Of a DNA stretch of 61,133 nt, positions 1 to 61,133 are shown piece after piece. Numbering within the stretch: position 1 is the first letter of the stretch; each line of letters starts with the position of its first letter. This DNA is from a bacterium. Lineage in GTDB: Bacteria; Bacteroidota; Bacteroidia; Bacteroidales; Marinilabiliaceae. The stretch lies in assembly GCA_963643535.1 (NCBI GenBank), contig CAVILU010000002.1, forward strand, positions 6,532-67,664. Reading direction: 5' to 3'. A model generated the notes under the pieces. That model worked only from the letters and a program-made list of their open reading frames with translations, was not told the DNA's origin and did not search any database. Position numbers and translations under genes: made by a program.

Positions 1-674
1 GGATCTAGTTCGAGGCTCGTGATGCGGTTCTTGGGCATACGGTGGCGCATTGTGCCGTTGGCTGCCCAAGGAGAGCGGGCCTCGACCTCGGCTGCCGTAA
101 GCCTCCTGCGTGGCTCGGGCAGCTCTACTTTCTCCATCATCTGGCCAATGGTGCCATCGGCAAGTATCATGGCGGGGTTGCGGTACTCAAATGCCCAGTC
201 GAAGGCCAGGGACACAAAGTCCGCCATCTCCTGGACGCTCGCCGGGGCAAGTGTGAAGACGTGGTAATCACCATGGCCGCCACCGCGCACCGCCTGGTAG
301 TAATCGCCTTGGCTGGGCTGGATTGTGCCGAGACCTGGACCGCCGCGCATGACGTTCACGATGAGGCACGGCAAGTTTGCGCCGCACATATATGATATGC
401 CTCCCTGCATGAGGCTGATGCCTGGTCCCGAGGATGAGGTCATCGCCATGCGGCCCGTGGCTGCGGCTCCATACACCATGTGTATCGCGCCAACCTCACT
501 CTCTACCTGCATGACGGTCATGCCTGTAGTCTTCCATGGTCTCTCGGCCATGAGGGTCTCCATAATCTCGCTTTGGGGGGTTATGGGGTAGCCGAAGTAG
601 GCGTCGGCGCCGCACCGTATGGCAGCCATGGCGAGTGCCTCGTTGCCTTTCATTAGTCTGACGTCTCCGCTCAT
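1..674 (-). CDS. 2-oxoacid:ferredoxin oxidoreductase alpha subunit (KorA/VorB-like), N-terminal about 224 codons; gene runs off the left edge
   Basis: Hand translation of the minus strand from ATG at 672-674 gives MSGDVRLMKGNEALAMAAIRCGADAYFGYPITPQSEIMETL...MTSSSGPGISLMQGGISYM...RGGPGLGTIQPSQGDY. This is typical of the alpha-subunit N-terminus. It has an ATGA overlap with the upstream ferredoxin ORF. It is absent from the ORF track because there is no stop inside the window. Confidence 0.8.
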   Translation of the reverse strand, partial: MSGDVRLMKGNEALAMAAIRCGADAYFGYPITPQSEIMETLMAERPWKTTGMTVMQVESEVGAIHMVYGAAATGRMAMTSSSGPGISLMQGGISYMCGANLPCLIVNVMRGGPGLGTIQPSQGDYYQAVRGGGHGDYHVFTLAPASVQEMADFVSLAFDWAFEYRNPAMILADGTIGQMMEKVELPEPRRRLTAAEVEARSPWAANGTMRHRMPKNRITSLELD

Positions 675-1006
675 TCCTTTTTCTGTAGCTCCTCCTGAAG
701 CATTTGTGGCACCCTGCTCTTGCGGAACACCGTTATGCACCCGTCGGGGCAAATCAGTGCGCAGCTCGCACAGCCTATGCACCTGTCGGCGTATATCTGC
801 TCCGAGTGGCGGAAGCCTCGCAGGTTGACGCCGTCCGACAGGCGCAGCGTGTGGGCCGGGCATTCATATACGCACAGCTCACATCCTTTGCATCGCTCGG
901 CGTCGATCTCCACCACGCCTTGCTGCAGGGTGGCGTGGACCGCCCGCAGGACAACTTGGTGTGCTCCGTCGGCTATGCCGCCTTTGCCTTTTATCTTTTC
1001 GGTCAT
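671..1006 (-). CDS. 4Fe-4S dicluster ferredoxin (delta subunit of 2-oxoacid:ferredoxin oxidoreductase)
   Basis: 111-aa ORF with two CxxCxxCxxxCP motifs (CKGCELCVYECP and CIGCASCALICP). It is translationally coupled to the downstream alpha subunit. Confidence 0.85.
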   Translation of the reverse strand: MTEKIKGKGGIADGAHQVVLRAVHATLQQGVVEIDAERCKGCELCVYECPAHTLRLSDGVNLRGFRHSEQIYADRCIGCASCALICPDGCITVFRKSRVPQMLQEELQKKE

Positions 1007-1402
1007 TGTCGTTTCTTATCGCAAACGAATGCAAAGAAAATTGTGTCGCTTGCGCTGCGCAACATAAGTGTTGCACCTATTCCCCAAAAGTGGCTTTGTT
1101 GCCCGTTTTTGGGGTGAAATCGCGAAATCAGGGGCGAGCCGCGTGACTCCTTTGGGGCGACAGGGACGAAAATCACGTGCCCAATTGTGCCGAATAGTTA
1201 AAATGAAATGCGTGCCATACGTAAAAATCCCACCCCTCCCCACACCGCAAAACAACTCTCGCAAAATCGCCCGAAAGACAAAATCATAATGATGTATAGT
1301 CCCCCAACTCCCCCAAAAATCCAATCCTCAAACCCCGCCGACGAGAATATGGACCTCCCAGGCAATCCCAACAAATAGATCCCCACTTTGTCTCAAAAAG
1401 CG

Positions 1403-1442
1403 CACAAAAAAGGTCGCCAGGCTCAAAACAAGCCTGACGACC
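1403..1442 (-). terminator. Rho-independent terminator of the SGNH esterase gene
   Basis: Hairpin ggtcgccaggct/agcctgacgacc (one mismatch) with a 7-nt loop. On the minus strand it is followed by a T-tract (plus strand shows cacaaaaaa at 1403-1411). Confidence 0.6.
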
Positions 1443-1471
1443 ATATGAAATTATGATAATAAGGTGTGCCC

Positions 1472-2284
1472 TTACTTCACCAAGTGAGCCCCGAGCTCAG
1501 GCACGAGCTGGCCAATCTCCTCAGCGGCCATACGCGATACCTTTGTCGCTCCCTCTATATTTAGGTGTGTGTTGTCCTTCTTGCCGTCGGGGTAAGCCTC
1601 TACGGTGCCGGGCTCTGCCCATACGTAGAGCTCGCGGCTCCTGACGGGGCCATAGCTCTGTACGAGGTCGTGCGTCTTCTTATTCATGTCGATAAAGAGT
1701 GCACCCTCCTCCTCCGCTGCTTTCTGCGCTGCGGCAAGGTACTCTCCGTGAGTCTCGATAAGGCTGTCGCCTTCGGCCTCAAGCTGATCCGATTGGCCTG
1801 CCTTGTCGTCCTGTGCCACGGCGTCGGATACTATGGCAAAGTTGCGGCGGACAATAGAGTTACATATAATAGGTGTGGCGCCTTTCTCCTTGGCCTCGCG
1901 GGCGAAGCGTCGGAGGTTGGCAATGTAGTCGCCCCATGGCTCGGTGTGACGCGCCGTGTCGGCCTTCTCGTCGTTGTGACCGAACTGGATTATCACGTAG
2001 TCGCCAGGCGTGAGGGAGTCGCGGACCGCATCCCAACGGCCCTGATCGATGAAGCTCTTGGTGGAGCGGCCATTGATGGCGTGGTTAGAGACCACAACCA
2101 TGGTGTCGAAGCAGAGAGGCAGCATCTGTCCCCAGCCGCGCTCCTGGTTGCCCTTGGCGGTCGGCTTGTTTGCCATGGTCGAGTCGCCAATCATGTAGAT
2201 CTTCTTCTTGGATTCGGGAGTCTGCGTGCACGCCACGAGAGCCGCGAGTCCGGCCATAGCTATGGCCTTGATTGCTGTTTTCAT
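1472..2284 (-). CDS. SGNH/GDSL hydrolase lipoprotein (rhamnogalacturonan acetylesterase-like)
   Basis: Motifs IYMIGDSTMA (GDS block), GWGQ, INGRS, FGHNDE and DNTHL. I chose the start at MKTAIKAIAMAGLAALVAC (lipobox LVAC) rather than the longest ORF (2332). Confidence 0.8.
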   Translation of the reverse strand: MKTAIKAIAMAGLAALVACTQTPESKKKIYMIGDSTMANKPTAKGNQERGWGQMLPLCFDTMVVVSNHAINGRSTKSFIDQGRWDAVRDSLTPGDYVIIQFGHNDEKADTARHTEPWGDYIANLRRFAREAKEKGATPIICNSIVRRNFAIVSDAVAQDDKAGQSDQLEAEGDSLIETHGEYLAAAQKAAEEEGALFIDMNKKTHDLVQSYGPVRSRELYVWAEPGTVEAYPDGKKDNTHLNIEGATKVSRMAAEEIGQLVPELGAHLVK

Positions 2285-2547
2285 TTGGTTTGGTGTTGTA
2301 ATTTTTTGTGGTTTTTGTTGCTCCGGAGGCAATATTTCTTCACCTCCGTCGTTAACATATAAAGCAAAAATAGTCAGCTTTCGCGGCCTAATGTCACTTT
2401 ATGTGGCAAAAATGAAAAAAAATGGCCGGCGGAGTTCGCCCGCGCTGAAATATTTGCTAACTTGGTACTCGATTTCGAGCGCATTCTGCGGTGGTTTGCG
2501 CCTCGAGATTGTCGCATTGCTTGTAGTTACGTAAAGTTTAACAACTT

Positions 2548-3240
2548 ATGGAAGCCAAAAAGACACCAAAGGCCGACTTGGAGAACAAGAAGATTCTCTT
2601 CACCGAGATCGGTCTGGCTGTGGCCCTCGGCATCACTCTGGCTGCCTTCGAGTGGACTTCTCAGGATGTCACCATCCAGAACCTTGAGGTCCAGCAAGAG
2701 GAGGTAGTCGAGGAGGAAATGATTCCTGTGACCACACAGGATCAGGTCAAACCGCCACCACCACCACCTCCCCCACCACCAGTGGCGGAGTCTCTCAATA
2801 TCGTCGACGACAACACCGAGGTAGCTGAAGATTTCGACTTCAACTCCGAGATGGATGAGAATACCGAGGTCGAGATCCGTGAGGTCGAGGCTGAGGTCGT
2901 CGAGGAGGAGGAGCCTGCTGAGCAGGAGGTCTTCCTTATCGTTGAGCAGATGCCCGTCTTCCCAGGTGGCGACACCGAGCTCCGCAAATACCTCGCATCC
3001 GCTGTCAAGTATCCCGTTATCGCGGCTGAGAACGGCATCCAGGGTCGTGTATTCGTTAAGTTCGTCATCGCTCCCGATGGTTCTGTCACCAATGTCGAGG
3101 TCGCTCGTCCTTTCGACCCGAACCTTGATAAGGAGGCAGTCCGCGTCGTCAAGTCCATGCCTAAGTGGACCCCTGGCAAGCAGCGTGGTAAGGCTGTACG
3201 CGTATCCTACACTGTGCCTATCAACTTCGTCCTCCAGTAG
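2548..3240 (+). CDS. tonB: Energy transducer TonB
   Basis: N-terminal TM anchor, PPPPPPPPPP linker, acidic region, and a C-terminal TonB domain (EQMPVFPGGDTELRKYL...GIQGRVFVKFVIAPDGSV...SMPKWTPGKQRGKAVRVSYTVPINF). Confidence 0.85.
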   Translation: MEAKKTPKADLENKKILFTEIGLAVALGITLAAFEWTSQDVTIQNLEVQQEEVVEEEMIPVTTQDQVKPPPPPPPPPPVAESLNIVDDNTEVAEDFDFNSEMDENTEVEIREVEAEVVEEEEPAEQEVFLIVEQMPVFPGGDTELRKYLASAVKYPVIAAENGIQGRVFVKFVIAPDGSVTNVEVARPFDPNLDKEAVRVVKSMPKWTPGKQRGKAVRVSYTVPINFVLQ

Positions 3241-3280
3241 TCCCGCGACTGCTTGAGCCCGATTTAGGTGCAAAAGCATT

Positions 3281-3318
3281 AGCCCGATACTCTATTTCTT
3301 GAGTGTCGGGCTTTTTTG
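3281..3318 (+). terminator. Rho-independent terminator after tonB
   Basis: agcccgatactc / gagtgtcgggct stem (one G:U) with an 8-nt loop, followed by tttttt. Confidence 0.65.
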
Positions 3319-3327
3319 TGTCCTTAC

Positions 3328-3522
3328 TTCATTATAATGCCAGACGGCTCCGCCAAAGACGCCCATGTTGTAAAATCTGTGCACCCGTACCCCGATATGG
3401 ATGCGCTCCGCGTCGTCAATGCCATGCCACTCTAGATCCCTGGCAAAATGAAAGATGGCTCAGTGAAGGGAAGAACTCAATAGGCAGTGCCCATAAATTT
3501 CAAACTCGGGAAAGGTAAGTGA
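3328..3522 (+). pseudogene. Relic of a second TonB C-terminal domain, with two in-frame stops and no start
   Basis: One frame reads FIIMPDGSAKDAHVVKSVHPYPDMDALRVVNAMPL*IPGKMKDGSVKGRTQ*AVPINFKLGKGK*. It is collinear with the intact TonB C-terminus FVIAPDGSVTNVEVARPFDPNLDKEAVRVVKSMPKWTPGKQRGKAVRVSYTVPINFVLQ. Confidence 0.55.
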
Positions 3523-3617
3523 CATTATCGCCCTGAGTTTGGCACGAATTTCCCTCTCCCCTTATCTGAAGAAATTTAAAAATTGCTATTTCCAATTGTC
3601 AATCCGCTTTTACATAC

Positions 3618-3625
3618 TAACTTTG
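3618..3625 (+). promoter_or_regulatory. Candidate Bacteroidetes -7 promoter box for panC
   Basis: TAACTTTG matches TAnnTTTG. An ATTG -33-like element ends 19 nt upstream (3595-3598). It lies about 75 nt before the panC ATG. Confidence 0.35.
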
Positions 3626-3698
3626 CGCCCGGTTGGCCAAATACCTCTTTGCCGCTAACCCATACAATAAGAGAACCAAACATTTAGCACTAAAATAA

Positions 3699-4544
3699 AT
3701 GGAAGTCATCAGCACGGTCGCGGAGCTCAAGGCCCGCGTGGCAGATGCCCGTAAGGCCGGACAAACGGTCGGCCTCGTACCCACAATGGGTGCCCTCCAC
3801 GTCGGTCACCTCTCGCTCGTCAAGAAAGCTTGCGCCGAGAACGGTTTCGTCGTCGTCAGCGTCTTTGTCAATCCCACTCAGTTCAATAACCCCGAGGACC
3901 TCCGCACATACCCGCGTACCCTCGATGCCGATGTGGCGCTCCTCACGGCCAACACGTCAGCAAATATAGTCTTCGCCCCCACGGCTGAGGAGATCTATCC
4001 CACCCCCGACACCCGCGTCTTCGACCTTGGTCCTGTAGCCGAGGTCATGGAGGGCGCACACCGTCCCGGTCACTTCAACGGCGTTTGCCAAATTGTCTCC
4101 AAGCTCTTCGCTTACGTCTCGCCCGACAAGGCTTACTTCGGCGAGAAGGACTTCCAGCAGATTGCCGTCATCAAGCAGATGGTGCATATGTGCGACTTCA
4201 AGCTCGATATCGTAGAGTGCCCCATTGTCCGTGAGGACGACGGTCTCGCCGTCTCCAGCCGCAACACCCTCCTGACTCCCGAGCATCGCCAGGCCGCTCC
4301 CCATATCCACGAGGTTCTCGAAGCCTCCAAGGCTCTCAAGGCAGAGAAGTCTCCCGCCGAGCTCATCGAGTGGACTGTGGCAAAAATCAATGAGAACCCC
4401 CTCCTCGTGGTCGAGTACTACGAGATCGTGGACGCTCTCACCCTCCAGCCCATCAAAGCATGGAGCGAAAGCGACGCCCCCCATGGCTGCATCACAGTCC
4501 AGGCTGGCAACGTCCGCCTCATCGACAACATCTCCCTCAAGTAG
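3699..4544 (+). CDS. panC: Pantoate--beta-alanine ligase
   Basis: VPTMGALHVGHLSLV, FVNPTQFN and YFGEKDFQQ signatures. Confidence 0.95.
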   Translation: MEVISTVAELKARVADARKAGQTVGLVPTMGALHVGHLSLVKKACAENGFVVVSVFVNPTQFNNPEDLRTYPRTLDADVALLTANTSANIVFAPTAEEIYPTPDTRVFDLGPVAEVMEGAHRPGHFNGVCQIVSKLFAYVSPDKAYFGEKDFQQIAVIKQMVHMCDFKLDIVECPIVREDDGLAVSSRNTLLTPEHRQAAPHIHEVLEASKALKAEKSPAELIEWTVAKINENPLLVVEYYEIVDALTLQPIKAWSESDAPHGCITVQAGNVRLIDNISLK

Positions 4545-4613
4545 TCCAAATCTCCCGGACTACCCACATCAAAAATATACAATTACACTAACCATATAGC
4601 ATCAGCACTGCCC

Positions 4614-4967
4614 ATGTTCGTCACTCTGATGAAGTCCAAGATCCACGACGTGTCGGTAACGCAAAGCGACCTCAACTACGTCGGCAGCATCACCATCGAT
4701 GAGGATCTTATGGACGCCGCTGGCATCTTCCGCAACGAGAAGGTGCAGGTGGTCGATAACAACAACGGTGAGCGTTTCGAGACCTACGCCATAGCTGGTG
4801 AGCGAGGCTCGGGTGTCATCTGCCTCAATGGCGCGGCGGCTCGCAAGGTGGCCGTTGGCGACGTGGTCATCATTATGGCTTATGCCATGATGACTACCGA
4901 CGAGGCCGCTACGTTCAAACCGAAAGTGATTTTCCCCGATACGCTTACCAACAAGATTTTGCATTAA
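4614..4967 (+). CDS. panD: Aspartate 1-decarboxylase (pyruvoyl-dependent)
   Basis: [29 protein letters not shown] contains the G-S self-cleavage site. Length is 117 aa. Confidence 0.95.
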
Positions 4968-7846
4968 TGCGTGTCAGTCTCGGGCGTTGGCTCGATAGAT
5001 TAAAAAGCCTGGCAGACGGCGGTCTTCTCGTCTTCTGCCTGGCTTTTGCCGTATATGTGCTCACCGTCGGTCCCGATGTCTCGCTTTGGGACTCCGGCGA
5101 GTTTGTCTGTTGCGCCGTAGGGCTCGATGTGGGGCATCCGCCTGGTGCGCCGCTCTATTGGTTGGTCTTGCGTCTGGCCACTATGTTTGTGCCTGCCGTC
5201 TATGCCGCCTTGGCTTGCTCTGTCGTCTCGGCTCTCTGCTGTGCAGGTGCCGCGGCGGTGCTCTCGCTCGTTGTGCGTGAGCTTCTGATGTGGTGGTCCG
5301 AGGGCTCGGGCTCCTCTCCCTCGCGATTGTCGCTTTTCGTTGCGCAGACATCCGCAGGCCTCGCTTGGGCTTGGGCGGACAGTGTCTGGGCTGTGGCTGT
5401 CGAGACTGAGGTATATGGCGCGGCGTGCCTCCTCGGTTTCTCTGTACTTCTGCTCGCTTTGCGTTGGCGGCGCATTGGTGATTGGCGTATGCTTGCCCTT
5501 GCTTGCCTCTTCGTGGGCTTCCTGGCTGGTGTGCATTGGCTGGGGTGGCTCGTGTTGCCGTTGGCTGCCGCTGTCGTTGGCAATCTGTGGGGGCGGCGTG
5601 GCATGATCGTGGGCTTCCTCGCAGGCTGTGTGGCTGTGCCTATTCTCGCTTGGCTCGCTTCGGGGCATTTCTTCGATTTTGCCGCGATGTGCGATTTTGC
5701 GGCTGTCAACCTTCTTGGCTTGCCTGTGGGTGTCGGTTGGGCTCTCGGCACGGTGCTTGTCGTGGCTCTGCTGCTTGGCCTTGCCGTCTATTGGCGCGGG
5801 CGTAGGGTGGGGGATTGCGCTCTTGCCGTGGTGCTTGTCTCTGTCGGTTTTCTCTCGTTTGCTTTGCCGCTTCTTCGCAGTGGCTCTGTCGCCGTCAGCG
5901 TGAGCTCTCCTTCTGATGCTCAACGCCTTTCGGATTATATGGGGCGCAGTCAATATGGCTCTCGCCCGCTTTTTTATGGACCCACGTACGCTTCCCGTCC
6001 CGACGGTTTCGAGTCCGAAGTCTCTATGCGATACGATGCCGCGGAAGACCGCTATATCCCCACTGAGCAGGTGACCGACTATTCCTACCCGTCGGATCAG
6101 AAGTCCCTATTCCCCCGAATGACCCTCACGGACGACGAGGCCCGTTGGGCATACAATATCTGGGCAAGCCCCGACGGTTGGCCGGACTCCATACCCTCCC
6201 TTGGCGAAAACATCCGCTTCCTCCTCTCGTACCAAATGGGCCATATGATGGCTCGCTACGTGATGTGGAATTTCTGCGGCAGGCAAAACTCTCGCATTGG
6301 CGACGGTGGCTATCTCAGTGGCAATTTCATTTGCGGTATCCCAGCCATCGACCGTGCCCGCATCCATCTCGAGGAGTACGATTCGCCCTCCGAAGGACGT
6401 TATGCGCTTTATGGCATACCCCTCATTCTCATTCTTATAGGCTGCGTCCTGACGGTACGCAATGCGCCCCTCCGAATCTCGCTACTCCTCCTTGCGTGGG
6501 TTGCCATTGCCGGTCCCGGTCTCGCTTTCTATGTCGATATGCCGCCCTACGAACCCCGTGAGCGCGATTATATCTTTATCACTCTCTTCGCCGTGCTCTG
6601 CATCTTTGTCGGCGTTGCTCTTTGGCGATTCTTCCTTCTTGCGGAGCGTTGGCTGGCCGCCGTCTCGGATGGTTGGCGTATGAGGGGTAGGCGCATTGTG
6701 GCCTGTGTTGCCGCTTTTGCTGTGCCGGCTCTTATGGCTGTCGGGGGCTATGCCCCCCACGACCGTTCGGGTGACACTCTCGTCTCCGATATGGCAAAGA
6801 GCGTCCTCGACCTCTGTCCTGCCGATGGCGTGGTAGTTGTCGGAGGAGACAACGATACATACCCGCTTTGGTATGCGCAGCAGGTTCTTGGCTATCGCCG
6901 CGATGTGCGTGTGGTCAACTTCGGTTTGCTCTCTGCCGATTGGTATGTGGCTTCGCTTACTCGTGCCGGGCGTGGCAATGCCCCGTTGCGTATGCGCCAT
7001 GCCGACCTTGCTTCTCGCCTCCGTCTGCAGTCCACGTGGCTCTTGCCTGGCGGCCCCGACACCCTCGAACTCAAGGGTTTGCGCCCTGCTTCGGAGACTG
7101 TTCTTGGCCAGAGTTTCTACCTCCCGTCCGATGCCTTGTGGCTACCCTTCGCGGATACGTCCGTAGTAGTCCGCGTCGCCAAGGAGTCCCTCGAACCCGC
7201 GGAGCTACTCCTCCTGGAGATGGCAGCTGAAAATCCCGCTCGCCGCATCTGCCTGATGCCCAATGTCGTACCTGCGGAGAATCTCGGCCTGAGTCCTTAT
7301 CTCAAGAATATTGGTCCCGTGGCATATCTCGTGCCCGATACCAACGACATATCGCCCCTCGGCCGTTGGCAACTTTTCAATGGCGCCATGCGTCTGCCCG
7401 ATGCCGCTGCCTACTCGCCATCATCCGATGAGGTTGATCAGCTCGACCGCCTTTGCTTGCGCCGTTTTTGTAATGACGTGGCTGAGGATGCCCTAGCTCG
7501 TGCAGATGCAGGGTCGGCTCTCTATGCCTTGCGCTCGTCACTTTCTTGGCTGCCAATGTCCCTCGGAACCATTGATGCTGAGTCTCTTCGTGCGGCCCGC
7601 TTGCTCCATAGTGCTGGAGACCGTTACCTCGCCCGTCGTGCATTGACTGATATCGCGTCCCGTTGCTCCCTGACTCTACGTCGCGCACAGGCTTTGGCTG
7701 ATGGTGCCCCTGCCACGTCGCGCGCGCTTGTTGATGGCGTGGCGCCGCTTACTCTCGACCTTGTGGATGTGCTCCGCGAGACGGGTAACGACGACGTCGC
7801 CCTTGGCCTTGCCAATCTTATTGGATCTTTGCCCGTGGCGCAATAG
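4967..7846 (+). CDS. DUF2723-type polytopic membrane protein (putative GT-C fold glycosyltransferase)
   Basis: N-terminal motif DVSLWDSGEF...GHPPGAPLY, more than 10 hydrophobic helices, and a large C-terminal soluble helical region. The start overlaps the panD stop (TAATG). Confidence 0.75.
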   Translation: MRVSLGRWLDRLKSLADGGLLVFCLAFAVYVLTVGPDVSLWDSGEFVCCAVGLDVGHPPGAPLYWLVLRLATMFVPAVYAALACSVVSALCCAGAAAVLSLVVRELLMWWSEGSGSSPSRLSLFVAQTSAGLAWAWADSVWAVAVETEVYGAACLLGFSVLLLALRWRRIGDWRMLALACLFVGFLAGVHWLGWLVLPLAAAVVGNLWGRRGMIVGFLAGCVAVPILAWLASGHFFDFAAMCDFAAVNLLGLPVGVGWALGTVLVVALLLGLAVYWRGRRVGDCALAVVLVSVGFLSFALPLLRSGSVAVSVSSPSDAQRLSDYMGRSQYGSRPLFYGPTYASRPDGFESEVSMRYDAAEDRYIPTEQVTDYSYPSDQKSLFPRMTLTDDEARWAYNIWASPDGWPDSIPSLGENIRFLLSYQMGHMMARYVMWNFCGRQNSRIGDGGYLSGNFICGIPAIDRARIHLEEYDSPSEGRYALYGIPLILILIGCVLTVRNAPLRISLLLLAWVAIAGPGLAFYVDMPPYEPRERDYIFITLFAVLCIFVGVALWRFFLLAERWLAAVSDGWRMRGRRIVACVAAFAVPALMAVGGYAPHDRSGDTLVSDMAKSVLDLCPADGVVVVGGDNDTYPLWYAQQVLGYRRDVRVVNFGLLSADWYVASLTRAGRGNAPLRMRHADLASRLRLQSTWLLPGGPDTLELKGLRPASETVLGQSFYLPSDALWLPFADTSVVVRVAKESLEPAELLLLEMAAENPARRICLMPNVVPAENLGLSPYLKNIGPVAYLVPDTNDISPLGRWQLFNGAMRLPDAAAYSPSSDEVDQLDRLCLRRFCNDVAEDALARADAGSALYALRSSLSWLPMSLGTIDAESLRAARLLHSAGDRYLARRALTDIASRCSLTLRRAQALADGAPATSRALVDGVAPLTLDLVDVLRETGNDDVALGLANLIGSLPVAQ

Positions 7847-8019
7847 CAAGTCTTTTAGTCGCTTGCGGTTTTTTCGTCTTTTTGTTGAAAAAATATCCGT
7901 GTTTTACCGAAACATAACGATATGTTTTCCCGTATAATCGAGAAAGGCGCGTCTCGTTCCGAGCTATAGTCCCTCCATTCCTCCTAGATGCGCAGTAAGT
8001 AGTGTAACTCTGTTTCGTC

Positions 8020-11000
8020 ATGGCTGGAAGTAACCCTATATTAGAGCGTTTGTCGCAAAGTGGTGTCTTTTTCTGGGACGCCTCGCAAAGTCGAGAATTC
8101 GAGGTGAGCGAAAGCTTCCGCGAGTTTCTCGGGCTCAGCAGCTGCAAGTTCGGCATCACGGAGCTTCGCCAGTTCTTGAGCGAGGAGGCTGTCGAATCGT
8201 CTTTCCGCAAGTCGGGACTCGGTGAGAACGAGTGGCACACTTTCTGGACCGTTGGAGGGAAAGACTATGGTATGCGTATCGTAAGGGTAAAGCAATATTA
8301 CGACGCTAAAGGTTTCCGTCACTCAATAGGCACCGCCACACTCGACAACGACGATTCGAGCAAATCTATCATTACCCCGCGCTCACTCGACGCCCCCATA
8401 TCCATTTTCGACGGCAATGCGGCAGGCTACTACCAACGCCAAATGGGCAACGGCAGGGCCGCCACCTACGACCTCATTGCCGATATGAACAAGGCCTTCC
8501 GTTCCCACTTCCCGCCCGATGTGATGGTGTCCATTTGGGAAAAGATTGGCGACGAGTTTGTGTGCGTCTCCGTGGCCGGCCAGATTGCGACAGCTCAGCG
8601 CCACGATGTCTTCCATGCCGGTTTCCGCTGCAAGTCTAAAGTGATGGATCTGGTTTGCAAGAACTATGGCGTCCAAATGTTCGAATCGCTTGAGGATTAT
8701 CGTGGCGTGTCCGACCGTGAGGTGCAAGGCCTCTTGGATTCGGGTTGGCACAACGGTGCCATATGCACCATCCGCTCTATCGACTCTGGCGGCGCATGGG
8801 GCTTCGTCTCTTGTGGGTCTATAAGGCAGCGCACTTGGCGCAACGAGGAGAAACAGCGAATCCAGCTTCTCTCCGACTCGCTCTCCGTCCTTATGGCTCA
8901 GACGAGTGCCTACCAGCAGGTGTTCCATAATCTTGTCATCTCGCAACTCGCATGTGAGGCTGGCGGCTTCTCCACTTGGCAGTGGGACGTCGTGGCCCAT
9001 AAGCGTACGCTGCTTCTGACCGACGGCTCAATGCTCGAAGTCCCATATGACCTCAATGTCCATCATGACGATCGCGACGCATATCTCGCGGCCTTCGCTG
9101 ATGTTGTGGAGGGCAACAAGGCCACCTTCAGCCTGCGCCTGCGCATGCGACAGACGGCGAGCAACAAGACGAAGTGGTTCGACGTGATGTGCAAGGCCGT
9201 AACCTATGGTGCCGATGGCCATGCGGAGAGCATCGTTGGTATCGCACGAGATATAGATGAGCAGGTTCGAGCCGAGGAAATTAAGCAAAAGGAGGTCGAT
9301 CGTCGCAACGAGATTTACGACAAACTCCCTGCCATTATCGCTTTCTGCGACGTCAATGGAGTCCAGAAATACATCAATCAGCGCGCAGTGGAGACCCTTG
9401 GCGTACGCTCCCTTGAGGATCGCTATGGCATCAACTTCTTCGACTGCCCATTGCTTACCGACGACCAGCGGAACCTTATCCGCACCCGCGACTCCTGCTC
9501 TATAGACCTTATATACGACTTCAAGAAAATACGCGAGTCCGGCTACTACCGCACCTCGCGCAACGACTCCATAGAGCTCACCATCCGCTCCGCAAAGCTC
9601 TACTCCGGAGGGGTCATGACGGGCTATCTCTTCGTCTACGTCGACCGCTCTCTCCAGGCGGCCCAAGAGAGGCGCATCAGCCTCCTCGACGGTTTCTTTG
9701 CCGAGATTGGCCGTGTGTCCAAAATCGGCGTCTGCCAGTTCGGACAGGGCGGATTTGTCTCTTCGCAGTGGAACCACAATCTCGCCATGGGCGACTCGCT
9801 CGTACCGTTTAGGTCTTTGGCATCTGAGGCTGCCGATGCTGCGGATCTCGACCGCGTCAACAAGGCTGTCGCCGAACTCTATGTCAATAAGTCTGGCCTA
9901 TGCACCAATCAAGTGCGTGTCCGACAGTCCGATGGCCAGCACGTGGTAAACATCCACTGCTCTTTCTCTTCGATTGTCAACGAGGTGGTCGCCATCTCCG
10001 TAGATGTCACCGAGCAAGAGGAACGTGAGGAGGCCATTGTCCGCGCGCTTCGCAAGAGCGAGCAAGTAGAGAGTCTCCGCTCCCAGTTCTTCAACAATGT
10101 CAGCCACGAGCTCCGCACCCCGCTCAACGCCATTGTCGGCTTCTCCGACCTCATAGCGCAGACCCAGACCGAAGGCGAACTCGCTCGCTACGCCGCAATT
10201 ATCCGCCGCAACAACGAGCAGCTCCTCAATCTCGTGGACGGCATCATGGAGCTCTCGCAGCTCCAGACGGGTAACCTCCGTTTCGTCCGACGAATGATTG
10301 AGGTCGATGCCATCGTCTCCGAGTCTTTCGACCGCATGGACGGACGGCAGAACCAAGGCGTACAGTTCATTGCGACTCACGACCCGAAACTCCGCAATTT
10401 CCGTGTCTCGCTCGACGCTGTCACTACAACCCAGATTGTCAGCAAACTCATCTCCAACGCCTTCAACGCCACCACGAGCGGCTGCGTAATGCTTTGGGCT
10501 ACCGTCGAGAGCGACTACGTGTATTTCCATGTCTCCGACACCGGCTCGGGCATCCCCGATGATAAGCTTAAGGCTATCTTCGATGTCTTTGTCAAGGTCG
10601 ACGAGTTTGCTGTCGGTGCTGGCCTCGGACTCCCGATATGTCGTGAGATGGCTCGTCAGCTGGGCGGCGACATCGGCTATGAGACTACTTTGGGCAAGGG
10701 CTCGCATTTCTGGCTCAAGTTGCCTATCCTTGTCGCTGGTGCTCCCGATTCTTCCGACGGCGGCTCGTCCCATAATGTTGTCGTAATGCCGCATTGGCAG
10801 GGTCTCTCACTCTCCGTGTCGCTCCTCATGTCGAGGTGCAATGTCTTCAGTTGCACTCGCTCCGAACTGTCTAAAGTCTGGATGGACAACCGCCCCGAGC
10901 TTGCGATTCTCGATGTCCGTGAGTGCCCCGATGTCATCCTTCGCTTTATCGAGAACATACGCTCCTTTGGCGATAAGTATAAGATCATTGTCGTCAATAC

Positions 11001-11163
11001 GGCCGACAGTGGTGTCCTCGAGTCGGATATACTCAAGGCTGGCGCACAGGCTGTAGTGGAGGCTCCTCTGTCGGAACACGCGCTCTCAAGGGCTATACTT
11101 CACGTCATGGGCGACGACTTTACTCTGACCCCTTCGGAAGATGTCAGCCGAATAATAGCGTAA
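8020..11163 (+). CDS. Cytoplasmic multi-PAS sensor histidine kinase with degenerate C-terminal receiver-like domain
   Basis: H-box FFNNVSHELRTPLNAIVGF, N-box KLISNAFNAT, G1 DTGSGIP and G2 GAGLGLPICREMA. There are no obvious TM helices. The C-terminal about 130 aa have a receiver-like pattern. Confidence 0.85.
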   Translation: MAGSNPILERLSQSGVFFWDASQSREFEVSESFREFLGLSSCKFGITELRQFLSEEAVESSFRKSGLGENEWHTFWTVGGKDYGMRIVRVKQYYDAKGFRHSIGTATLDNDDSSKSIITPRSLDAPISIFDGNAAGYYQRQMGNGRAATYDLIADMNKAFRSHFPPDVMVSIWEKIGDEFVCVSVAGQIATAQRHDVFHAGFRCKSKVMDLVCKNYGVQMFESLEDYRGVSDREVQGLLDSGWHNGAICTIRSIDSGGAWGFVSCGSIRQRTWRNEEKQRIQLLSDSLSVLMAQTSAYQQVFHNLVISQLACEAGGFSTWQWDVVAHKRTLLLTDGSMLEVPYDLNVHHDDRDAYLAAFADVVEGNKATFSLRLRMRQTASNKTKWFDVMCKAVTYGADGHAESIVGIARDIDEQVRAEEIKQKEVDRRNEIYDKLPAIIAFCDVNGVQKYINQRAVETLGVRSLEDRYGINFFDCPLLTDDQRNLIRTRDSCSIDLIYDFKKIRESGYYRTSRNDSIELTIRSAKLYSGGVMTGYLFVYVDRSLQAAQERRISLLDGFFAEIGRVSKIGVCQFGQGGFVSSQWNHNLAMGDSLVPFRSLASEAADAADLDRVNKAVAELYVNKSGLCTNQVRVRQSDGQHVVNIHCSFSSIVNEVVAISVDVTEQEEREEAIVRALRKSEQVESLRSQFFNNVSHELRTPLNAIVGFSDLIAQTQTEGELARYAAIIRRNNEQLLNLVDGIMELSQLQTGNLRFVRRMIEVDAIVSESFDRMDGRQNQGVQFIATHDPKLRNFRVSLDAVTTTQIVSKLISNAFNATTSGCVMLWATVESDYVYFHVSDTGSGIPDDKLKAIFDVFVKVDEFAVGAGLGLPICREMARQLGGDIGYETTLGKGSHFWLKLPILVAGAPDSSDGGSSHNVVVMPHWQGLSLSVSLLMSRCNVFSCTRSELSKVWMDNRPELAILDVRECPDVILRFIENIRSFGDKYKIIVVNTADSGVLESDILKAGAQAVVEAPLSEHALSRAILHVMGDDFTLTPSEDVSRIIA

Positions 11164-11220
11164 TGCTCCCGACTCCTTATCCACATTCCTGATTCTCAAA
11201 CTCCACACAACCACACTTAT

Positions 11221-12147
11221 ATGTCTCAGCGTCTGCTGCCCGCAGGAGGGCGCATTGCCATAGTATCGCCCTCTGGAGCCCTTGCCGATGAATTTCTTGC
11301 AGGCGGTGTCGGTGCTTTGTGGTCGGCAGGTTATTCTGTGGATGTCATGCCCCATGTGGCGGGTTGCCGGACCAGTGTCTTTTCCGCTTCCGACGACCAG
11401 CGCGCTGCCGACCTTGCCGAGGCTCTCGCCCGCGAGGATGTGGATGTCGTCTGGTGCGCCCGCGGTGGCTATGGTGCCATGCGCACTCTCGAGGCTCTCG
11501 ATGCCTTCGGCGGGTGGCAAAAGGTTATGGGGAATACTGATAAGATTCTTGTGGGATTCAGCGATATCACTGCTTTGCATGCCGCGTCTGCCAGGTGCGG
11601 GCGTTGCGGTCTTCTCGCCCCGATGCTCAAGCATATCTCCAACCATGGGATAGACTCGCCCGATGTCGTGGCTACGCTTTCCCTCCTCCGCGGCGATGGC
11701 TTCTCCCTCTCGCGCCCTGCTATGCCAGGCAGCCGCGATGGCGAGGCCGAGGGAGTCCTGGTTGGTGGCAATCTCTCGATTGTATATTCAATGGCGTCCA
11801 CGCCTCTTATGCCTTCGCCCGACGGGGCAATACTTTTTATCGAGGATCTCTCGGAATACCGCTATCATATCGACCGCATGATTCGCGCGCTCCGTTTTTC
11901 GGGCTTCCTGTCGCGTCTCAATGGCATAATAGTGGGGCAGATGACCGGCATGAAGGATGGTGCCACTGCTTTCGGCTCCGACGCTTTCCAAATAATATCT
12001 GCAGCCGTCGCTGACTATGGATACCCCGTCTTCGTAGGCTATCCGTCGGGCCACGCTCCCGAGGAGAACTATCCTTTGCTCATTGGCGGGCATTGCCGGA
12101 TGAAAGTCGCCGACGGAGTCGGTACTCTCTTTCAGCGGATGGGGTAG
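11221..12147 (+). CDS. ldcA: LD-carboxypeptidase (peptidase S66, muramoyltetrapeptide carboxypeptidase)
   Basis: Nucleophile motif GFSDITALH, C-terminal GYPSGHAPEENYPL (His), length 308 aa. Confidence 0.85.
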   Translation: MSQRLLPAGGRIAIVSPSGALADEFLAGGVGALWSAGYSVDVMPHVAGCRTSVFSASDDQRAADLAEALAREDVDVVWCARGGYGAMRTLEALDAFGGWQKVMGNTDKILVGFSDITALHAASARCGRCGLLAPMLKHISNHGIDSPDVVATLSLLRGDGFSLSRPAMPGSRDGEAEGVLVGGNLSIVYSMASTPLMPSPDGAILFIEDLSEYRYHIDRMIRALRFSGFLSRLNGIIVGQMTGMKDGATAFGSDAFQIISAAVADYGYPVFVGYPSGHAPEENYPLLIGGHCRMKVADGVGTLFQRMG

Positions 12148-12159
12148 GGGAATATAAAA

Positions 12160-12715
12160 TCACATTCCCCAAATATGTATTTCACGGCCGCGATATTCAC
12201 GTGTCTCGTGAAAAATCTTCTCCTCCCAATTCTTATCTTTTGACCTGTCGAAGAGCACAAAGTGACCCTCGCCGCCCGTTCCGCACTTGTCTATATATCC
12301 GCAGGTCTGCTCAAGCCTGCGTTCTATGCATTTCTCCTTGTCGCTGCGTAGTATCTTGAGCTCTATTACAATATATTGCATAGGTCCACCAACCTTGTCT
12401 GTCAACGGCTTGCGCACAAGGATGTCCGTTCGTCCCCTTCCGATGCCGTATTCCCTGTCTATATATCCGCATGGCCTGCCCGCCTTCTACGTTTACGTAC
12501 ACGGCCGTGTACTTCCCGCCCGCGTTCAGATGGTCGCGCAGTGCCATGAGGCTCGAAGTCTTGCCAGACTGGCGCGGGGCGTGGAACTCGAAGTATTTGC
12601 GTTGAGAGATGAGATGCTCCACCTCCTCAAGGTCTATTCGCCTCAAGGGGTCTATCATATAGTTGATGTCGGAACATACGGGTCCCGCCGTGCAAAATGT
12701 CTTCTTTGTCTCCAT
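12160..12715 (-). pseudogene. Decayed AAA-like ATPase / PD-(D/E)XK nuclease gene (large internal deletion plus frameshift)
   Basis: The N-terminal frame reads METKKTFCTAGPVCSDINYMIDPLRRIDLEEVEHLISQRKYFEFHAPRQSGKTSSLMAL...VNVEGGQA (Walker A). At about 12470-12490 it switches frame into ...CGYIDREYGIGRGRTDILVRKP...YIVIELK...HFVLFDRS...IHIWGM (the D...ELK nuclease core). The total is less than half the length I would expect for an intact gene of this type (estimated from memory, not measured). Confidence 0.6.
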
Positions 12716-12894
12716 CCGAGAGTGGGGTGTAGTGTTCAGCAAATATAGCGTTTTCAAAAAGATTATATGCGCCTGTCTTTTAAATCCCCCGATATTCAGC
12801 AACTTACATTTAAACGGCCACTTCGTTAACGCCTCGCTGCGAAAAAAAAGAGAAAAAAACGCCCCGGGGTGTTGGTATTGATAAAATAAACGTC

Positions 12895-12902
12895 TAATTT
12901 TG
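12895..12902 (+). promoter_or_regulatory. Candidate -7 promoter box for the tRNA-Gln array
   Basis: TAATTTTG matches TAnnTTTG. GTTG lies 20 nt upstream (12871-12874). It is about 55 nt upstream of the first tRNA. Confidence 0.4.
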
Positions 12903-12956
12903 TGTCGCAATTCCGCAGGGGACTTCCTTAAATGCCGATGCTTCCCGCAAAACCAT

Positions 12957-13027
12957 TGCCCTATAGTATAAAGGTAGTACAGAAGATTCTGGTTCTTTTA
13001 GTCTGGGTTCGAATCCTGGTGGGGCAA
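12957..13027 (+). tRNA. tRNA-Gln (anticodon CTG)
   Basis: Hand-folded cloverleaf: acceptor TGCCCTA/TGGGGCA (U1-A72), D stem GTAT/GTAC, anticodon stem GAAGA/TCTTT, loop TTCTGGT, T arm CTGGG-TTCGAAT-CCTGG. No encoded CCA. Confidence 0.85.
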
Positions 13028-13077
13028 CTATCTTTCTAACAAGATAGATTATAGGTGGAAGACACCTACTTTTGGCT

Positions 13078-13148
13078 TGATCCATAGTATAATGGCAGTA
13101 CAGGAGATTTTGGTTCTCTTAGTCGAGGTTCGAATCCCCGTGGATCAA
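13078..13148 (+). tRNA. tRNA-Gln (anticodon TTG)
   Basis: Acceptor TGATCCA/TGGATCA, anticodon stem GGAGA/TCTCT, loop TTTTGGT, T arm CGAGG-TTCGAAT-CCCCG. Confidence 0.85.
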
Positions 13149-13159
13149 CTTTTATTTCT

Positions 13160-13230
13160 TGCCCTATAGTATAAAGGTAGTACAGAAGATTCTGGTTCTT
13201 TTAGTCTGGGTTCGAATCCTGGTGGGGCAA
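13160..13230 (+). tRNA. tRNA-Gln (anticodon CTG), copy 2
   Basis: Identical to 12957-13027 (203-bp repeat unit). Confidence 0.85.
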
Positions 13231-13280
13231 CTATCTTTCTAACAAGATAGATTATAGGTGGAAGACACCTACTTTTGGCT

Positions 13281-13351
13281 TGATCCATAGTATAATGGCA
13301 GTACAGGAGATTTTGGTTCTCTTAGTCGAGGTTCGAATCCCCGTGGATCAA
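13281..13351 (+). tRNA. tRNA-Gln (anticodon TTG), copy 2
   Basis: Identical to 13078-13148. Confidence 0.85.
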
Positions 13352-13362
13352 CTTTTATTTCT

Positions 13363-13433
13363 TGCCCTATAGTATAAAGGTAGTACAGAAGATTCTGGTT
13401 CTTTTAGTCTGGGTTCGAATCCTGGTGGGGCAA
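13363..13433 (+). tRNA. tRNA-Gln (anticodon CTG), copy 3
   Basis: Identical to 12957-13027. It is the last member of the array and is followed by a terminator. Confidence 0.85.
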
Positions 13434-13440
13434 CGCAAGA

Positions 13441-13474
13441 AGTGGTTTCAGAGAAATCTGAGACCACTTTTTTG
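13441..13474 (+). terminator. Rho-independent terminator of the tRNA-Gln array
   Basis: agtggtttcaga-gaaa-tctgagaccact hairpin (one G:U) followed by tttttt. Confidence 0.75.
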
Positions 13475-13508
13475 TTATATCCAAACGCCATCTATTCCCT
13501 AATCCCGC

Positions 13509-13550
13509 AAAATAAAAAATCGCCGCCAGCATACAAAATGCCGACGGCGA
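13509..13550 (-). terminator. Rho-independent terminator of kdsB
   Basis: The minus strand has tcgccgtc-g-gcat-tttgt-atgc-t-ggcggcga followed by ttttttatttt. Confidence 0.65.
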
Positions 13551-13555
13551 TAATC

Positions 13556-13590
13556 GTAATTGTCAATTGTGCATTGTCAATTGTCAATTG
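13556..13590. repeat. Heptanucleotide array (gtaattg tcaattg tgcattg tcaattg tcaattg)
   Basis: Five consecutive 7-nt units sit directly after the kdsB stop codon, between the stop and the terminator. Confidence 0.8.
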
Positions 13591-13591
13591 C

Positions 13592-14350
13592 TCAGATGAG
13601 TCCGCGCCTCTTGAGCTCCTCAAGATCCTCGGGCGTGTCGATGCTGAGGCTCTCAAGCTTGGTGGGCAAAACCCTTACGCGGTAGCCGTTCTCAAGCCAA
13701 CGGAGTTGCTCCAGACTCTCGCACTTCTCGAGGTCGCCGGGGGCGAGTTTCGTGAGCTTGTGGAGAGTTGCCGTGCGGTATGCGTAAAGGCCGATATGAT
13801 TCCAATAGTCGTGGCTTGACTGCCAGTCGTGCTCTGCCACGCCGCGGAGGTATGGTATGGGTTGGCGGCTGAAGTAGAGGGCGTCGCCCTGCGCACTGAT
13901 CACCACCTTCGGCTTGTTGGGGTTGAAGAGGTCCTCGCTGTTGTCGGCGTGCTTTACGAGGGTGGCTATCTCCACCGTCGGGTCGTCGAAAGCGCTGGTG
14001 AGTAGGGCCACCTGCTCGGGCTTGATGAATGGCTCGTCGCCCTGGATGTTGACCACTACGTCATACGTGCGTCCGTCCTCAGCCTCGACTTTGCTCACGG
14101 CCTCGGCGCAACGGTCCGTGCCGCTGCGATGGTTGGTGGAAGTCATTACCACGCGGCCTCCGAATGCCATCACTGCCTCGGCTATGCGCGCGTCGTCGGT
14201 GGCTACGGCCACGTTCTTGAGGGTTTTCCTTACTTGTTCATAGACGCGCCTGATCATTGGCTTGCCGCCGATGTCGGCGAGTGGCTTGCCTGGGAAGCGT
14301 GTCGATGCGTAGCGTGCCGGGATGAGGCCGAGTATGTTGTCTTTCTCCAT
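13592..14350 (-). CDS. kdsB: 3-deoxy-manno-octulosonate cytidylyltransferase (CMP-KDO synthetase)
   Basis: IPARYASTRFPGKPL, NIQGDEP and LEQLRWLENG motifs; 252 aa. Confidence 0.95.
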   Translation of the reverse strand: MEKDNILGLIPARYASTRFPGKPLADIGGKPMIRRVYEQVRKTLKNVAVATDDARIAEAVMAFGGRVVMTSTNHRSGTDRCAEAVSKVEAEDGRTYDVVVNIQGDEPFIKPEQVALLTSAFDDPTVEIATLVKHADNSEDLFNPNKPKVVISAQGDALYFSRQPIPYLRGVAEHDWQSSHDYWNHIGLYAYRTATLHKLTKLAPGDLEKCESLEQLRWLENGYRVRVLPTKLESLSIDTPEDLEELKRRGLI

Positions 14351-14555
14351 GTCGAACTGTGTTTTTTGTCTTTTTACTTTTCCGCAAAAATAACTACTTT
14401 TGGCGTTTGCTATCGCTCCGGCGGCCTACTTTTTAGGTCTTGGCACCCTTGCGAGTGCCGTGCTCACTTTCCCGTGGCGATAGACGTTTTTGGCTTCCGC
14501 ATCTCCCCTCTGTTCCTCTTGCGACGGTCATCTCCCCTATCTTTCAATCTGATAT

Positions 14556-15884
14556 ATGGTGGACAATTCTGAGATAAAAGCCCGTTTCGGCATCATCGGC
14601 AACGACCCGGAGTTTCTTCGGGCCATCGATATGGCCGTCCAGGTGGCCCCTATTCAACTCTCCGTGCTTATCATTGGTGAGAGCGGTGCGGGCAAGGAGG
14701 CCTTCCCGCAGATTATCCACGCCTTCAGTGCACGCAAACACAACCCTTTCGTGGCAGTCAACTGCGGCGCGATACCCGAAGGCACCATCGATTCCGAACT
14801 CTTTGGGCATGAGAAAGGAGCCTTCACCGGCGCTCTCAATGAACGAAAAGGATATTTTGAGGAGGCCAACACCGGCACCATCTTCCTCGACGAGATCGGT
14901 GAACTCCCCCTCGCCACGCAAGCCAAGCTCCTCCGTGTCCTCGAAAAAGGCGAGTACATGCGCGTCGGCTCATCCCTCGTCAAGAAGACCGACGTCCGAA
15001 TAGTGGCAGCCACGAATGTCGACCTCGAGAAAGCCATCCAGGCCGGACGCTTCCGCGAGGACCTCTTCTACCGCCTCAATGGCGTCCTCATCCGCATCCC
15101 GCCTCTCCGTAAGCGCAAAGGCGACATACCGCAACTTTTCCACAAGTTCACCTCCGATTTCGCCGACCGCAACCGCATCCCGCCCGTCCGCCTCACACCC
15201 GAGGCTCAAGCAGCCCTCGTCTCATACGAATGGCCGGGCAACATCCGCCAGCTCAAGAACGTAGCCGAGCAACTTACGGTCCTCGCTCCCGAGCGGACTG
15301 TCTCCGAGGAAGCCATCCGACGCTTCATCCCGACGACCCAGCCCACCGTCAAGATGCTACCCCAAGTCGACGGCGCGCATGAGCAAGCCTTTAGCTCCGA
15401 CCGAGAGATCCTCTACAAGATCCTCTTCGACATGCGCAACGACGTCAACGACCTCAAGAAGCTCGTCCTCTCCCTCATCAACAACGATGGCGGCTCCCAA
15501 TCCCTGAGCCAGGAGAGCCTTCAGCTTATGAAGAGAATCTACTCCCCCTCCGACGAGCCGCAGCACAAGGCGACGCCCGAACTCCATCTGGCCGAGTCGG
15601 CTGCCGAACCCATCATTGCGCAATCAGCCGCCACGAGAGTGGACCACCTCTCCACGGGCTCCCTCAAAAACCAGGTGATTGACATCACGCCCGTCCGCCC
15701 CTCCGACGATATTCACGACGCCGAGGAGCTCCGCCCTGTCTCAATCGCCGACAACGAGAAGGAGCTTATCCGCCGTGCCCTCATCAAGAACAAGGGCAGC
15801 CGACGAGTCACGGCCCGCGAACTCCAAATCTCCGAGCGCACGCTCTATCGCAAGATCCATGATTATGGCCTCGATGACCTATAA
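14556..15884 (+). CDS. Sigma-54-dependent transcriptional activator (AAA+ EBP) lacking an N-terminal sensory domain
   Basis: Walker A GESGAGKE, GAFTGA loop (HEKGAFTGAL), Walker B IFLDEIGE, R-finger region and C-terminal Fis-type HTH (RVTARELQISERTLYRKIHDYGL). The AAA+ core begins near residue 10. Confidence 0.85.
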   Translation: MVDNSEIKARFGIIGNDPEFLRAIDMAVQVAPIQLSVLIIGESGAGKEAFPQIIHAFSARKHNPFVAVNCGAIPEGTIDSELFGHEKGAFTGALNERKGYFEEANTGTIFLDEIGELPLATQAKLLRVLEKGEYMRVGSSLVKKTDVRIVAATNVDLEKAIQAGRFREDLFYRLNGVLIRIPPLRKRKGDIPQLFHKFTSDFADRNRIPPVRLTPEAQAALVSYEWPGNIRQLKNVAEQLTVLAPERTVSEEAIRRFIPTTQPTVKMLPQVDGAHEQAFSSDREILYKILFDMRNDVNDLKKLVLSLINNDGGSQSLSQESLQLMKRIYSPSDEPQHKATPELHLAESAAEPIIAQSAATRVDHLSTGSLKNQVIDITPVRPSDDIHDAEELRPVSIADNEKELIRRALIKNKGSRRVTARELQISERTLYRKIHDYGLDDL

Positions 15885-16419
15885 GAATATCAAGAATATA
15901 TTGGCAAGGCTCTCACGCCCGGCTCTCTTCGCCCTCGCCGCAGTCGTTGTGGCGACGCTCTCGGCATGCACCATCTCAATCACCATGAGCGGCGCGTCCA
16001 TCCCTGAGAACCTCCACACCTTCTCGGTCCAGTATATCAACAACCGAGCCCCGCTCGTCAACCCTGAACTCTCCTCGACCCTCACAGAGGGCCTCAAGGA
16101 CCGCATCCAGAACGAGAGCCGTCTGGGCCTCGTCAACGAAAATGGCGATGTCGATTTCTCGGGCGACATCACTGCCTATTCCACCCAGCCTATGGCCCTC
16201 AAGGCCGACGCCGTCTCTGCGCAGACCCGCCTCACCGTGACTTGCAAAATCCGGTGCCGCAACTCCAAGGACCCGCAAAAGGATTGGGAGCAAACTTTCT
16301 CGGCCTACCAGGACTACGACTCCGAGAACAACCTCGCCGATGTGGAGTCCGACCTCGTCGAACTTATTGTCGATGAGATTACTGAGAATATTTTCAATAA
16401 GGCTTTTGCCGACTGGTAA
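15874..16419 (+). CDS. lptE: LptE-like LPS-assembly lipoprotein
   Basis: Signal peptide with lipobox (ATLSAC). Family pattern SGASIP...TFSVQYINNRAP...LSSTLTEGLKDRI...GDITAY...RLTVTCKIR. It overlaps the upstream activator by 11 nt. The start was chosen at the internal ATG of the 15679 ORF. Confidence 0.65.
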   Translation: MTYKNIKNILARLSRPALFALAAVVVATLSACTISITMSGASIPENLHTFSVQYINNRAPLVNPELSSTLTEGLKDRIQNESRLGLVNENGDVDFSGDITAYSTQPMALKADAVSAQTRLTVTCKIRCRNSKDPQKDWEQTFSAYQDYDSENNLADVESDLVELIVDEITENIFNKAFADW

Positions 16420-16455
16420 ACCTTACCGTTACACATCTTTCACGGCCCGATTTTC

Positions 16456-17472
16456 TTGACGCAAGAGCAATTCTATAGCGCCATTGATAACCCCGATGGC
16501 ATAACCCCCGACGTGGTGGACTCCCTGGCCCAGACGGTCAGGCGCTTCCCTTATTTCCACGCCGGCTGGATGCTCTTTGCCAAAGGTCTCCACGACTCCG
16601 GCAGTGCGCATTTCTCTGCCGAACTCAAGAAGGCTTCCATCCACGTCTGGGACCGCGGAGCCCTCTTTTGGCTCGTCAACGGAAGGGATGAGAATGGCGC
16701 GCCACTCCGCAAGTCCCGAACTACGGAGGACCGCAAGCCGCAACTCGCCCCCGTGACCCAAGCTCCTGCTGAGGAGGCTCAGCCCAAAACAACCGAGACG
16801 CAGCCCGTTGTCTCAAATGAAGAAGATGCGCCGACGGAGAATGTACAAAAAGTAGAACAGGAACCCCAAATAGTTCCACCCCCGCAGTCGGAACCTCTTC
16901 TGCCTGAGCCTCAGCCCTCAACCCCGCCATCCGAGAAACGCCCAAAGGCGAAAGTCCTAAGCCCCGTCTCTCCCGTCGCTCCTGACTATTTCTCCGGCGT
17001 GTCCGACGACCTCGGTGAACTCGACCTCGGTTCTCCCGCGCAACCCGCGTCGACCTACGAGCTCACTTATTCCGACGACCATTTGCGCCGCCCAGCCGAG
17101 CGTTACACCTTTGCCGATTGGCTGGATTACGTCTCCGAACGCAGCAATATCAAGGACGAGGAGGCGCAGCAAGATCGCCATACGAAGCAGAACCGTCTGA
17201 TAGATAAGTTCTTGGAAGAACCTGTCGAGCGAATCCAAGCTTCTCCCGCCCGCTCCATTACCCAATCCGACGCCAAACGCATCGAGGAGCAAAGTGTCTC
17301 GGAGAATGACGATATCCTCACAGAGACCCTTGCTTCTATCTACCTGAAACAAAAGCAATTTGACCGTGCTGTAAACATATTTAAAAAGCTTTCTTTGAAA
17401 TATCCCGAAAAAAGTAGTTACTTTGCGTCCCGAATTGCAGATATCCAAAAGCAACAATATTCTAAAATATAA
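16456..17472 (+). CDS. Hypothetical protein, Pro/Glu/Gln-rich centre with a TPR-like C-terminus
   Basis: 338-aa ORF (TTG start in the track, so the start is uncertain). The C-terminal LASIYLKQKQFDRAVNIFKKLSLKYPEKSSYFASRI resembles a TPR unit. Positioned between lptE and secG. Confidence 0.5.
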   Translation: MTQEQFYSAIDNPDGITPDVVDSLAQTVRRFPYFHAGWMLFAKGLHDSGSAHFSAELKKASIHVWDRGALFWLVNGRDENGAPLRKSRTTEDRKPQLAPVTQAPAEEAQPKTTETQPVVSNEEDAPTENVQKVEQEPQIVPPPQSEPLLPEPQPSTPPSEKRPKAKVLSPVSPVAPDYFSGVSDDLGELDLGSPAQPASTYELTYSDDHLRRPAERYTFADWLDYVSERSNIKDEEAQQDRHTKQNRLIDKFLEEPVERIQASPARSITQSDAKRIEEQSVSENDDILTETLASIYLKQKQFDRAVNIFKKLSLKYPEKSSYFASRIADIQKQQYSKI

Positions 17473-17484
17473 CATTACAATAAT

Positions 17485-17880
17485 ATGTTCGACGTAGTCG
17501 TTTGGCTGATGCTCGTTGTCAGCGTCTTTATGATAATCATTGTCCTCGTTCAGCGTTCTAAGGGCGGTGGACTTAACCAGAGCTTCGCAAGCCAGCAGCA
17601 GATTATGGGTGTCCGCAAGTCCACCGACTTCGTCGAGAAGGCTACCTGGACTCTCGCTTGCCTCCTCCTCGTCTTCTCCCTCGCTTCTGTAGCTGTCTTC
17701 CCCTCCGCGTTCTCTTCTAGCGACGAGAGCGGTCTCGACCAGCTCATCGACAACAAGATCGGCAACGAGGCTCAGCAGGCTCCCGCTTTCGACGCGCAGG
17801 CTCCCGTTGAGGATGCCGAGGCTACCACTTCGGAGGCCGCTCCCGCAAGCTCTTCCGAGCAGTCTTCCGACGCTCAGTAA
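17485..17880 (+). CDS. secG: Preprotein translocase subunit SecG
   Basis: N-terminal TM then LVQRSKGGGL motif, a second TM, and a low-complexity tail. Confidence 0.85.
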   Translation: MFDVVVWLMLVVSVFMIIIVLVQRSKGGGLNQSFASQQQIMGVRKSTDFVEKATWTLACLLLVFSLASVAVFPSAFSSSDESGLDQLIDNKIGNEAQQAPAFDAQAPVEDAEATTSEAAPASSSEQSSDAQ

Positions 17881-17939
17881 TATTCTGGAGATAATAGCGT
17901 GACGAGGTTTCTCTACTCCACGCTCCTTCCATAAAAAAC

Positions 17940-17985
17940 GGGGGCGGATGCACATCGGCGTACGATGAGCATCCTCCCCCTTTTG
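17940..17985 (+). terminator. Rho-independent terminator after secG
   Basis: gggggcggatgc ... gcatcctccccc (one mismatch) followed by ttttgctttctttt. Confidence 0.6.
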
Positions 17986-18017
17986 CTTTCTTTTGCGATA
18001 CGCTCAGCTACACATCT

Positions 18018-20477
18018 ATGGCCAATAAGAAGAAATACCAGCTGGTAATCGTCGAGTCCCCTACCAAAGCTAAGACCATCGAGAAGTTCCTCGGAGGCGA
18101 TTTCGTCGTGCGCTCTAGCCAAGGTCATATCCGCGACCTCAAGAAGAACAATTCGGGTGTGGATATCCAAAATGGCTTCTTGCCAGTCTACGTCATCCCC
18201 GACGACAAACAAGAGACGGTAGCCGAGCTCACCAAACTCGCTAAGGGCGCAGATCAAATCTGGCTCGCGAGTGATGAGGACCGCGAGGGAGAAGCCATCT
18301 CTTGGCACCTCGCCGTCGTTCTCAACCTCGACGTTAAAACCACCAAGCGAATAGTTTTCCACGAGATAACCAAGGGGGCTATCCTCAAGGCCATCGAGTC
18401 GCCCCGGCATATCAATATGGACCTTGTGGACGCTCAGCAGGCCCGCCGTGTCCTCGACCGCATCGTGGGCTTCGACCTCTCGTCGGTTCTCTGGCGTAAG
18501 GTCAAGAATGAGCTCTCCGCCGGCCGTGTCCAGTCCGTGGCCGTCCGCATCCTCGTGGATCGAGAGCGTGAGATTCTCGCTTTCTCTCCCAAATCTGGCT
18601 TCTCCGTCTCTGCCCTCTTCGGCCTCTCCGCCGATGGCAAGATGTATTCCTTCAAGGCCGACCTCAACACTAAGTTCGACGACATCGACCGTGCCGAGGC
18701 CTTCCTCCGACAGTGCGCTGGCGCAAAGTTCAGCGTATCCTCCGTCGAGAGCAAGAACCTTACAAGGCAACCCGCGCCGCCTTTCACTACCTCCACACTA
18801 CAGCAGGAGGCAAGTCGCAAACTCGGCCTCTCGCCACAGAACACCATGCGAATTGCGCAAGAGCTCTACGAGGCGGGTCTCATCACATATATGCGTACCG
18901 ACTCGGTAAACCTCTCCGACACGGCTCTCGAAGCCTCGCAGAAAGCCATCGAGTCCACCATGGGCGCACAGTACCACCAGCGCCGCCAGTTCCGCACAAA
19001 CACCAAGGGTGCCCAGGAAGCCCACGAGGCCATCCGCCCCACCGACATCTCGGTGCCGCAAATTCAGCCCGTCCCCGGCGCACGCGACGACGATGCCACA
19101 CGTCAGGTCAAGCTCTATCACCTCATCTGGCTTCGTACTGTTGCCTCCCAAATGGCTGATGCCCAAATTGAGCGCACCACCATTTTCGTCGACACCCCCG
19201 ACCCCAAGGCGCGCTTCTCCGCCTCCGCCAACGTCATCAAGTTCGACGGTTTCATGAAGCTCTATCTCGAAGGCTCAGATTCCGACGATCAGTCTGATGA
19301 CTCTGAGGCTCAGCTCCCAGGAGTAGTGGCAGGCCAAGGCCTCAACCTCCTCACACTCGACAGCCGCGAGCGTTGGAGCCAGAAACCCCCGCGCTACAAC
19401 GAGGCGGCCCTCGTCAAGAAACTCGAGGAGATGGGTATCGGCCGCCCATCTACCTACGCACCTACAATCTCCACCATCATGAACCGCGGCTACGTGGCCC
19501 GCGATTCCCGCGAGGGCTCGCCCCGCAAGTTCCGCACTCTCGAGCTGAAAGACGGCGACGTCGTCCGCTCCGAGGCTTCCGAGAATGTTGGAGCCGAGAA
19601 GAATAAGCTCTTCCCGACGGACATCGCCATGGTGGTCACCGACTTCCTCCAAAGCCACTTCTCCGAGGTCATGAGCTACGACTTCACTGCCAATGTCGAG
19701 ACTCAGTTCGACGAGATAGCTCTCGGCAAACTCAAGTGGCAGGATGTCATCCGTAAGTTCTACGAGCCTTTCCACCTTAAGATAGATGACACACTGGAGC
19801 ATGCCCAGCGTTCCTCTGGCGAGCGTGAACTCGGTGTCGATCCCAAGTCCGGCGAGAGGGTGTTTGTCCGCATCGGCCGCTTCGGACCTATGGCTCAGAT
19901 TGGTGAGACTGTCGAGGACGGGCCAAAGCCCCGTTTCGCTTCCCTCCGCAAAGATCAGCATCTCGAGACAATCACTCTCGATGAGGCTCTCAAGCTTTTC
20001 GACCTTCCCCGCAATCTCGGAACTTACGAGGACAAGGATGTTGTCATAGGCGTAGGCCGCTTCGGCCCATATATCCGCCACGACAGCAAGTTCACCTCCC
20101 TCAAGAAGGAGGACGACCCCTATACCATCGACCTCGAGACGGCTATAACGCGCATCGAGGACAAGCGAGAGGCCGACCGAAACAAGCTGATTAAGAAGTT
20201 CGACGAGAACCCCGATATCCAAATCCTCAACGGCCGCTGGGGGCCCTATATAGCCTACGGCAAGGCTAACGTCAAGATTCCGAAGGGAACAGACGCTGCC
20301 GCCCTCACCCTCGAGCAATGCCTCAAATTCTGTGAGGAGCAGGGTGCCGACCCCACAAAACGCGCCACAAGGACATCATCAAAAAAAACAACAGCGTCGC
20401 AAACGACTGAGAAACAGGCTGCTAAAAAGTCTACTACTAAATCGGATGCAATTAACGCAACACAAAAGAGTAAATAA
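18018..20477 (+). CDS. topA: DNA topoisomerase I
   Basis: TOPRIM (LVIVESPTKAKTI, LASDEDREGEAISWH), active-site region ITYMRTDS, and a basic C-terminal tail; 819 aa. Confidence 0.97.
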   Translation: MANKKKYQLVIVESPTKAKTIEKFLGGDFVVRSSQGHIRDLKKNNSGVDIQNGFLPVYVIPDDKQETVAELTKLAKGADQIWLASDEDREGEAISWHLAVVLNLDVKTTKRIVFHEITKGAILKAIESPRHINMDLVDAQQARRVLDRIVGFDLSSVLWRKVKNELSAGRVQSVAVRILVDREREILAFSPKSGFSVSALFGLSADGKMYSFKADLNTKFDDIDRAEAFLRQCAGAKFSVSSVESKNLTRQPAPPFTTSTLQQEASRKLGLSPQNTMRIAQELYEAGLITYMRTDSVNLSDTALEASQKAIESTMGAQYHQRRQFRTNTKGAQEAHEAIRPTDISVPQIQPVPGARDDDATRQVKLYHLIWLRTVASQMADAQIERTTIFVDTPDPKARFSASANVIKFDGFMKLYLEGSDSDDQSDDSEAQLPGVVAGQGLNLLTLDSRERWSQKPPRYNEAALVKKLEEMGIGRPSTYAPTISTIMNRGYVARDSREGSPRKFRTLELKDGDVVRSEASENVGAEKNKLFPTDIAMVVTDFLQSHFSEVMSYDFTANVETQFDEIALGKLKWQDVIRKFYEPFHLKIDDTLEHAQRSSGERELGVDPKSGERVFVRIGRFGPMAQIGETVEDGPKPRFASLRKDQHLETITLDEALKLFDLPRNLGTYEDKDVVIGVGRFGPYIRHDSKFTSLKKEDDPYTIDLETAITRIEDKREADRNKLIKKFDENPDIQILNGRWGPYIAYGKANVKIPKGTDAAALTLEQCLKFCEEQGADPTKRATRTSSKKTTASQTTEKQAAKKSTTKSDAINATQKSK

Positions 20478-20636
20478 TCGTATCAGTGGACGTAATATAA
20501 TGCTTCGATGAGCGTTTTATATTTAAGTACTATGAACATCATCGGCGGTTATATTCAGGCAGTCAATGAAAAAATACTCAATTTTGACGCTTATCCACTT
20601 GTCAACCAATCTGATAAGAGTATCGATAACGTCGCT

Positions 20637-21617
20637 ATGTCGAGATTTTTTCCAATAAAGTGTTTATTATCGGCATTTTTTGCCTTAATTTGCGCTTTGT
20701 ACTGCACTTCGGCGCGTGCTCAGAATGAGCCCCAGTTCTCTGGTGCCTTCCTGATGCCTACCGTCGTCAACCCTGGTGCCGCCGGCCGCTCTGGTATGGT
20801 GGATGTTTCGGCGGCCTTCCGCCAGCAATGGGTTGGCTTCGATGACGCTCCAAGGCAGTTCATGATAGCGGCCGATGCCGAGCTCAAGTTCTTCAAGAAT
20901 TTCCACGGCGTAGGTGTTATGGCTCTCCAGGATAAGGTTGGCCCCGTGACGGCTCTCCAACTCTCTGCCTCCTACTGCTATCACATCTACCTCGACAAAG
21001 GTCTCCTCGGCCTCGGCTTGAGGCTTGGCGCTTATAACGCTAAGTTCGAGACCTCCGATCTCTCGACGTCAGCCTCCACGTTGCCCGACGGCTATCACCA
21101 GGAGTCTGACGAGGTCCTTTCGGGCGCAGATGACAGTCAGACGGCTTTCGACCCCGGCTTCGGTGCTTTCTACCAATCCGACGCTTCGTTCCTGAGCCTC
21201 TCCATCCTCCACCTCACAGCTCCGACGCTTGAGCTCAAGAGCGGTGGCGAGTTCAACATCAGGCCGGTGCTCCACTTTGGGGCGGGTCACCTCTTCGGTC
21301 GCGACATCCGCGTCAGGAGCGTTGAGCCAAGGCTTGCGCTGAAGACCGACTTCGCTTCGTGGCAGATGGAACTCTGGCTCAATGCGAATTTCAACCCGCG
21401 CTTCTGGTTCGGACTCGGTGCCCGACTTCAGGACGCTCTGCTGGCCTCCACGGGCGTCCGACTCAAAAACGGTCTCGACATCTCGTATGCCTACGACTTG
21501 AGCCTCTCAAAGCTCAAAAGATATAACACCGGCTCCCACGAGGTGGTCCTACGCTACTCAATCGACTTGAGCCGCGAAAAACCAACCAAACGATACAAGA
21601 GCGTTAGAATATTGTAA
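20637..21617 (+). CDS. porP: Type IX secretion system membrane protein PorP/SprF family
   Basis: Signal peptide then QFSGAFLMPTVVNPGAAG...AAFRQQWVGFDDAPRQ, typical of PorP/SprF. A beta-barrel-like C-terminus ends in an aromatic-rich segment. The start was chosen at MSRFFPIK. Confidence 0.8.
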   Translation: MSRFFPIKCLLSAFFALICALYCTSARAQNEPQFSGAFLMPTVVNPGAAGRSGMVDVSAAFRQQWVGFDDAPRQFMIAADAELKFFKNFHGVGVMALQDKVGPVTALQLSASYCYHIYLDKGLLGLGLRLGAYNAKFETSDLSTSASTLPDGYHQESDEVLSGADDSQTAFDPGFGAFYQSDASFLSLSILHLTAPTLELKSGGEFNIRPVLHFGAGHLFGRDIRVRSVEPRLALKTDFASWQMELWLNANFNPRFWFGLGARLQDALLASTGVRLKNGLDISYAYDLSLSKLKRYNTGSHEVVLRYSIDLSREKPTKRYKSVRIL

Positions 21618-21645
21618 CTAAAACAGGACACACACTGATTTATAT

Positions 21646-23004
21646 ATGAAGAGAGACGTAGCGTTTTATGCTGTGGCCATGATGCTTATCACCGGCTGTA
21701 GTGGAACAACCAACGGCGAACTTGTCGGCGTTGAGCGCGGCGCGCAGTTCTACGAGCCTGACCCTTATGGCATGGTTTTCGTGCCCCAAGGTAGCTTCAA
21801 CATGGGACAGAACGAGCAGGATGTTGCTGCCCTTACAAACGCACTTACAAAGACCGTCTCTGTCAGCTCCTTCTGGATGGATGAGACAGAGATCACCAAT
21901 TCTGAGTACCGCCAGTTCGTAAACTGGGTCCGCGACTCTATCGCCCGTAAAACACTCGCCGCTGAGAACGACGAATTCTTCCTCCCCAACCAGGATGATG
22001 TTGAGGATGAAGAGGATAAACTTCTCGATTGGGACCAGGAACTCGATTGGGCTGACGAGAATTATTCAGAAACCCTCAAGTCTCTCTATTACGATAAGAC
22101 TGAGCGCTTCTCGCGTGAGTCACGTCGCCTCGATAACCGTAAGTGGATCTACCAGTACTGCTGGGTAGATATGCAGGAGGCCGCTAAGCTCGAGAATCGT
22201 TACAAGACTGACGTGGACGAGAACGGCACCGTCACCATTCGCTACGAGGGCACTGTCCGCGACGCAAACGGTGAGCTGCAGGATCTCGCTCAGGTAGGCC
22301 GTATGGGCTTCCTCAAGAAGGATTATGTTCCTGTCTACCCCGACACCCTCGTTTGGATTGCCGACTTCACATATTCTTACAACGAGCCTATGGCTCGCAC
22401 ATATTTCTGGCATCCTGGCTATGATACGTATCCTGTCGTAGGTGTCAACTGGAAGCAGGCCTCTGCTTTCTGCGTATGGCGCTCTAACCTCCTCAACGAC
22501 TACCTCAACAAGGAGGGTCAGCCTATGGCAATGGACTACCGCCTCCCGACCGAGGCCGAGTGGGAGTACGCTTCCCGTGGTGGCATGGAAGGTGCCATCT
22601 ACCCTTGGGGTGGTTACTACACCCGCAACAATCGTGGTTGCTTCGTAGCTAACTTCAAGCCCCTCCGCGGCCGCTACACCGACGACGGCTCGCTCCGCAC
22701 TTCGTCTGTCTCCAGCTACGCTCCCAACGACTACGGTTTGTACGATATGGGTGGCAACGTCTCCGAGTGGACCTCTTCCGCATACGATGAGTCTTCATAC
22801 GTGTATATGCACGATATGAACCCCGACTACAAGTACAATGCTTACGACGACGATCCTATCGTTATGAAGCGCAAGGTTGTCCGCGGCGGTTCTTGGAAGG
22901 ACATCGCTTACTACTGCCAGTGCGGCACACGCAACTATGAGTATCAGGATTCTGCTTGCTCGTTCATCGGTTTCCGTTGCGTACGCGACTACATCGGTGA
23001 GTAA
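21646..23004 (+). CDS. porK: T9SS lipoprotein PorK/GldK (FGE-sulfatase fold)
   Basis: Lipobox ITGC. FGE/SUMF1-type motifs (GSFNMG, VSSFWMDETEITNSEY, RLPTEAEWEYASRGG, GGNVSEWT, VRGGSW, GFRCV). Confidence 0.9.
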   Translation: MKRDVAFYAVAMMLITGCSGTTNGELVGVERGAQFYEPDPYGMVFVPQGSFNMGQNEQDVAALTNALTKTVSVSSFWMDETEITNSEYRQFVNWVRDSIARKTLAAENDEFFLPNQDDVEDEEDKLLDWDQELDWADENYSETLKSLYYDKTERFSRESRRLDNRKWIYQYCWVDMQEAAKLENRYKTDVDENGTVTIRYEGTVRDANGELQDLAQVGRMGFLKKDYVPVYPDTLVWIADFTYSYNEPMARTYFWHPGYDTYPVVGVNWKQASAFCVWRSNLLNDYLNKEGQPMAMDYRLPTEAEWEYASRGGMEGAIYPWGGYYTRNNRGCFVANFKPLRGRYTDDGSLRTSSVSSYAPNDYGLYDMGGNVSEWTSSAYDESSYVYMHDMNPDYKYNAYDDDPIVMKRKVVRGGSWKDIAYYCQCGTRNYEYQDSACSFIGFRCVRDYIGE

Positions 23005-23042
23005 TATAATCAGTAAAACTCTATACCCTAAATAAAGATCTT

Positions 23043-23858
23043 ATGACTCTTACAGAATTCGTCACTAGCCCCGCTTACAAAAAGTTCATGGGTTATGTCT
23101 ACGGCTTCGGTGCCGCTGTCGCAATCCTCGGTGCACTCTTCAAGATCCTCCACCTCCCCGGCGCAAGTATCATGCTTATCTGCGGTCTGGGTGTCGAGGC
23201 TATCATCTTCGCCCTCTCCTCCTTCGAGCCACCTCATGAGACCCCGGATTGGAGCCTCGTCTATCCCGAACTCGCAGGCCTTGAGGCTCCCGCTGAGCGC
23301 CGTAGCAACAAGGGTAATGGTGGCGCAAGCTTCGCTGATGTTCCTGATGTCGATATGAGCAAGCTCTCCGACGGCCTCAAGAAGCTCACCTCAACCACCG
23401 AGAACCTCTCCGAGATTGCTGACGCAACTGTAGCGACCAAGTCATATCTCAATAACGTCAAGTCCGCTTCCGACTCTCTCAACCAGTTCTCTGCAGCTCA
23501 GAGCAGCGTTTCCGAGGCTGGCAACAAGCTCGCTGCCAAGATGGCCGAGGAGAGCGACAAGTTCTCTAACTCCTTCTCTAAGTTCAACAACGCTTTCGCA
23601 AGCCAGAGCGACGCAGCTTCTAAGCTCGGCGCTAACATGACCGAGATCAGCAAGGCTTACGAGAAGCAGCTCCAGGGCATCAACAGCCAGCTCGAGAGCA
23701 CTAAGAGCGTAGCAAACGGCCTCTCTTCCATCTCCTCTGAGATCCAGGCTTCCGCCGAGGGTGTCAAGGCTTACCGTCAGCAGATCGAGAGCCTCTCGAA
23801 GACTGTCAGCGAGCTCAACAACATCTATGGCAATATGCTTAGCGCTATCCGCCGTTAA
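23043..23858 (+). CDS. porL: T9SS motor component PorL/GldL
   Basis: Two N-terminal TM helices (GFGAAVAILGALFKILHLPGA, MLICGLGVEAIIFALSSFEPP), then a coiled-coil tail. Its position is between porK and porM. Confidence 0.85.
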   Translation: MTLTEFVTSPAYKKFMGYVYGFGAAVAILGALFKILHLPGASIMLICGLGVEAIIFALSSFEPPHETPDWSLVYPELAGLEAPAERRSNKGNGGASFADVPDVDMSKLSDGLKKLTSTTENLSEIADATVATKSYLNNVKSASDSLNQFSAAQSSVSEAGNKLAAKMAEESDKFSNSFSKFNNAFASQSDAASKLGANMTEISKAYEKQLQGINSQLESTKSVANGLSSISSEIQASAEGVKAYRQQIESLSKTVSELNNIYGNMLSAIRR

Positions 23859-23927
23859 GTTCTCTTTGCGCGGTGACGCAAAGACCGCGCGGAAATCATT
23901 TTCGTATAACGCTAAAAGCACTGTATA

Positions 23928-25514
23928 ATGAGTGGTGGTAACTGTCCGGAAACCCCTAGACAGAAAATGATCGGCATGATGTACCTCATGCTGACCGCCA
24001 TGCTCGCCCTCAACGTCTCTGGTGACCTCCTCAACGCCTTCACGCTCGTTGATCAGAGTATCCGTAACCAGAAGACCTCGACCGAGGAGAAGCTTGGCCT
24101 GTCTTACTACAATTTCAAAGCTAAAGAAGAGCAGAACCCTACCAGGGTTAAGCCCAAATATGACCTGGCGATGCAAGTCAAGGCTCAGTCCGACTCCGTC
24201 GTCAACCTCATCCAGAGTTATAAGAACCTCATCATCGTAACCGCCGACGGTCAGCTCAACAACGAGAAGTCCCCTGAGGACGGCCTCCTTGCCAAGAGCG
24301 ACCAGGATAAGGCCGCACAGGTTATGATGGTAGAGCAGGCCGGCGCCCGCGCAAAGGACCTCAAGGAGTGCCTCAACGCATACCGTGATGCTATGATCAA
24401 GGCTTGCCAGCCGGACTCTGGTCTTCCTCTCGATTCTATGCTCATCTCCTCCATCACCAAGATGATCAATACTGAGGATGGTGAGAACTCTGAGAGCCAC
24501 GAGCGTATCACTTGGGAGAGCCAGCAGTTCGAGCACCTCCCAATCGCTGCTACCCTCGGCCTCATGAGCGCAATCCAGAGCAATGTCCGTAACGTCGAGA
24601 CCGATGTCATCAACTACCTCTATAAGTCGATTGACGCCGCCTCCTTCAAGTTCAACGTCCTTGTGCCTCTCGTAATCCCTGAGTCGCAGTACGTCATCCA
24701 GGGTGGCACCTACAAGGCCGACATTATGCTCGCCGCTTACGACGACACCATGGAGCCTATCGTCTCTGTTGGTGGCAATACTCTCCCAACCGAGGGTGGT
24801 CGTGGTAAGTACTCCGCTGCAGCATCTTCTGTCGGTATGAAGTCTTACGACGCTAAGCTCCAGATCCCTGACCCTGTCACTGGTGCTCTCAAGGACTACA
24901 GCGTTACCGGTACCTATGAGGTCGGCGCTCCCAACCTTGTTGTCTCAGCAACCAAGATGAACGCTATGTACCGTGGCCTCCCCAACCCCATCGAGGTCTC
25001 TGTAGCAGGTGTTTCCCCTTCTGACCTTACTATTGGCTGCAATGGTGGTACTATGACTGGAAATGGCACCGATCGCGTCGTTAAGCCTGGTTCCGCCAGC
25101 ACTGTAACCATCTCGGTTTCTTCCCATGCTGATGGCAAGAATCAGAGCTTCGGCTCCAAGACTTTCCGTGTCTTCGATGTGCCTAACCCTGATATGCTTC
25201 TCAGTTGTATGACTAATGCAAGTGATACTAAGCAGAAGAAATCTGACGTCTTGAAGTCTACTGTTAAGGCGAACCTTAAGGACTTCCTTTTCGATGTAAA
25301 CTTCGAGGTTAAGTCGTTCGATGTCTCTTGTATCAGGAACGGTTCACTCCGTATCGAGTCTTGTAAGGACACAAATGGTAAGTTCTCAAAGCAGGCCGTA
25401 GACGTCATCAATGCTGTTCCAAAGGGCGGTAAGCTCTACATTGATGCGGTTAAGGTTGTTGGTCCTGACGGACGTGTACGTTCTGTAAATGGTTTCACAA
25501 TTACCGTGAACTAA
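23928..25514 (+). CDS. porM: T9SS component PorM/GldM
   Basis: N-terminal PRQKMIGMMYLMLTAMLALNVS motif and single TM, followed by a long periplasmic domain; 528 aa. Confidence 0.85.
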   Translation: MSGGNCPETPRQKMIGMMYLMLTAMLALNVSGDLLNAFTLVDQSIRNQKTSTEEKLGLSYYNFKAKEEQNPTRVKPKYDLAMQVKAQSDSVVNLIQSYKNLIIVTADGQLNNEKSPEDGLLAKSDQDKAAQVMMVEQAGARAKDLKECLNAYRDAMIKACQPDSGLPLDSMLISSITKMINTEDGENSESHERITWESQQFEHLPIAATLGLMSAIQSNVRNVETDVINYLYKSIDAASFKFNVLVPLVIPESQYVIQGGTYKADIMLAAYDDTMEPIVSVGGNTLPTEGGRGKYSAAASSVGMKSYDAKLQIPDPVTGALKDYSVTGTYEVGAPNLVVSATKMNAMYRGLPNPIEVSVAGVSPSDLTIGCNGGTMTGNGTDRVVKPGSASTVTISVSSHADGKNQSFGSKTFRVFDVPNPDMLLSCMTNASDTKQKKSDVLKSTVKANLKDFLFDVNFEVKSFDVSCIRNGSLRIESCKDTNGKFSKQAVDVINAVPKGGKLYIDAVKVVGPDGRVRSVNGFTITVN

Positions 25515-25532
25515 ATCTGTTAGTAAGATATT

Positions 25533-26447
25533 ATGAAGAAGTTGTTTTTGCTTCTGGCTATTATTTTCGCGTCACCTGTCTATGCGCAGGATGATTATGA
25601 CGAGGAAGAGGATGGCGAAGAGGTTATAGATGAGGACGAGTCTGGCGAAGAGGTCGTTGACGGCATTGTTAAGAAGCAGCACGTCAAGGAGAAGAAGCCC
25701 CTTATGCCCGCTTATGTTCGTGAGGCTAATGTCCTTTGGTCTAAAACCATTTGGAGGATTATCGATCTCCGCCAGAAGCAGAATCTCTACCTCTACTACC
25801 CGACTCAGGATATCGACGACCGCAAGTCTCTTGCGCGTGTCCTTTACGAGGGTGTCGAAAGTGGTGAACTCACTGGCTACAATCCTAATAGCGACCGTGA
25901 ATTCGAGACCAAGATGACTCCGCTGGAGATCTGTGAGAAGATTCTTCGTCTTGATGACACCGAAGCTACTGTAGACTCTGTCGTGACTGTTAACCCCGAG
26001 ACTGGTCAGGAAGAAGTTCATTATGCTACTCAGCTCAGCGCTTCTGGCTTCACTGCAATTAAGCAGATAAAAGTTAAGGAAGTCTGGTTCTTCGATAAGA
26101 AGTATGGCCGTATGAACGTCCAGATTATTGGTCTCTGCCCTATCGGTTACCGTACTATGGACGGTGGTGCAAAGTTCCCTATGGATTTGTTCTGGATCTA
26201 CTATCCTCAGGCTGCTGACCTTCTCGCTCATCAGGAGGCTTATTCTTACAAGAATGATGCTCAGCGAGTTTCTCTCCGCGATAAGCTCGAGACAAGGCAG
26301 TTCGATAGCTATATCTTCCGCGAGTCTAATGTCTACGACAACCGAGCCATTGTCTCTACCTATGCTAATGGCCTCGACCAGAACCTTGAGTCGCAGAACA
26401 TTCAGGCTGACATTTTCCAGCATGAGCACGATATGTGGCAGTTCTAA
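25533..26447 (+). CDS. porN: T9SS component PorN/GldN
   Basis: Signal peptide and an acidic N-terminal stretch. It is the last gene of the conserved porKLMN order; 304 aa. Confidence 0.8.
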   Translation: MKKLFLLLAIIFASPVYAQDDYDEEEDGEEVIDEDESGEEVVDGIVKKQHVKEKKPLMPAYVREANVLWSKTIWRIIDLRQKQNLYLYYPTQDIDDRKSLARVLYEGVESGELTGYNPNSDREFETKMTPLEICEKILRLDDTEATVDSVVTVNPETGQEEVHYATQLSASGFTAIKQIKVKEVWFFDKKYGRMNVQIIGLCPIGYRTMDGGAKFPMDLFWIYYPQAADLLAHQEAYSYKNDAQRVSLRDKLETRQFDSYIFRESNVYDNRAIVSTYANGLDQNLESQNIQADIFQHEHDMWQF

Positions 26448-26471
26448 TCTCCACTTCGCTTAAATGATACT

Positions 26472-26509
26472 GAGGGAAGCCCCGTCCGTGGTGGCTTCCC
26501 TCTTTTTTT
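26472..26509 (+). terminator. Rho-independent terminator after porN
   Basis: gagggaagcc-ccgtccgtggt-ggcttccctc followed by ttttttt. Confidence 0.8.
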
Positions 26510-26606
26510 GTATCCTTCGGATAATGTATGTGTGCTCCACCCAAACATTATACTCAAACCGACGTAAAAACGCCTCGACAGTAGACATAACTAACCTAAC
26601 TTATTT

Positions 26607-27662
26607 ATGCGTTTTTATAATCTCACCGGCAAGCCATTCTATGCCTTCGCTGTAGCGTCGCTTCTCACTGTACTTCCTTTTGCTTCTTCGTGCTCCGAGT
26701 CCGACGACCCTTCCTCTGAGGATGGCAACAAGTCAACGACACTATCCGAAGACACCGTCAAGACCAAGCAAGACGCCCTTGAAGCTCTCCGCGAGAACTC
26801 AATCGACCTGGCAGTAACAGGCGGCGCATATAATATCCAACCCACTACGGCCAGCATCACCGCCCGCTTCAACGACGACTCCAAGCGTCTCCATTCAGCC
26901 CAAATAGCGATAATCCTTACCGACAACCCTACCAAAGTCCTCGACTTCGGCAAAGGTTGCACTGAGATTTATATCTCCCCATCATCAATAGACGACGACG
27001 GCATTTGCATTGTCCACGCCTCCCATCTGATTTCCAACACAACGTACCGCTACCGCGCCTACTATCGTTATAATTCCGAAAAGTCTCAATTGGGTGAAAT
27101 AAAGACCCTTACTACCCCCGTGTCCGAATATTTCGAGGCGGAGGCTGTAGACCTCGGACTCTCCGTCCTCTGGGCATCCGCCAATCTTGGTGCTGAACGC
27201 CCATATCAGTCGGGACTCTACTATTTCTACGGTGAGCCAGACCGCAACGCCACTCTTGCCGATGTCAAAGACAAACTGCCGCAAAAAGACATTGCGGCTA
27301 CTGATCTAGACCCCGCATATGTAGAGCTCGGCGACGGGTGGTCCAGTCCCACGCAAAAACAAATCCTTGAGCTGATAAACAACTGCACGTGGATTAAGTC
27401 CTCTCTCAATGGCTACAACGGCTACGAGGTCCACGGCCAAGGTGACTACTCCGGCAACTACATCTTCATCCCCCTCGCAGGTTATTACAACATCAACGAC
27501 GTCCTGACCTCCTACGACAAAACCTTCAAACTCTGGGGCGGCCAAATATCATCCTCCTCAGACAGAGCCGTCTCCATTGAGCTAAACTCCGACGGCTCGC
27601 AAAGCTCTAGTCGCAGCAACACTTCCTGTAGGCTTCCCATTCGCCCTGTGAAGGCAAAATAG
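26607..27662 (+). CDS. Lipoprotein with Fn3-like middle region and DUF1566/FISUMP-like C-terminal domain (tentative)
   Basis: Lipobox ASSC. C-terminal pattern VDLGLSVLWASANLGA...GDGWSSPTQKQILELINNC...IFIPLAGYY...CRLPIRPVK resembles the Lcl/DUF1566-type fold. This is recalled from memory and was not searched. Confidence 0.5.
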   Translation: MRFYNLTGKPFYAFAVASLLTVLPFASSCSESDDPSSEDGNKSTTLSEDTVKTKQDALEALRENSIDLAVTGGAYNIQPTTASITARFNDDSKRLHSAQIAIILTDNPTKVLDFGKGCTEIYISPSSIDDDGICIVHASHLISNTTYRYRAYYRYNSEKSQLGEIKTLTTPVSEYFEAEAVDLGLSVLWASANLGAERPYQSGLYYFYGEPDRNATLADVKDKLPQKDIAATDLDPAYVELGDGWSSPTQKQILELINNCTWIKSSLNGYNGYEVHGQGDYSGNYIFIPLAGYYNINDVLTSYDKTFKLWGGQISSSSDRAVSIELNSDGSQSSSRSNTSCRLPIRPVKAK

Positions 27663-27758
27663 CGGCTCCCTTAATACTGCCGCAAAACATCTGCGTAAAC
27701 CGTGCGCACCCGGCCTTTTTGCAATATCTTTGTAAAAGGAAATCCAACACGCACACCT

Positions 27759-28832
27759 ATGAATACTTTTTGCGTCATCCTCGCTGGCGGCACAGGCACC
27801 CGTCTCTGGCCCCTCAGCCAGATTGCCAAGCCCAAGCAGTTCCTCGATCTCGCTGGGGTGGGGCGCACGATGCTTCAGCTCACCTACGACCGTTTCCGTG
27901 CCCTCTGCCCGCCCGAGAATTTCGTGGTGGTGACATTGGCCGAGTTCCACGACCTTGTCCGCGAGCAACTGCCGGAGGTCCCCGAAGCCAATATACTCTG
28001 TGAGCCTTTCAAGCGAAATACGGCGGCTGCCATTGCCTTCGCTTCGTCATACATCAAGCAGGTAGCCCCCGAGGCCACAATGGTTGTCTCCCCTTCCGAC
28101 CATATCATCCTCAACTCCGACGTCTTCGTGCAGTCTGTCAGCGAGGCCGTGACCTATGCTGAGAACCATGACGACATCGTGACCATCGGCATCAAGGCAT
28201 CCCGCCCCGACACCGCCTACGGTTACATCCAAGTGGGTGAGCCCGTCGAGAGTGGCAAGCAATGCTCAATCCACAATGTCAAGACATTCACCGAGAAGCC
28301 CAATGCCGAGATGGCGCAAGTCTTCTTCGATTGCGGTGATTTCTGCTGGAACTCTGGTGTGTTCGTGTGGAAACGCAGTGTCATCGAGGATTCACTGCGG
28401 AAATATATGAATTCCGTAATCGCCCCCTTCGATTCCCTCGACGCCATACCCTCAACGCATTGGACTCCCGCCGCCGTCCGCACTGTATATGAACAGTGTG
28501 AGACAATTTCGGTTGACTACGCCGTGCTCGAGAAGGCTCGGAATGTCGTTGTCTGCCAAACGGCCGCGCTCTGGAGCGATATCGGAGGCTGGAGTGCGCT
28601 CTACGAGCATAATGGCAAGGACGACCGAGGAAATGCCGTGGTCAGTGGCAACGCCCTCCTCAAAGATTCCAGCGGCTGCCTCGTACATGTTGATGGCAAA
28701 AATGTCTGTGTTGTCGAGGGTCTGCATGACTACATGGTCATCCAGCGCGGCGATGTCACTCTCGTCTGCCCGCGCGACCGTGGTGGCTTCATTTGGAGTT
28801 ATGCATCGGAAATCAGGGCCGAAAAAGATTAA
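27759..28832 (+). CDS. manC: Mannose-1-phosphate guanylyltransferase
   Basis: N-terminal ILAGGTGTRLWPLS...KPKQF, plus NTAAAIA and GYGYI motifs. The start was chosen at MNTFCVILAGG. Confidence 0.8.
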   Translation: MNTFCVILAGGTGTRLWPLSQIAKPKQFLDLAGVGRTMLQLTYDRFRALCPPENFVVVTLAEFHDLVREQLPEVPEANILCEPFKRNTAAAIAFASSYIKQVAPEATMVVSPSDHIILNSDVFVQSVSEAVTYAENHDDIVTIGIKASRPDTAYGYIQVGEPVESGKQCSIHNVKTFTEKPNAEMAQVFFDCGDFCWNSGVFVWKRSVIEDSLRKYMNSVIAPFDSLDAIPSTHWTPAAVRTVYEQCETISVDYAVLEKARNVVVCQTAALWSDIGGWSALYEHNGKDDRGNAVVSGNALLKDSSGCLVHVDGKNVCVVEGLHDYMVIQRGDVTLVCPRDRGGFIWSYASEIRAEKD

Positions 28833-29017
28833 ATTCAGCATTATTGCGTCATATTTTTGCGCAATGTTGTTGACTTTTACCATCTATTAGCTATTTTTGC
28901 CAAAATACGTATTGCGAACGGATGACGAGGCTCTTCGGATGCCCTCCCGTCGTATTCCGCAAAACGATTTTACCCTCTCTACCTTTTTGCGCACTAACAG
29001 CTAACAGTGAGACGTAT

Positions 29018-29737
29018 ATGCCCTATCGTCGACTGCCAAATACAGATCAGGCGCGCCTTCGTTCCCTCAAGGCCGCAATCGAGCAGGTGAAGTCAGTTTC
29101 GCCCGCCGCTCTCTGTTTCTCGCAGCGTACGGCCCTTGAGCTCGCGTCTTTCACTCCTCTCTTTGAGCAATCCGTCAAGCAATACCTTGACAGCCAGGAG
29201 AGGCGCACTTCCGTCAGCAAAGCAGTTGCCGAGACTGGCGATGTGGCGAGGCTCTACCTCTCCCACTTCATCCAGGTCTTCAATATGTGCATTGCCCGAG
29301 GCGAGATTAAAGCCGAGATGCGCACCAAACTCGGACTGGAAGAGTGCGGCGCGGCTGTGCCCGACCTCACTTCTAATCAGCAGGTTATAGAGTGGGGACA
29401 CAAGGTCGTCGAAGGAGAAGAGGCTCGTATAGCTGCCGGTGGTGGCAACAGGATATACAACCCTTCGATTGCGGTAGTCAAGGTTAAACTCCAAATCTTC
29501 GAGGAGAACTACAACCGCCATCGCGACATCCTGCAAACCATACAGAAGTACCACGACAAACTCGATGAGATCCGTGGCCAAGCCGACGAGATTATCCTCA
29601 AAGTCTGGAACGAAGTAGAGGAGACCCTCGCACCAATAGACAGCGAAGAGAAACGCGAACGCTGCCAAGCCTACGGCATCGTCTACTTCTACCGCCCCCA
29701 AGAGCGACAAAAAGAGTTCCTGAACGGGCAACTCTAA
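29018..29737 (+). CDS. Hypothetical protein (helical, conserved-looking)
   Basis: 240-aa ORF starting MPYRRLPNTDQARLRSLKAA. No motif recognised. Confidence 0.45.
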   Translation: MPYRRLPNTDQARLRSLKAAIEQVKSVSPAALCFSQRTALELASFTPLFEQSVKQYLDSQERRTSVSKAVAETGDVARLYLSHFIQVFNMCIARGEIKAEMRTKLGLEECGAAVPDLTSNQQVIEWGHKVVEGEEARIAAGGGNRIYNPSIAVVKVKLQIFEENYNRHRDILQTIQKYHDKLDEIRGQADEIILKVWNEVEETLAPIDSEEKRERCQAYGIVYFYRPQERQKEFLNGQL

Positions 29738-29800
29738 TCAATCCCTCTCGGTACCTACGCAAAACAAAGACAATAACTTATAACCCCTTATAAACTTACT

Positions 29801-30364
29801 ATGGACGAAGAATTGGAGCTTATCATGGACGATGCCAAAGAGCAGATGGGCAAAGCCATTGAGCACCTCGACTACGAACTCGGCAAAATCAGGGCCGGCA
29901 AAGCTAACCCCCGAGTCCTCGACGACGTCAAAGTAGAGGCCTACGGCTCGCTCTCGCCCCTCAGCGCAGTGGCGAACGTCTCCGTCCCCGACCCGCGTAC
30001 CATCGCTATTAAGCCTTGGGACAAGACCACCATCCCTCATATCGAGAAGGCCATCATGGCTGCTAACCTCGGCCTCAACCCCGACAACAACGGCGAGGTC
30101 ATCCGCATCATGATCCCACCCCTCACCGAGGAGCGCCGCCGCGACCTCGCCAAGCAGGCCAAGCGCACTTGTGAGGACTCCAAGATCGCCATCCGCAACA
30201 TGCGCCGCGACGCCATCGAGGAGCTCAAGAAACTCAAGAAGGACGGCCTCGCTGAGGATGTCCAGAAAGACAAGGAGGCCGATATCCAGAAACTCCACGA
30301 TGCCTACATCAAGAAGATCGACGAGATGTACGTAGCCAAGGAGAAGGATATCATGACTGTCTAA
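29801..30364 (+). CDS. frr: Ribosome recycling factor
   Basis: RAGKANPRVLDDVKVEAYG, PWDK, PPLTEERRRDLAK and IRNMRRDA motifs; 187 aa. Confidence 0.95.
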   Translation: MDEELELIMDDAKEQMGKAIEHLDYELGKIRAGKANPRVLDDVKVEAYGSLSPLSAVANVSVPDPRTIAIKPWDKTTIPHIEKAIMAANLGLNPDNNGEVIRIMIPPLTEERRRDLAKQAKRTCEDSKIAIRNMRRDAIEELKKLKKDGLAEDVQKDKEADIQKLHDAYIKKIDEMYVAKEKDIMTV

Positions 30365-30447
30365 AAAGACAGCCGTACACACTCCTCCCGAATTCTCCCC
30401 ACCACTTCCCGTAGGAACCTATTTACAAACAGAAGTGTTATATCCGC

Positions 30448-30497
30448 GCCGCCGCGCTCGCAACCGTATTGCGACCGCGGCGGCTCTCTTTATCTCT
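30448..30497 (+). terminator. GC-rich hairpin terminator after frr
   Basis: gccgccgcg-c-tcgcaa-ccgta-ttgcga-c-cgcggcggc (15 bp paired) followed by the pyrimidine/T-rich tctctttatctct. Confidence 0.55.
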
Positions 30498-30738
30498 CCA
30501 TACCAACCCCGATGGCGTGATATACAGCGGAAAAAAGAGTATATTCGCGACTGCTTTACAAGCTGTTTTTAATTTTCCTCGGAATATTGCCTCTCCCCTG
30601 CGACTTATCTCTCCAAATCCCGGTAAGTGGGGGTGGGGAAGTCCATCCGGAGGCGTGGTAAGTCCGCCCAAGGCTAATTCCATAAATAAATCAAATACGA
30701 AGGGAGGCTCAACGCCCCTCGGACCTCAATAGATAACC

Positions 30739-32784
30739 ATGTCAGAAGAGAAGAAATTCAAGCGAACCCTCGTCACCACGGCGCTCCCCTACGCCAATGG
30801 TCCCGTGCATATCGGCCACCTGGCCGGCGTATATGTCCCCGCGGATATCTATACCCGCTACCTGCGCTCCAAGGGCGAGGACGTCCTCATGATTGGCGGC
30901 TCCGACGAGCACGGCGTGCCCATCACCATCCGCGCTAAGAAAGAGGGCTGCACTCCGCAGGATGTCGTAGACCGCTACCACTCTATCATCAAGAAGTCGT
31001 TCGAGGATTTCGGCATCACCATGGATATCTACAGCCGAACCACCAGCAAGACCCATTCGCAGGTGGCTTCCGACTTCTTCCGCACCCTCTACGACAAGGG
31101 CGAGTTCGTCCAGAAGACTACTCAGCAGTATTATGACGAGGAGGCCAAGCAGTTCCTCGCCGACCGTTATATCATGGGCACGTGCCCCCATTGCGGCAAC
31201 GAGAAGGCCTATGGCGACCAGTGCGAGAAGTGCGGCACCAGCCTCTCTGCCCTCGACCTTATCAATCCTCATTCCACCATCAGCGGCTCCAAGCCCGTCC
31301 TCCGCGAGACTACCCACTGGTATCTCCCCCTCGACAAGCACGAGCCCTGGCTCCGCAAGTGGATTCTCGACGACCACAAGGAGTGGCGTTCCAACGTCTA
31401 CGGTCAGTGCAAGAGCTGGCTCGATATGGGTCTCCAGCCCCGCGCCGTCTCCCGCGACCTCGATTGGGGCATCCCTGTGCCCGTTGAGGGTGCCGAGGGC
31501 AAAGTGCTCTACGTTTGGTTCGACGCACCAATCGGCTACATCTCTAACACCAAGGAACTCCGCCCCGACGATTGGGAGAAGTGGTGGAAAGACCCCGAGA
31601 CCCGTATGATCCACTTCATCGGCAAGGATAATATCGTCTTCCACTGCATTGTCTTCCCCGCCATGCTCAAGGCCCACGGCGGCTACAACCTCCCCGACAA
31701 TGTCCCCGCCAACGAGTTCATGAACCTCGAGGGCGACAAGATCTCCACCTCGCGCAACTGGGCCATCTGGCTCCACGAGTATCTTGAGGAGTTCCCCGGC
31801 AAGCAAGACGTTCTTCGCTACGTCCTCACAGCCAATGCTCCCGAGACTAAGGATAACGACTTCACTTGGAAGGACTTCCAGGCTCGCAACAACAACGAGC
31901 TCGTTGCCATCTTCGGCAATTTCGTAAACCGCGTGGTTGTCCTCACCCACAAATATTTCGGTGGCAAGGTACCCGCCGTCGGTGCTCTCCAGGATATCGA
32001 CCGCGAGACCATCGAGGCTTTCAAGGCTGAGCGCAAGGAGGTCGAGGCTCTCCTCGATGTCTTCCGTTTCCGCGACGCCCAGAAGGAGGCTATGAACATG
32101 GCCCGCATCGGCAATAAGTATCTCGCCGACACCGAGCCTTGGAAACTCGCCAAGACCGACATGGGTCGCGTGGCCACCATCCTCAACATCGGTCTCCAGA
32201 TTGTTGCCAACCTCTCCATTGTCATGGAGCCTTTCCTCCCCTTCTCCGCAGCCAAGATTCTCAAGCAACTCGGTGTCGAGAAGATGCCTTGGACCAAGCT
32301 CGGTGATATGGATCTCCTCTCCGAGGGCCATGAGATTGGTCAGGCTGAGCTTCTCTTCGAGAAGATTGAGGATAGCGTTGTCGAGGCTCAACTCGCAAAA
32401 CTCGCCGCCACCAAGCAGGCCAACGAGGCCAATGAGTGGAAGCCCGCTCCAATAGCCGAGACCATCGACTTCTCAGCATTCGAGAAACTCGATATCCGTG
32501 TAGGTCTCGTGACCGATTGCCAGAAGGTTCCCAAGGCCGACAAACTCCTCCAGTTCAAGATCGACGACGGCCTCGGCGGACGCACTATCGTCTCCGGCAT
32601 CGCCAAATACTACAAGCCCGAGGACCTCATCGGCAAGCGAGTCCTCTTCATTGCCAACCTCGCTCCCCGTAAACTCAAGGGCATCGAGAGCCAAGGAATG
32701 ATTCTCAGTGCCGAGGACTTCGACGGCAACCTCTCCGTCGCCATCCCCAGTACGGATGTCCGCCCCGGCTGCCAAGTCAAATAA
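30739..32784 (+). CDS. metG: Methionine--tRNA ligase (with C-terminal tRNA-binding domain)
   Basis: HIGH motif (PVHIGHLAG), zinc knuckle [23 protein letters not shown] variant (KISTSRNW), and a C-terminal EMAPII/Trbp111-like domain. Confidence 0.97.
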
Positions 32785-32937
32785 GCCGAGGCTGATGACT
32801 GCCCCCGACTGCACACGACACCTAAGGTGCTGACGCATAATGCAAGCCTTAGCCCCCGTTTCCCGCTCCTGCGGACGGTGGCTGAGGCTTCTTTTTGCTC
32901 CGCCAATACGATAACCCCAAATCAGTCCTCCCCACTT

Positions 32938-33825
32938 ATGCCTTCCTCCTCAAACAAGAATATCGGCAAGCACGACTACTTTTTGCCCCAAACTAAGAAG
33001 TCGGCAAAGTCCCAGTCTCGTGACGACGATTTCCTCTGCGTGATAGACGAGGGGCAGGCTGTGGCCAAAGAACCATCTTCCGGCTTGTACTCTAAGCAGG
33101 AAAAAATCGAAGACAAGGCTGCGGAAAAGGCCGACAACACCCTCCAAACCAATGTGCCCTCCGCCGAGCAACCTCGAGAGCGATTCCTCCGTCTTGGCCC
33201 TGACAAGGTTACGAATGTCGAACTCATTGCCATAATGCTGCGCACCGGCACCACCGAGAAGAATGTACTCGACTTGGCGCGCTATATCTATAACCTTTAT
33301 GGGTGTAGCCTCCTGCGCATGGGTCAGGCTACCGTCGAGGATTTGATGCGAGTCAAAGGCTTGGGCGAGGCTAAGTCTATCGCCTTCGTCGCAGCCCTCG
33401 AACTTGGTCGCCGCCGTGCGATAGCGGAGCTCGACGGGACAAAAATAAAGTCGTCTGAGGATTGCTTCAATTATTTCAAGCCGAGGCTAGCGCATCTCTC
33501 TTGGGAGGAGCTCCATGCGGTGGCTGTCGATGGGCATGGCGGTGTCATTGGTGAGCGTCTCATTGCAAAAGGTGGGTTGAACGGCACTATGGTAGACCTC
33601 CGAATCCTGATGGGTGAGGTGGTCCGCATGGGATGCCAGGGGTTTATGGTGGCGCACAATCATCCTTCTGGCTCTGTCGAACCAAGCAGGCAAGATCGCG
33701 AACTCACAGAGCGGATAGTAAGGGCTGCGCGCACGCTCGATATCCGTTTCCTGGACCACGTGATCGTCCCCTGTGGCTCGGCCGACGACTCTTACTTCAG
33801 CTTTGCCGACCAGGGGCTGCTTTAG
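32938..33825 (+). CDS. radC: RadC-family JAB/MPN domain protein with extended N-terminus
   Basis: HhH region VELIAIMLRTGT...VKGLGEAKSIAFVAALELGRR and JAMM motif HNHPSGSVEPSRQD. The start is uncertain (the ORF opens at 32827). Confidence 0.8.
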   Translation: MPSSSNKNIGKHDYFLPQTKKSAKSQSRDDDFLCVIDEGQAVAKEPSSGLYSKQEKIEDKAAEKADNTLQTNVPSAEQPRERFLRLGPDKVTNVELIAIMLRTGTTEKNVLDLARYIYNLYGCSLLRMGQATVEDLMRVKGLGEAKSIAFVAALELGRRRAIAELDGTKIKSSEDCFNYFKPRLAHLSWEELHAVAVDGHGGVIGERLIAKGGLNGTMVDLRILMGEVVRMGCQGFMVAHNHPSGSVEPSRQDRELTERIVRAARTLDIRFLDHVIVPCGSADDSYFSFADQGLL

Positions 33826-33888
33826 TCCCCGGGCACAATACAGAACTCAAAATCCTCTTATAGCATATTCTCTTAATCTCAGAAGGTT

Positions 33889-34542
33889 ATGGATCTTTAT
33901 ATCATCGACAAGACAAACTCGGTCGTCAACAAGTATCTCGCCGAGATGCGCGACGTCAAAATTCAGAAGGACAGTATGCGCTTCCGCCGCAACATTGAGC
34001 GCATAGGCGAACTGATGGCCTACGAGGTCAGCAAGGAGCTCGACTATGCCCCGACGACCGTCACGACCCCTCTCGGCAATGCCGTGGTCAACGTCCCCGT
34101 AGATAGGGTTGTCGTCGGCACCATCCTCCGCGCCGGCCTGCCTATGCACACGGGCGTCCTCAATGTCTTCGACGATGCCGAGAACTGCTTCGTCTCCGCC
34201 TACCGCGCCTACAATGAGAAGCATGAGGTGGAAATTCATCTCGGCTATGCCGCCACTCCAGACCTCGACGGCAAAGTCCTCATCCTTGCCGACCCGATGC
34301 TCGCCACGGGCTTCAGCATGGTCCAGACCATCAATCAGCTCACCAAATACGGCATCCCCAAGCATATCCACGTCCTCTCAATCATCGGCGCCCGCCCAGG
34401 CGTTGAGTACCTCAAGGACAACCTTGGCGACCTCCCCGTCACCCTCTGGGTCGCGAGCGTAGATCCCGTCCTCAACTCCGACTCCTATATCGTCCCCGGC
34501 CTCGGCGACGCTGGAGACCTCGCTTTCGGCGAGAAGAACTAA
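33889..34542 (+). CDS. upp: Uracil phosphoribosyltransferase
   Basis: PRPP-binding loop VLILADPMLATGFS and C-terminal YIVPGLGDAGD. Confidence 0.95.
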   Translation: MDLYIIDKTNSVVNKYLAEMRDVKIQKDSMRFRRNIERIGELMAYEVSKELDYAPTTVTTPLGNAVVNVPVDRVVVGTILRAGLPMHTGVLNVFDDAENCFVSAYRAYNEKHEVEIHLGYAATPDLDGKVLILADPMLATGFSMVQTINQLTKYGIPKHIHVLSIIGARPGVEYLKDNLGDLPVTLWVASVDPVLNSDSYIVPGLGDAGDLAFGEKN

Positions 34543-34673
34543 AGATCTCGCCCCATTGGGATTTCTAAGTCTGCCTATGCCGTGGTTTACATTAGGTTCT
34601 GTGTAAATCAGTGAAGTCTGTGGACAAGAAGGATGTCAGTGGAAAGAATAGATTACAAATAAGAATCTTATAA

Positions 34674-36044
34674 ATGGCCTCGAAGACAAAAACCGTCTAC
34701 GTCTGCTCTGAGTGCGGTGCCGAAAGCCCCAAATGGCTCGGCCGATGCCCTCAGTGTGGCGAGTGGAACACATACCAGGAGGAGCACGTCGTAGTAGACA
34801 AGCGCGAGTCGCTAAGCGGCATAGGCCCCTCGGGTTTGCTCACCGAGGTCAAGGCGGTGCCCCTCAGCAGCGTCCAGCAGAAGGACGTTGTCCGCTCTAC
34901 GACCGCCAATGCCGAGCTCGACCGAGTACTGGGTGGCGGCATCGTCCCCGGCGCGCTTATCCTCATCGGAGGCGAACCGGGTATCGGCAAGTCCACCCTC
35001 GTCCTCCAGATGGCGATGCAGTTGCCCCGTCGAGTGCTCTACGTCTCGGGCGAGGAGAGCGTCCAGCAGATAAAACTCCGTGCCGACCGCATTAGCCGCG
35101 CCTCGTCCGACAACTGTATGGTGGTCTCCGACACTCGCATAGACACCCTGTCGCAGCATATCGACGCCACGCAGCCCGATATAGTCGTGGTGGACTCCAT
35201 CCAGACAATGCAGACTGAGCGTACCGACTCCCTCCCCGGCTCCATAAGCCAAATTAAGGAGTGCACGGCCGTCCTCATGCGCATTGCCAAGACGCGCAAC
35301 CTGCCCATTGTCATCATTGGCCACATTAACAAGGATGGTCAACTTGCCGGCCCTAAAGTCTTGGAGCACATGGTGGATGTAGTCCTCCAGTTCGAGGGCG
35401 ACCGCAACCACCTCTACCGCATCCTTCGCTCCATCAAGAACCGCTTCGGCTCGACCAATGAGATTGGCATTTTCGAGATGATGAGCGACGGCCTTCGCGA
35501 AGTCTCCAATCCCAGCGAGATGCTCCTCGGCGAGTATGCGGCGGATCTCAGTGGCGTGGCTATAGCTGCGGCCATGGAGGGCGTGCGGCCTTTCCTTATC
35601 GAGACTCAGGCTCTTGTCTCTACTGCCGCCTACGGCACTCCGCAGCGTTCGGCCATGGGCTTCGATGTCCGCAGGATGAATATGCTCCTTGCTGTCCTCG
35701 AACGCCGCGCGGGCTTCAAGATTGCCGCCAAGGATGTCTTCCTCAATCTCGCTGGCGGCATCAAGGTTATCGACACGGCTCTCGACCTTCCCGTGGCTGC
35801 CGCCATCCTCTCTAGTACCACCGACACGGCCATTTCCCGCGGCACGTGCATGGCGGGCGAGATAGGCCTCTCGGGTGAGCTCCGTCCTGTGCCCCGCATC
35901 GAGCAGCGTATTTCCGAGGCTGCCAAGCTTGGTTTCTCGCGTATCGTAATCCCGCAGTCGTCGCGCATGGGTGCCATGTCCGTCGACATTGAGATTTGCC
36001 GTGTAGGCCGTCTTGCCGATGCATTCCGACTCCTTTTCCAATAA
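34674..36044 (+). CDS. radA: DNA repair protein RadA
   Basis: N-terminal zinc finger CSECGAESPKWLGRCPQCGEWNT, Walker A GGEPGIGKST, KNRFG motif, and a Lon-like C-terminal domain. Confidence 0.95.
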   Translation: MASKTKTVYVCSECGAESPKWLGRCPQCGEWNTYQEEHVVVDKRESLSGIGPSGLLTEVKAVPLSSVQQKDVVRSTTANAELDRVLGGGIVPGALILIGGEPGIGKSTLVLQMAMQLPRRVLYVSGEESVQQIKLRADRISRASSDNCMVVSDTRIDTLSQHIDATQPDIVVVDSIQTMQTERTDSLPGSISQIKECTAVLMRIAKTRNLPIVIIGHINKDGQLAGPKVLEHMVDVVLQFEGDRNHLYRILRSIKNRFGSTNEIGIFEMMSDGLREVSNPSEMLLGEYAADLSGVAIAAAMEGVRPFLIETQALVSTAAYGTPQRSAMGFDVRRMNMLLAVLERRAGFKIAAKDVFLNLAGGIKVIDTALDLPVAAAILSSTTDTAISRGTCMAGEIGLSGELRPVPRIEQRISEAAKLGFSRIVIPQSSRMGAMSVDIEICRVGRLADAFRLLFQ

Positions 36045-36134
36045 AATCTTTCTTCTTCTCTCTGCCCATTCCCCCAAAAAATACTCCCCCACTATAGCTA
36101 AGTAAAGCCCCCTCCATTATCATAACACACAAAC

Positions 36135-37658
36135 TTGAAGAAGTTTTTCCCAATCTACGACATCAAGGCCATCGACCAGCGCACCACTGAGTTGCAAGGC
36201 ATTGAGTACATACAGCTTATCGACCGCGCCGCACGAGCCCTCTGCGAATGGATTGTAGACCACTACACCCGTCGCCGAGTTGTAATCCTCGCTGGCCCAG
36301 GCAACAATGGTGCCGACGGTCTCGCCCTCGCCGCCCTCCTGATAGACAAGGAGTGGGTGGTGGACGTGCACACATACACGGGCCACAAGGGCTACCGCAG
36401 CGAGTGTAACGAGGCCTGCCTCGAAAGGCTCCGCGATGCCGAGATCGTAATCGACGAGAACGTGGGCGAACCCGAGATAGGGCAGGGGACTATTGTTGTC
36501 GATGCCCTGTTCGGCACTGGCCTCAAGCGTGAGCTCGATGGCCCGGCCGCGGCCGTCGTGAACTATGTCAATTCGCACCATTGTGAGGTGGTGAGTGTCG
36601 ATATCCCCTCTGGCATTGGCAATGAGGACTCGTATCTCGATGTCGAGGCCCGTGCTGTCGTCCAAGCGGCTCACACCCTGTCATTCCAATTCCCCAAGAT
36701 GGCGTTTTTCCTGCCCGAGCTTACTTGCTATATCGGGCGTTGGCATGTCCTCGACATCAAGCTTTCGCCCGAGGCAATCGAGGAGGCTCCCACCTTCATG
36801 TTCTACTCCACCAATGCCGAGGCAGCCAAGATTGTGCGCCACCGCGGCCGTTTCGCCCACAAGGGCACTATGGGGCATGCATTGCTCTTTGCAGGTTCCG
36901 AAGGCATGTCGGGTGCCGCAATCCTCGCTTCGAGGTCCGCTCTCCGCTCTGGCTGCGGTCTACTTACCACAGTCAGTGCCGAGCGATGCTATATCCCGTT
37001 GCAGACGGCAGTCCCCGAGGCTATGAACATCCCAAGCCGTGGTGCGGCGGAGTACATCACGTGGGACGAGCGTATGAATTTCGCCAAGGTGGCTGCTGTG
37101 GGCGTTGGTCCTGGGCTCAGCCGAGTGCCGCAGGCGGTGGATCTTCTTCGCAAGGTTCTCGAGACCTATGGTGGGCGAGTGCCTATCGTCATTGATGCCG
37201 ATGGACTCTATGCTCTGCGCGCACTCCTCGACGAGGGTTTTGAGCTCCCAGAGGACGTTATCGTCACACCTCATCCCGTGGAGCTCGACCGCCTTACCGA
37301 GCCTCATACCGAGACTGTTGAGCGCATCGAGGCGTCGTGTCTTTTCGCCCTCCGCAACCGGTGCACCGTCGTGCTCAAGGGTGCTTTCAGTATGACTGCT
37401 TTGCCCGATGGCCACCGTATTTTCAATACTACGGGTAATAGTGGTATGGCCACTGCAGGTTCGGGCGACGTGCTTACCGGCGTGATATTGGGGCTCTTGG
37501 CGCAAGGCTATCCCGTATCGGAGGCCGCAGTCCTGGGCGTGGCTCTACATGCCGCCGCCGGAGATGCCGCTGCGGATGAGCTGTCGCCCGAGGCTATGAC
37601 ATCTATGGACATATCCGACCATATATCAACGGCGTATAAGATCTTCGCAAAGGCCTGA
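36135..37658 (+). CDS. nnr: Bifunctional NAD(P)H-hydrate repair enzyme (epimerase/dehydratase)
   Basis: YjeF-N (GPGNNGADGL) and YjeF-C (HKGTMGH, GPGL, GSGDVLTG) motifs. TTG start as given in the track. Confidence 0.88.
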   Translation: MKKFFPIYDIKAIDQRTTELQGIEYIQLIDRAARALCEWIVDHYTRRRVVILAGPGNNGADGLALAALLIDKEWVVDVHTYTGHKGYRSECNEACLERLRDAEIVIDENVGEPEIGQGTIVVDALFGTGLKRELDGPAAAVVNYVNSHHCEVVSVDIPSGIGNEDSYLDVEARAVVQAAHTLSFQFPKMAFFLPELTCYIGRWHVLDIKLSPEAIEEAPTFMFYSTNAEAAKIVRHRGRFAHKGTMGHALLFAGSEGMSGAAILASRSALRSGCGLLTTVSAERCYIPLQTAVPEAMNIPSRGAAEYITWDERMNFAKVAAVGVGPGLSRVPQAVDLLRKVLETYGGRVPIVIDADGLYALRALLDEGFELPEDVIVTPHPVELDRLTEPHTETVERIEASCLFALRNRCTVVLKGAFSMTALPDGHRIFNTTGNSGMATAGSGDVLTGVILGLLAQGYPVSEAAVLGVALHAAAGDAAADELSPEAMTSMDISDHISTAYKIFAKA

Positions 37659-37728
37659 TGCAACTCGCAACCGATTATATATTTCGGTTTTATAGCTCGA
37701 TACGCTTGTAATTTCGAGAGTATTGCAT

Positions 37729-37736
37729 TACCTTTG
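37729..37736 (+). promoter_or_regulatory. Candidate -7 promoter box for tRNA-Glu/rpsT
   Basis: TACCTTTG matches TAnnTTTG. CTTG lies 20 nt upstream (37705-37708). It is about 22 nt upstream of the tRNA 5' end. Confidence 0.45.
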
Positions 37737-37757
37737 CACCGCTAAAATGCATAGGGC

Positions 37758-37829
37758 GGCCCGTTCGTCTATCGGTTAGGACGAGAGATTTTCATTCTCT
37801 AAAGAGGAGTTCGACTCTCCTACGGGCTA
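37758..37829 (+). tRNA. tRNA-Glu (anticodon TTC)
   Basis: Hand fold: acceptor GGCCCGT/ACGGGCT (G1:U72 wobble), D arm GTCT-ATCGGTTA-GGAC, anticodon stem AGAGA/TCTCT, loop TTTTCAT, T arm AGGAG-TTCGACT-CTCCT. Confidence 0.85.
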
Positions 37830-38055
37830 CAATTAAAGCTTTCCAACTCCGGAGCCTCCGGCTGTGACACGTCCATCTCACTGTCCGACAGAATAGGCTC
37901 GTGGGAAACTCCAAGGTCAGGTTGCGGCGATGCTGACTTTCATCCGCCTCCTACGAAAAACTACCCCTCCTTAGGACTCCTCCCCGCCCGGGCGGCGCAA
38001 GGCTTTAACTTTTATCTAGCAAAAACATAAACTCAAATATTTTACAAACAAAGCA

Positions 38056-38310
38056 ATGGCAAACCATCAGTCTGCAATCAAGAGGACTCGCCAGATAGCT
38101 GCTCGTCGCGAGCACAATCGCTACTACGCTAAGACCACCCGCAACGCTGTCAAGGCTCTCCGTCTGGCTACCGACAAGAATGAGGCAGCAGCTATGCTCC
38201 CCAAGGTGTCTTCCCTCCTCGACAAGCTCGCAAAGGTTAACATCATCCACAAGAACAAGGCAGCTAACCTCAAGAGCAAGCTCGCTAAGCACGTCAACAA
38301 GCTCGCCTAA
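38056..38310 (+). CDS. rpsT: 30S ribosomal protein S20
   Basis: [33 protein letters not shown]; 84 aa, basic. Confidence 0.95.
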
Positions 38311-38421
38311 GCTCTCGCAGCACAAGCTAAGCTGACTGACAAAAACTGGTGGCCCACTTCTTAGGGCCGCCGCCCCGAGTGGGTGCGATGTGGCGAAGAA
38401 CCTGCACCCCATACATATCAT

Positions 38422-38493
38422 GGCCCGTTCGTCTATCGGTTAGGACGAGAGATTTTCATTCTCTAAAGAGGAGTTCGACTCTCCTACGGGCTA
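38422..38493 (+). tRNA. tRNA-Glu (anticodon TTC), copy 2
   Basis: 72 nt, identical to 37758-37829. Confidence 0.85.
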
Positions 38494-38496
38494 CGG

Positions 38497-38551
38497 CTTG
38501 CCCCGGTAACCTCGCTCTCTGAGCTAAGGTTGCCGGGGCAAGTCGGTTTTT
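38497..38551 (+). terminator. Rho-independent terminator after the second tRNA-Glu
   Basis: cttgccccggtaacc ... ggttgccggggcaag (15 bp, one G:U) followed by tcggttttt. Confidence 0.7.
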
Positions 38552-38714
38552 ATGGGTTTTGTCATCCCCCCCCCTCAAGAACAACACCTTTTGCCCGCTA
38601 TGTAATTTGCAATGTGTTTCATTTTTCTCTCATATGTGCGGAAAATTGCAGTCTATTGCATTTTGGCGGACTTTTGCCTCTAAATTTGTAATGCAATGCA
38701 AAAACATTAAGGGT

Positions 38715-39110
38715 ATGTTGATAGAGCGCTCGGAATATATGTCTATCCTCAAGAGGTGGAAAGACAAGCAAGTTATAAAGGTCGTTACAGGAATATGCCG
38801 TTGCGGGAAATCTTCTTTGCTGAAGATGTTTCTGGAGTACGTGATTAGCGATGGTGCAACTCCGCAACAAGTGCAACATATCAATTTTGAGGATATTGAC
38901 AATGAGCCTTATCTTGACTATCATGCGTTGTATCGCCATGTGAGGGAGAACCTGCAGGAGGGGCGAATGAACTATCTTTTCTTCGACGAGATACAGATGG
39001 TTGACCAATTCCAAAAGGTGATAGATAGCCTATTCTTGCTCGACAACGTTGATATCTACGATAACGGCATCAAACAAATCTATGCGCTGGATTGGTTAAT
39101 GGAGGAATAG
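38715..39110 (+). pseudogene. Truncated DUF4143-type AAA ATPase (in-frame internal deletion)
   Basis: MLIERSEYMSILKRWKDKQVIKVVTGICRCGKSSLLKMF...YLFFDEIQMVDQFQKVIDSLFLLDNVDIY covers Walker A/B. It then joins directly to a C-terminal-like tail, NGIKQIYALDWLMEE. It is 131 aa, far shorter than the roughly 400 aa I recall for this family. Confidence 0.5.
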
Positions 39111-39485
39111 TAATTGCCATTCATTTCACCTCCCTCCAAAAAAAATTCATCCCCCACTTTCCGAAAAACAAATAACAGCTATCGAAAGCCGTGTCGCAAT
39201 ATTGGCAAAAAATGCCAAATTGTGGACACGGCTTTTCATTTTGCGGCCATGTGCCATTAGATTTCACAATCGCCACTCCGGCAGAGCAAAACATAACGCA
39301 CATTTTGCAAGTCCGGCTGTATATTCATAGCCTTCCCATAGCCAATGCCCATCGCCATTCGCCGCGGAAAGCGAAATCACCACTATCGAAACAAACTATC
39401 ACCATCGTTTCGCACACCGATTGCCACGCCATATTTTCGCGTCGGTTTCAAAAAAAACAAACACAGACAATAAACAAACACATCT

Positions 39486-39632
39486 ATGGCAAGCAACATC
39501 CTTCTCGCGGTTACGGCAGCAGTGTCTCCCGCCGACAATTTCGACTCCTTTATTATTCTCGGCGTAGTCCTTGGCGTCGCATTTCTCTTCGGTCTCACTA
39601 AGGTCTCCGAGCGTCGCGGCCGTCAAGCGTAA
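39486..39632 (+). CDS. Possible 48-aa single-TM peptide upstream of thrE-like genes
   Basis: ATG ORF MASNILLAVTAAVSPADNFDSFIILGVVLGVAFLFGLTKVSERRGRQA, below the ORF-track size cut-off. Hydrophobic core, basic tail, and a 27-nt gap to the next gene. Confidence 0.3.
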   Translation: MASNILLAVTAAVSPADNFDSFIILGVVLGVAFLFGLTKVSERRGRQA

Positions 39633-39659
39633 ATCACCTTCACCCTCGATTCCAAATCA

Positions 39660-40481
39660 ATGGAACTTTCGCAGATTGAGGCTGTTGTGGAGACGGCTGA
39701 GCAGGTGGATGCTATCCATCGCAGGCTCAAGGAGCTCGCTCTATTCCTCTCGGACTACGCCTCTGAACTCCTTGCCGTGGGCGCAACGTCGGCCCGCGTC
39801 GAGATGAATGTTGGCCGTATGGCGGGACATTTTGGCGCATGGGCGGACATCGCTATCTTCAGCAGCCATATCATAATGACCGTCACCGACAAGGAGACCC
39901 GCCACACCTATAGCGTTGTAGGTCGTTCGCGCCATCGCCCGATAAGCTTCCTCCGCAATACGTCGCTCAGCCGTATGAGCTGGCAGGTGATAGACTCCGA
40001 TATGACGGTGGCCGAGGCTCGGCAAGCTTTCGATGAGATTGTGAGCGTCCCGCATGGCAATGTCTGGAAGGTGCTCGTGCTCACCAGCCTTGCCAATATG
40101 TCTTTCTGTTACCTCTTCGGGGGCGACGCTTGGGCAATGTTCGTTGTCTTCGTAGCCACGGCCATCGGCTATTGGGCGAAGATTAGCCTCCTGAGGCTGA
40201 AGGTTGACGCGCGTGCCGTGTTCGTCATCTCGGCTTTCTGCGCTACGATTATTGGCTGCGCCTGCTTCGTGTTCCATCTTGGCGAGACTCCAGAGGTTGC
40301 CCTCGGCACGAGCGTGCTGTACCTTGTGCCTGGTATTCCTTTCATCAATTCCATTTCCGATCTCATATACGGTCACAATCTTTGCTTTGTCTCCCGACTG
40401 ACGAATGCCTCCGTGCTGACAGTCTGCCTCTCGGCGGGCTTTATCCTCGGCCTTATCGTCATGCGCATCGGACTCCTTTAA
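39660..40481 (+). CDS. Threonine/serine exporter family protein (ThrE N-type, DUF1212)
   Basis: Helical N-terminus LSDYASELLAVGATSARVEMNVGRMAGHFG, then 5 TM helices; 273 aa. Confidence 0.75.
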   Translation: MELSQIEAVVETAEQVDAIHRRLKELALFLSDYASELLAVGATSARVEMNVGRMAGHFGAWADIAIFSSHIIMTVTDKETRHTYSVVGRSRHRPISFLRNTSLSRMSWQVIDSDMTVAEARQAFDEIVSVPHGNVWKVLVLTSLANMSFCYLFGGDAWAMFVVFVATAIGYWAKISLLRLKVDARAVFVISAFCATIIGCACFVFHLGETPEVALGTSVLYLVPGIPFINSISDLIYGHNLCFVSRLTNASVLTVCLSAGFILGLIVMRIGLL

Positions 40482-40536
40482 ACCTGCCCTGCACCCTAGA
40501 ACACATCTTGTCTCCCCAATCATTAATGACCAACAG

Positions 40537-41028
40537 ATGATAGCAGTAGATATATTCCTCGATGGCGCATTTGCCGCGCTCGCCGGCATAGGCTTCATGA
40601 GCATCAGCAATCCGCCACGTATGGCATACCCGGCGGTGGCTGTCCTTGCCGCCATCGGCCACAGCATCCGCTATTGCCTTATGAACCTTGGCGGGATGCC
40701 CATCAGCATGGCTTGCCTCCTCGCAGCGCTCTCGATAGGTTTCCTCTCCATCCCTGCCGCACGCATTGTCCGCTGCCCCGCCGAGACGTTCTCTTTCCCC
40801 TCGCTCCTGCCCATGATTCCCGGTATGTACGCCTACCGCACGGTCCAGGCCATCGTCAAGTGCCTCCAGACTACAGACGAGCAGCAGTTTATGCATTGGC
40901 TCTATATGCTGACGTATAATGGACTGACGGCTCTCTGCGCCATAATGCTCATGGTGATTGGCGTTACGGTCCCTATATTCATCTTCAAGAAGTACTCTTT
41001 TGATGTCACCCGCGACGTGCGCAAGTAA
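40537..41028 (+). CDS. Threonine/serine exporter family protein (ThrE C-type, DUF3815)
   Basis: 163-aa polytopic protein, the usual partner immediately downstream of the DUF1212 half. Confidence 0.75.
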   Translation: MIAVDIFLDGAFAALAGIGFMSISNPPRMAYPAVAVLAAIGHSIRYCLMNLGGMPISMACLLAALSIGFLSIPAARIVRCPAETFSFPSLLPMIPGMYAYRTVQAIVKCLQTTDEQQFMHWLYMLTYNGLTALCAIMLMVIGVTVPIFIFKKYSFDVTRDVRK

Positions 41029-41080
41029 GGCTAAGTCTCAAATTATACCTACCTTTGGCACAAACTTATTCAAGTCGAAA

Positions 41081-41995
41081 GTGGAACTGAGGCAACTGAA
41101 ATATTTCGTGAAGGTGGGCGAGCTGCTCAACTTCACCGAGGCGGCTAAGGAACTCTACGTGAGCCAAAGCACGCTGTCGCAACAAATCCGCGCGCTCGAA
41201 GACGAGTTGGGCTGCCCACTCTTGGCCCGCGACAGCCATAGTGTATCCCTTACCGAGGAGGGGCGATATTTCCTCTCCGATGCCCGCCAGACCCTCCAGC
41301 ATGCGCAGCAGTGCATAGACCGCATCGCGGACGTGCAAAACCTCGACGAGGGTGAGCTCAACATCGGCTGTACCCACTCCTTTGGCACCATCCTCCGCGA
41401 GACAATGCTCGACTTCACCAACCTCCACCCCAATATCCGCCTCAACGCCCGTTTCAAGACAATGGAGGAACTCATGGGTATGCTCCAACGCCAAGAGATC
41501 GACTTTGCCCTATCTTACAAACCTCATGAGACGTACGACAGCATCGAGAGCCATGTCCTCTTCGACAACAAACTTTGCGTCTTCCTCTCCGAGAGCAATC
41601 CCGTAGCCCGCGACCTCGCCGGCGGCACGATATCGCTCGGCCGTATGCAGGAGCTTAAATATGCCATGCCAACCCGCGGAATGCAGGCGCGAAACCTCTT
41701 CGAGATGCTCATTGCGGACAAGGGCTACTCGTTCGATATCCGCCTCGAAATTAATGAGGTGAACACCATTACGGACATCGTCCGCAACAGCCAGTTTGCC
41801 ACCGTCTTGAGCCGCGCGGCCGTGACAGCCCAATCTGGCCTCGCCTGCATACCTATCGACGTGCCTGGCAACAACATTGAGGGCTGTTTCCACCTCCTCC
41901 GCGGCAAGTACGTCAAGAAGTCCGTAAAGGAGTTTATACGCATCCTCTCCAGCAAAAACGCTGACAATCAGTTGCTACACCATTGGTTTGACTGA
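41081..41995 (+). CDS. LysR-family transcriptional regulator
   Basis: wHTH (M)ELRQLKYFVKVGELLNFTEAAKELYVSQSTLSQQIRALEDELG. GTG start chosen, in frame inside the 40958 ORF. Confidence 0.85.
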   Translation: MELRQLKYFVKVGELLNFTEAAKELYVSQSTLSQQIRALEDELGCPLLARDSHSVSLTEEGRYFLSDARQTLQHAQQCIDRIADVQNLDEGELNIGCTHSFGTILRETMLDFTNLHPNIRLNARFKTMEELMGMLQRQEIDFALSYKPHETYDSIESHVLFDNKLCVFLSESNPVARDLAGGTISLGRMQELKYAMPTRGMQARNLFEMLIADKGYSFDIRLEINEVNTITDIVRNSQFATVLSRAAVTAQSGLACIPIDVPGNNIEGCFHLLRGKYVKKSVKEFIRILSSKNADNQLLHHWFD

Positions 41996-42140
41996 GTCCT
42001 TGTTGTTTTTATCTGCTGTCTCTCCTTGCATATCGTGTGTTCCCCTATATTTTGTTTTGGTACTTGTGGGGTGGTGGCTTAGCCTGTTTTTCCGCTCCAC
42101 ATTCTTTTTCTCCTTCTCACCACGTGAGGGTGAAATGGAA

Positions 42141-42185
42141 AAACGCCTCGGGCGTGAGACAAACGTAGTCTCGCCCGAGGCGTTT
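42141..42185 (-). terminator. Long hairpin terminator between the convergent LysR and GH2 genes
   Basis: aaacgcctcgggcg-t-gagac-aaacgta-gtctc-gcccgaggcgttt. There is a T-rich run on the minus-strand side. Confidence 0.65.
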
Positions 42186-42217
42186 CCTGTGTTGTGCGCA
42201 GGATGCGCTATTGTGCT

Positions 42218-44551
42218 TTATTTGAGTGTCGCAATGGCCTCTTTCTCGCTGCCGGCGAGACGTACTTTTACTGTAGCCCCACCTCCGTTCGGGTTCTTGA
42301 CTCCGCGGAGTAGTACTTGCGCATTGCCCATGAAAGCGTCAATCTTGGCTGTCTTGGAGCTCTCGCCGGCTGCAGGTCGCTCCTGCGCCTTGAAGCCGGG
42401 GTCTCCATTGCCCCAGCCGAGGATTTCTGCATCGCCCGCGACCTCAATCTCTATGGCGTCGCATGCGTCGGGTACTGCTCGGCCTTTCTTGTCGCGCAGT
42501 GTTATGTCTATCACTACGCAATCTTGTGTGCCGGAGATGGTGCCCTTGCTGGTCTCGAGCGTCACTTGCTCGGCGGCTCCTGTGGTCTCTATTCGTTGGG
42601 TTATTACCTTCTTGCCATTTTTATATCCGCGGGCTTCGAGGCGGCCGGGCTTGTATGTGGTCTTCCAGACGAGGTGGTCATCTTTCTCAAGTTTCTGGCG
42701 TCCGAGGCTCTTGCCGTCTTGCAGTAGCTCGACTTCGTCCATATTGCTGTATGCCCATACCTCAACTTCCTGACCTTCTTTGCCCTTAAGATTCCAGTGC
42801 GGGAAGATGTGGAGAATGGGCTCATTGGTCCATGCGGCCTTGAGGTAGAAAGCCTCATCCTTCGGGAAACCGCAATAGTCCAGGATTCCGAATTGCGAAC
42901 CCGTGGCGGGCCACTTCATCGGGTTGGGCTCGCCGCGATAGTCGAAGCCAGTCCAGTAGAAGAGGCCTGCAGCCCAAGCGTTGTCGCGGTAGAATTTCCA
43001 GCCGCGGGCTATGACGTTCTTTGCGTGACCTTCGCGGTTCTCGCCCGCCATGTTGATGCTCTCCATCCATCCGCGGGTCGAGTCGGTCTCGTAGACGTTG
43101 CGAGTGCCGCATGCGCTGGTCTCCTCGGTGCCGACCACAACCCAATCGGGGTATGTCTTGCGCCTATTGTCGACATCGTTTTGAACAATGTAGTTATATC
43201 CGTGGATGTCAACCTGCTTCGTGAGGCCGAAGCCGCCCGAGTTGCCATAGGTGTAGAGTCGCGTGTCGTCTATCGTGCGGGCGTAGTCAATCATCGTGCG
43301 GGCAATCTTCTCGCCCTTCTCCGAACTTTCAATCCACCACTCTTCATTGCCTATGCTCCAGAGGATTACGCACGGATGGTTGCGGTCGCGGACAATCATG
43401 CGGCCGAGGAGGTCGAGGTGCTCCTTGTTGGTGCCCATGAGGCGGTTCTCGTCAATTATGAGCATGCCGAGCGAGTCGCAAGCGTCCAGCATGGCAGGCG
43501 TGCCGGGGTTGTGGCTCAGGCGGATGGCGTTCATGCCGAGTGCTTTGAGTTTCTTGATCTTGTAGCACCAGAGTTCTTTTGAGAGTGCGGTGCCCACGCC
43601 TGCGTGGTCGAGGTGGAGGTCCGAGCCCACAAGCTCTACTGCCTTGCCGTTGAGTGTGAAGCCTTCGGAGGTGCTCCACCCGAGGGTGCGGAGGCCTACT
43701 TTGGTCTCTATGGCGTCGAGCTCCTTGCCGTCTTTGCTGGCCGTGGTCCTAAGTGTGTAGAGGTACGGGTCGTCTACGCTCCAAAGGTGCGCGTTGGGGA
43801 CTGTCAGAGTTGTCGTGCCTGTGGCCACGATGTTGCCCGTGGCGTCTGTGAGTGTGTTGCGCACTTCGCCCGTGGCTTGGGTCTCGACTGTGAGTTTGCC
43901 GTCGGTCCACTTGGCGAATACGTTGTCTATATGGCAATCCTTGTCGCGCTTGACGAGGTAAGCGTCGCGGTAGATGCCTGCGCCCTCATAGTACCAGCCC
44001 TCTTCTGTCGAGGCGTCGCAACGTACGGTGAGCACGTTGTCGCCGCCGTAGTTGAGGTATTCGCTGAGGTTATATTCCTGTGTGGCGTAGCCGCTTACCT
44101 CGTGACCGAGGTAGAAACCGTTGCAAAAAATCTCGGCGTTGCGGAAGATGCCTTCGAAGCGAACGTAGATGTCGCGTCCCTCGTCGGCCTTAGTAACTGT
44201 GAAGTGGTGGCGGTACCAACCGACATTGTTCTGCGGGTAGCGCCAGCCTACTTGCTTATAGCCGTGCGAGTGGCTGGCCTCGGCGGCGTATGGCAGGTCT
44301 ACAACCCAGTCGTGGGGCAGTGTGACGTGTTGCCAAGCCGAGTCGTTGAACTCTGGGTTTGCGGGGCCTTGGTTTTGGCCGATGGCCTTGGTGAGGTAGG
44401 TGAAGTATTCCGTGCCATGGGTGTAGTCGGCCTCCATGGAGGCGGCGTTGCCGAGGTGAAATGTCCAGTCGTCATTGATGAGCGTAGTCTCGCGCTGGGC
44501 CGCGGCGGGTGTCAGTCCGAGGGCGAGGAGCATCAGGGCGTAAGCTTTCAT
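42218..44551 (-). CDS. Glycoside hydrolase family 2 (beta-galactosidase-like), secreted
   Basis: Signal peptide MKAYALMLLALGLTPAAAQ. The GH2 sugar-binding, Ig-like and TIM-barrel order is present, with NHPCVILWSIGNEE (acid/base Glu). 777 aa. Confidence 0.88.
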   Translation of the reverse strand: MKAYALMLLALGLTPAAAQRETTLINDDWTFHLGNAASMEADYTHGTEYFTYLTKAIGQNQGPANPEFNDSAWQHVTLPHDWVVDLPYAAEASHSHGYKQVGWRYPQNNVGWYRHHFTVTKADEGRDIYVRFEGIFRNAEIFCNGFYLGHEVSGYATQEYNLSEYLNYGGDNVLTVRCDASTEEGWYYEGAGIYRDAYLVKRDKDCHIDNVFAKWTDGKLTVETQATGEVRNTLTDATGNIVATGTTTLTVPNAHLWSVDDPYLYTLRTTASKDGKELDAIETKVGLRTLGWSTSEGFTLNGKAVELVGSDLHLDHAGVGTALSKELWCYKIKKLKALGMNAIRLSHNPGTPAMLDACDSLGMLIIDENRLMGTNKEHLDLLGRMIVRDRNHPCVILWSIGNEEWWIESSEKGEKIARTMIDYARTIDDTRLYTYGNSGGFGLTKQVDIHGYNYIVQNDVDNRRKTYPDWVVVGTEETSACGTRNVYETDSTRGWMESINMAGENREGHAKNVIARGWKFYRDNAWAAGLFYWTGFDYRGEPNPMKWPATGSQFGILDYCGFPKDEAFYLKAAWTNEPILHIFPHWNLKGKEGQEVEVWAYSNMDEVELLQDGKSLGRQKLEKDDHLVWKTTYKPGRLEARGYKNGKKVITQRIETTGAAEQVTLETSKGTISGTQDCVVIDITLRDKKGRAVPDACDAIEIEVAGDAEILGWGNGDPGFKAQERPAAGESSKTAKIDAFMGNAQVLLRGVKNPNGGGATVKVRLAGSEKEAIATLK

Positions 44552-44966
44552 CCTAATCCGTGTTTTGGTTTTGTTTACGCAAATTTAGGATTATTCGCTA
44601 ACCGCGGAGGGCGCGGAATGTTAACAAGAGGTGGTGATTTCTTGCTCCAGGGTGGTTTTGTGTGTGAAAAAATAAAGTGTGTTTGGCGATTAATAATTTG
44701 ACGCTAATAATGCAATGTGTCTGCCTAAGTTATTTGTTGTTGTCGATGTGATGTTGCCTTTGTATATGTTTTAGTCTCCGTTGAAAACCTCAAATTTGTA
44801 GACGTTCTCCGTGATGCGCCCGCCCAAGACTGTGTTTCTTTGTGTTTCCGAAAGCAAATTTACAAAGCGTGTATTACTCGGATGCTACACTATTTTGTAG
44901 TTTCCATCCCAGTTCGATATCTTTGTAACGAGGTGACAGAAAAATGCGTTGTCGCCACTGACAAAA

Positions 44967-45653
44967 ATGGAAAAGATTGTACGTGCCCTGTTGAGGCAAA
45001 TTGCCATAGCAAGCAAGTCCGCCGCCTTTGTCCTGTCCGATAAAGGCCTTGTTTGCTCGTGTTTTGCGGATAGGGTAGGGTTTGCTCCCGATGCTTTTAG
45101 CCTTGAGTATCTTGTGGGGTGCGCCTCGGCCCGGACGCGCAGAATGTTTGGTAGTGAAAGGGAATTATGGGCTGACTTTGTCGCGTCTTGTCCAAACTTG
45201 GATTTATATCACTGTTATTTCTCAATCAATTTGGAATTCTTTGTCGGTGGCGGTCAGAAGATTGTGCATTTCACGTTCAAGCGGATTGACGATAATCTTT
45301 ACATCGTCTTTATGGAGCCTGGTTATGAGTGGCTTCCTACGTTCGTGCCTTTTATTGTAGATGCCGCAAATCGTGATGTCTATATGTATTCGGATTCCAA
45401 GTGGAGCCTTGCCGAGTGGAGTCTGTCTGTCAATGAAAAAAAGGTAATCGATGCCTCTTCCAAAGGTTTGACGGTTCGCCAGATGGCCGACCAAATGTGC
45501 CTATCGCCCGATGCCGTCAACTATCACAAGCGCAATATTTTTGCGAAACTTGGAGTGAAGAATATGAGCGAGGCGACCCACAAATTTGTCTCAATGACTT
45601 TTGCGCCCATGGAGACTGTCGGGGGCTTAAACTCAATGCACGACAAAGAATGA
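44967..45653 (+). CDS. LuxR-family HTH transcriptional regulator
   Basis: C-terminal LSVNEKKVIDASSKGLTVRQMADQMCLSPDAVNYHKRNIFAKLGV. The N-terminal about 160-aa sensor domain is unassigned. The start was chosen at MEKIV. Confidence 0.7.
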   Translation: MEKIVRALLRQIAIASKSAAFVLSDKGLVCSCFADRVGFAPDAFSLEYLVGCASARTRRMFGSERELWADFVASCPNLDLYHCYFSINLEFFVGGGQKIVHFTFKRIDDNLYIVFMEPGYEWLPTFVPFIVDAANRDVYMYSDSKWSLAEWSLSVNEKKVIDASSKGLTVRQMADQMCLSPDAVNYHKRNIFAKLGVKNMSEATHKFVSMTFAPMETVGGLNSMHDKE

Positions 45654-45693
45654 AATTCCTGCGCACATTGCTTCTCGTCGCCGCTCTCTTCCA

Positions 45694-46443
45694 TCACTTC
45701 CCCGCCTGCATCAGTCGCACGGCCGAGGCCATGAAGTTTTGCAGTTCGGGGCAGTCGGATTTGAGGATGTTGTCCTGAGTTCCCTCCCATTTCTTATGCC
45801 CGCTCTCGATGAAGACTATGTGCTCGCCGATGGTGAAGACGGAGTTCATGTCGTGGGTGTTGATGATGGTTGTGATTCCGCTCTCGTGGGTGATTTCGGA
45901 TATGAGGGAGTCTATTACGCCCGACGTTACGGGGTCGAGACCCGAGTTCGGCTCGTCGCAGAAGAGGTAACGCGGATTCTGCACTATGGCCCTGGCTATG
46001 GCGACTCGCTTCTGCATTCCGCCCGAGATCTGCGCAGGGAACAGCGCGTCCGAAACCTCCTCCATGTTGACGCGCCTCAGGCACTCCTGCGCCCGCTTGT
46101 TGCGATCGGAGAGTGAGAGGTTCGAGAACATGTCTAGCGGGAAACGCACGTTCTCGAGGACCGTCATGTAGTCGAAGAGAGCCGAGCCCTGGAATATCAT
46201 GCCTATCTCCTGCCTCAGGCGGAGTCGCTCCTTGTGGCTCATGCGGGTGGTGTCGCGCCCGTCGTAGAGTATGGAGCCGAGCTCGACTTCGTAGAGTCCC
46301 ACGAGGCTCTTGAGCAGCACGGTCTTGCCCGAGCCACTCTTGCCTATTATGAGGTTCGTCTTGCCGTCCTCGAAGGTCGACGTGACGCCGTGCATCACCG
46401 TGCGCCCGTTGAATGTCTTATATATGTCCTGAGCCTCTATCAC
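45694..46443 (-). CDS. mlaF: ABC transporter ATP-binding protein (MlaF-like)
   Basis: Walker A GKSGSGKT, signature ISGGMQKRVAIARA, Walker B LFCDEP. Adjacent to the MlaE permease. Confidence 0.85.
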   Translation of the reverse strand: MIEAQDIYKTFNGRTVMHGVTSTFEDGKTNLIIGKSGSGKTVLLKSLVGLYEVELGSILYDGRDTTRMSHKERLRLRQEIGMIFQGSALFDYMTVLENVRFPLDMFSNLSLSDRNKRAQECLRRVNMEEVSDALFPAQISGGMQKRVAIARAIVQNPRYLFCDEPNSGLDPVTSGVIDSLISEITHESGITTIINTHDMNSVFTIGEHIVFIESGHKKWEGTQDNILKSDCPELQNFMASAVRLMQAGK

Positions 46444-46506
46444 CGCTTCTTGAGCCTTTGTTATCTGTTTGTTACCTGCTTTCTTTGGAATATAGTCCGC
46501 ATATGC

Positions 46507-47256
46507 CTACGTCAGCATGAGCTGTGTCACGAGCAGGTTGACGATAAGGATGGATATGCAGCTCACGACGACGCTCTTGGTCGACGCTCGGCCAACATCG
46601 AGTGCGCCGCCGCTGACGTTATACCCGAAGAACGACGACACGCTGGCTATGATGAAAGCAAAGAGCGTACTCTTGAAGAGCGAATACAGGATGTAGAACG
46701 ACTTGAAAGTGAAGTGGAGACCATAAATGAAGTCGTCCGACGGCACCATGCCAGTGGCGAAGCCCGATACCCATCCGCCCACAATGCCGATGCACATGGA
46801 GTAGCAGACCAGCAGGGGCACGGATATCACCATTGCCAAAATCTTAGGCGAGGCAAGGTATGCGGCTGAGTTGATGCCCATAATGTCCAGGGCGTCAATC
46901 TGCTCCGTTATCCTCATTGTGCCAATCTCCGACGATATGTTCGAGCCCACTTTGCCCGCCAGGATGAGGCATACGATGGTGCTGGAGAACTCCAGGACGA
47001 TCGTCTCGCGGCTGGCGTAGCCAATGGTATAGGTCGGGATGAAGGGGTTGTCGAGGTTGTTGGCCATCTGGATGGTGACCACCGCGCCAACGAAGAATGA
47101 TATGAGCGTGACGATGCCGAGCGAGTCTACGCCAAGCTTATATATCTCCTGCAAGGTCCGCTGGCCGAAGACTCCCCATTTCTCGGGCTTCGACAGCGCA
47201 CGCCACATAAAGCGGCAGTAGCGACCAATGAGGTCGAACATCTGGTCTACTATCAT
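46507..47256 (-). CDS. mlaE: MlaE-family ABC transporter permease
   Basis: 249-aa polytopic protein with the MlaE-type pattern (TLQEIYKLGVDSLGIV, GSNISSEIGTMRITEQIDAL). Confidence 0.85.
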   Translation of the reverse strand: MIVDQMFDLIGRYCRFMWRALSKPEKWGVFGQRTLQEIYKLGVDSLGIVTLISFFVGAVVTIQMANNLDNPFIPTYTIGYASRETIVLEFSSTIVCLILAGKVGSNISSEIGTMRITEQIDALDIMGINSAAYLASPKILAMVISVPLLVCYSMCIGIVGGWVSGFATGMVPSDDFIYGLHFTFKSFYILYSLFKSTLFAFIIASVSSFFGYNVSGGALDVGRASTKSVVVSCISILIVNLLVTQLMLT

Positions 47257-47277
47257 CGCTCTCTATCTCTTTTTCTC

Positions 47278-48627
47278 CTACTCCTCGGTCTTGGCGGGTG
47301 CTGCGTTTGCGCTCGAGTTTTCCTCGATGGCGCGGATGCTGGCGCGGACGGGCTCGCTGAGCCTCTCGTCCTTGCCCGCTTTGCTGCTGGCCACTTGATA
47401 TGGGCGCAGGCCGAAGACGGATAGCGTGGCAATCATATGGTCCATGAGGTTGGATATCACGGCCTCGTGCTCGGGCCATATCTTGGTCTTGGTGAAGCAG
47501 TAGAGCTCCACCGGCATGCCGTATTGTGTGGGCTGGAGGTAGCGCACCATGAGCTTCATGCGGATTGAGTCGTCCGGGTCATGAATCTGAGGGTTGCGCA
47601 ATAGGTATGCGTACATGTATTCGCGGAAGAGGGTCAGGTTGGTCAGCTGATCCTGGAGTCCCTCCTCGCCATTGCGTCTGCGTTCGAAGTAATAGTAGAG
47701 CTCGGGCATCTGAGAGAAGTGCTTCTCCTCCTCGGGAGTCACGAAGCGGACTGTGTCCATGTCGATGCATATCGAGCGGTTGAGCCTTCGGCCGGCACTC
47801 TCGCTCATGCCCTTCCAGTTGGTGAAGGAGTCGGAGAGGAGAGTCGAGGGCGGCACGGTGGTTATCGTGTTGTCCCAGTTGCGGATCTTGACGGTGTTGA
47901 GGTTCATCTCGATGACCACGCCGTTGGCCGATGCCTTAGGCACCACAATCCAGTCTCCGACCGACACCATGTTGTTGGCCGAGAGCTGAATGCCGGAGAC
48001 GAGGCTCTGGATAGTCTCCTTGAAGACCAAGGACATGATGGCCGCTGAAGCACCGAGGCCGGCGAGAAGCGTCGAGGGGCTCTTGTCTATCACGATGGAT
48101 ATCATGATGATGACCATCATTGCGAAGATGATGTATGTCGCTAGCTGCTTGAGGCTCTTGAGCGACTGCACCTTGGGATATTTGGCTGCAATGAGGTTGA
48201 AGAGCGAGTCGATGATGGCCAGCACGAGGCGACCCCACATAAGAGTCATGTAGAGGTAGACTACGCGCGTGTAGACCACGTGGAGCCAGACGTCGGTGTG
48301 CATGGCCATGCCGAATGCCGTCAGCGAAGAGATGGAAGGTATGTAGGCCGAGCGGGTCAGCACCTTCTTGTTCAGTATGATGTCGTCCCACTTGTTTTCT
48401 GTGTGCTCCACAATCTTGGCCACGACGGTGGTGAAGAGGAACTTGGCCAAGTAGAATATGATGGTCGAGATGACAGTCGAGAGGACTATCATTATGAGTG
48501 TGGCTATGGTCTCCGAGGCGTTGTTGACGCCACACAGTTCGAGCAGCCAGTTGGCTATGTCCACAAATGTGCCGTGGGCTTCAGTGGCGGCCTCGAGATG
48601 CTGCTGCAGTATTTCTTTTTCTTCCAC
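47278..48627 (-). CDS. Mechanosensitive ion channel (MscS family)
   Basis: Several TM helices, then the MscS beta-domain motif VSVGDWIVVPKASANGVVIEMNLNTVKIRNWDNTITTVP. Confidence 0.8.
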   Translation of the reverse strand: MEEKEILQQHLEAATEAHGTFVDIANWLLELCGVNNASETIATLIMIVLSTVISTIIFYLAKFLFTTVVAKIVEHTENKWDDIILNKKVLTRSAYIPSISSLTAFGMAMHTDVWLHVVYTRVVYLYMTLMWGRLVLAIIDSLFNLIAAKYPKVQSLKSLKQLATYIIFAMMVIIMISIVIDKSPSTLLAGLGASAAIMSLVFKETIQSLVSGIQLSANNMVSVGDWIVVPKASANGVVIEMNLNTVKIRNWDNTITTVPPSTLLSDSFTNWKGMSESAGRRLNRSICIDMDTVRFVTPEEEKHFSQMPELYYYFERRRNGEEGLQDQLTNLTLFREYMYAYLLRNPQIHDPDDSIRMKLMVRYLQPTQYGMPVELYCFTKTKIWPEHEAVISNLMDHMIATLSVFGLRPYQVASSKAGKDERLSEPVRASIRAIEENSSANAAPAKTEE

Positions 48628-48717
48628 TTTGTCGGATGTTTTGCGTTTGTTGGTCTATGGGCGGTGCTTACGTTGGTCGGCCCTTTTTTGTTCGTGCTTA
48701 GGCTTGCGTTTTTTTGC

Positions 48718-49206
48718 CTATGGCGTGCTTATCACCTCGACGGTGCAGTTTATGACGCCCGCCTTTATCATGTCCAATTTCTCGGCCGCTGCTCGGCTTA
48801 CGTCCACTACTCGCCCGGCCTTGAAAGGTCCGCGGTCGTTGATGGTGATGTCCACGCTCTTGCCGTTGGCAGTGTTCGTGACTCGGACCACAGTGCCGAA
48901 GGCCAGAGTGCGGTGGGCTCCCGTCAGTTTCTTCTTGTCATACTTCTCGCCGCTGGCCGTGGCTCTGCCTTGGAACTTGTCGGCATAGTAAGAAGCCTGG
49001 CCTTTCTCGACCTTGCCGGTGCTCTTTTTGCTGGAGGACGAGGAGGATTTTGAGGAGGACGAGGAGGAGCTGTTGCTCTTCTTCGTTGTCGTCTGGTGGG
49101 TGTTGCTCTTGGATGTGCTCTTGCTGCCCGAGCATGAGCCCATGCTGAGTGTCATGACTGTGGCCGCCACGAGCATCAGTAGGGTCGATATTCTGCTTTT
49201 GCGCAT
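48718..49206 (-). CDS. rlpA: RlpA-like septal lytic transglycosylase lipoprotein (DPBB domain)
   Basis: Lipobox MGSC, Ser-rich linker, DPBB core GQASYYADKFQGRATASGEKY...AHRTLAFGTVVRVTN..NGKSVDITINDRGPF. Confidence 0.8.
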   Translation of the reverse strand: MRKSRISTLLMLVAATVMTLSMGSCSGSKSTSKSNTHQTTTKKSNSSSSSSSKSSSSSSKKSTGKVEKGQASYYADKFQGRATASGEKYDKKKLTGAHRTLAFGTVVRVTNTANGKSVDITINDRGPFKAGRVVDVSRAAAEKLDMIKAGVINCTVEVISTP

Positions 49207-49231
49207 CTGCTTGTTCTCTTTGCTTGTGCTT

Positions 49232-49831
49232 TTATAGGCTGTTCATCTTGCAGATGTACTTGCCGATGATGTCGAACTCGATGTTTACTTTCGAGCCTGC
49301 CTCGATTTGCCCAAAGTTGGTGTGGTCGTGGGTGTAGGGGATGATGGCTACCGAGAAACTGCTCTTGCCGCTGTCTACCACGGTGAGGCTCACGCCATTG
49401 ACGCATACCGAGCCTTTCTCGACGGTGAAGTAGCCTGCGCGGGCTTTCTCGCGCTCGACGTCGTAGGTGAAGTAATATCGCCAGCTGCCGTTGTCCTCTA
49501 CGACTTTGTCGCACGTGGCGGTGGTGTCGACGTGGCCTTGTACTATGTGGCCGTCGAGTCGGCCGTTCATTATCATGCTGCGCTCCACGTTGACGCGGTC
49601 GCCTTCCTTGAGGAGGCCGAGGTTGGAGCGTTGGAGGGTCTCGGCCATTGCCGTTACCGTATACTTGTCGCCGTCGAGGGCTACTACCGTGAGGCATACG
49701 CCGTTGTGAGCCACGCTCTGGTCAATTGTGAGCTCGCTTGCGAAGGAGCATGTGAGGGTGAGATGTACGTTGCCGCCATCTTTGCGGACGCCTACCACTG
49801 TGGCGGAGTCCTCTACTATTCCTGAAAACAT
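49232..49831 (-). CDS. ribE: Riboflavin synthase
   Basis: MFSGIVEDSATV...GDSVAHNGVCLTV-type duplicated lumazine-binding repeats (QSVAHNGVCLTVV, KGSVCVNGVSLTVV). Confidence 0.9.
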   Translation of the reverse strand: MFSGIVEDSATVVGVRKDGGNVHLTLTCSFASELTIDQSVAHNGVCLTVVALDGDKYTVTAMAETLQRSNLGLLKEGDRVNVERSMIMNGRLDGHIVQGHVDTTATCDKVVEDNGSWRYYFTYDVEREKARAGYFTVEKGSVCVNGVSLTVVDSGKSSFSVAIIPYTHDHTNFGQIEAGSKVNIEFDIIGKYICKMNSL

Positions 49832-50089
49832 CGCGTTGTGTCTGAGTTTGTTCATTGCGTCGCCGTCTCTGTGGGCGACTGTGTCGCAAATATACTGAAA
49901 TTTCTTGTTCCGATGAGAAATCGTGCATCGTGGCGCAGAGCGATTATTGCCCCTCGCATATCAAAAACATAAGTATTACCCGTAAAATAATACCCGCCAC
50001 CACCAAAATATCACATCCCACAAGACAATACCACAAAAAAAATCGTACTTTTGTGGGAATGCATACCAAAAGGACACATACATTTCATT

Positions 50090-51115
50090 ATGGACAATAA
50101 TAGCATTGATTGGGGTAAACTCGGTTTCGGCTATATGAAGGCCGACTATAACGTACGTTGCTATTACCGCGACGGCAAATGGGGTGAGATTGAGGTCTCC
50201 AGCGAGGAGAACATCTCCATCCACATGGCTTCCACCTGTCTCCACTACGGTCAGGAGGGTTTCGAGGGCATGAAGGCCTTCCGCGGCAAAGACGGAAAAA
50301 TCCGTGTCTTCCGTATGGACGAGAACGCTAAGCGTCTCCAGCGTACCAGCGACGGCGTCATGATGGCCAAGCTCCCCATCGAGAAGTTCGAGGAGGCAGT
50401 ACGCAAGGTCGTCCTCCTCAACGAGCGCCTCGTGCCCCCCTACGAGAGCGGCTGCTCGCTCTACATCCGCCCGCTCCTCATCGGCATCTCGCCCCGAGTC
50501 GGCGTAAATCCCTCTTCAGAATATCTCTTCCTCATCTTCGTGATGCCCGTCGGCCCTTACTTCAAGGACGGCTTCAAGGCTACTCCGGTCGTCATTCTTC
50601 GTGGCTACGACCGCGCCGCGCCTCTCGGCACAGGCACCATCAAGGTCGGTGGCAATTACGCTGCCAGCCTTGTCCCCGGCGATATGGGTCACAAGATGGG
50701 CTACTCCGCAGTCCTCTACCTCGACGCTAAGCAGAAGAAGTACGTCGACGAGTGCGGTCCCGCAAACTTCTTCGCTATCAAGGACGGTAAGTACGTGACT
50801 CCCAAGTCCACCTCTATCCTCCCCTCAATCACCAATATGAGCCTCCAGCAGCTCGCTGCCGACATGGGTCTTGAGGTCGAGCGCCGCCAGATCCCCGAGG
50901 AGGAGCTCGAGACCTTCGAGGAGGCCGCTGAGTGTGGCACCGCTGCCGTCATCAGCCCTATCTCGCGTATCGACGACCTCGATATGAAGAAGACCTACGA
51001 GTACTGCAAGGATGGCAAGCCGGGCCCCGTCTGCACCGAACTCTACCACAAGCTCCGCGCTATCCAGTATGGCGACGAGCCTGACAAGTACGGCTGGGTC
51101 ACCATCATTGAGTAA
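50090..51115 (+). CDS. ilvE: Branched-chain amino acid aminotransferase
   Basis: Class IV aminotransferase. HYGQEGFEGMKAF and the Lys region (TGTIKVGGNYAASL); about 341 aa from MDNNSIDWGKLGFGY. Confidence 0.9.
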   Translation: MDNNSIDWGKLGFGYMKADYNVRCYYRDGKWGEIEVSSEENISIHMASTCLHYGQEGFEGMKAFRGKDGKIRVFRMDENAKRLQRTSDGVMMAKLPIEKFEEAVRKVVLLNERLVPPYESGCSLYIRPLLIGISPRVGVNPSSEYLFLIFVMPVGPYFKDGFKATPVVILRGYDRAAPLGTGTIKVGGNYAASLVPGDMGHKMGYSAVLYLDAKQKKYVDECGPANFFAIKDGKYVTPKSTSILPSITNMSLQQLAADMGLEVERRQIPEEELETFEEAAECGTAAVISPISRIDDLDMKKTYEYCKDGKPGPVCTELYHKLRAIQYGDEPDKYGWVTIIE

Positions 51116-51178
51116 GACTCTTAGCCCGTAAGGGCGAACACGCATACGGACCTCGTGTCCATGGCTCTACCGACATAA

Positions 51179-51222
51179 GCGGGGGCGGCTTGATTATAAT
51201 CTTGTCCGCCTCCGCTTTTTCT
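51179..51222 (+). terminator. Rho-independent terminator after ilvE
   Basis: gcgggggcgg ... ccgcctccgc (one G:U) followed by tttttctttttc. Confidence 0.7.
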
Positions 51223-51319
51223 TTTTCTCTCCAAATCAACTTTCGCTTTGGCGTGAACCTTGGGAAATGCAGGTGATGTGGTGACGACAATTCTCCACTA
51301 AGTGTGATATAAAAACGAT

Positions 51320-51358
51320 AAGCCGCGGCAGACAATGTAGCTTTGTCTGCCGCGGCTT
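51320..51358 (-). terminator. Perfect 16-bp hairpin downstream of galE
   Basis: aagccgcggcagacaa-tgtagct-ttgtctgccgcggctt lies between the convergent ilvE and galE genes. Confidence 0.6.
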
Positions 51359-51405
51359 GATGTTGTAGTGTCAACTGTGCACTGTGAACAGTGCGCTGCT
51401 AAATG

Positions 51406-52434
51406 TTACTTGATGCCCCTGCACCTCTTCTCCCAGTTCCAGGCGTTGAGGAGGGTTTGCTCAATGGGCACTTCGGCCTTCCAACCGAGCTCGGTGTTGG
51501 CGAGGGTGGTGTCGGCCCAGATCTTGACGATGTCGCCCGCGCGGCGGCCAACGATCTTATAGGGCAGGGGAGCTCCCGTGGACTTCTTGAATGCGTTGAC
51601 GAGCTCGAGGACGCTGAGACCCTTGCCCGTGCCGATGTTGAAGTACTCGTAGTTGCTCTTGTTCTTGCCTTCGAGGAGTCGCTTGATGGCTACCACGTGC
51701 GCCTTCGAGAGGTCTACGACGTCGATGTAGTCGCGGATGGGGGTGCCATCAGGGGTGTCGTAGTCATTGCCGAAGATGCTGAGCTCCTTGCGGAGGCCTG
51801 CTGCGGTCTGCGTGATGTAGGGCACGAGGTTGTTGGGCACGCCCACGGGGCTCTCGCCAATGAGCGAGCTGGGGTGAGCGCCGATGGGGTTGAAGTAGCG
51901 GAGCGCGAGGCCGTTGATCTGCTTCTCCTCATGGCAAAAGTCGCGGATGATGTCCTCGTTGACGGTCTTAGTGTTGCCGTAGGGGCTCTCGGCGGGCTTG
52001 CGGGGAGTGCCTTCGGTCACGGGGAGCTTGTCCGGCTGGCCGTAGACGGTGCAGCTGGAGGAGAACACTAGGTTGGCAACGCCGGTGTACTTCATAGCCT
52101 CGAGGATGTTCATGAGGCTGTTGACGTTGTTGCGGTAGTACTCAAGGGGCTTATGCACGCTCTCGCCCACTGCCTTGAAGGCCGCGAAGTGGATCACGGC
52201 GTTTATCTCGCCTTTGTGGCGGAGGAAGAAGTTGAGGGTGGCTCCGCGGTCCGAGAGGTCGAAGTTCTCGAACTCGGGACGCTTGCCGGTTATCTTCTCG
52301 ATGTTGTCTACCGTCTCGGCCTTGGAGTTCGAGAGGTTGTCGACGATGATGACCTCGTAGCCTGCCTCCTGAAGCTCGACTACGGTGTGCGAACCGATGA
52401 AGCCGGTGCCGCCTGTCACAAGTATCTTGCTCAT
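51406..52434 (-). CDS. galE: UDP-glucose 4-epimerase
   Basis: Rossmann motif ILVTGGTGFIGSH and YGNTK (YxxxK); about 342 aa from MSKILV. Confidence 0.95.
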   Translation of the reverse strand: MSKILVTGGTGFIGSHTVVELQEAGYEVIIVDNLSNSKAETVDNIEKITGKRPEFENFDLSDRGATLNFFLRHKGEINAVIHFAAFKAVGESVHKPLEYYRNNVNSLMNILEAMKYTGVANLVFSSSCTVYGQPDKLPVTEGTPRKPAESPYGNTKTVNEDIIRDFCHEEKQINGLALRYFNPIGAHPSSLIGESPVGVPNNLVPYITQTAAGLRKELSIFGNDYDTPDGTPIRDYIDVVDLSKAHVVAIKRLLEGKNKSNYEYFNIGTGKGLSVLELVNAFKKSTGAPLPYKIVGRRAGDIVKIWADTTLANTELGWKAEVPIEQTLLNAWNWEKRCRGIK

Positions 52435-52561
52435 TATCTCTTGTTTGTTTTTAAGGTTCTGCAAATATACTTAACTCTTGTCGCATTTTGTTCGCCTGAC
52501 GAACATTTTGCCGCAAGTGTGTTCGCTCTTTGCATTATTCATGTGCAAACGTTTCGGGTGG

Positions 52562-54370
52562 CTACTTCTTCTGCGCCGGTATGTAGACCTCCTCTTCCTC
52601 GTCGTAATATATGTCTTCGTAGCCCGAGCCGTCCTCCTTCTCGTGTTCGATGTGGTAGGTGACTTTGGCTATGAGCTTGCCATTCTCCTCGCGGACAACC
52701 TCGGCGTGGTCGATGGTTGAGAATCGCCAGAGGGAGGTGGAAATGCCTGCCGTCGGGGAGGTTACGAGCATGATGCCGTAGGGGAAGACTGTGCCGACTT
52801 GGGGTGTGAGTATGTTGGTGACGTCTATTATGACGTTTTGTGTGCCGAAGACTATAATTGTCCTCTCACTGCCGTCGGAGCCGGCGACGTTTGTGAACAT
52901 TGGGAACTCCTGCGGCTTCAAATTGTTGAAGTCCGCATTGTCTCCGCCATTTGTTCGCTCATACGACTTTCCTTTTGGAATGCGGAACCAAGTCTTTATT
53001 TTGGAGCCGACGGTCTCGCCTTTGTTGGTTTTTATAGTGTTTGTTTCGTAGGGTAGGTAGATGTAGTCGTTGTCGTCTGCCGCGGTTACTTGCTTTAATG
53101 GATCAAAGTCGTAATGGGAAACGGTCGCCGACTTGTATCCGTTCCTATTTATGTTGTCGTCTTCTATGCGCACGAGGGACTCTGTGCCTAGAAATTGCGA
53201 TATATTCTTACCGTCAGTGCTCTTGAACTTAATAGTTCTCAATTCCCCTCTGGCATCTTCATTGAGTAGGAGTTTGCCGTCTTTGTCCTCGAGTGTCAAC
53301 TGGCAGAATGCCTGCGTTGGTGTGACGTCTTTGCGGTCAAAGAAAAATTGGATATGCTCCGAATTCACAATGTAGCAAGTGAGTTCTCCGTTATCATGCT
53401 GCATCACTCTGATTGAGAATTGCCTGAAGGTCTTGTCTTGTGGCTCGTAGCGGGTGGCGTATAGTGCGCCATGGAGATCCAATATTTTCCATTTCTTGCC
53501 AAGATCGTCAGCCCACCATGTTACGGGCGTTATGAATTCGCTAAGAGGAATGATATCTTTCTCGGCACCTTCGTTTGCGATGCTTGTATTCTCGCTGTTT
53601 GATACGGCTAAAATGTTGTAGATGCATCCGCAGACAAAATTGATTAAGTCCATGCGCACCAGGCCTTTGGACTTTTGCAGATTAATGTCCTTATAAAACC
53701 TGTTGAGCATCGGTGGCCGTTTCACTATGCCTCCGTTTCCTGTCAGTTGCTGGATGATGCCATGGATGTGGTCCACCTTCTCCATTGTGAACTTCGCCTT
53801 AGTATTGGCATTGTAACTCTTGCCATCTTTCTTGAGCGAGCCGTCCTCGTCGCCTACCGATTCTCCGTATTTAGGCATATATGGGAATGCGTCATCCGCA
53901 GCCGATGCAAATTGAAGAAGGACTACAGCAGGGTCGATTTTGAATGATTCCATTTTCTCTAGTGAATCTTTCCACTTTGTGCGCAATGCGTATGGCACGT
54001 CCTCTTTGCTGCCCGTGTCAAGCAGGTAGCGCATGAGGTTTATGAGGTCGGGGTTGTCGCCTTCGTTCACTGCCAACGGTTTGCCGGCCTCGTTGCGAGA
54101 GCCGATAAGTAGGTTATACATGCCGTATTCTTTGGCTTTATCCTTGCCGCATGCCTCGTATGATTCCATAAACCATTCGAGGTCAACGTTTGGCCATTGG
54201 GTTTTGCAGTAGTCTACAATCATCTCCCAAAGGTCCTCGGGATCCTTGATGCCGTCTAGGTCGTTCTTTTTCAGAAACGCCTTCCACTCGGCGTCGGACC
54301 ACGTCAGCAGGTTGCGCTGCTTGATGATCTTAAGTAGGAACTGACGGTGATTATTGGACGTCAAATACAC
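52562..54370 (-). CDS. Hypothetical 602-aa protein, no recognisable domain (orphan island)
   Basis: Long uninterrupted ORF in the A/T-richer segment. No signal peptide or TM. N-terminal half is helical-looking, C-terminal half beta-rich, with an acidic tail (YYDEEEEVY). GTG start in the track, so the start is uncertain. Confidence 0.6.
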   Translation of the reverse strand: MYLTSNNHRQFLLKIIKQRNLLTWSDAEWKAFLKKNDLDGIKDPEDLWEMIVDYCKTQWPNVDLEWFMESYEACGKDKAKEYGMYNLLIGSRNEAGKPLAVNEGDNPDLINLMRYLLDTGSKEDVPYALRTKWKDSLEKMESFKIDPAVVLLQFASAADDAFPYMPKYGESVGDEDGSLKKDGKSYNANTKAKFTMEKVDHIHGIIQQLTGNGGIVKRPPMLNRFYKDINLQKSKGLVRMDLINFVCGCIYNILAVSNSENTSIANEGAEKDIIPLSEFITPVTWWADDLGKKWKILDLHGALYATRYEPQDKTFRQFSIRVMQHDNGELTCYIVNSEHIQFFFDRKDVTPTQAFCQLTLEDKDGKLLLNEDARGELRTIKFKSTDGKNISQFLGTESLVRIEDDNINRNGYKSATVSHYDFDPLKQVTAADDNDYIYLPYETNTIKTNKGETVGSKIKTWFRIPKGKSYERTNGGDNADFNNLKPQEFPMFTNVAGSDGSERTIIVFGTQNVIIDVTNILTPQVGTVFPYGIMLVTSPTAGISTSLWRFSTIDHAEVVREENGKLIAKVTYHIEHEKEDGSGYEDIYYDEEEEVYIPAQKK

Positions 54371-54505
54371 AGGGTGGTTCCCGTGGGTATAATCTGGATT
54401 TTAATGAATCTCTAATTAAAACTGGCGACAACAGTCCATCGAATATGTATTTTTCTGTTCGTCTGGTAGCGCCGTATTAGTCAACTTTGATTGTTTATTA
54501 GCATT

Positions 54506-54706
54506 ATGTGGATAATCGTTGTGCTTGTTATTTGTGCTATGCTTTATGGTGCATATGACTATTTTAATTCCGGTGATGCGGAAGTGGATGCCTATGTAGG
54601 TGGAGATCCTATTACTGGTTGTTGGGAGCGAATGAAATCTACTGGTTGCGGTTGCATCATTTTGATAATTGTAGCCGCTGCAATTGTGGCGTATTTTCAA
54701 AAATAG
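54506..54706 (+). CDS. Hypothetical 66-aa two-TM Cys-rich peptide
   Basis: MWIIVVLVICAMLYGAY - acidic/Cys loop (GDPITGCWERMKSTGCGC) - IILIIVAAAIVAYF. First gene of the plus-strand operon. An ATG was chosen inside the TTG-started ORF. Confidence 0.45.
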   Translation: MWIIVVLVICAMLYGAYDYFNSGDAEVDAYVGGDPITGCWERMKSTGCGCIILIIVAAAIVAYFQK

Positions 54707-54779
54707 GATGTTGCTGAATATCCGGTGCGTCTGATAATTTCGAGTTCGGAACTAAAGAGAATACATACAGATATTAGAT

Positions 54780-55991
54780 ATGAGTGCTTTGGACGGGCAG
54801 TTGTCTCAATGTATGAATGACATTGAGGCTGTACAGAAAGAGCTTGATGCAAACCTCACTTTGTTAGCTAAGCATGTAGACCAAGGATTCGGTCAACTTC
54901 GCAACCTTAACAAGCAAAGTATGGAGTTCGCTAAGCAACTTTCGGACAGTGGGCATGAAGTGGCTGGTATGGCCGTGCAATTGGCGGGTGCCGCAATTAG
55001 CGGTATCTCTGGGGCGGTAACTGCAGCGCAAGCTGCGGCTGCGCATAATGACGCCCTCGCTAAGTTGATGCAGCAAAAAGTGAAAATTGCGAGCGAGCGA
55101 TATGAAGGTATCTGTCGGATTCAGAAAATAGCCGAAAGGAACGAAGCGACTCTATTTAACTTGTTTTCGCAGACATTGATGCAGGAATATAGTGAAAGAG
55201 AGTTAACCTCGAATCCTGCGAATGCTAAAGGAATCATCAATGAGATTAATCGTGTTGATGATGCCTACAAGTTGTCCCGCTCTAACTTGTTGATGGTTGG
55301 TTTCCTTTTGGATGAATACAAGGCTTGGATGAATAACCAACAAAAATCGGGGTCGCGGCGTCCTATTCCCTCTTTTGTGAACTATTTCATCCACGATTGG
55401 ATGTTTGACCATAATAACGGTATGGGTCTGAATTTGCAGTCTGTTATTTCCCGTAAAGGGACTCGGGGAAAAATAACGGGTGCCGAGCTATTGTTCCTCA
55501 CAGACTCTTCAATAACAGCTTGTGGCCTTTATAACAAAATGTCCAACGGAGTTATTCGCGGTATTGGTGTCGAACCGGGTGGTGTCGCACGAAAACTAGT
55601 TGAAAATAACAGTGCATACAAAGAGTATGCATCGTCACTGTCGTCTTATAACGGATGGTGGCATGCTCCAGCACTTATAGCCTTGGTAATTGTAGGAGTG
55701 TCAATTTGGTTCGACGGTTTATGTTTGGGCTGGATGTCCGAATGGTGGGCTTTCTTCCGTTGGGTTGTTATGATTATCATTGGAATCATCGAATTTGGTG
55801 TCGTTATGATGTCATGTTCATCTCTCTTCAATGATGAGGACAAGCAGAAACGTCTTAATGAGATCTTCAACAAAGCTCAAAAGAAACAGCTCGATGAGAT
55901 GGGGTATGTAAAGATTTACGAGCCTGATCTTAAAGAGAAAAATGTTCTTTGGGAAGGGACCAAAGGATTTTTCAATGGTATATTCGGTTAA
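54780..55991 (+). CDS. Hypothetical 403-aa coiled-coil protein with Ala/Gly-rich segment and C-terminal TM hairpin
   Basis: Heptad-like N-terminal about 200 aa. AGMAVQLAGAAISGISGAVTAAQAAAA. Two adjacent hydrophobic helices, WWHAPALIALVIVGVSIWFDGLCLGW and WWAFFRWVVMIIIGIIEFGVVMMSC. Confidence 0.6.
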   Translation: MSALDGQLSQCMNDIEAVQKELDANLTLLAKHVDQGFGQLRNLNKQSMEFAKQLSDSGHEVAGMAVQLAGAAISGISGAVTAAQAAAAHNDALAKLMQQKVKIASERYEGICRIQKIAERNEATLFNLFSQTLMQEYSERELTSNPANAKGIINEINRVDDAYKLSRSNLLMVGFLLDEYKAWMNNQQKSGSRRPIPSFVNYFIHDWMFDHNNGMGLNLQSVISRKGTRGKITGAELLFLTDSSITACGLYNKMSNGVIRGIGVEPGGVARKLVENNSAYKEYASSLSSYNGWWHAPALIALVIVGVSIWFDGLCLGWMSEWWAFFRWVVMIIIGIIEFGVVMMSCSSLFNDEDKQKRLNEIFNKAQKKQLDEMGYVKIYEPDLKEKNVLWEGTKGFFNGIFG

Positions 55992-56055
55992 TTCCTAGCC
56001 GTAGGAAAATCAAGGTCGGGTTTATCCCAACTTTAATGTAATAAAATAAAAAGTA

Positions 56056-56493
56056 ATGGAAAACTACAATGATGGTTTGGTTACAACGGATTCTTTGCAA
56101 CGTGTTGAGAACGTATGCGAGAGCTGTAATGTTGTAGCTACGAAGGTTGAAAACGCCTTAACTGTGATAAACAGCGTTGGCTGTACAATTAAGGATACTG
56201 TACAGATTATCGAGACAGTAAAGTATGACATCGCTAAGCTCGATCATGACCTTGATATGTTTCTCGCAGAAAGTAATACTCGATTGGAGAAATTCAAGTT
56301 GGCTATGCCCATACTTGAAAAGCAATTAACCTTGATCTCTAATCGTATTGACAACATCACCAATACGATGCTCACTAATGTTATGGACCCCAAAGACCCC
56401 AATAGTGTTCAGAAACATAGCCAAATGATGGATATGCTCAACAGTGCCAACGATAGCTTCAACAATATGCTCGTGAAACTGATAACCTTGTGA
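56056..56493 (+). CDS. Hypothetical 145-aa all-helical protein
   Basis: The ORF has helix-favouring, Asn/Leu/Lys-rich composition. No TM and no motif recognised. Confidence 0.5.
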   Translation: MENYNDGLVTTDSLQRVENVCESCNVVATKVENALTVINSVGCTIKDTVQIIETVKYDIAKLDHDLDMFLAESNTRLEKFKLAMPILEKQLTLISNRIDNITNTMLTNVMDPKDPNSVQKHSQMMDMLNSANDSFNNMLVKLITL

Positions 56494-56762
56494 GTGTTCA
56501 CTTTGCTCCTTTGGATTATTTAATAGGCCCTTTGTTATATCCTCAACCAACGGCAAGTCGTTAGCCTTCTTTGTCGGTTATCAACCTGAAGACTCTGAGG
56601 AGATTGTCGGTAAAGTTGTCTTCTGTGACTCTCTCAGTTTCCTCAACAAGTTTAGCTTTTGGGGAGGTAAAGTGGCCGTTATGAAAAATCCGGCATACTA
56701 ATATGGCAATGGGGCAAAAGCCCTCACTTAAGATTTCTATGACTGCTCAAGCAAATAAGATT

Positions 56763-57308
56763 ATGAAGAAAACATTTGCGTTCCTTTGCCTTTTGGCAAC
56801 TATGTTAACCTGTCTCACGTCTTGCGAAAAGTCTACTAAGGACAAGCTTACCGGTTCGTGGGACTTCTCGACAACCTTGTCTTCAAGTGAATTTGATGGT
56901 ACCGCTCAAGGTTCCAAAAAACTCAACAGTGATGGCTCTTTCTATATGCAAGGTACAGTTACCTTGTCTGGCCCGGATTACTCTTTAGGCTATGAACTTG
57001 AGATGGCAATTGTTGTGACATTTGAAGAATCAGGAGACTGGGATGTTAATGGTGAAAATATAGTTTATTCACCGTCAAACCAGTCTTGTGAACTCGTAAA
57101 AATGGAATACAAGGATCCAGACAGCGGAGAGTCCCTTGTCTTGTCTGGTGATGACCTCGATGGTTTAAGAGATTCGTTTGAAAAAGAAGTGGGGCCTTCT
57201 ATATTTGAGGTGAGCAGTGAAAAAATCATTTTGCTGAAAGATAATAAGTTTGTGACTGAGGAACAGTCAAATGATGGGTCGACAATAAAATACACTTACA
57301 CCCGTTAA
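56763..57308 (+). CDS. Lipoprotein, lipocalin-like (tentative)
   Basis: MKKTFAFLCLLATMLTCLTSC lipobox. LTGSWDFST start and alternating beta pattern resemble lipocalin-like DUF lipoproteins. Confidence 0.55.
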   Translation: MKKTFAFLCLLATMLTCLTSCEKSTKDKLTGSWDFSTTLSSSEFDGTAQGSKKLNSDGSFYMQGTVTLSGPDYSLGYELEMAIVVTFEESGDWDVNGENIVYSPSNQSCELVKMEYKDPDSGESLVLSGDDLDGLRDSFEKEVGPSIFEVSSEKIILLKDNKFVTEEQSNDGSTIKYTYTR

Positions 57309-57345
57309 AGTAAAGACATACACTGAATTTTAAAATAATAAACTT

Positions 57346-57978
57346 ATGTCAGAAGAAGAAGAAGAAGATTTCGACGAACAAGTTGAGAGTGACTGCGAGT
57401 CGGCTGTTCGTTGTGGTTATGATCTCCAGTTGGCTGTTAGAGCCCAACAGGAGCTTATAACGGTGAAAGAGTTATCTGAAGCGCAGGTTGATTCTGTGCT
57501 GGAGGATGAGGTGAACAATCGAACGGCCCAAGTCTTTATGGGTTGGCTGGTAATAGCCATTTACATTGCCGTCTTCATTGGGCTGATCTTTTCCGAGGGC
57601 AGCGTGCTTTTCGGTCTTGGCGCATTATTAAGTGGTGTCTTGTTTTACCTCGGAAGAAACAATGCGAAGGCGATAGAGAGGTATTTCAAAAAGCTCATAG
57701 CGGGCGGCTCTTTGTCTGTGATGTCGAATGCCTTCCCCTCTTTGGGTGTCATTCTTCTGCTTGGCATAGCCTACCGTTTCGCTGCCAAGCATTTTGATGC
57801 CATTTCAAGTCTTGAACGGGACTTCTCTCCGATTCTTATGCTGCTTCTTTTTATTGTGGGTTCTGTTTGCGCTATCGGAATACCCGTTTGGATGGGTGTG
57901 TATACCACATACTCGATTCCCAAGTACGAAAAGACCAAAAGCGATAATGGCGACATAGTTCTTAAAAGGAAAGCTTAA
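57346..57978 (+). CDS. Hypothetical 210-aa four-TM membrane protein with poly-Glu N-terminus
   Basis: MSEEEEEDFDEQVESDCES cytoplasmic head, then four hydrophobic helices. Last gene before the terminator. Confidence 0.55.
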   Translation: MSEEEEEDFDEQVESDCESAVRCGYDLQLAVRAQQELITVKELSEAQVDSVLEDEVNNRTAQVFMGWLVIAIYIAVFIGLIFSEGSVLFGLGALLSGVLFYLGRNNAKAIERYFKKLIAGGSLSVMSNAFPSLGVILLLGIAYRFAAKHFDAISSLERDFSPILMLLLFIVGSVCAIGIPVWMGVYTTYSIPKYEKTKSDNGDIVLKRKA

Positions 57979-58026
57979 GAATCTTTAGTGGCGAGGCTCA
58001 AGTTTCCCCGTCCACCACACAATATT

Positions 58027-58068
58027 TGTCCGGGTGCATTGTTATCATGATGTGCCCGGACATTTTTA
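58027..58068 (+). terminator. Rho-independent terminator closing the orphan operon
   Basis: tgtccgggtgcat-tgttatc-atgtgcccggaca (13 bp, two G:U) followed by ttttta. Confidence 0.75.
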
Positions 58069-58172
58069 TTGTTCTAAACAACAAACTCTTCCGCCGAAAG
58101 AAAGCGACAGGGGAGTTTTTATTTTCTCACCACACCCCAAAAAACAAAAGGAGAGAGGATAACGTCTATTCA

Positions 58173-58211
58173 GCGGGGCAACGCCAACTGTTAATTGCTA
58201 ATTGTTAACTG
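58173..58211. repeat. 22-bp repeat GCGGGGCAACGCCAACTGTTAA plus heptad array (ccaactg ttaattg ctaattg ttaactg)
   Basis: An exact 22-mer recurs at 60041-60062. The heptads overlap the last codons and the stop of the AAA-ATPase gene. Confidence 0.85.
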
Positions 58212-59931
58212 ATTCCATTCTCCGAAGTTCCCACCCCTCGAACTGCAAAATAATCAAATGCAGAGCAGTCCCCTGCCGCAGAGCCTCGACACGCGGAGCC
58301 GCAGCGTAACGCCTGATCTGCTCCACCGCCTCATCCCATTGCTTCTGAGCTCGTTCCTCGGCCCATTCCCCCTTCTTGAGCATCTTGAGCTCAATGATAT
58401 AGCTGTGAGATGCCTTATATCGCGAGAAGTCGGGCAATAGGAAAAAGTCGCAATACCCGTGGCTCATCTCCAGTTCGGGAGTCAGGATGTAGTAGTTGTT
58501 GAGGCTTAGGTAGGCCATGAAGAAACCCTGCAGATTCCGCTCTCCCTCTATGCCGTCGCGGACGGATGACACTCGGGCGTATGCCTCGGAGAGGAATTGA
58601 AATACAGGTTGCCAATTGCCGTTATAGGCAAGCTCGTAGAAGTTGGTGTCCAGTTCATCCGTATCGACTGTGGCAACTTCCTCAAACTGCTCTAACAAAT
58701 ATTCGTAGTATTGCTTACGGACGTTATTGTTTGGGATGCTGAGTATGGTCTGGCTTCCGCGCATACGGTTGTATGTCAACATCCCATAGTAGAAGAGCAG
58801 GCTCGTGAACATCTTGGGTTTCACGAGCATACGGGCTGGGAACGATTCCTCTATCTGAGCAGATATCTCCCCTTGCTCGGCAATTTTATAGACAATGCCT
58901 TTGCGGTCGCCGTCCAACTTGTCGAGCTGGAGCAGCTTCTTCATTTTAGTGTAGTCCGTCTTCGTGTTAGGGTCCACCATATTGGATGGTGTGCGTTTCC
59001 TGTTCACAAGGCTGTCGAGATAATACAGCACCATGTCGCTATTGAAGACTCGACTCTGATTTTCGAGAGCATCTTCCGAGAAACAGTAGTTGTCGTACCA
59101 CGGCTTGATGCTTTCGATGGTTGCCTCGACATCCGTGCTCTCCGCCAGCATCTCGGAGTCTTTGTAGTATTGGATCATCTCCCGCACATCCTCTGTCGAG
59201 AAGCCTAGCATCTGGTTGAACGAGTCGTCGGTCGAGAGGTTAAGGGCGATGTTGAAGCCGCTTGTGAGGTCGTCGAGCGTCACTGGGCTAACGCCCATCA
59301 TAAAGATGCGCGTTGGGAGTACCTTGAATATCTTGAATATGTCGCGGTAGAAACCGCTGGCGTGCGTAAGTGCTGTGTACACGGCTTCGCCTTTCTCGTT
59401 GAGCACGTTGTTCGTGAAGTTGTCGTACTCGTCGAGGATTAGGTATATCTGTGTGCCGTGCTCTTTGGCGTAGTCGGTGATTACATTCAGTTTTGCCGCG
59501 GCGTCCGAGGCGTTTCTGACTGCGTCTATGACCTCGGTGGGGTACTCATCTGAGTATTTGCTCATAAAACTGCTGAGTTTCATGGCCATATACTCATTGA
59601 AGCAAGCCTCCAGATTGTCAATGTTCCCCCTTATGAGTGAGAAGTCCAAATGCAAAATCTGAAACTTTCCACGTAGCGGGGTAGGGTGGCTGCCAATCCA
59701 AAGGTCGCCAAAGAGCTCGTCGAAGCGGTCGGCGCATTTGCTGTCGTAGTAAGTGGACAGCATATTGAGGAAAAGGCTCTTGCCGAATCGCCTGGGACGG
59801 ATAAGGAACAGGAAATTCCCGCGCGTCTCAAGCATAGGGATATACATAGTCTTGTCGACGTAGTACTTATTCTGTCTCCTAAGTTCTACGAAGTCCGAGA
59901 TACCGTATGGCAATAGCTTGACTTGCTCCAT
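58198..59931 (-). CDS. AAA-ATPase-like protein with C-terminal PD-(D/E)XK nuclease domain (PDDEXK_9-type)
   Basis: N-terminus LPYGISDFVELRRQNKYYVDKTMYI...FLIRPRRFGKSLFL (P-loop-like). C-terminus SHGYCDFFLLP...SYIIELKMLK (D...ELK). 577 aa. Confidence 0.85.
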   Translation of the reverse strand: MEQVKLLPYGISDFVELRRQNKYYVDKTMYIPMLETRGNFLFLIRPRRFGKSLFLNMLSTYYDSKCADRFDELFGDLWIGSHPTPLRGKFQILHLDFSLIRGNIDNLEACFNEYMAMKLSSFMSKYSDEYPTEVIDAVRNASDAAAKLNVITDYAKEHGTQIYLILDEYDNFTNNVLNEKGEAVYTALTHASGFYRDIFKIFKVLPTRIFMMGVSPVTLDDLTSGFNIALNLSTDDSFNQMLGFSTEDVREMIQYYKDSEMLAESTDVEATIESIKPWYDNYCFSEDALENQSRVFNSDMVLYYLDSLVNRKRTPSNMVDPNTKTDYTKMKKLLQLDKLDGDRKGIVYKIAEQGEISAQIEESFPARMLVKPKMFTSLLFYYGMLTYNRMRGSQTILSIPNNNVRKQYYEYLLEQFEEVATVDTDELDTNFYELAYNGNWQPVFQFLSEAYARVSSVRDGIEGERNLQGFFMAYLSLNNYYILTPELEMSHGYCDFFLLPDFSRYKASHSYIIELKMLKKGEWAEERAQKQWDEAVEQIRRYAAAPRVEALRQGTALHLIILQFEGWELRRMESVNN

Positions 59932-60040
59932 GTCGCAATCATTTTATAGTCCACAAAGATACGGAATTTTCCCCGTGGTGCTAAATCATAAGTTTTAAGT
60001 GAGTATACAACCCAGCTCCCCAAAGGAAAAATCCCACTCT

Positions 60041-60090
60041 GCGGGGCAACGCCAACTGTTAACTGATAACTGTTAACTGTTAACTGATAA
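60041..60090. repeat. Second copy of the 22-bp repeat plus heptad array (ccaactg ttaactg ataactg ttaactg ttaactg ataag)
   Basis: The exact 22-mer match to 58173-58194 is followed by 5.7 heptads. Confidence 0.85.
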
Positions 60091-60277
60091 GTTTTCCCGC
60101 GCCCCAATCAGCCAATATCCACCATCTGCCCTTCAGAAACTGGGACTCTGCTTTTTTATTCGCAAATCGCTGCTGTTTTCCGCTTCCCGCCCCTCTATAT
60201 TTGCAATGTCATCGGAAGAGAAATGACTTTCGAAGATACTAACTAACAATTAAATAACTAGCAAATATCATAAAACA

Positions 60278-60625
60278 ATGAAGACAGTTTATACAAAGCA
60301 AGCCCTCAAGTCCGCCCTCGATTCTGGCGAGAGCCATGTATGCGTCAAAGGCGATTTCGCCAAGGAGCTCACCCGCAAAATCCAGGCCCAGAACTCAACA
60401 AGGAATGCTGCTCTCGGAGTTGGTGCCCTTGCTGCTCTTGGCGTCCTCGCCGCGCCTTTTACTTTCGGCGCGTCTCTCGGCGTCACGGCTCTAACTATCG
60501 GCGGCGTCACAATCTCTACCGCTGAGGTCGCTATCCTTGCAGCTGCGGGACTCGCTGCTTATGGCATCCACAAGGGCATGAACGCCCGGATAAATAAGGA
60601 CGGCTCGGTGGTGATCTATAAGTAA
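60278..60625 (+). CDS. Hypothetical 115-aa protein with Gly/Ala-zipper hydrophobic core
   Basis: Soluble N-terminal 40 aa, then AALGVGALAALGVLAAPFTFGASLGVTALTIGGVTISTAEVAILAAAGLAAYGI. GC-rich codon usage like the host genes. Confidence 0.5.
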   Translation: MKTVYTKQALKSALDSGESHVCVKGDFAKELTRKIQAQNSTRNAALGVGALAALGVLAAPFTFGASLGVTALTIGGVTISTAEVAILAAAGLAAYGIHKGMNARINKDGSVVIYK

Positions 60626-60816
60626 CAATCGAGGTTGTGCATTTGTGCATAATCTTGGATGAATTAATGCAATTTAACAATTCGGAGGGGGGGATTGTTA
60701 AATTATTGCGTAAATTCGACTTAGTCTAAGGAGTCTCCTGTTCACCGCAGACGGCTCCACAAAGATACCTCTAATGCTTTCCCGCCGATTAGGTTAATAC
60801 ATAAAGATATACGAAG

Positions 60817-61133
60817 ATGACAAGACTAAGCGATAAGGCTTTCGCTGTCATGGCGGCCTGCGAAAAGACAAAGCAGCCATTTGGAATAACGGTGGACTAC
60901 GTCGGTCCTCAGCACTACAAGTTTGTCTGGGCTTTCAAGATGAACGCCGCCAAGGCCCGTCGCGAGGGTTATGACTCCAATTCGGTCCACGGCGATGTCT
61001 CTTTCGACGCCGAGTATCCTGGTTGCCCATGCTGTGGAGCCAAGAGTTTCTACCTCTGCATCTGCGGCAAGATCGTTTGCCACGATGGCGTCAGCAACTC
61101 CTCTGTCTGTCCCCATTGCGGAGAGTATGTCGA
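60817..61133 (+). CDS. Cys-rich metal-binding protein, probable TerY-C-like domain; 3' end beyond the window
   Basis: Hand translation gives MTRLSDKAFAVMAACEKTKQPFGITVDYVGPQHYKFVWAFKMNAAKARREGYDSNSVHGDVSFDAEYPGCPCCGAKSFYLCICGKIVCHDGVSNSSVCPHCGEYV. There are 8 Cys plus His in 38 residues. The family assignment is from memory only. Confidence 0.45.
   Translation, partial: MTRLSDKAFAVMAACEKTKQPFGITVDYVGPQHYKFVWAFKMNAAKARREGYDSNSVHGDVSFDAEYPGCPCCGAKSFYLCICGKIVCHDGVSNSSVCPHCGEYV

Follow-up and report, generated by a model that had tools for sequence, protein, structure and literature searches.

The A/T-rich stretch on the galE side of the analysed DNA (the window, 61,133 nt in full) is real and forms an accessory island of orphan genes that varies from strain to strain; its source is an uncultured gut bacterium of Bacteroidales type. 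The interval is very probably a mosaic of at least three separate units. According to this model, the first unit is gene A, which would encode a fast-evolving cytoplasmic alpha+beta protein. The second would consist of the genes B, C and D, exchanged between species, maintained by purifying selection and A/T-rich relative to every host examined. The third unit, E-F, was apparently brought next to D by rearrangement. Within the clade, the island site beside galE would be prone to rearrangement, some relatives being without the island. To the combined explanation, in which this mosaic carries a conflict module made up of B-C-D, we give an even chance.

Gene content and composition of the galE-side interval

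Gene A (52562-54370, minus strand; 602 aa, GTG start) is divergent from five plus-strand genes: B (54506-54706; 66 aa from an ATG, or 71 aa from a TTG at 54491), C (54780-55991; 403 aa), D (56056-56493; 145 aa), E (56763-57308; 181 aa from MKK, in an ORF that opens at 56703) and F (57346-57978; 210 aa). The gaps B-C, C-D, D-E and E-F measure 73, 64, 269 and 37 nt. An intrinsic-terminator-like hairpin (58027-58068, plus strand) lies between the convergent genes F and G; its 16-bp stem, followed by a T-run (stem-loop at 58027-58062), makes it the strongest terminator of the region. All these elements had been listed in a preliminary description of the sequence and were recovered here. A Kyte-Doolittle scan of A-F likewise reproduces the two TM segments of B, the hairpin of C, the lipoprotein E and the four-TM protein F with an acidic head. 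What it contradicts is the all-envelope make-up proposed at that time, since A and D, as well as some 290 residues of C, are located in the cytoplasm.

Searches of Pfam, PADLOC, NCBIfam and PHROGs gave no significant match for any of the six ORFs, and PDB sequences gave none either, which agrees with the earlier failure to recognise a family signature; none of the known defence families is represented. As already noted in that description, integrase or transposase domains are missing among A-F.

In terms of 1-kb windows, the mean GC content inside the island is 0.433, compared with 0.546 ± 0.035 outside, where every window lies above the inside mean. GC3 is 0.41-0.49 for C-F and 0.65-0.87 for housekeeping genes, so that the GC-rich third positions reported for the flanking genes are borne out. 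B-F lie at a codon-usage distance of 0.22-0.32 from the reference set, versus 0.06-0.16 for the reference genes themselves. Gene A (distance 0.15, GC3 0.62) and gene G (0.125, 0.69) are not deviant, and the shift therefore belongs to B-F and not to the whole interval. The A/T-richer segment described before is thus real (GC 0.43), but narrower than assumed. A search of the window upstream of A and B yielded no canonical Bacteroidetes promoter, so that this copy may be poorly expressed.

Empty sites, variable cargo and exchange

The site is empty in ten loci (L018-L027), where galE and a TPR gene are separated by 51 nt. None of the genes A, B, C, D and G was detected in these loci, which extend beyond galE by about 3.9 kb on the TPR side and by 10 kb on the other. 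This relative is well sampled, and its GalE is 95.7% identical. In three other loci (L001, L007, L009), galE and the TPR gene bracket A...D. The presence/absence polymorphism of the galE interval, anticipated in the preliminary description, is therefore observed.

The cargo varies as well. The operon divergent from A in L011 is entirely different from that of the window, and L011 is a closer relative at this locus (GalE 99% identical at the amino acid level; flanking DNA 84-93% identical, dS about 0.3). The alternative cargo of L011 and L004 includes an AAA+ ATPase that matches the PADLOC model of IetA (E 2e-33), a match that may reflect generic AAA+ similarity; no protease partner is seen. 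In relatives, the region contains many small membrane proteins without assigned function.

Between L001 and L009, dS amounts to 0.52 for C and 0.19 for D versus 1.10 for galE; between-species divergence lower than that of galE indicates exchange of C and D. Furthermore, C and D fall below the host GC3 both in a host of 55% GC and in an unrelated one of 40% GC. Several species pairs yield dN/dS values of 0.07-0.26 for A, C and D, as opposed to 0.003-0.06 for galE and ilvE, which means that the ratios of the island genes are 5-50 times those of the neighbouring housekeeping genes. The empty site, the variable cargo, the discordant dS and the low GC3 support a horizontally exchanged accessory hot spot, in agreement with the earlier proposal.

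Gene families were mapped across the window and 12 related loci, with tblastn identities alongside. Outside the window, the full set of six genes is found only in L010, which represents the same strain (DNA 99.97% identical); outside this strain, four of the six (A, B, C and D) co-occur. The expected co-occurrence across relatives hence holds for these four genes but not for the complete set.

Like strain-variable genomic islands and hot spots of the defence-island type, which lie between conserved housekeeping genes, the locus occupies a fixed site (beside galE, before the TPR gene), which is empty or filled with cargo that differs between close relatives; the cargo is likewise low in GC, fast-evolving and exchanged, and one alternative includes the IetA-like ATPase. 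It differs from them in that its borders show neither an integrase or transposase nor a tRNA or att-like repeat, and from defence islands in that the window itself contains no recognised defence system.

The B-C-D triad and the placement of E and F

Only B-C-D recur together, and they do so in every relative with a readable flank. C and D are adjacent wherever the downstream flank of C is visible, including a homologue of 41% identity; wherever its upstream flank can be read, C is directly preceded by a homologue of B, and the order and spacing of the triad are kept down to 41% identity. B possesses two TM segments with a GCGC motif before the second, and is paralogous to small TM peptides of L009 (families fam19 and fam20). 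Homologues of C are limited to 9 clusters among 5.8e9 proteins, plus the one at 41% identity, whereas the 90% cluster of galE has 114 members; the conserved motif is GK(I/V)TGAELLFL, and dN/dS is 0.16-0.26. D follows C directly in every case and shows the strongest conservation within the triad (dN/dS 0.07-0.10), with 80% identity to the homologues of L001-L009 and 46% to that of L017, which overlaps the stop codon of C by 8 nt. In some relatives, a 687-aa coiled-coil protein accompanies B-C-D.

The lipoprotein signal of E includes the lipobox LTSC. Its homologues in relatives are lipoproteins of 175-177 aa (29-33% identity) encoded after DUF6140, several kb downstream and in no case linked to B-C-D; the family belongs to a membrane-protein cluster comprising DUF805, DUF1232, DUF6140 and lipoproteins. 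In its lipobox signal and similar size, E resembles the lipocalin-like lipoproteins of Bacteroidota (Lipocalin_4, PF13648), with 29-35% identity to family members. As E itself has no Pfam match, this assignment is transitive, through two of the seven family members that match Lipocalin_4 (best E 2.3e-5). F, whose acidic head begins with MSEEEEED and precedes four TM segments, is a near-singleton (a 90% cluster of 2 members), and tblastn gives no match in any of the fetched loci. An hhalign comparison with the 4-TM N-terminal module of the relatives' DUF805 protein (E 2.3e-4, probability 44%) is collinear over 162 columns, and F is probably a remote relative of this module.

The preliminary description had interpreted B-C-D-E-F as one closed, self-contained envelope operon; on that reading, the operon and A arrived as one unit, and the six proteins cooperate. 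The five genes indeed share a strand, short gaps and low GC3, and no strong terminator precedes 58027. In all relatives, however, E and F are absent from the neighbourhood of B-C-D. There, D is directly followed by a convergent gene, either G or the TPR gene, and the E family (as well as that of F, on a weak profile match) is part of a different downstream cluster. The D-E gap of 269 nt and the location of A, D and most of C outside the envelope point in the same direction. The comparative maps largely refute the closed-operon model, which we regard as very unlikely.

Gene A and the A-B spacer

The product of A has no TM segment in the Kyte-Doolittle scan and is cytoplasmic; the AF2 secondary structure (pLDDT 53) suggests a helical N-terminal and a beta-rich C-terminal half. 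The family is tiny (16 matching clusters among 1.84e9 representatives) and fast-evolving (dN/dS 0.20-0.25). A homologue with only 26% identity is still located directly upstream of a galE, so A could be an old resident of the lineage rather than mobile cargo.

The 5' region of A is unusual in the window. The first ~10 residues fail to align with the homologues, and the -7 box (TAnnTTTG) found upstream of A in relatives is absent. Also missing is fam7, a divergent small Cys-rich gene that lies between A and B as the partner of A in relatives (L001, L004, L007, L009, L011 and L012). The A-B intergenic region instead harbours a 3' remnant of a DUF805/FISUMP-type gene (54337-54480, plus strand; detected by tblastn), which overlaps the GTG start of A, ends in a stop codon and, along 45 aa, shares 64% identity with the C-terminal end of the 715-aa DUF805 protein from L001 (E 2e-12). 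The remnant is a rearrangement scar, and the native 5' end and promoter of A have been replaced in this genome; fam7 has been deleted along with the promoter and start of A, and the gene fragment occupies their place.

Such traces raise the question of whether the island represents the decaying remains of rearranged genes or of a mobile element, now functionless in this genome. The gene fragment in the spacer, the loss of fam7 and of the native start and promoter of A, the lack of a canonical -7 box for both A and B, and the truncation of A in L004 and of G in L001 are in line with decay. None of the six ORFs is disrupted, though; across several species pairs, dN/dS is 0.07-0.26 for A, C and D, and the triad retains its order and spacing even in distant homologues. 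We therefore consider decay unlikely.

Predicted function of B-C-D

The N-terminal domain of C is long, helical and cytoplasmic (about 290 residues) and contains an Ala/Gly-rich hydrophobic helix at about residues 57-92. It is followed by a TM hairpin at 293-351, a predicted inner-membrane anchor, and a short cytoplasmic tail. D is cytoplasmic and all-helical, with no TM segment. Most likely, B-C-D act on the cytoplasmic side of the inner membrane: C would be anchored by its C-terminal hairpin, its Ala/Gly-rich helix could insert into the bilayer, and both B and D (the latter translationally coupled to C in L017) may serve as partners or restraints of C.

Given the accessory distribution, the fast evolution and the neighbours, our best guess is a conflict module, either abortive-infection-like or toxin/antitoxin-like, whose component C would make the membrane permeable or remodel it; we propose this tentatively. 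The guess draws on the IetA-like cargo, on the weak likeness of C to membrane-inserting helical proteins and on the context in L017. For a role in defence, toxin-immunity or envelope stress, as suggested in the preliminary description, the hints are contextual. In this single, distant locus, an LHH nuclease gene (E 4e-18) begins 35 nt after C-D and is followed by a WYL/WCX regulator, and an Abi_2 fragment lies near C-D. Searches against defence, toxin and pore-forming families gave no significant match.

Membrane-disrupting effectors of abortive infection with a C-terminal 2-TM anchor include those of CBASS or retron systems and SLATT-type proteins. C likewise combines a large cytoplasmic N-terminal domain with a C-terminal TM hairpin, and is accompanied by small partner genes in an accessory locus. 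This likeness is architectural, for C has neither sequence similarity to these effectors nor a PADLOC match, and the island, unlike such systems, lacks an enzyme that generates or senses a nucleotide signal. C also shares with the internal virion (ejection) protein T7 gp14 (PF24072 / PHROG 805) an Ala/Gly-rich hydrophobic helix followed by an amphipathic one. Six of nine C members match the T7_gp14 profile over its first 60 positions (residues 62-122, best E 3.6e-4), all below the gathering score and over about 60 biased residues of the Ala/Gly-rich, low-complexity stretch; the match to PHROG 805 ('internal virion protein') has an E of 0.024. There is no phage context around C, and a search for phage or plasmid relatives of B-C-D or A found none.

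A third comparison concerns the ClyA-family toxins (AhlABC, Hbl, Nhe), which resemble C in that they form long helical bundles, one end of which carries a hydrophobic segment, and in that several helical proteins are encoded in tandem. Foldseek ranks the alpha-pore-forming toxins AhlC, AhlB and HblL1 highest for the C model (E 0.4-0.9, TM 0.1-0.37), but as the AF2 models of C and A are of low confidence (pLDDT 48 and 53), these matches are no better than generic helical-bundle noise. Together with the strain-variable distribution, the several helical proteins in a row and the toxin-type LHH nuclease adjoining C-D in L017, the tripartite components heading this list could suggest that B-C-D, together with the 687-aa coiled-coil protein of some relatives, form an alpha-helical pore-forming toxin or bacteriocin of several components, exported and directed against competitors, with E and F, or B, as immunity. 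C and D lack signal peptides, however, and no secretion-system genes are nearby; C has a TM hairpin of its own, and its predicted topology keeps the bulk of the protein in the cytoplasm. As C moreover has no sequence similarity to the ClyA, Hbl, Nhe or Ahl families and the structural matches are not significant, we judge an exported toxin highly improbable.

A less dramatic reading is that A and B-C-D are lineage-specific cellular genes with a dispensable role at the inner membrane, for instance in membrane organisation, the stress response or a niche-specific process, and look 'orphan' because the clade is uncultured. Purifying selection on A and B-C-D, the persistence of A beside galE, the wealth of small membrane proteins around the site in relatives and the lack of mobility genes, phage or plasmid relatives and defence-family matches are compatible with it. 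It accounts less well for the lack of the genes in an equally diverged, well-sampled relative, for their dN/dS relative to neighbouring housekeeping genes, for the evidence of inter-species exchange, for a GC content consistently below that of two hosts, and for the conflict-type neighbours in L017 and L011. We consider such a cellular role possible, if rather doubtful.

Gene G, repeats and other neighbours

Gene G (58198-59931, minus strand) encodes a DUF1703-type protein with the full two-domain architecture of AAA-ATPase_like (PF09820, E 4e-53) and PDDEXK_9 (PF08011, E 2e-24). Copies are present in L001, L004, L007 and L011, and G accompanies the island in most relatives; in L007, two direct copies flank it. 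The DUF1703 family is multi-copy and recombining in other Bacteroidota (PMC6387759). G travels with the island, and the recombination by which the site is shuffled could plausibly use its repeated copies as substrates. PF09820 is given for RdrA of the RADAR system in a review (PMC10952713), but G fails to match the PADLOC RdrA models and has no other PADLOC match.

In the window, G is flanked by a 56-nt direct repeat (left copy 58156-58211, plus strand; right copy 60024-60079), for which 0 matches are expected by chance. It was found in none of the 17 loci compared, all G-carrying loci being among them. After the right copy comes a 7-nt tandem repeat (AACTGTT x5). Further on, a partial ORF (60817-61131) matches TerY_C (E 2e-8), and both neighbours named in the preliminary description, the PD-(D/E)XK ATPase and the TerY-C-like gene, are thereby confirmed.

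Gene content and composition of the island

The interval between galE and the DUF1703-type gene G (58198..59931, minus strand) is very probably a mosaic of a rearranged gene A, a conserved and exchanged A/T-rich unit B-C-D, and a gene pair E-F. ORF calls place the six genes where the preliminary description had put them, and with the same sizes: the 602-aa ORF A (52562-54370) lies on the minus strand, and B (54506-54706), C (54780-55991), D (56056-56493), E (56763-57308) and F (57346-57978) follow on the plus strand, with the gaps of 73, 64, 269 and 37 nt reported earlier. A hairpin with a 16-bp stem and a T-run (58027-58068) ends the plus-strand row, as had been proposed. The topologies described previously are likewise reproduced by a hydropathy scan, which finds two TM segments in B, a TM hairpin at residues 293-351 of C, a lipobox signal in E, and four TM segments behind an acidic head in F; A and D have zero TM segments, and A also lacks a signal. 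None of the six proteins, in which no family signature had been recognised, is significant in Pfam, PADLOC, NCBIfam or PHROGs. An Rfam search of the island for non-coding RNA returned zero matches at E <= 0.1.

The supposed shift in composition holds for only part of the interval. The GC content of 1-kb windows averages 0.433 inside the island, compared with 0.546 ± 0.035 elsewhere in the window. GC3 is 0.41-0.49 in C-F versus 0.65-0.87 in ilvE, galE and other housekeeping genes, and the codon-usage distance to the pooled reference is 0.22-0.32 for B-F versus 0.06-0.16 for the reference genes. A (GC3 0.62, codon distance 0.15) and G (GC3 0.69, codon distance 0.125) do not deviate; hence, the anomaly is confined to B-F rather than shared by the whole interval.

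The conserved unit B-C-D

We fetched 28 related loci (L001-L028); the ORFs of the first 12 and of the window were grouped into families, and the later loci were covered by tblastn and called-gene tables. In the relatives, A on the minus strand is followed on the plus strand by a small Cys-rich gene (fam7; 144-215 aa) and then by B, C and D; some of them possess, between fam7 and B, a gene for a 687-aa coiled-coil protein and two further small TM peptides. C and D are adjacent in every contig with a visible flank, including L017, an unrelated contig of 40% GC with a 41% identical C, where D overlaps the stop codon of C by 8 nt. The gene next to D is convergent, either G or a TPR gene, and E and F are never found at this position. 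Other genomes thus share only B-C-D in order, and the closed operon B-C-D-E-F of the preliminary description is not upheld. With one strand, a common composition and a terminator in its favour and the gene order of the relatives against it, a single five-gene operon is quite unlikely. A tidy same-strand "operon" of orphan membrane proteins is here a recent juxtaposition of unrelated pieces; the real conserved unit is revealed only by comparative maps.

The affinities of E and F point elsewhere. E is 29-33% identical to lipoproteins encoded 5-8 kb further on in the relatives, past DUF805, DUF1232 and DUF6140 genes. Two of seven homologs match Lipocalin_4 (PF13648; best E 2.3e-5) and E itself does not; judged from these sequence matches, E is probably a Lipocalin_4-type lipoprotein. 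For F, no ortholog is detectable in the fetched related loci. A collinear profile alignment with the four-TM N-terminal module of DUF805 proteins from the downstream cluster (E 2.3e-4, probability 44%) would link F only weakly to this neighbouring membrane-protein cluster.

Gene A and the A-B spacer

What sets the window apart from its relatives is the start of A. The A-B spacer measures 120 nt, and fam7 is absent. Instead, the plus strand carries the 3' fragment of a DUF805/FISUMP-type gene (54337-54480), i.e. the last ~45 codons, ending in a stop codon, with 64% identity over 45 aa to the C-terminus of a 715-aa protein from L001. The fragment overlaps the GTG start of A, whose first ten residues align with no homolog, and the window lacks the Bacteroidetes -7 box (TAATTTTG) that precedes A by ~40 nt in L001, L007 and L009. 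Taken together, the loss of fam7, the fragment, the unaligned start and the missing box indicate that the window copy is a rearranged derivative; the fragment marks a deletion or rearrangement that took out fam7 and the promoter of A too. Because the A-B spacer is not flanked by inverted repeats, the idea that it holds an invertible element or a phase-variable promoter was rejected.

Two deeply divergent types of A (36% identity) replace one another at the site and coexist in L011, and a homolog of 26% identity lies directly upstream of a galE in L015. A may have resided there for long and evolved fast, its alleles or paralogs replacing one another instead of being imported time and again. The two paralogs of L011 (2-1711 and 10001-11812; 36% and 78% identical to the A of the window) are 8 kb apart, and a B-like gene there is convergent with the 36%-type paralog, not divergent from it. 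A fam7-type neighbour of the most distant A homolog (L028) was considered and rejected; the neighbour there is unrelated to fam7.

The A family is without informative relatives. An exhaustive HMM search of 1.84 billion cluster representatives with the A-family profile yielded 16 proteins, which contain no informative domain save the FlgD_ig repeats of one 1452-aa protein. In this otherwise unrelated secreted amidase/GHL10 protein (P0024), five FlgD_ig-type Ig repeats match profile positions 293-348; the match hints that A may contain an Ig-like beta-sandwich and carries no functional information. The AlphaFold2 model of A, built from four sequences, is of low confidence (pLDDT 53.1), with the first ~270 residues predicted to be helical and the rest beta-rich; a Foldseek search with it against the PDB gave zero matches with E <= 0.001. 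PDB sequence profiles return coiled-coil noise only, and the conserved motifs VRMDxINxVxGC, WRIP...YE and PYGIMLVxSPT match nothing known.

Polymorphism and exchange at the galE-adjacent site

The preliminary description had suspected an accessory hot spot, and the comparison of presence and absence bears this out: the junction between galE and the TPR gene is empty in ten loci (L018-L027) and filled in L001, L007 and L009. The empty loci belong to one commonly sampled relative, whose GalE is 95.7% identical to that of the window; the TPR gene lies 51 nt from galE, and A, B, C, D and G are not detected in the stretch of ~3.9 kb on the TPR side. Relatives thus differ by an insertion or deletion, between galE and the TPR gene, of the segment that spans A to D and may or may not include G. 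The empty site (in L018, for example, 2889-4945) is continued beyond the TPR gene by an MCP-type chemoreceptor gene, and the GH2-to-ilvE block of these loci is inverted relative to the window. The galE-adjacent site is itself prone to rearrangement.

The cargo of the site varies even between close relatives. GalE and IlvE of L011 show 99% protein identity to those of the window (flank DNA 84-93%, dS about 0.3) and its A is 78% identical, yet the divergent operon is wholly different, consisting of fam7, a 209-aa protein, four small proteins and an AAA+ ATPase. This alternative cargo (L011 4314-9860; L004 1-3120) may be a separate uncharacterised system; its 209-aa protein has a weak match to the UDG superfamily, and two of the four small proteins share a domain. 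Over about 290 residues the ATPase matches the IetA models of PADLOC at E 2e-33, which could be generic AAA+ similarity; a protease partner is not evident. For uncultured gut bacteria, the locus is a clean case of a site that is either empty or filled, and filled with differing cargo.

Estimates of dN/dS are 0.20-0.25 for A, 0.16-0.26 for C, 0.07-0.10 for D and about 0.07 for G, compared with 0.003-0.06 for galE and ilvE. The island genes are accordingly real and constrained, with protein evolution 5-50 times faster than that of their neighbours. A decaying remnant without function, to which the gene fragment and the missing box upstream of A might point, is unlikely given this constraint. Between L001 and L009, dS is 0.52 for C and 0.19 for D versus 1.10 for galE, so B-C-D moved between these species later than the species split. 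In L017, C and D lie about 12-20 GC3 points below the host. Low GC3 relative to the host is typical of accessory genes shared from a common pool.

No integrase or transposase was found by Pfam and other profile searches, in agreement with the earlier account. The tRNA genes of the window come no closer to the island than 14 kb, there are no border repeats besides those around G, and the comparison of filled and empty sites reveals no target-site duplication at the island borders. In behaviour as well as by classification, the locus is a strain-variable island at a chromosomal hot spot.

G is a genuine DUF1703 protein (AAA-ATPase_like and PDDEXK_9): Pfam finds an N-terminal PF09820 domain (180.8 bits) and a C-terminal PF08011 domain (86.1 bits). 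It was also considered as RdrA of the RADAR system, which is rejected by the lack of a PADLOC match. In L007, the island lies between two direct copies of G-family genes, and L001 has a truncated copy; these repeated genes would be plausible substrates of the recombination by which the site is shuffled. The G of the window lies between the two copies of a 56-nt direct repeat (58156-58211 and 60024-60079; core GCGGGGCAACGCCAACTGTTAA; zero matches expected by chance), whose upstream copy runs into a tandem repeat of the 7-nt unit AACTGTT (five units, 60054-60090). The 56-nt repeat is absent from all 17 loci searched, including every G-carrying locus; it may bound a cassette or be left over from a second copy of G that was lost.

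Distribution and host lineage

Homologs of C fall into only nine clusters (52-100% identity) among 5.8 billion proteins, with one extra homolog of 41% identity from a scan of metagenome contigs. The GalE of the window belongs to a 90%-identity cluster with 114 sequences, on hundreds of contigs; compared with the rarity of A and C, this indicates that the host clade is reasonably sampled and that the island genes occur in a minority of it. The A, C and D families are very narrow and uncharacterised. Searches of IMG/VR contigs, GenBank phages and PLSDB plasmids gave no relatives for A or C, on which ground a phage or plasmid origin was rejected. The host is claimed to be an uncultured gut-associated lineage, and its gene content is consistent with the Bacteroidales type assumed in the preliminary description. 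At least one label among the related MAG records, L009 and members of the GalE cluster, is probably wrong: they read either "Bifidobacteriaceae bacterium" or "Marinilabiliaceae bacterium", and their GalEs share one 90%-identity cluster.

Functional interpretation

The window contains no known defence genes. In PADLOC-DB 2.0, a search suggested by the preliminary description, A, B, C, E, F and G have no match, and D gives coiled-coil noise only (E about 0.006-0.02). PDB sequence profiles for the C and D families likewise return coiled-coil noise.

According to the positive-inside rule, the N-terminal ~290 and C-terminal ~50 residues of C are predicted to be cytoplasmic. An Ala/Gly-rich hydrophobic stretch at residues 57-92 is invariant. 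In six of nine C-family members it gives matches, all below threshold, to the N-terminal part of the profile of the T7 gp14 ejection-protein family (PF24072; best E 3.6e-4); the C of the window, at 13.4 bits versus a cut-off of 27 and over positions 5-61 of 187, does not qualify as a member of that family. In the AlphaFold2 model of C (nine sequences, pLDDT 47.8), long helices are predicted for the first 190 residues (pLDDT 60-80); as a whole, this model and that of A are of too low a quality to be relied on. Its top Foldseek matches in the PDB are the alpha-pore-forming toxin components AhlC, AhlB and HblL1; they are not significant, with E >= 0.4 at a pLDDT of 48 and zero matches with E <= 0.001. 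The gp14 and toxin matches serve us as pointers to a helix that may insert into the membrane; homology is not argued from them. From the ClyA-family alpha-pore-formers (ClyA, Hbl, Nhe, Ahl), C differs by the lack of significant Pfam, PDB-sequence or Foldseek similarity, and C and D differ from these secreted proteins in having no N-terminal hydrophobic signal in the hydropathy scan. A secreted alpha-helical toxin or bacteriocin, to which the top Foldseek matches could point, is highly unlikely in view of the missing signals. The island is in no known defence, toxin or pore-former family; all membership tests that could be run were negative.

D (145 aa) is all-helical, cytoplasmic and the best-conserved member of the triad, with 80% identity where C has 60-67%. 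B and its paralogs are peptides of 60-76 aa, most with GCGC before the last TM segment; one paralog from L009 (fam20) has a single GC. B-C-D would work at the cytoplasmic face of the inner membrane, with C as a membrane-inserting effector and D and B as partners or restraints. A conflict module of this kind, abortive-infection-like or toxin/antitoxin-like, is a tentative possibility and the most plausible of the mechanisms considered. On a further-reaching and more doubtful reading, the inner-membrane-anchored C would insert its Ala/Gly-rich helix and thereby depolarise the cell, and the conserved helical D and the two-TM peptide B would restrain C. Such a system would occur only in a single uncultured clade of Bacteroidales type and its lower-GC relatives, with repeated DUF1703 genes as the means of its shuffling at the galE-adjacent hot spot. 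That B-C-D, possibly with A and its small partner gene, forms an undescribed three-gene membrane-acting conflict system is distinctly doubtful.

A stand-alone LHH nuclease of the HNH/EndoVII type (PF14411, E 4e-18) begins 35 nt past C-D in L017, a WYL/WCX regulator comes next, and an Abi_2 fragment lies 4 kb away (L017 1872-3419 and 6220-6549); in L001, a WYL gene adjoins galE. A dispensable, lineage-specific cellular membrane module would suit the lack of PADLOC matches, and the empty sites and the nuclease beside C-D would suit it less well; we consider such a module possible and somewhat doubtful. Nothing yet shows a mechanism of a new kind, and the locus ranks as an accessory island whose genes are orphans. 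Should B-C-D, or A together with its partner, turn out to function as a conflict module, gut Bacteroidota would gain a new protein family among their membrane-effector defences and toxins, and DUF1703 genes would be pointed to as recombination scaffolds of such islands.

Other features of the window

Beyond G, the window encodes a 115-aa Gly-zipper-like TM protein (60278-60625) that has a TAnnTTTG box of its own at 60196. Behind it begins a gene that runs off the window (60817-61133); as had been surmised, this partial ORF carries a TerY_C domain (E 2e-8). In relatives, the TPR gene holds the position of these two genes. A second low-GC stretch (0.42-0.51; 38005-39601), with a fragment of an AAA_14 ATPase gene (38634-39110) and small ORFs without assignment, may be another small insertion; duplicated tRNA-Glu(TTC) genes (37758-37830 and 38422-38494) mark its left edge. 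Finally, five tandem tRNA-Gln genes are located at 12957-13434, and their anticodons alternate between CTG and TTG.
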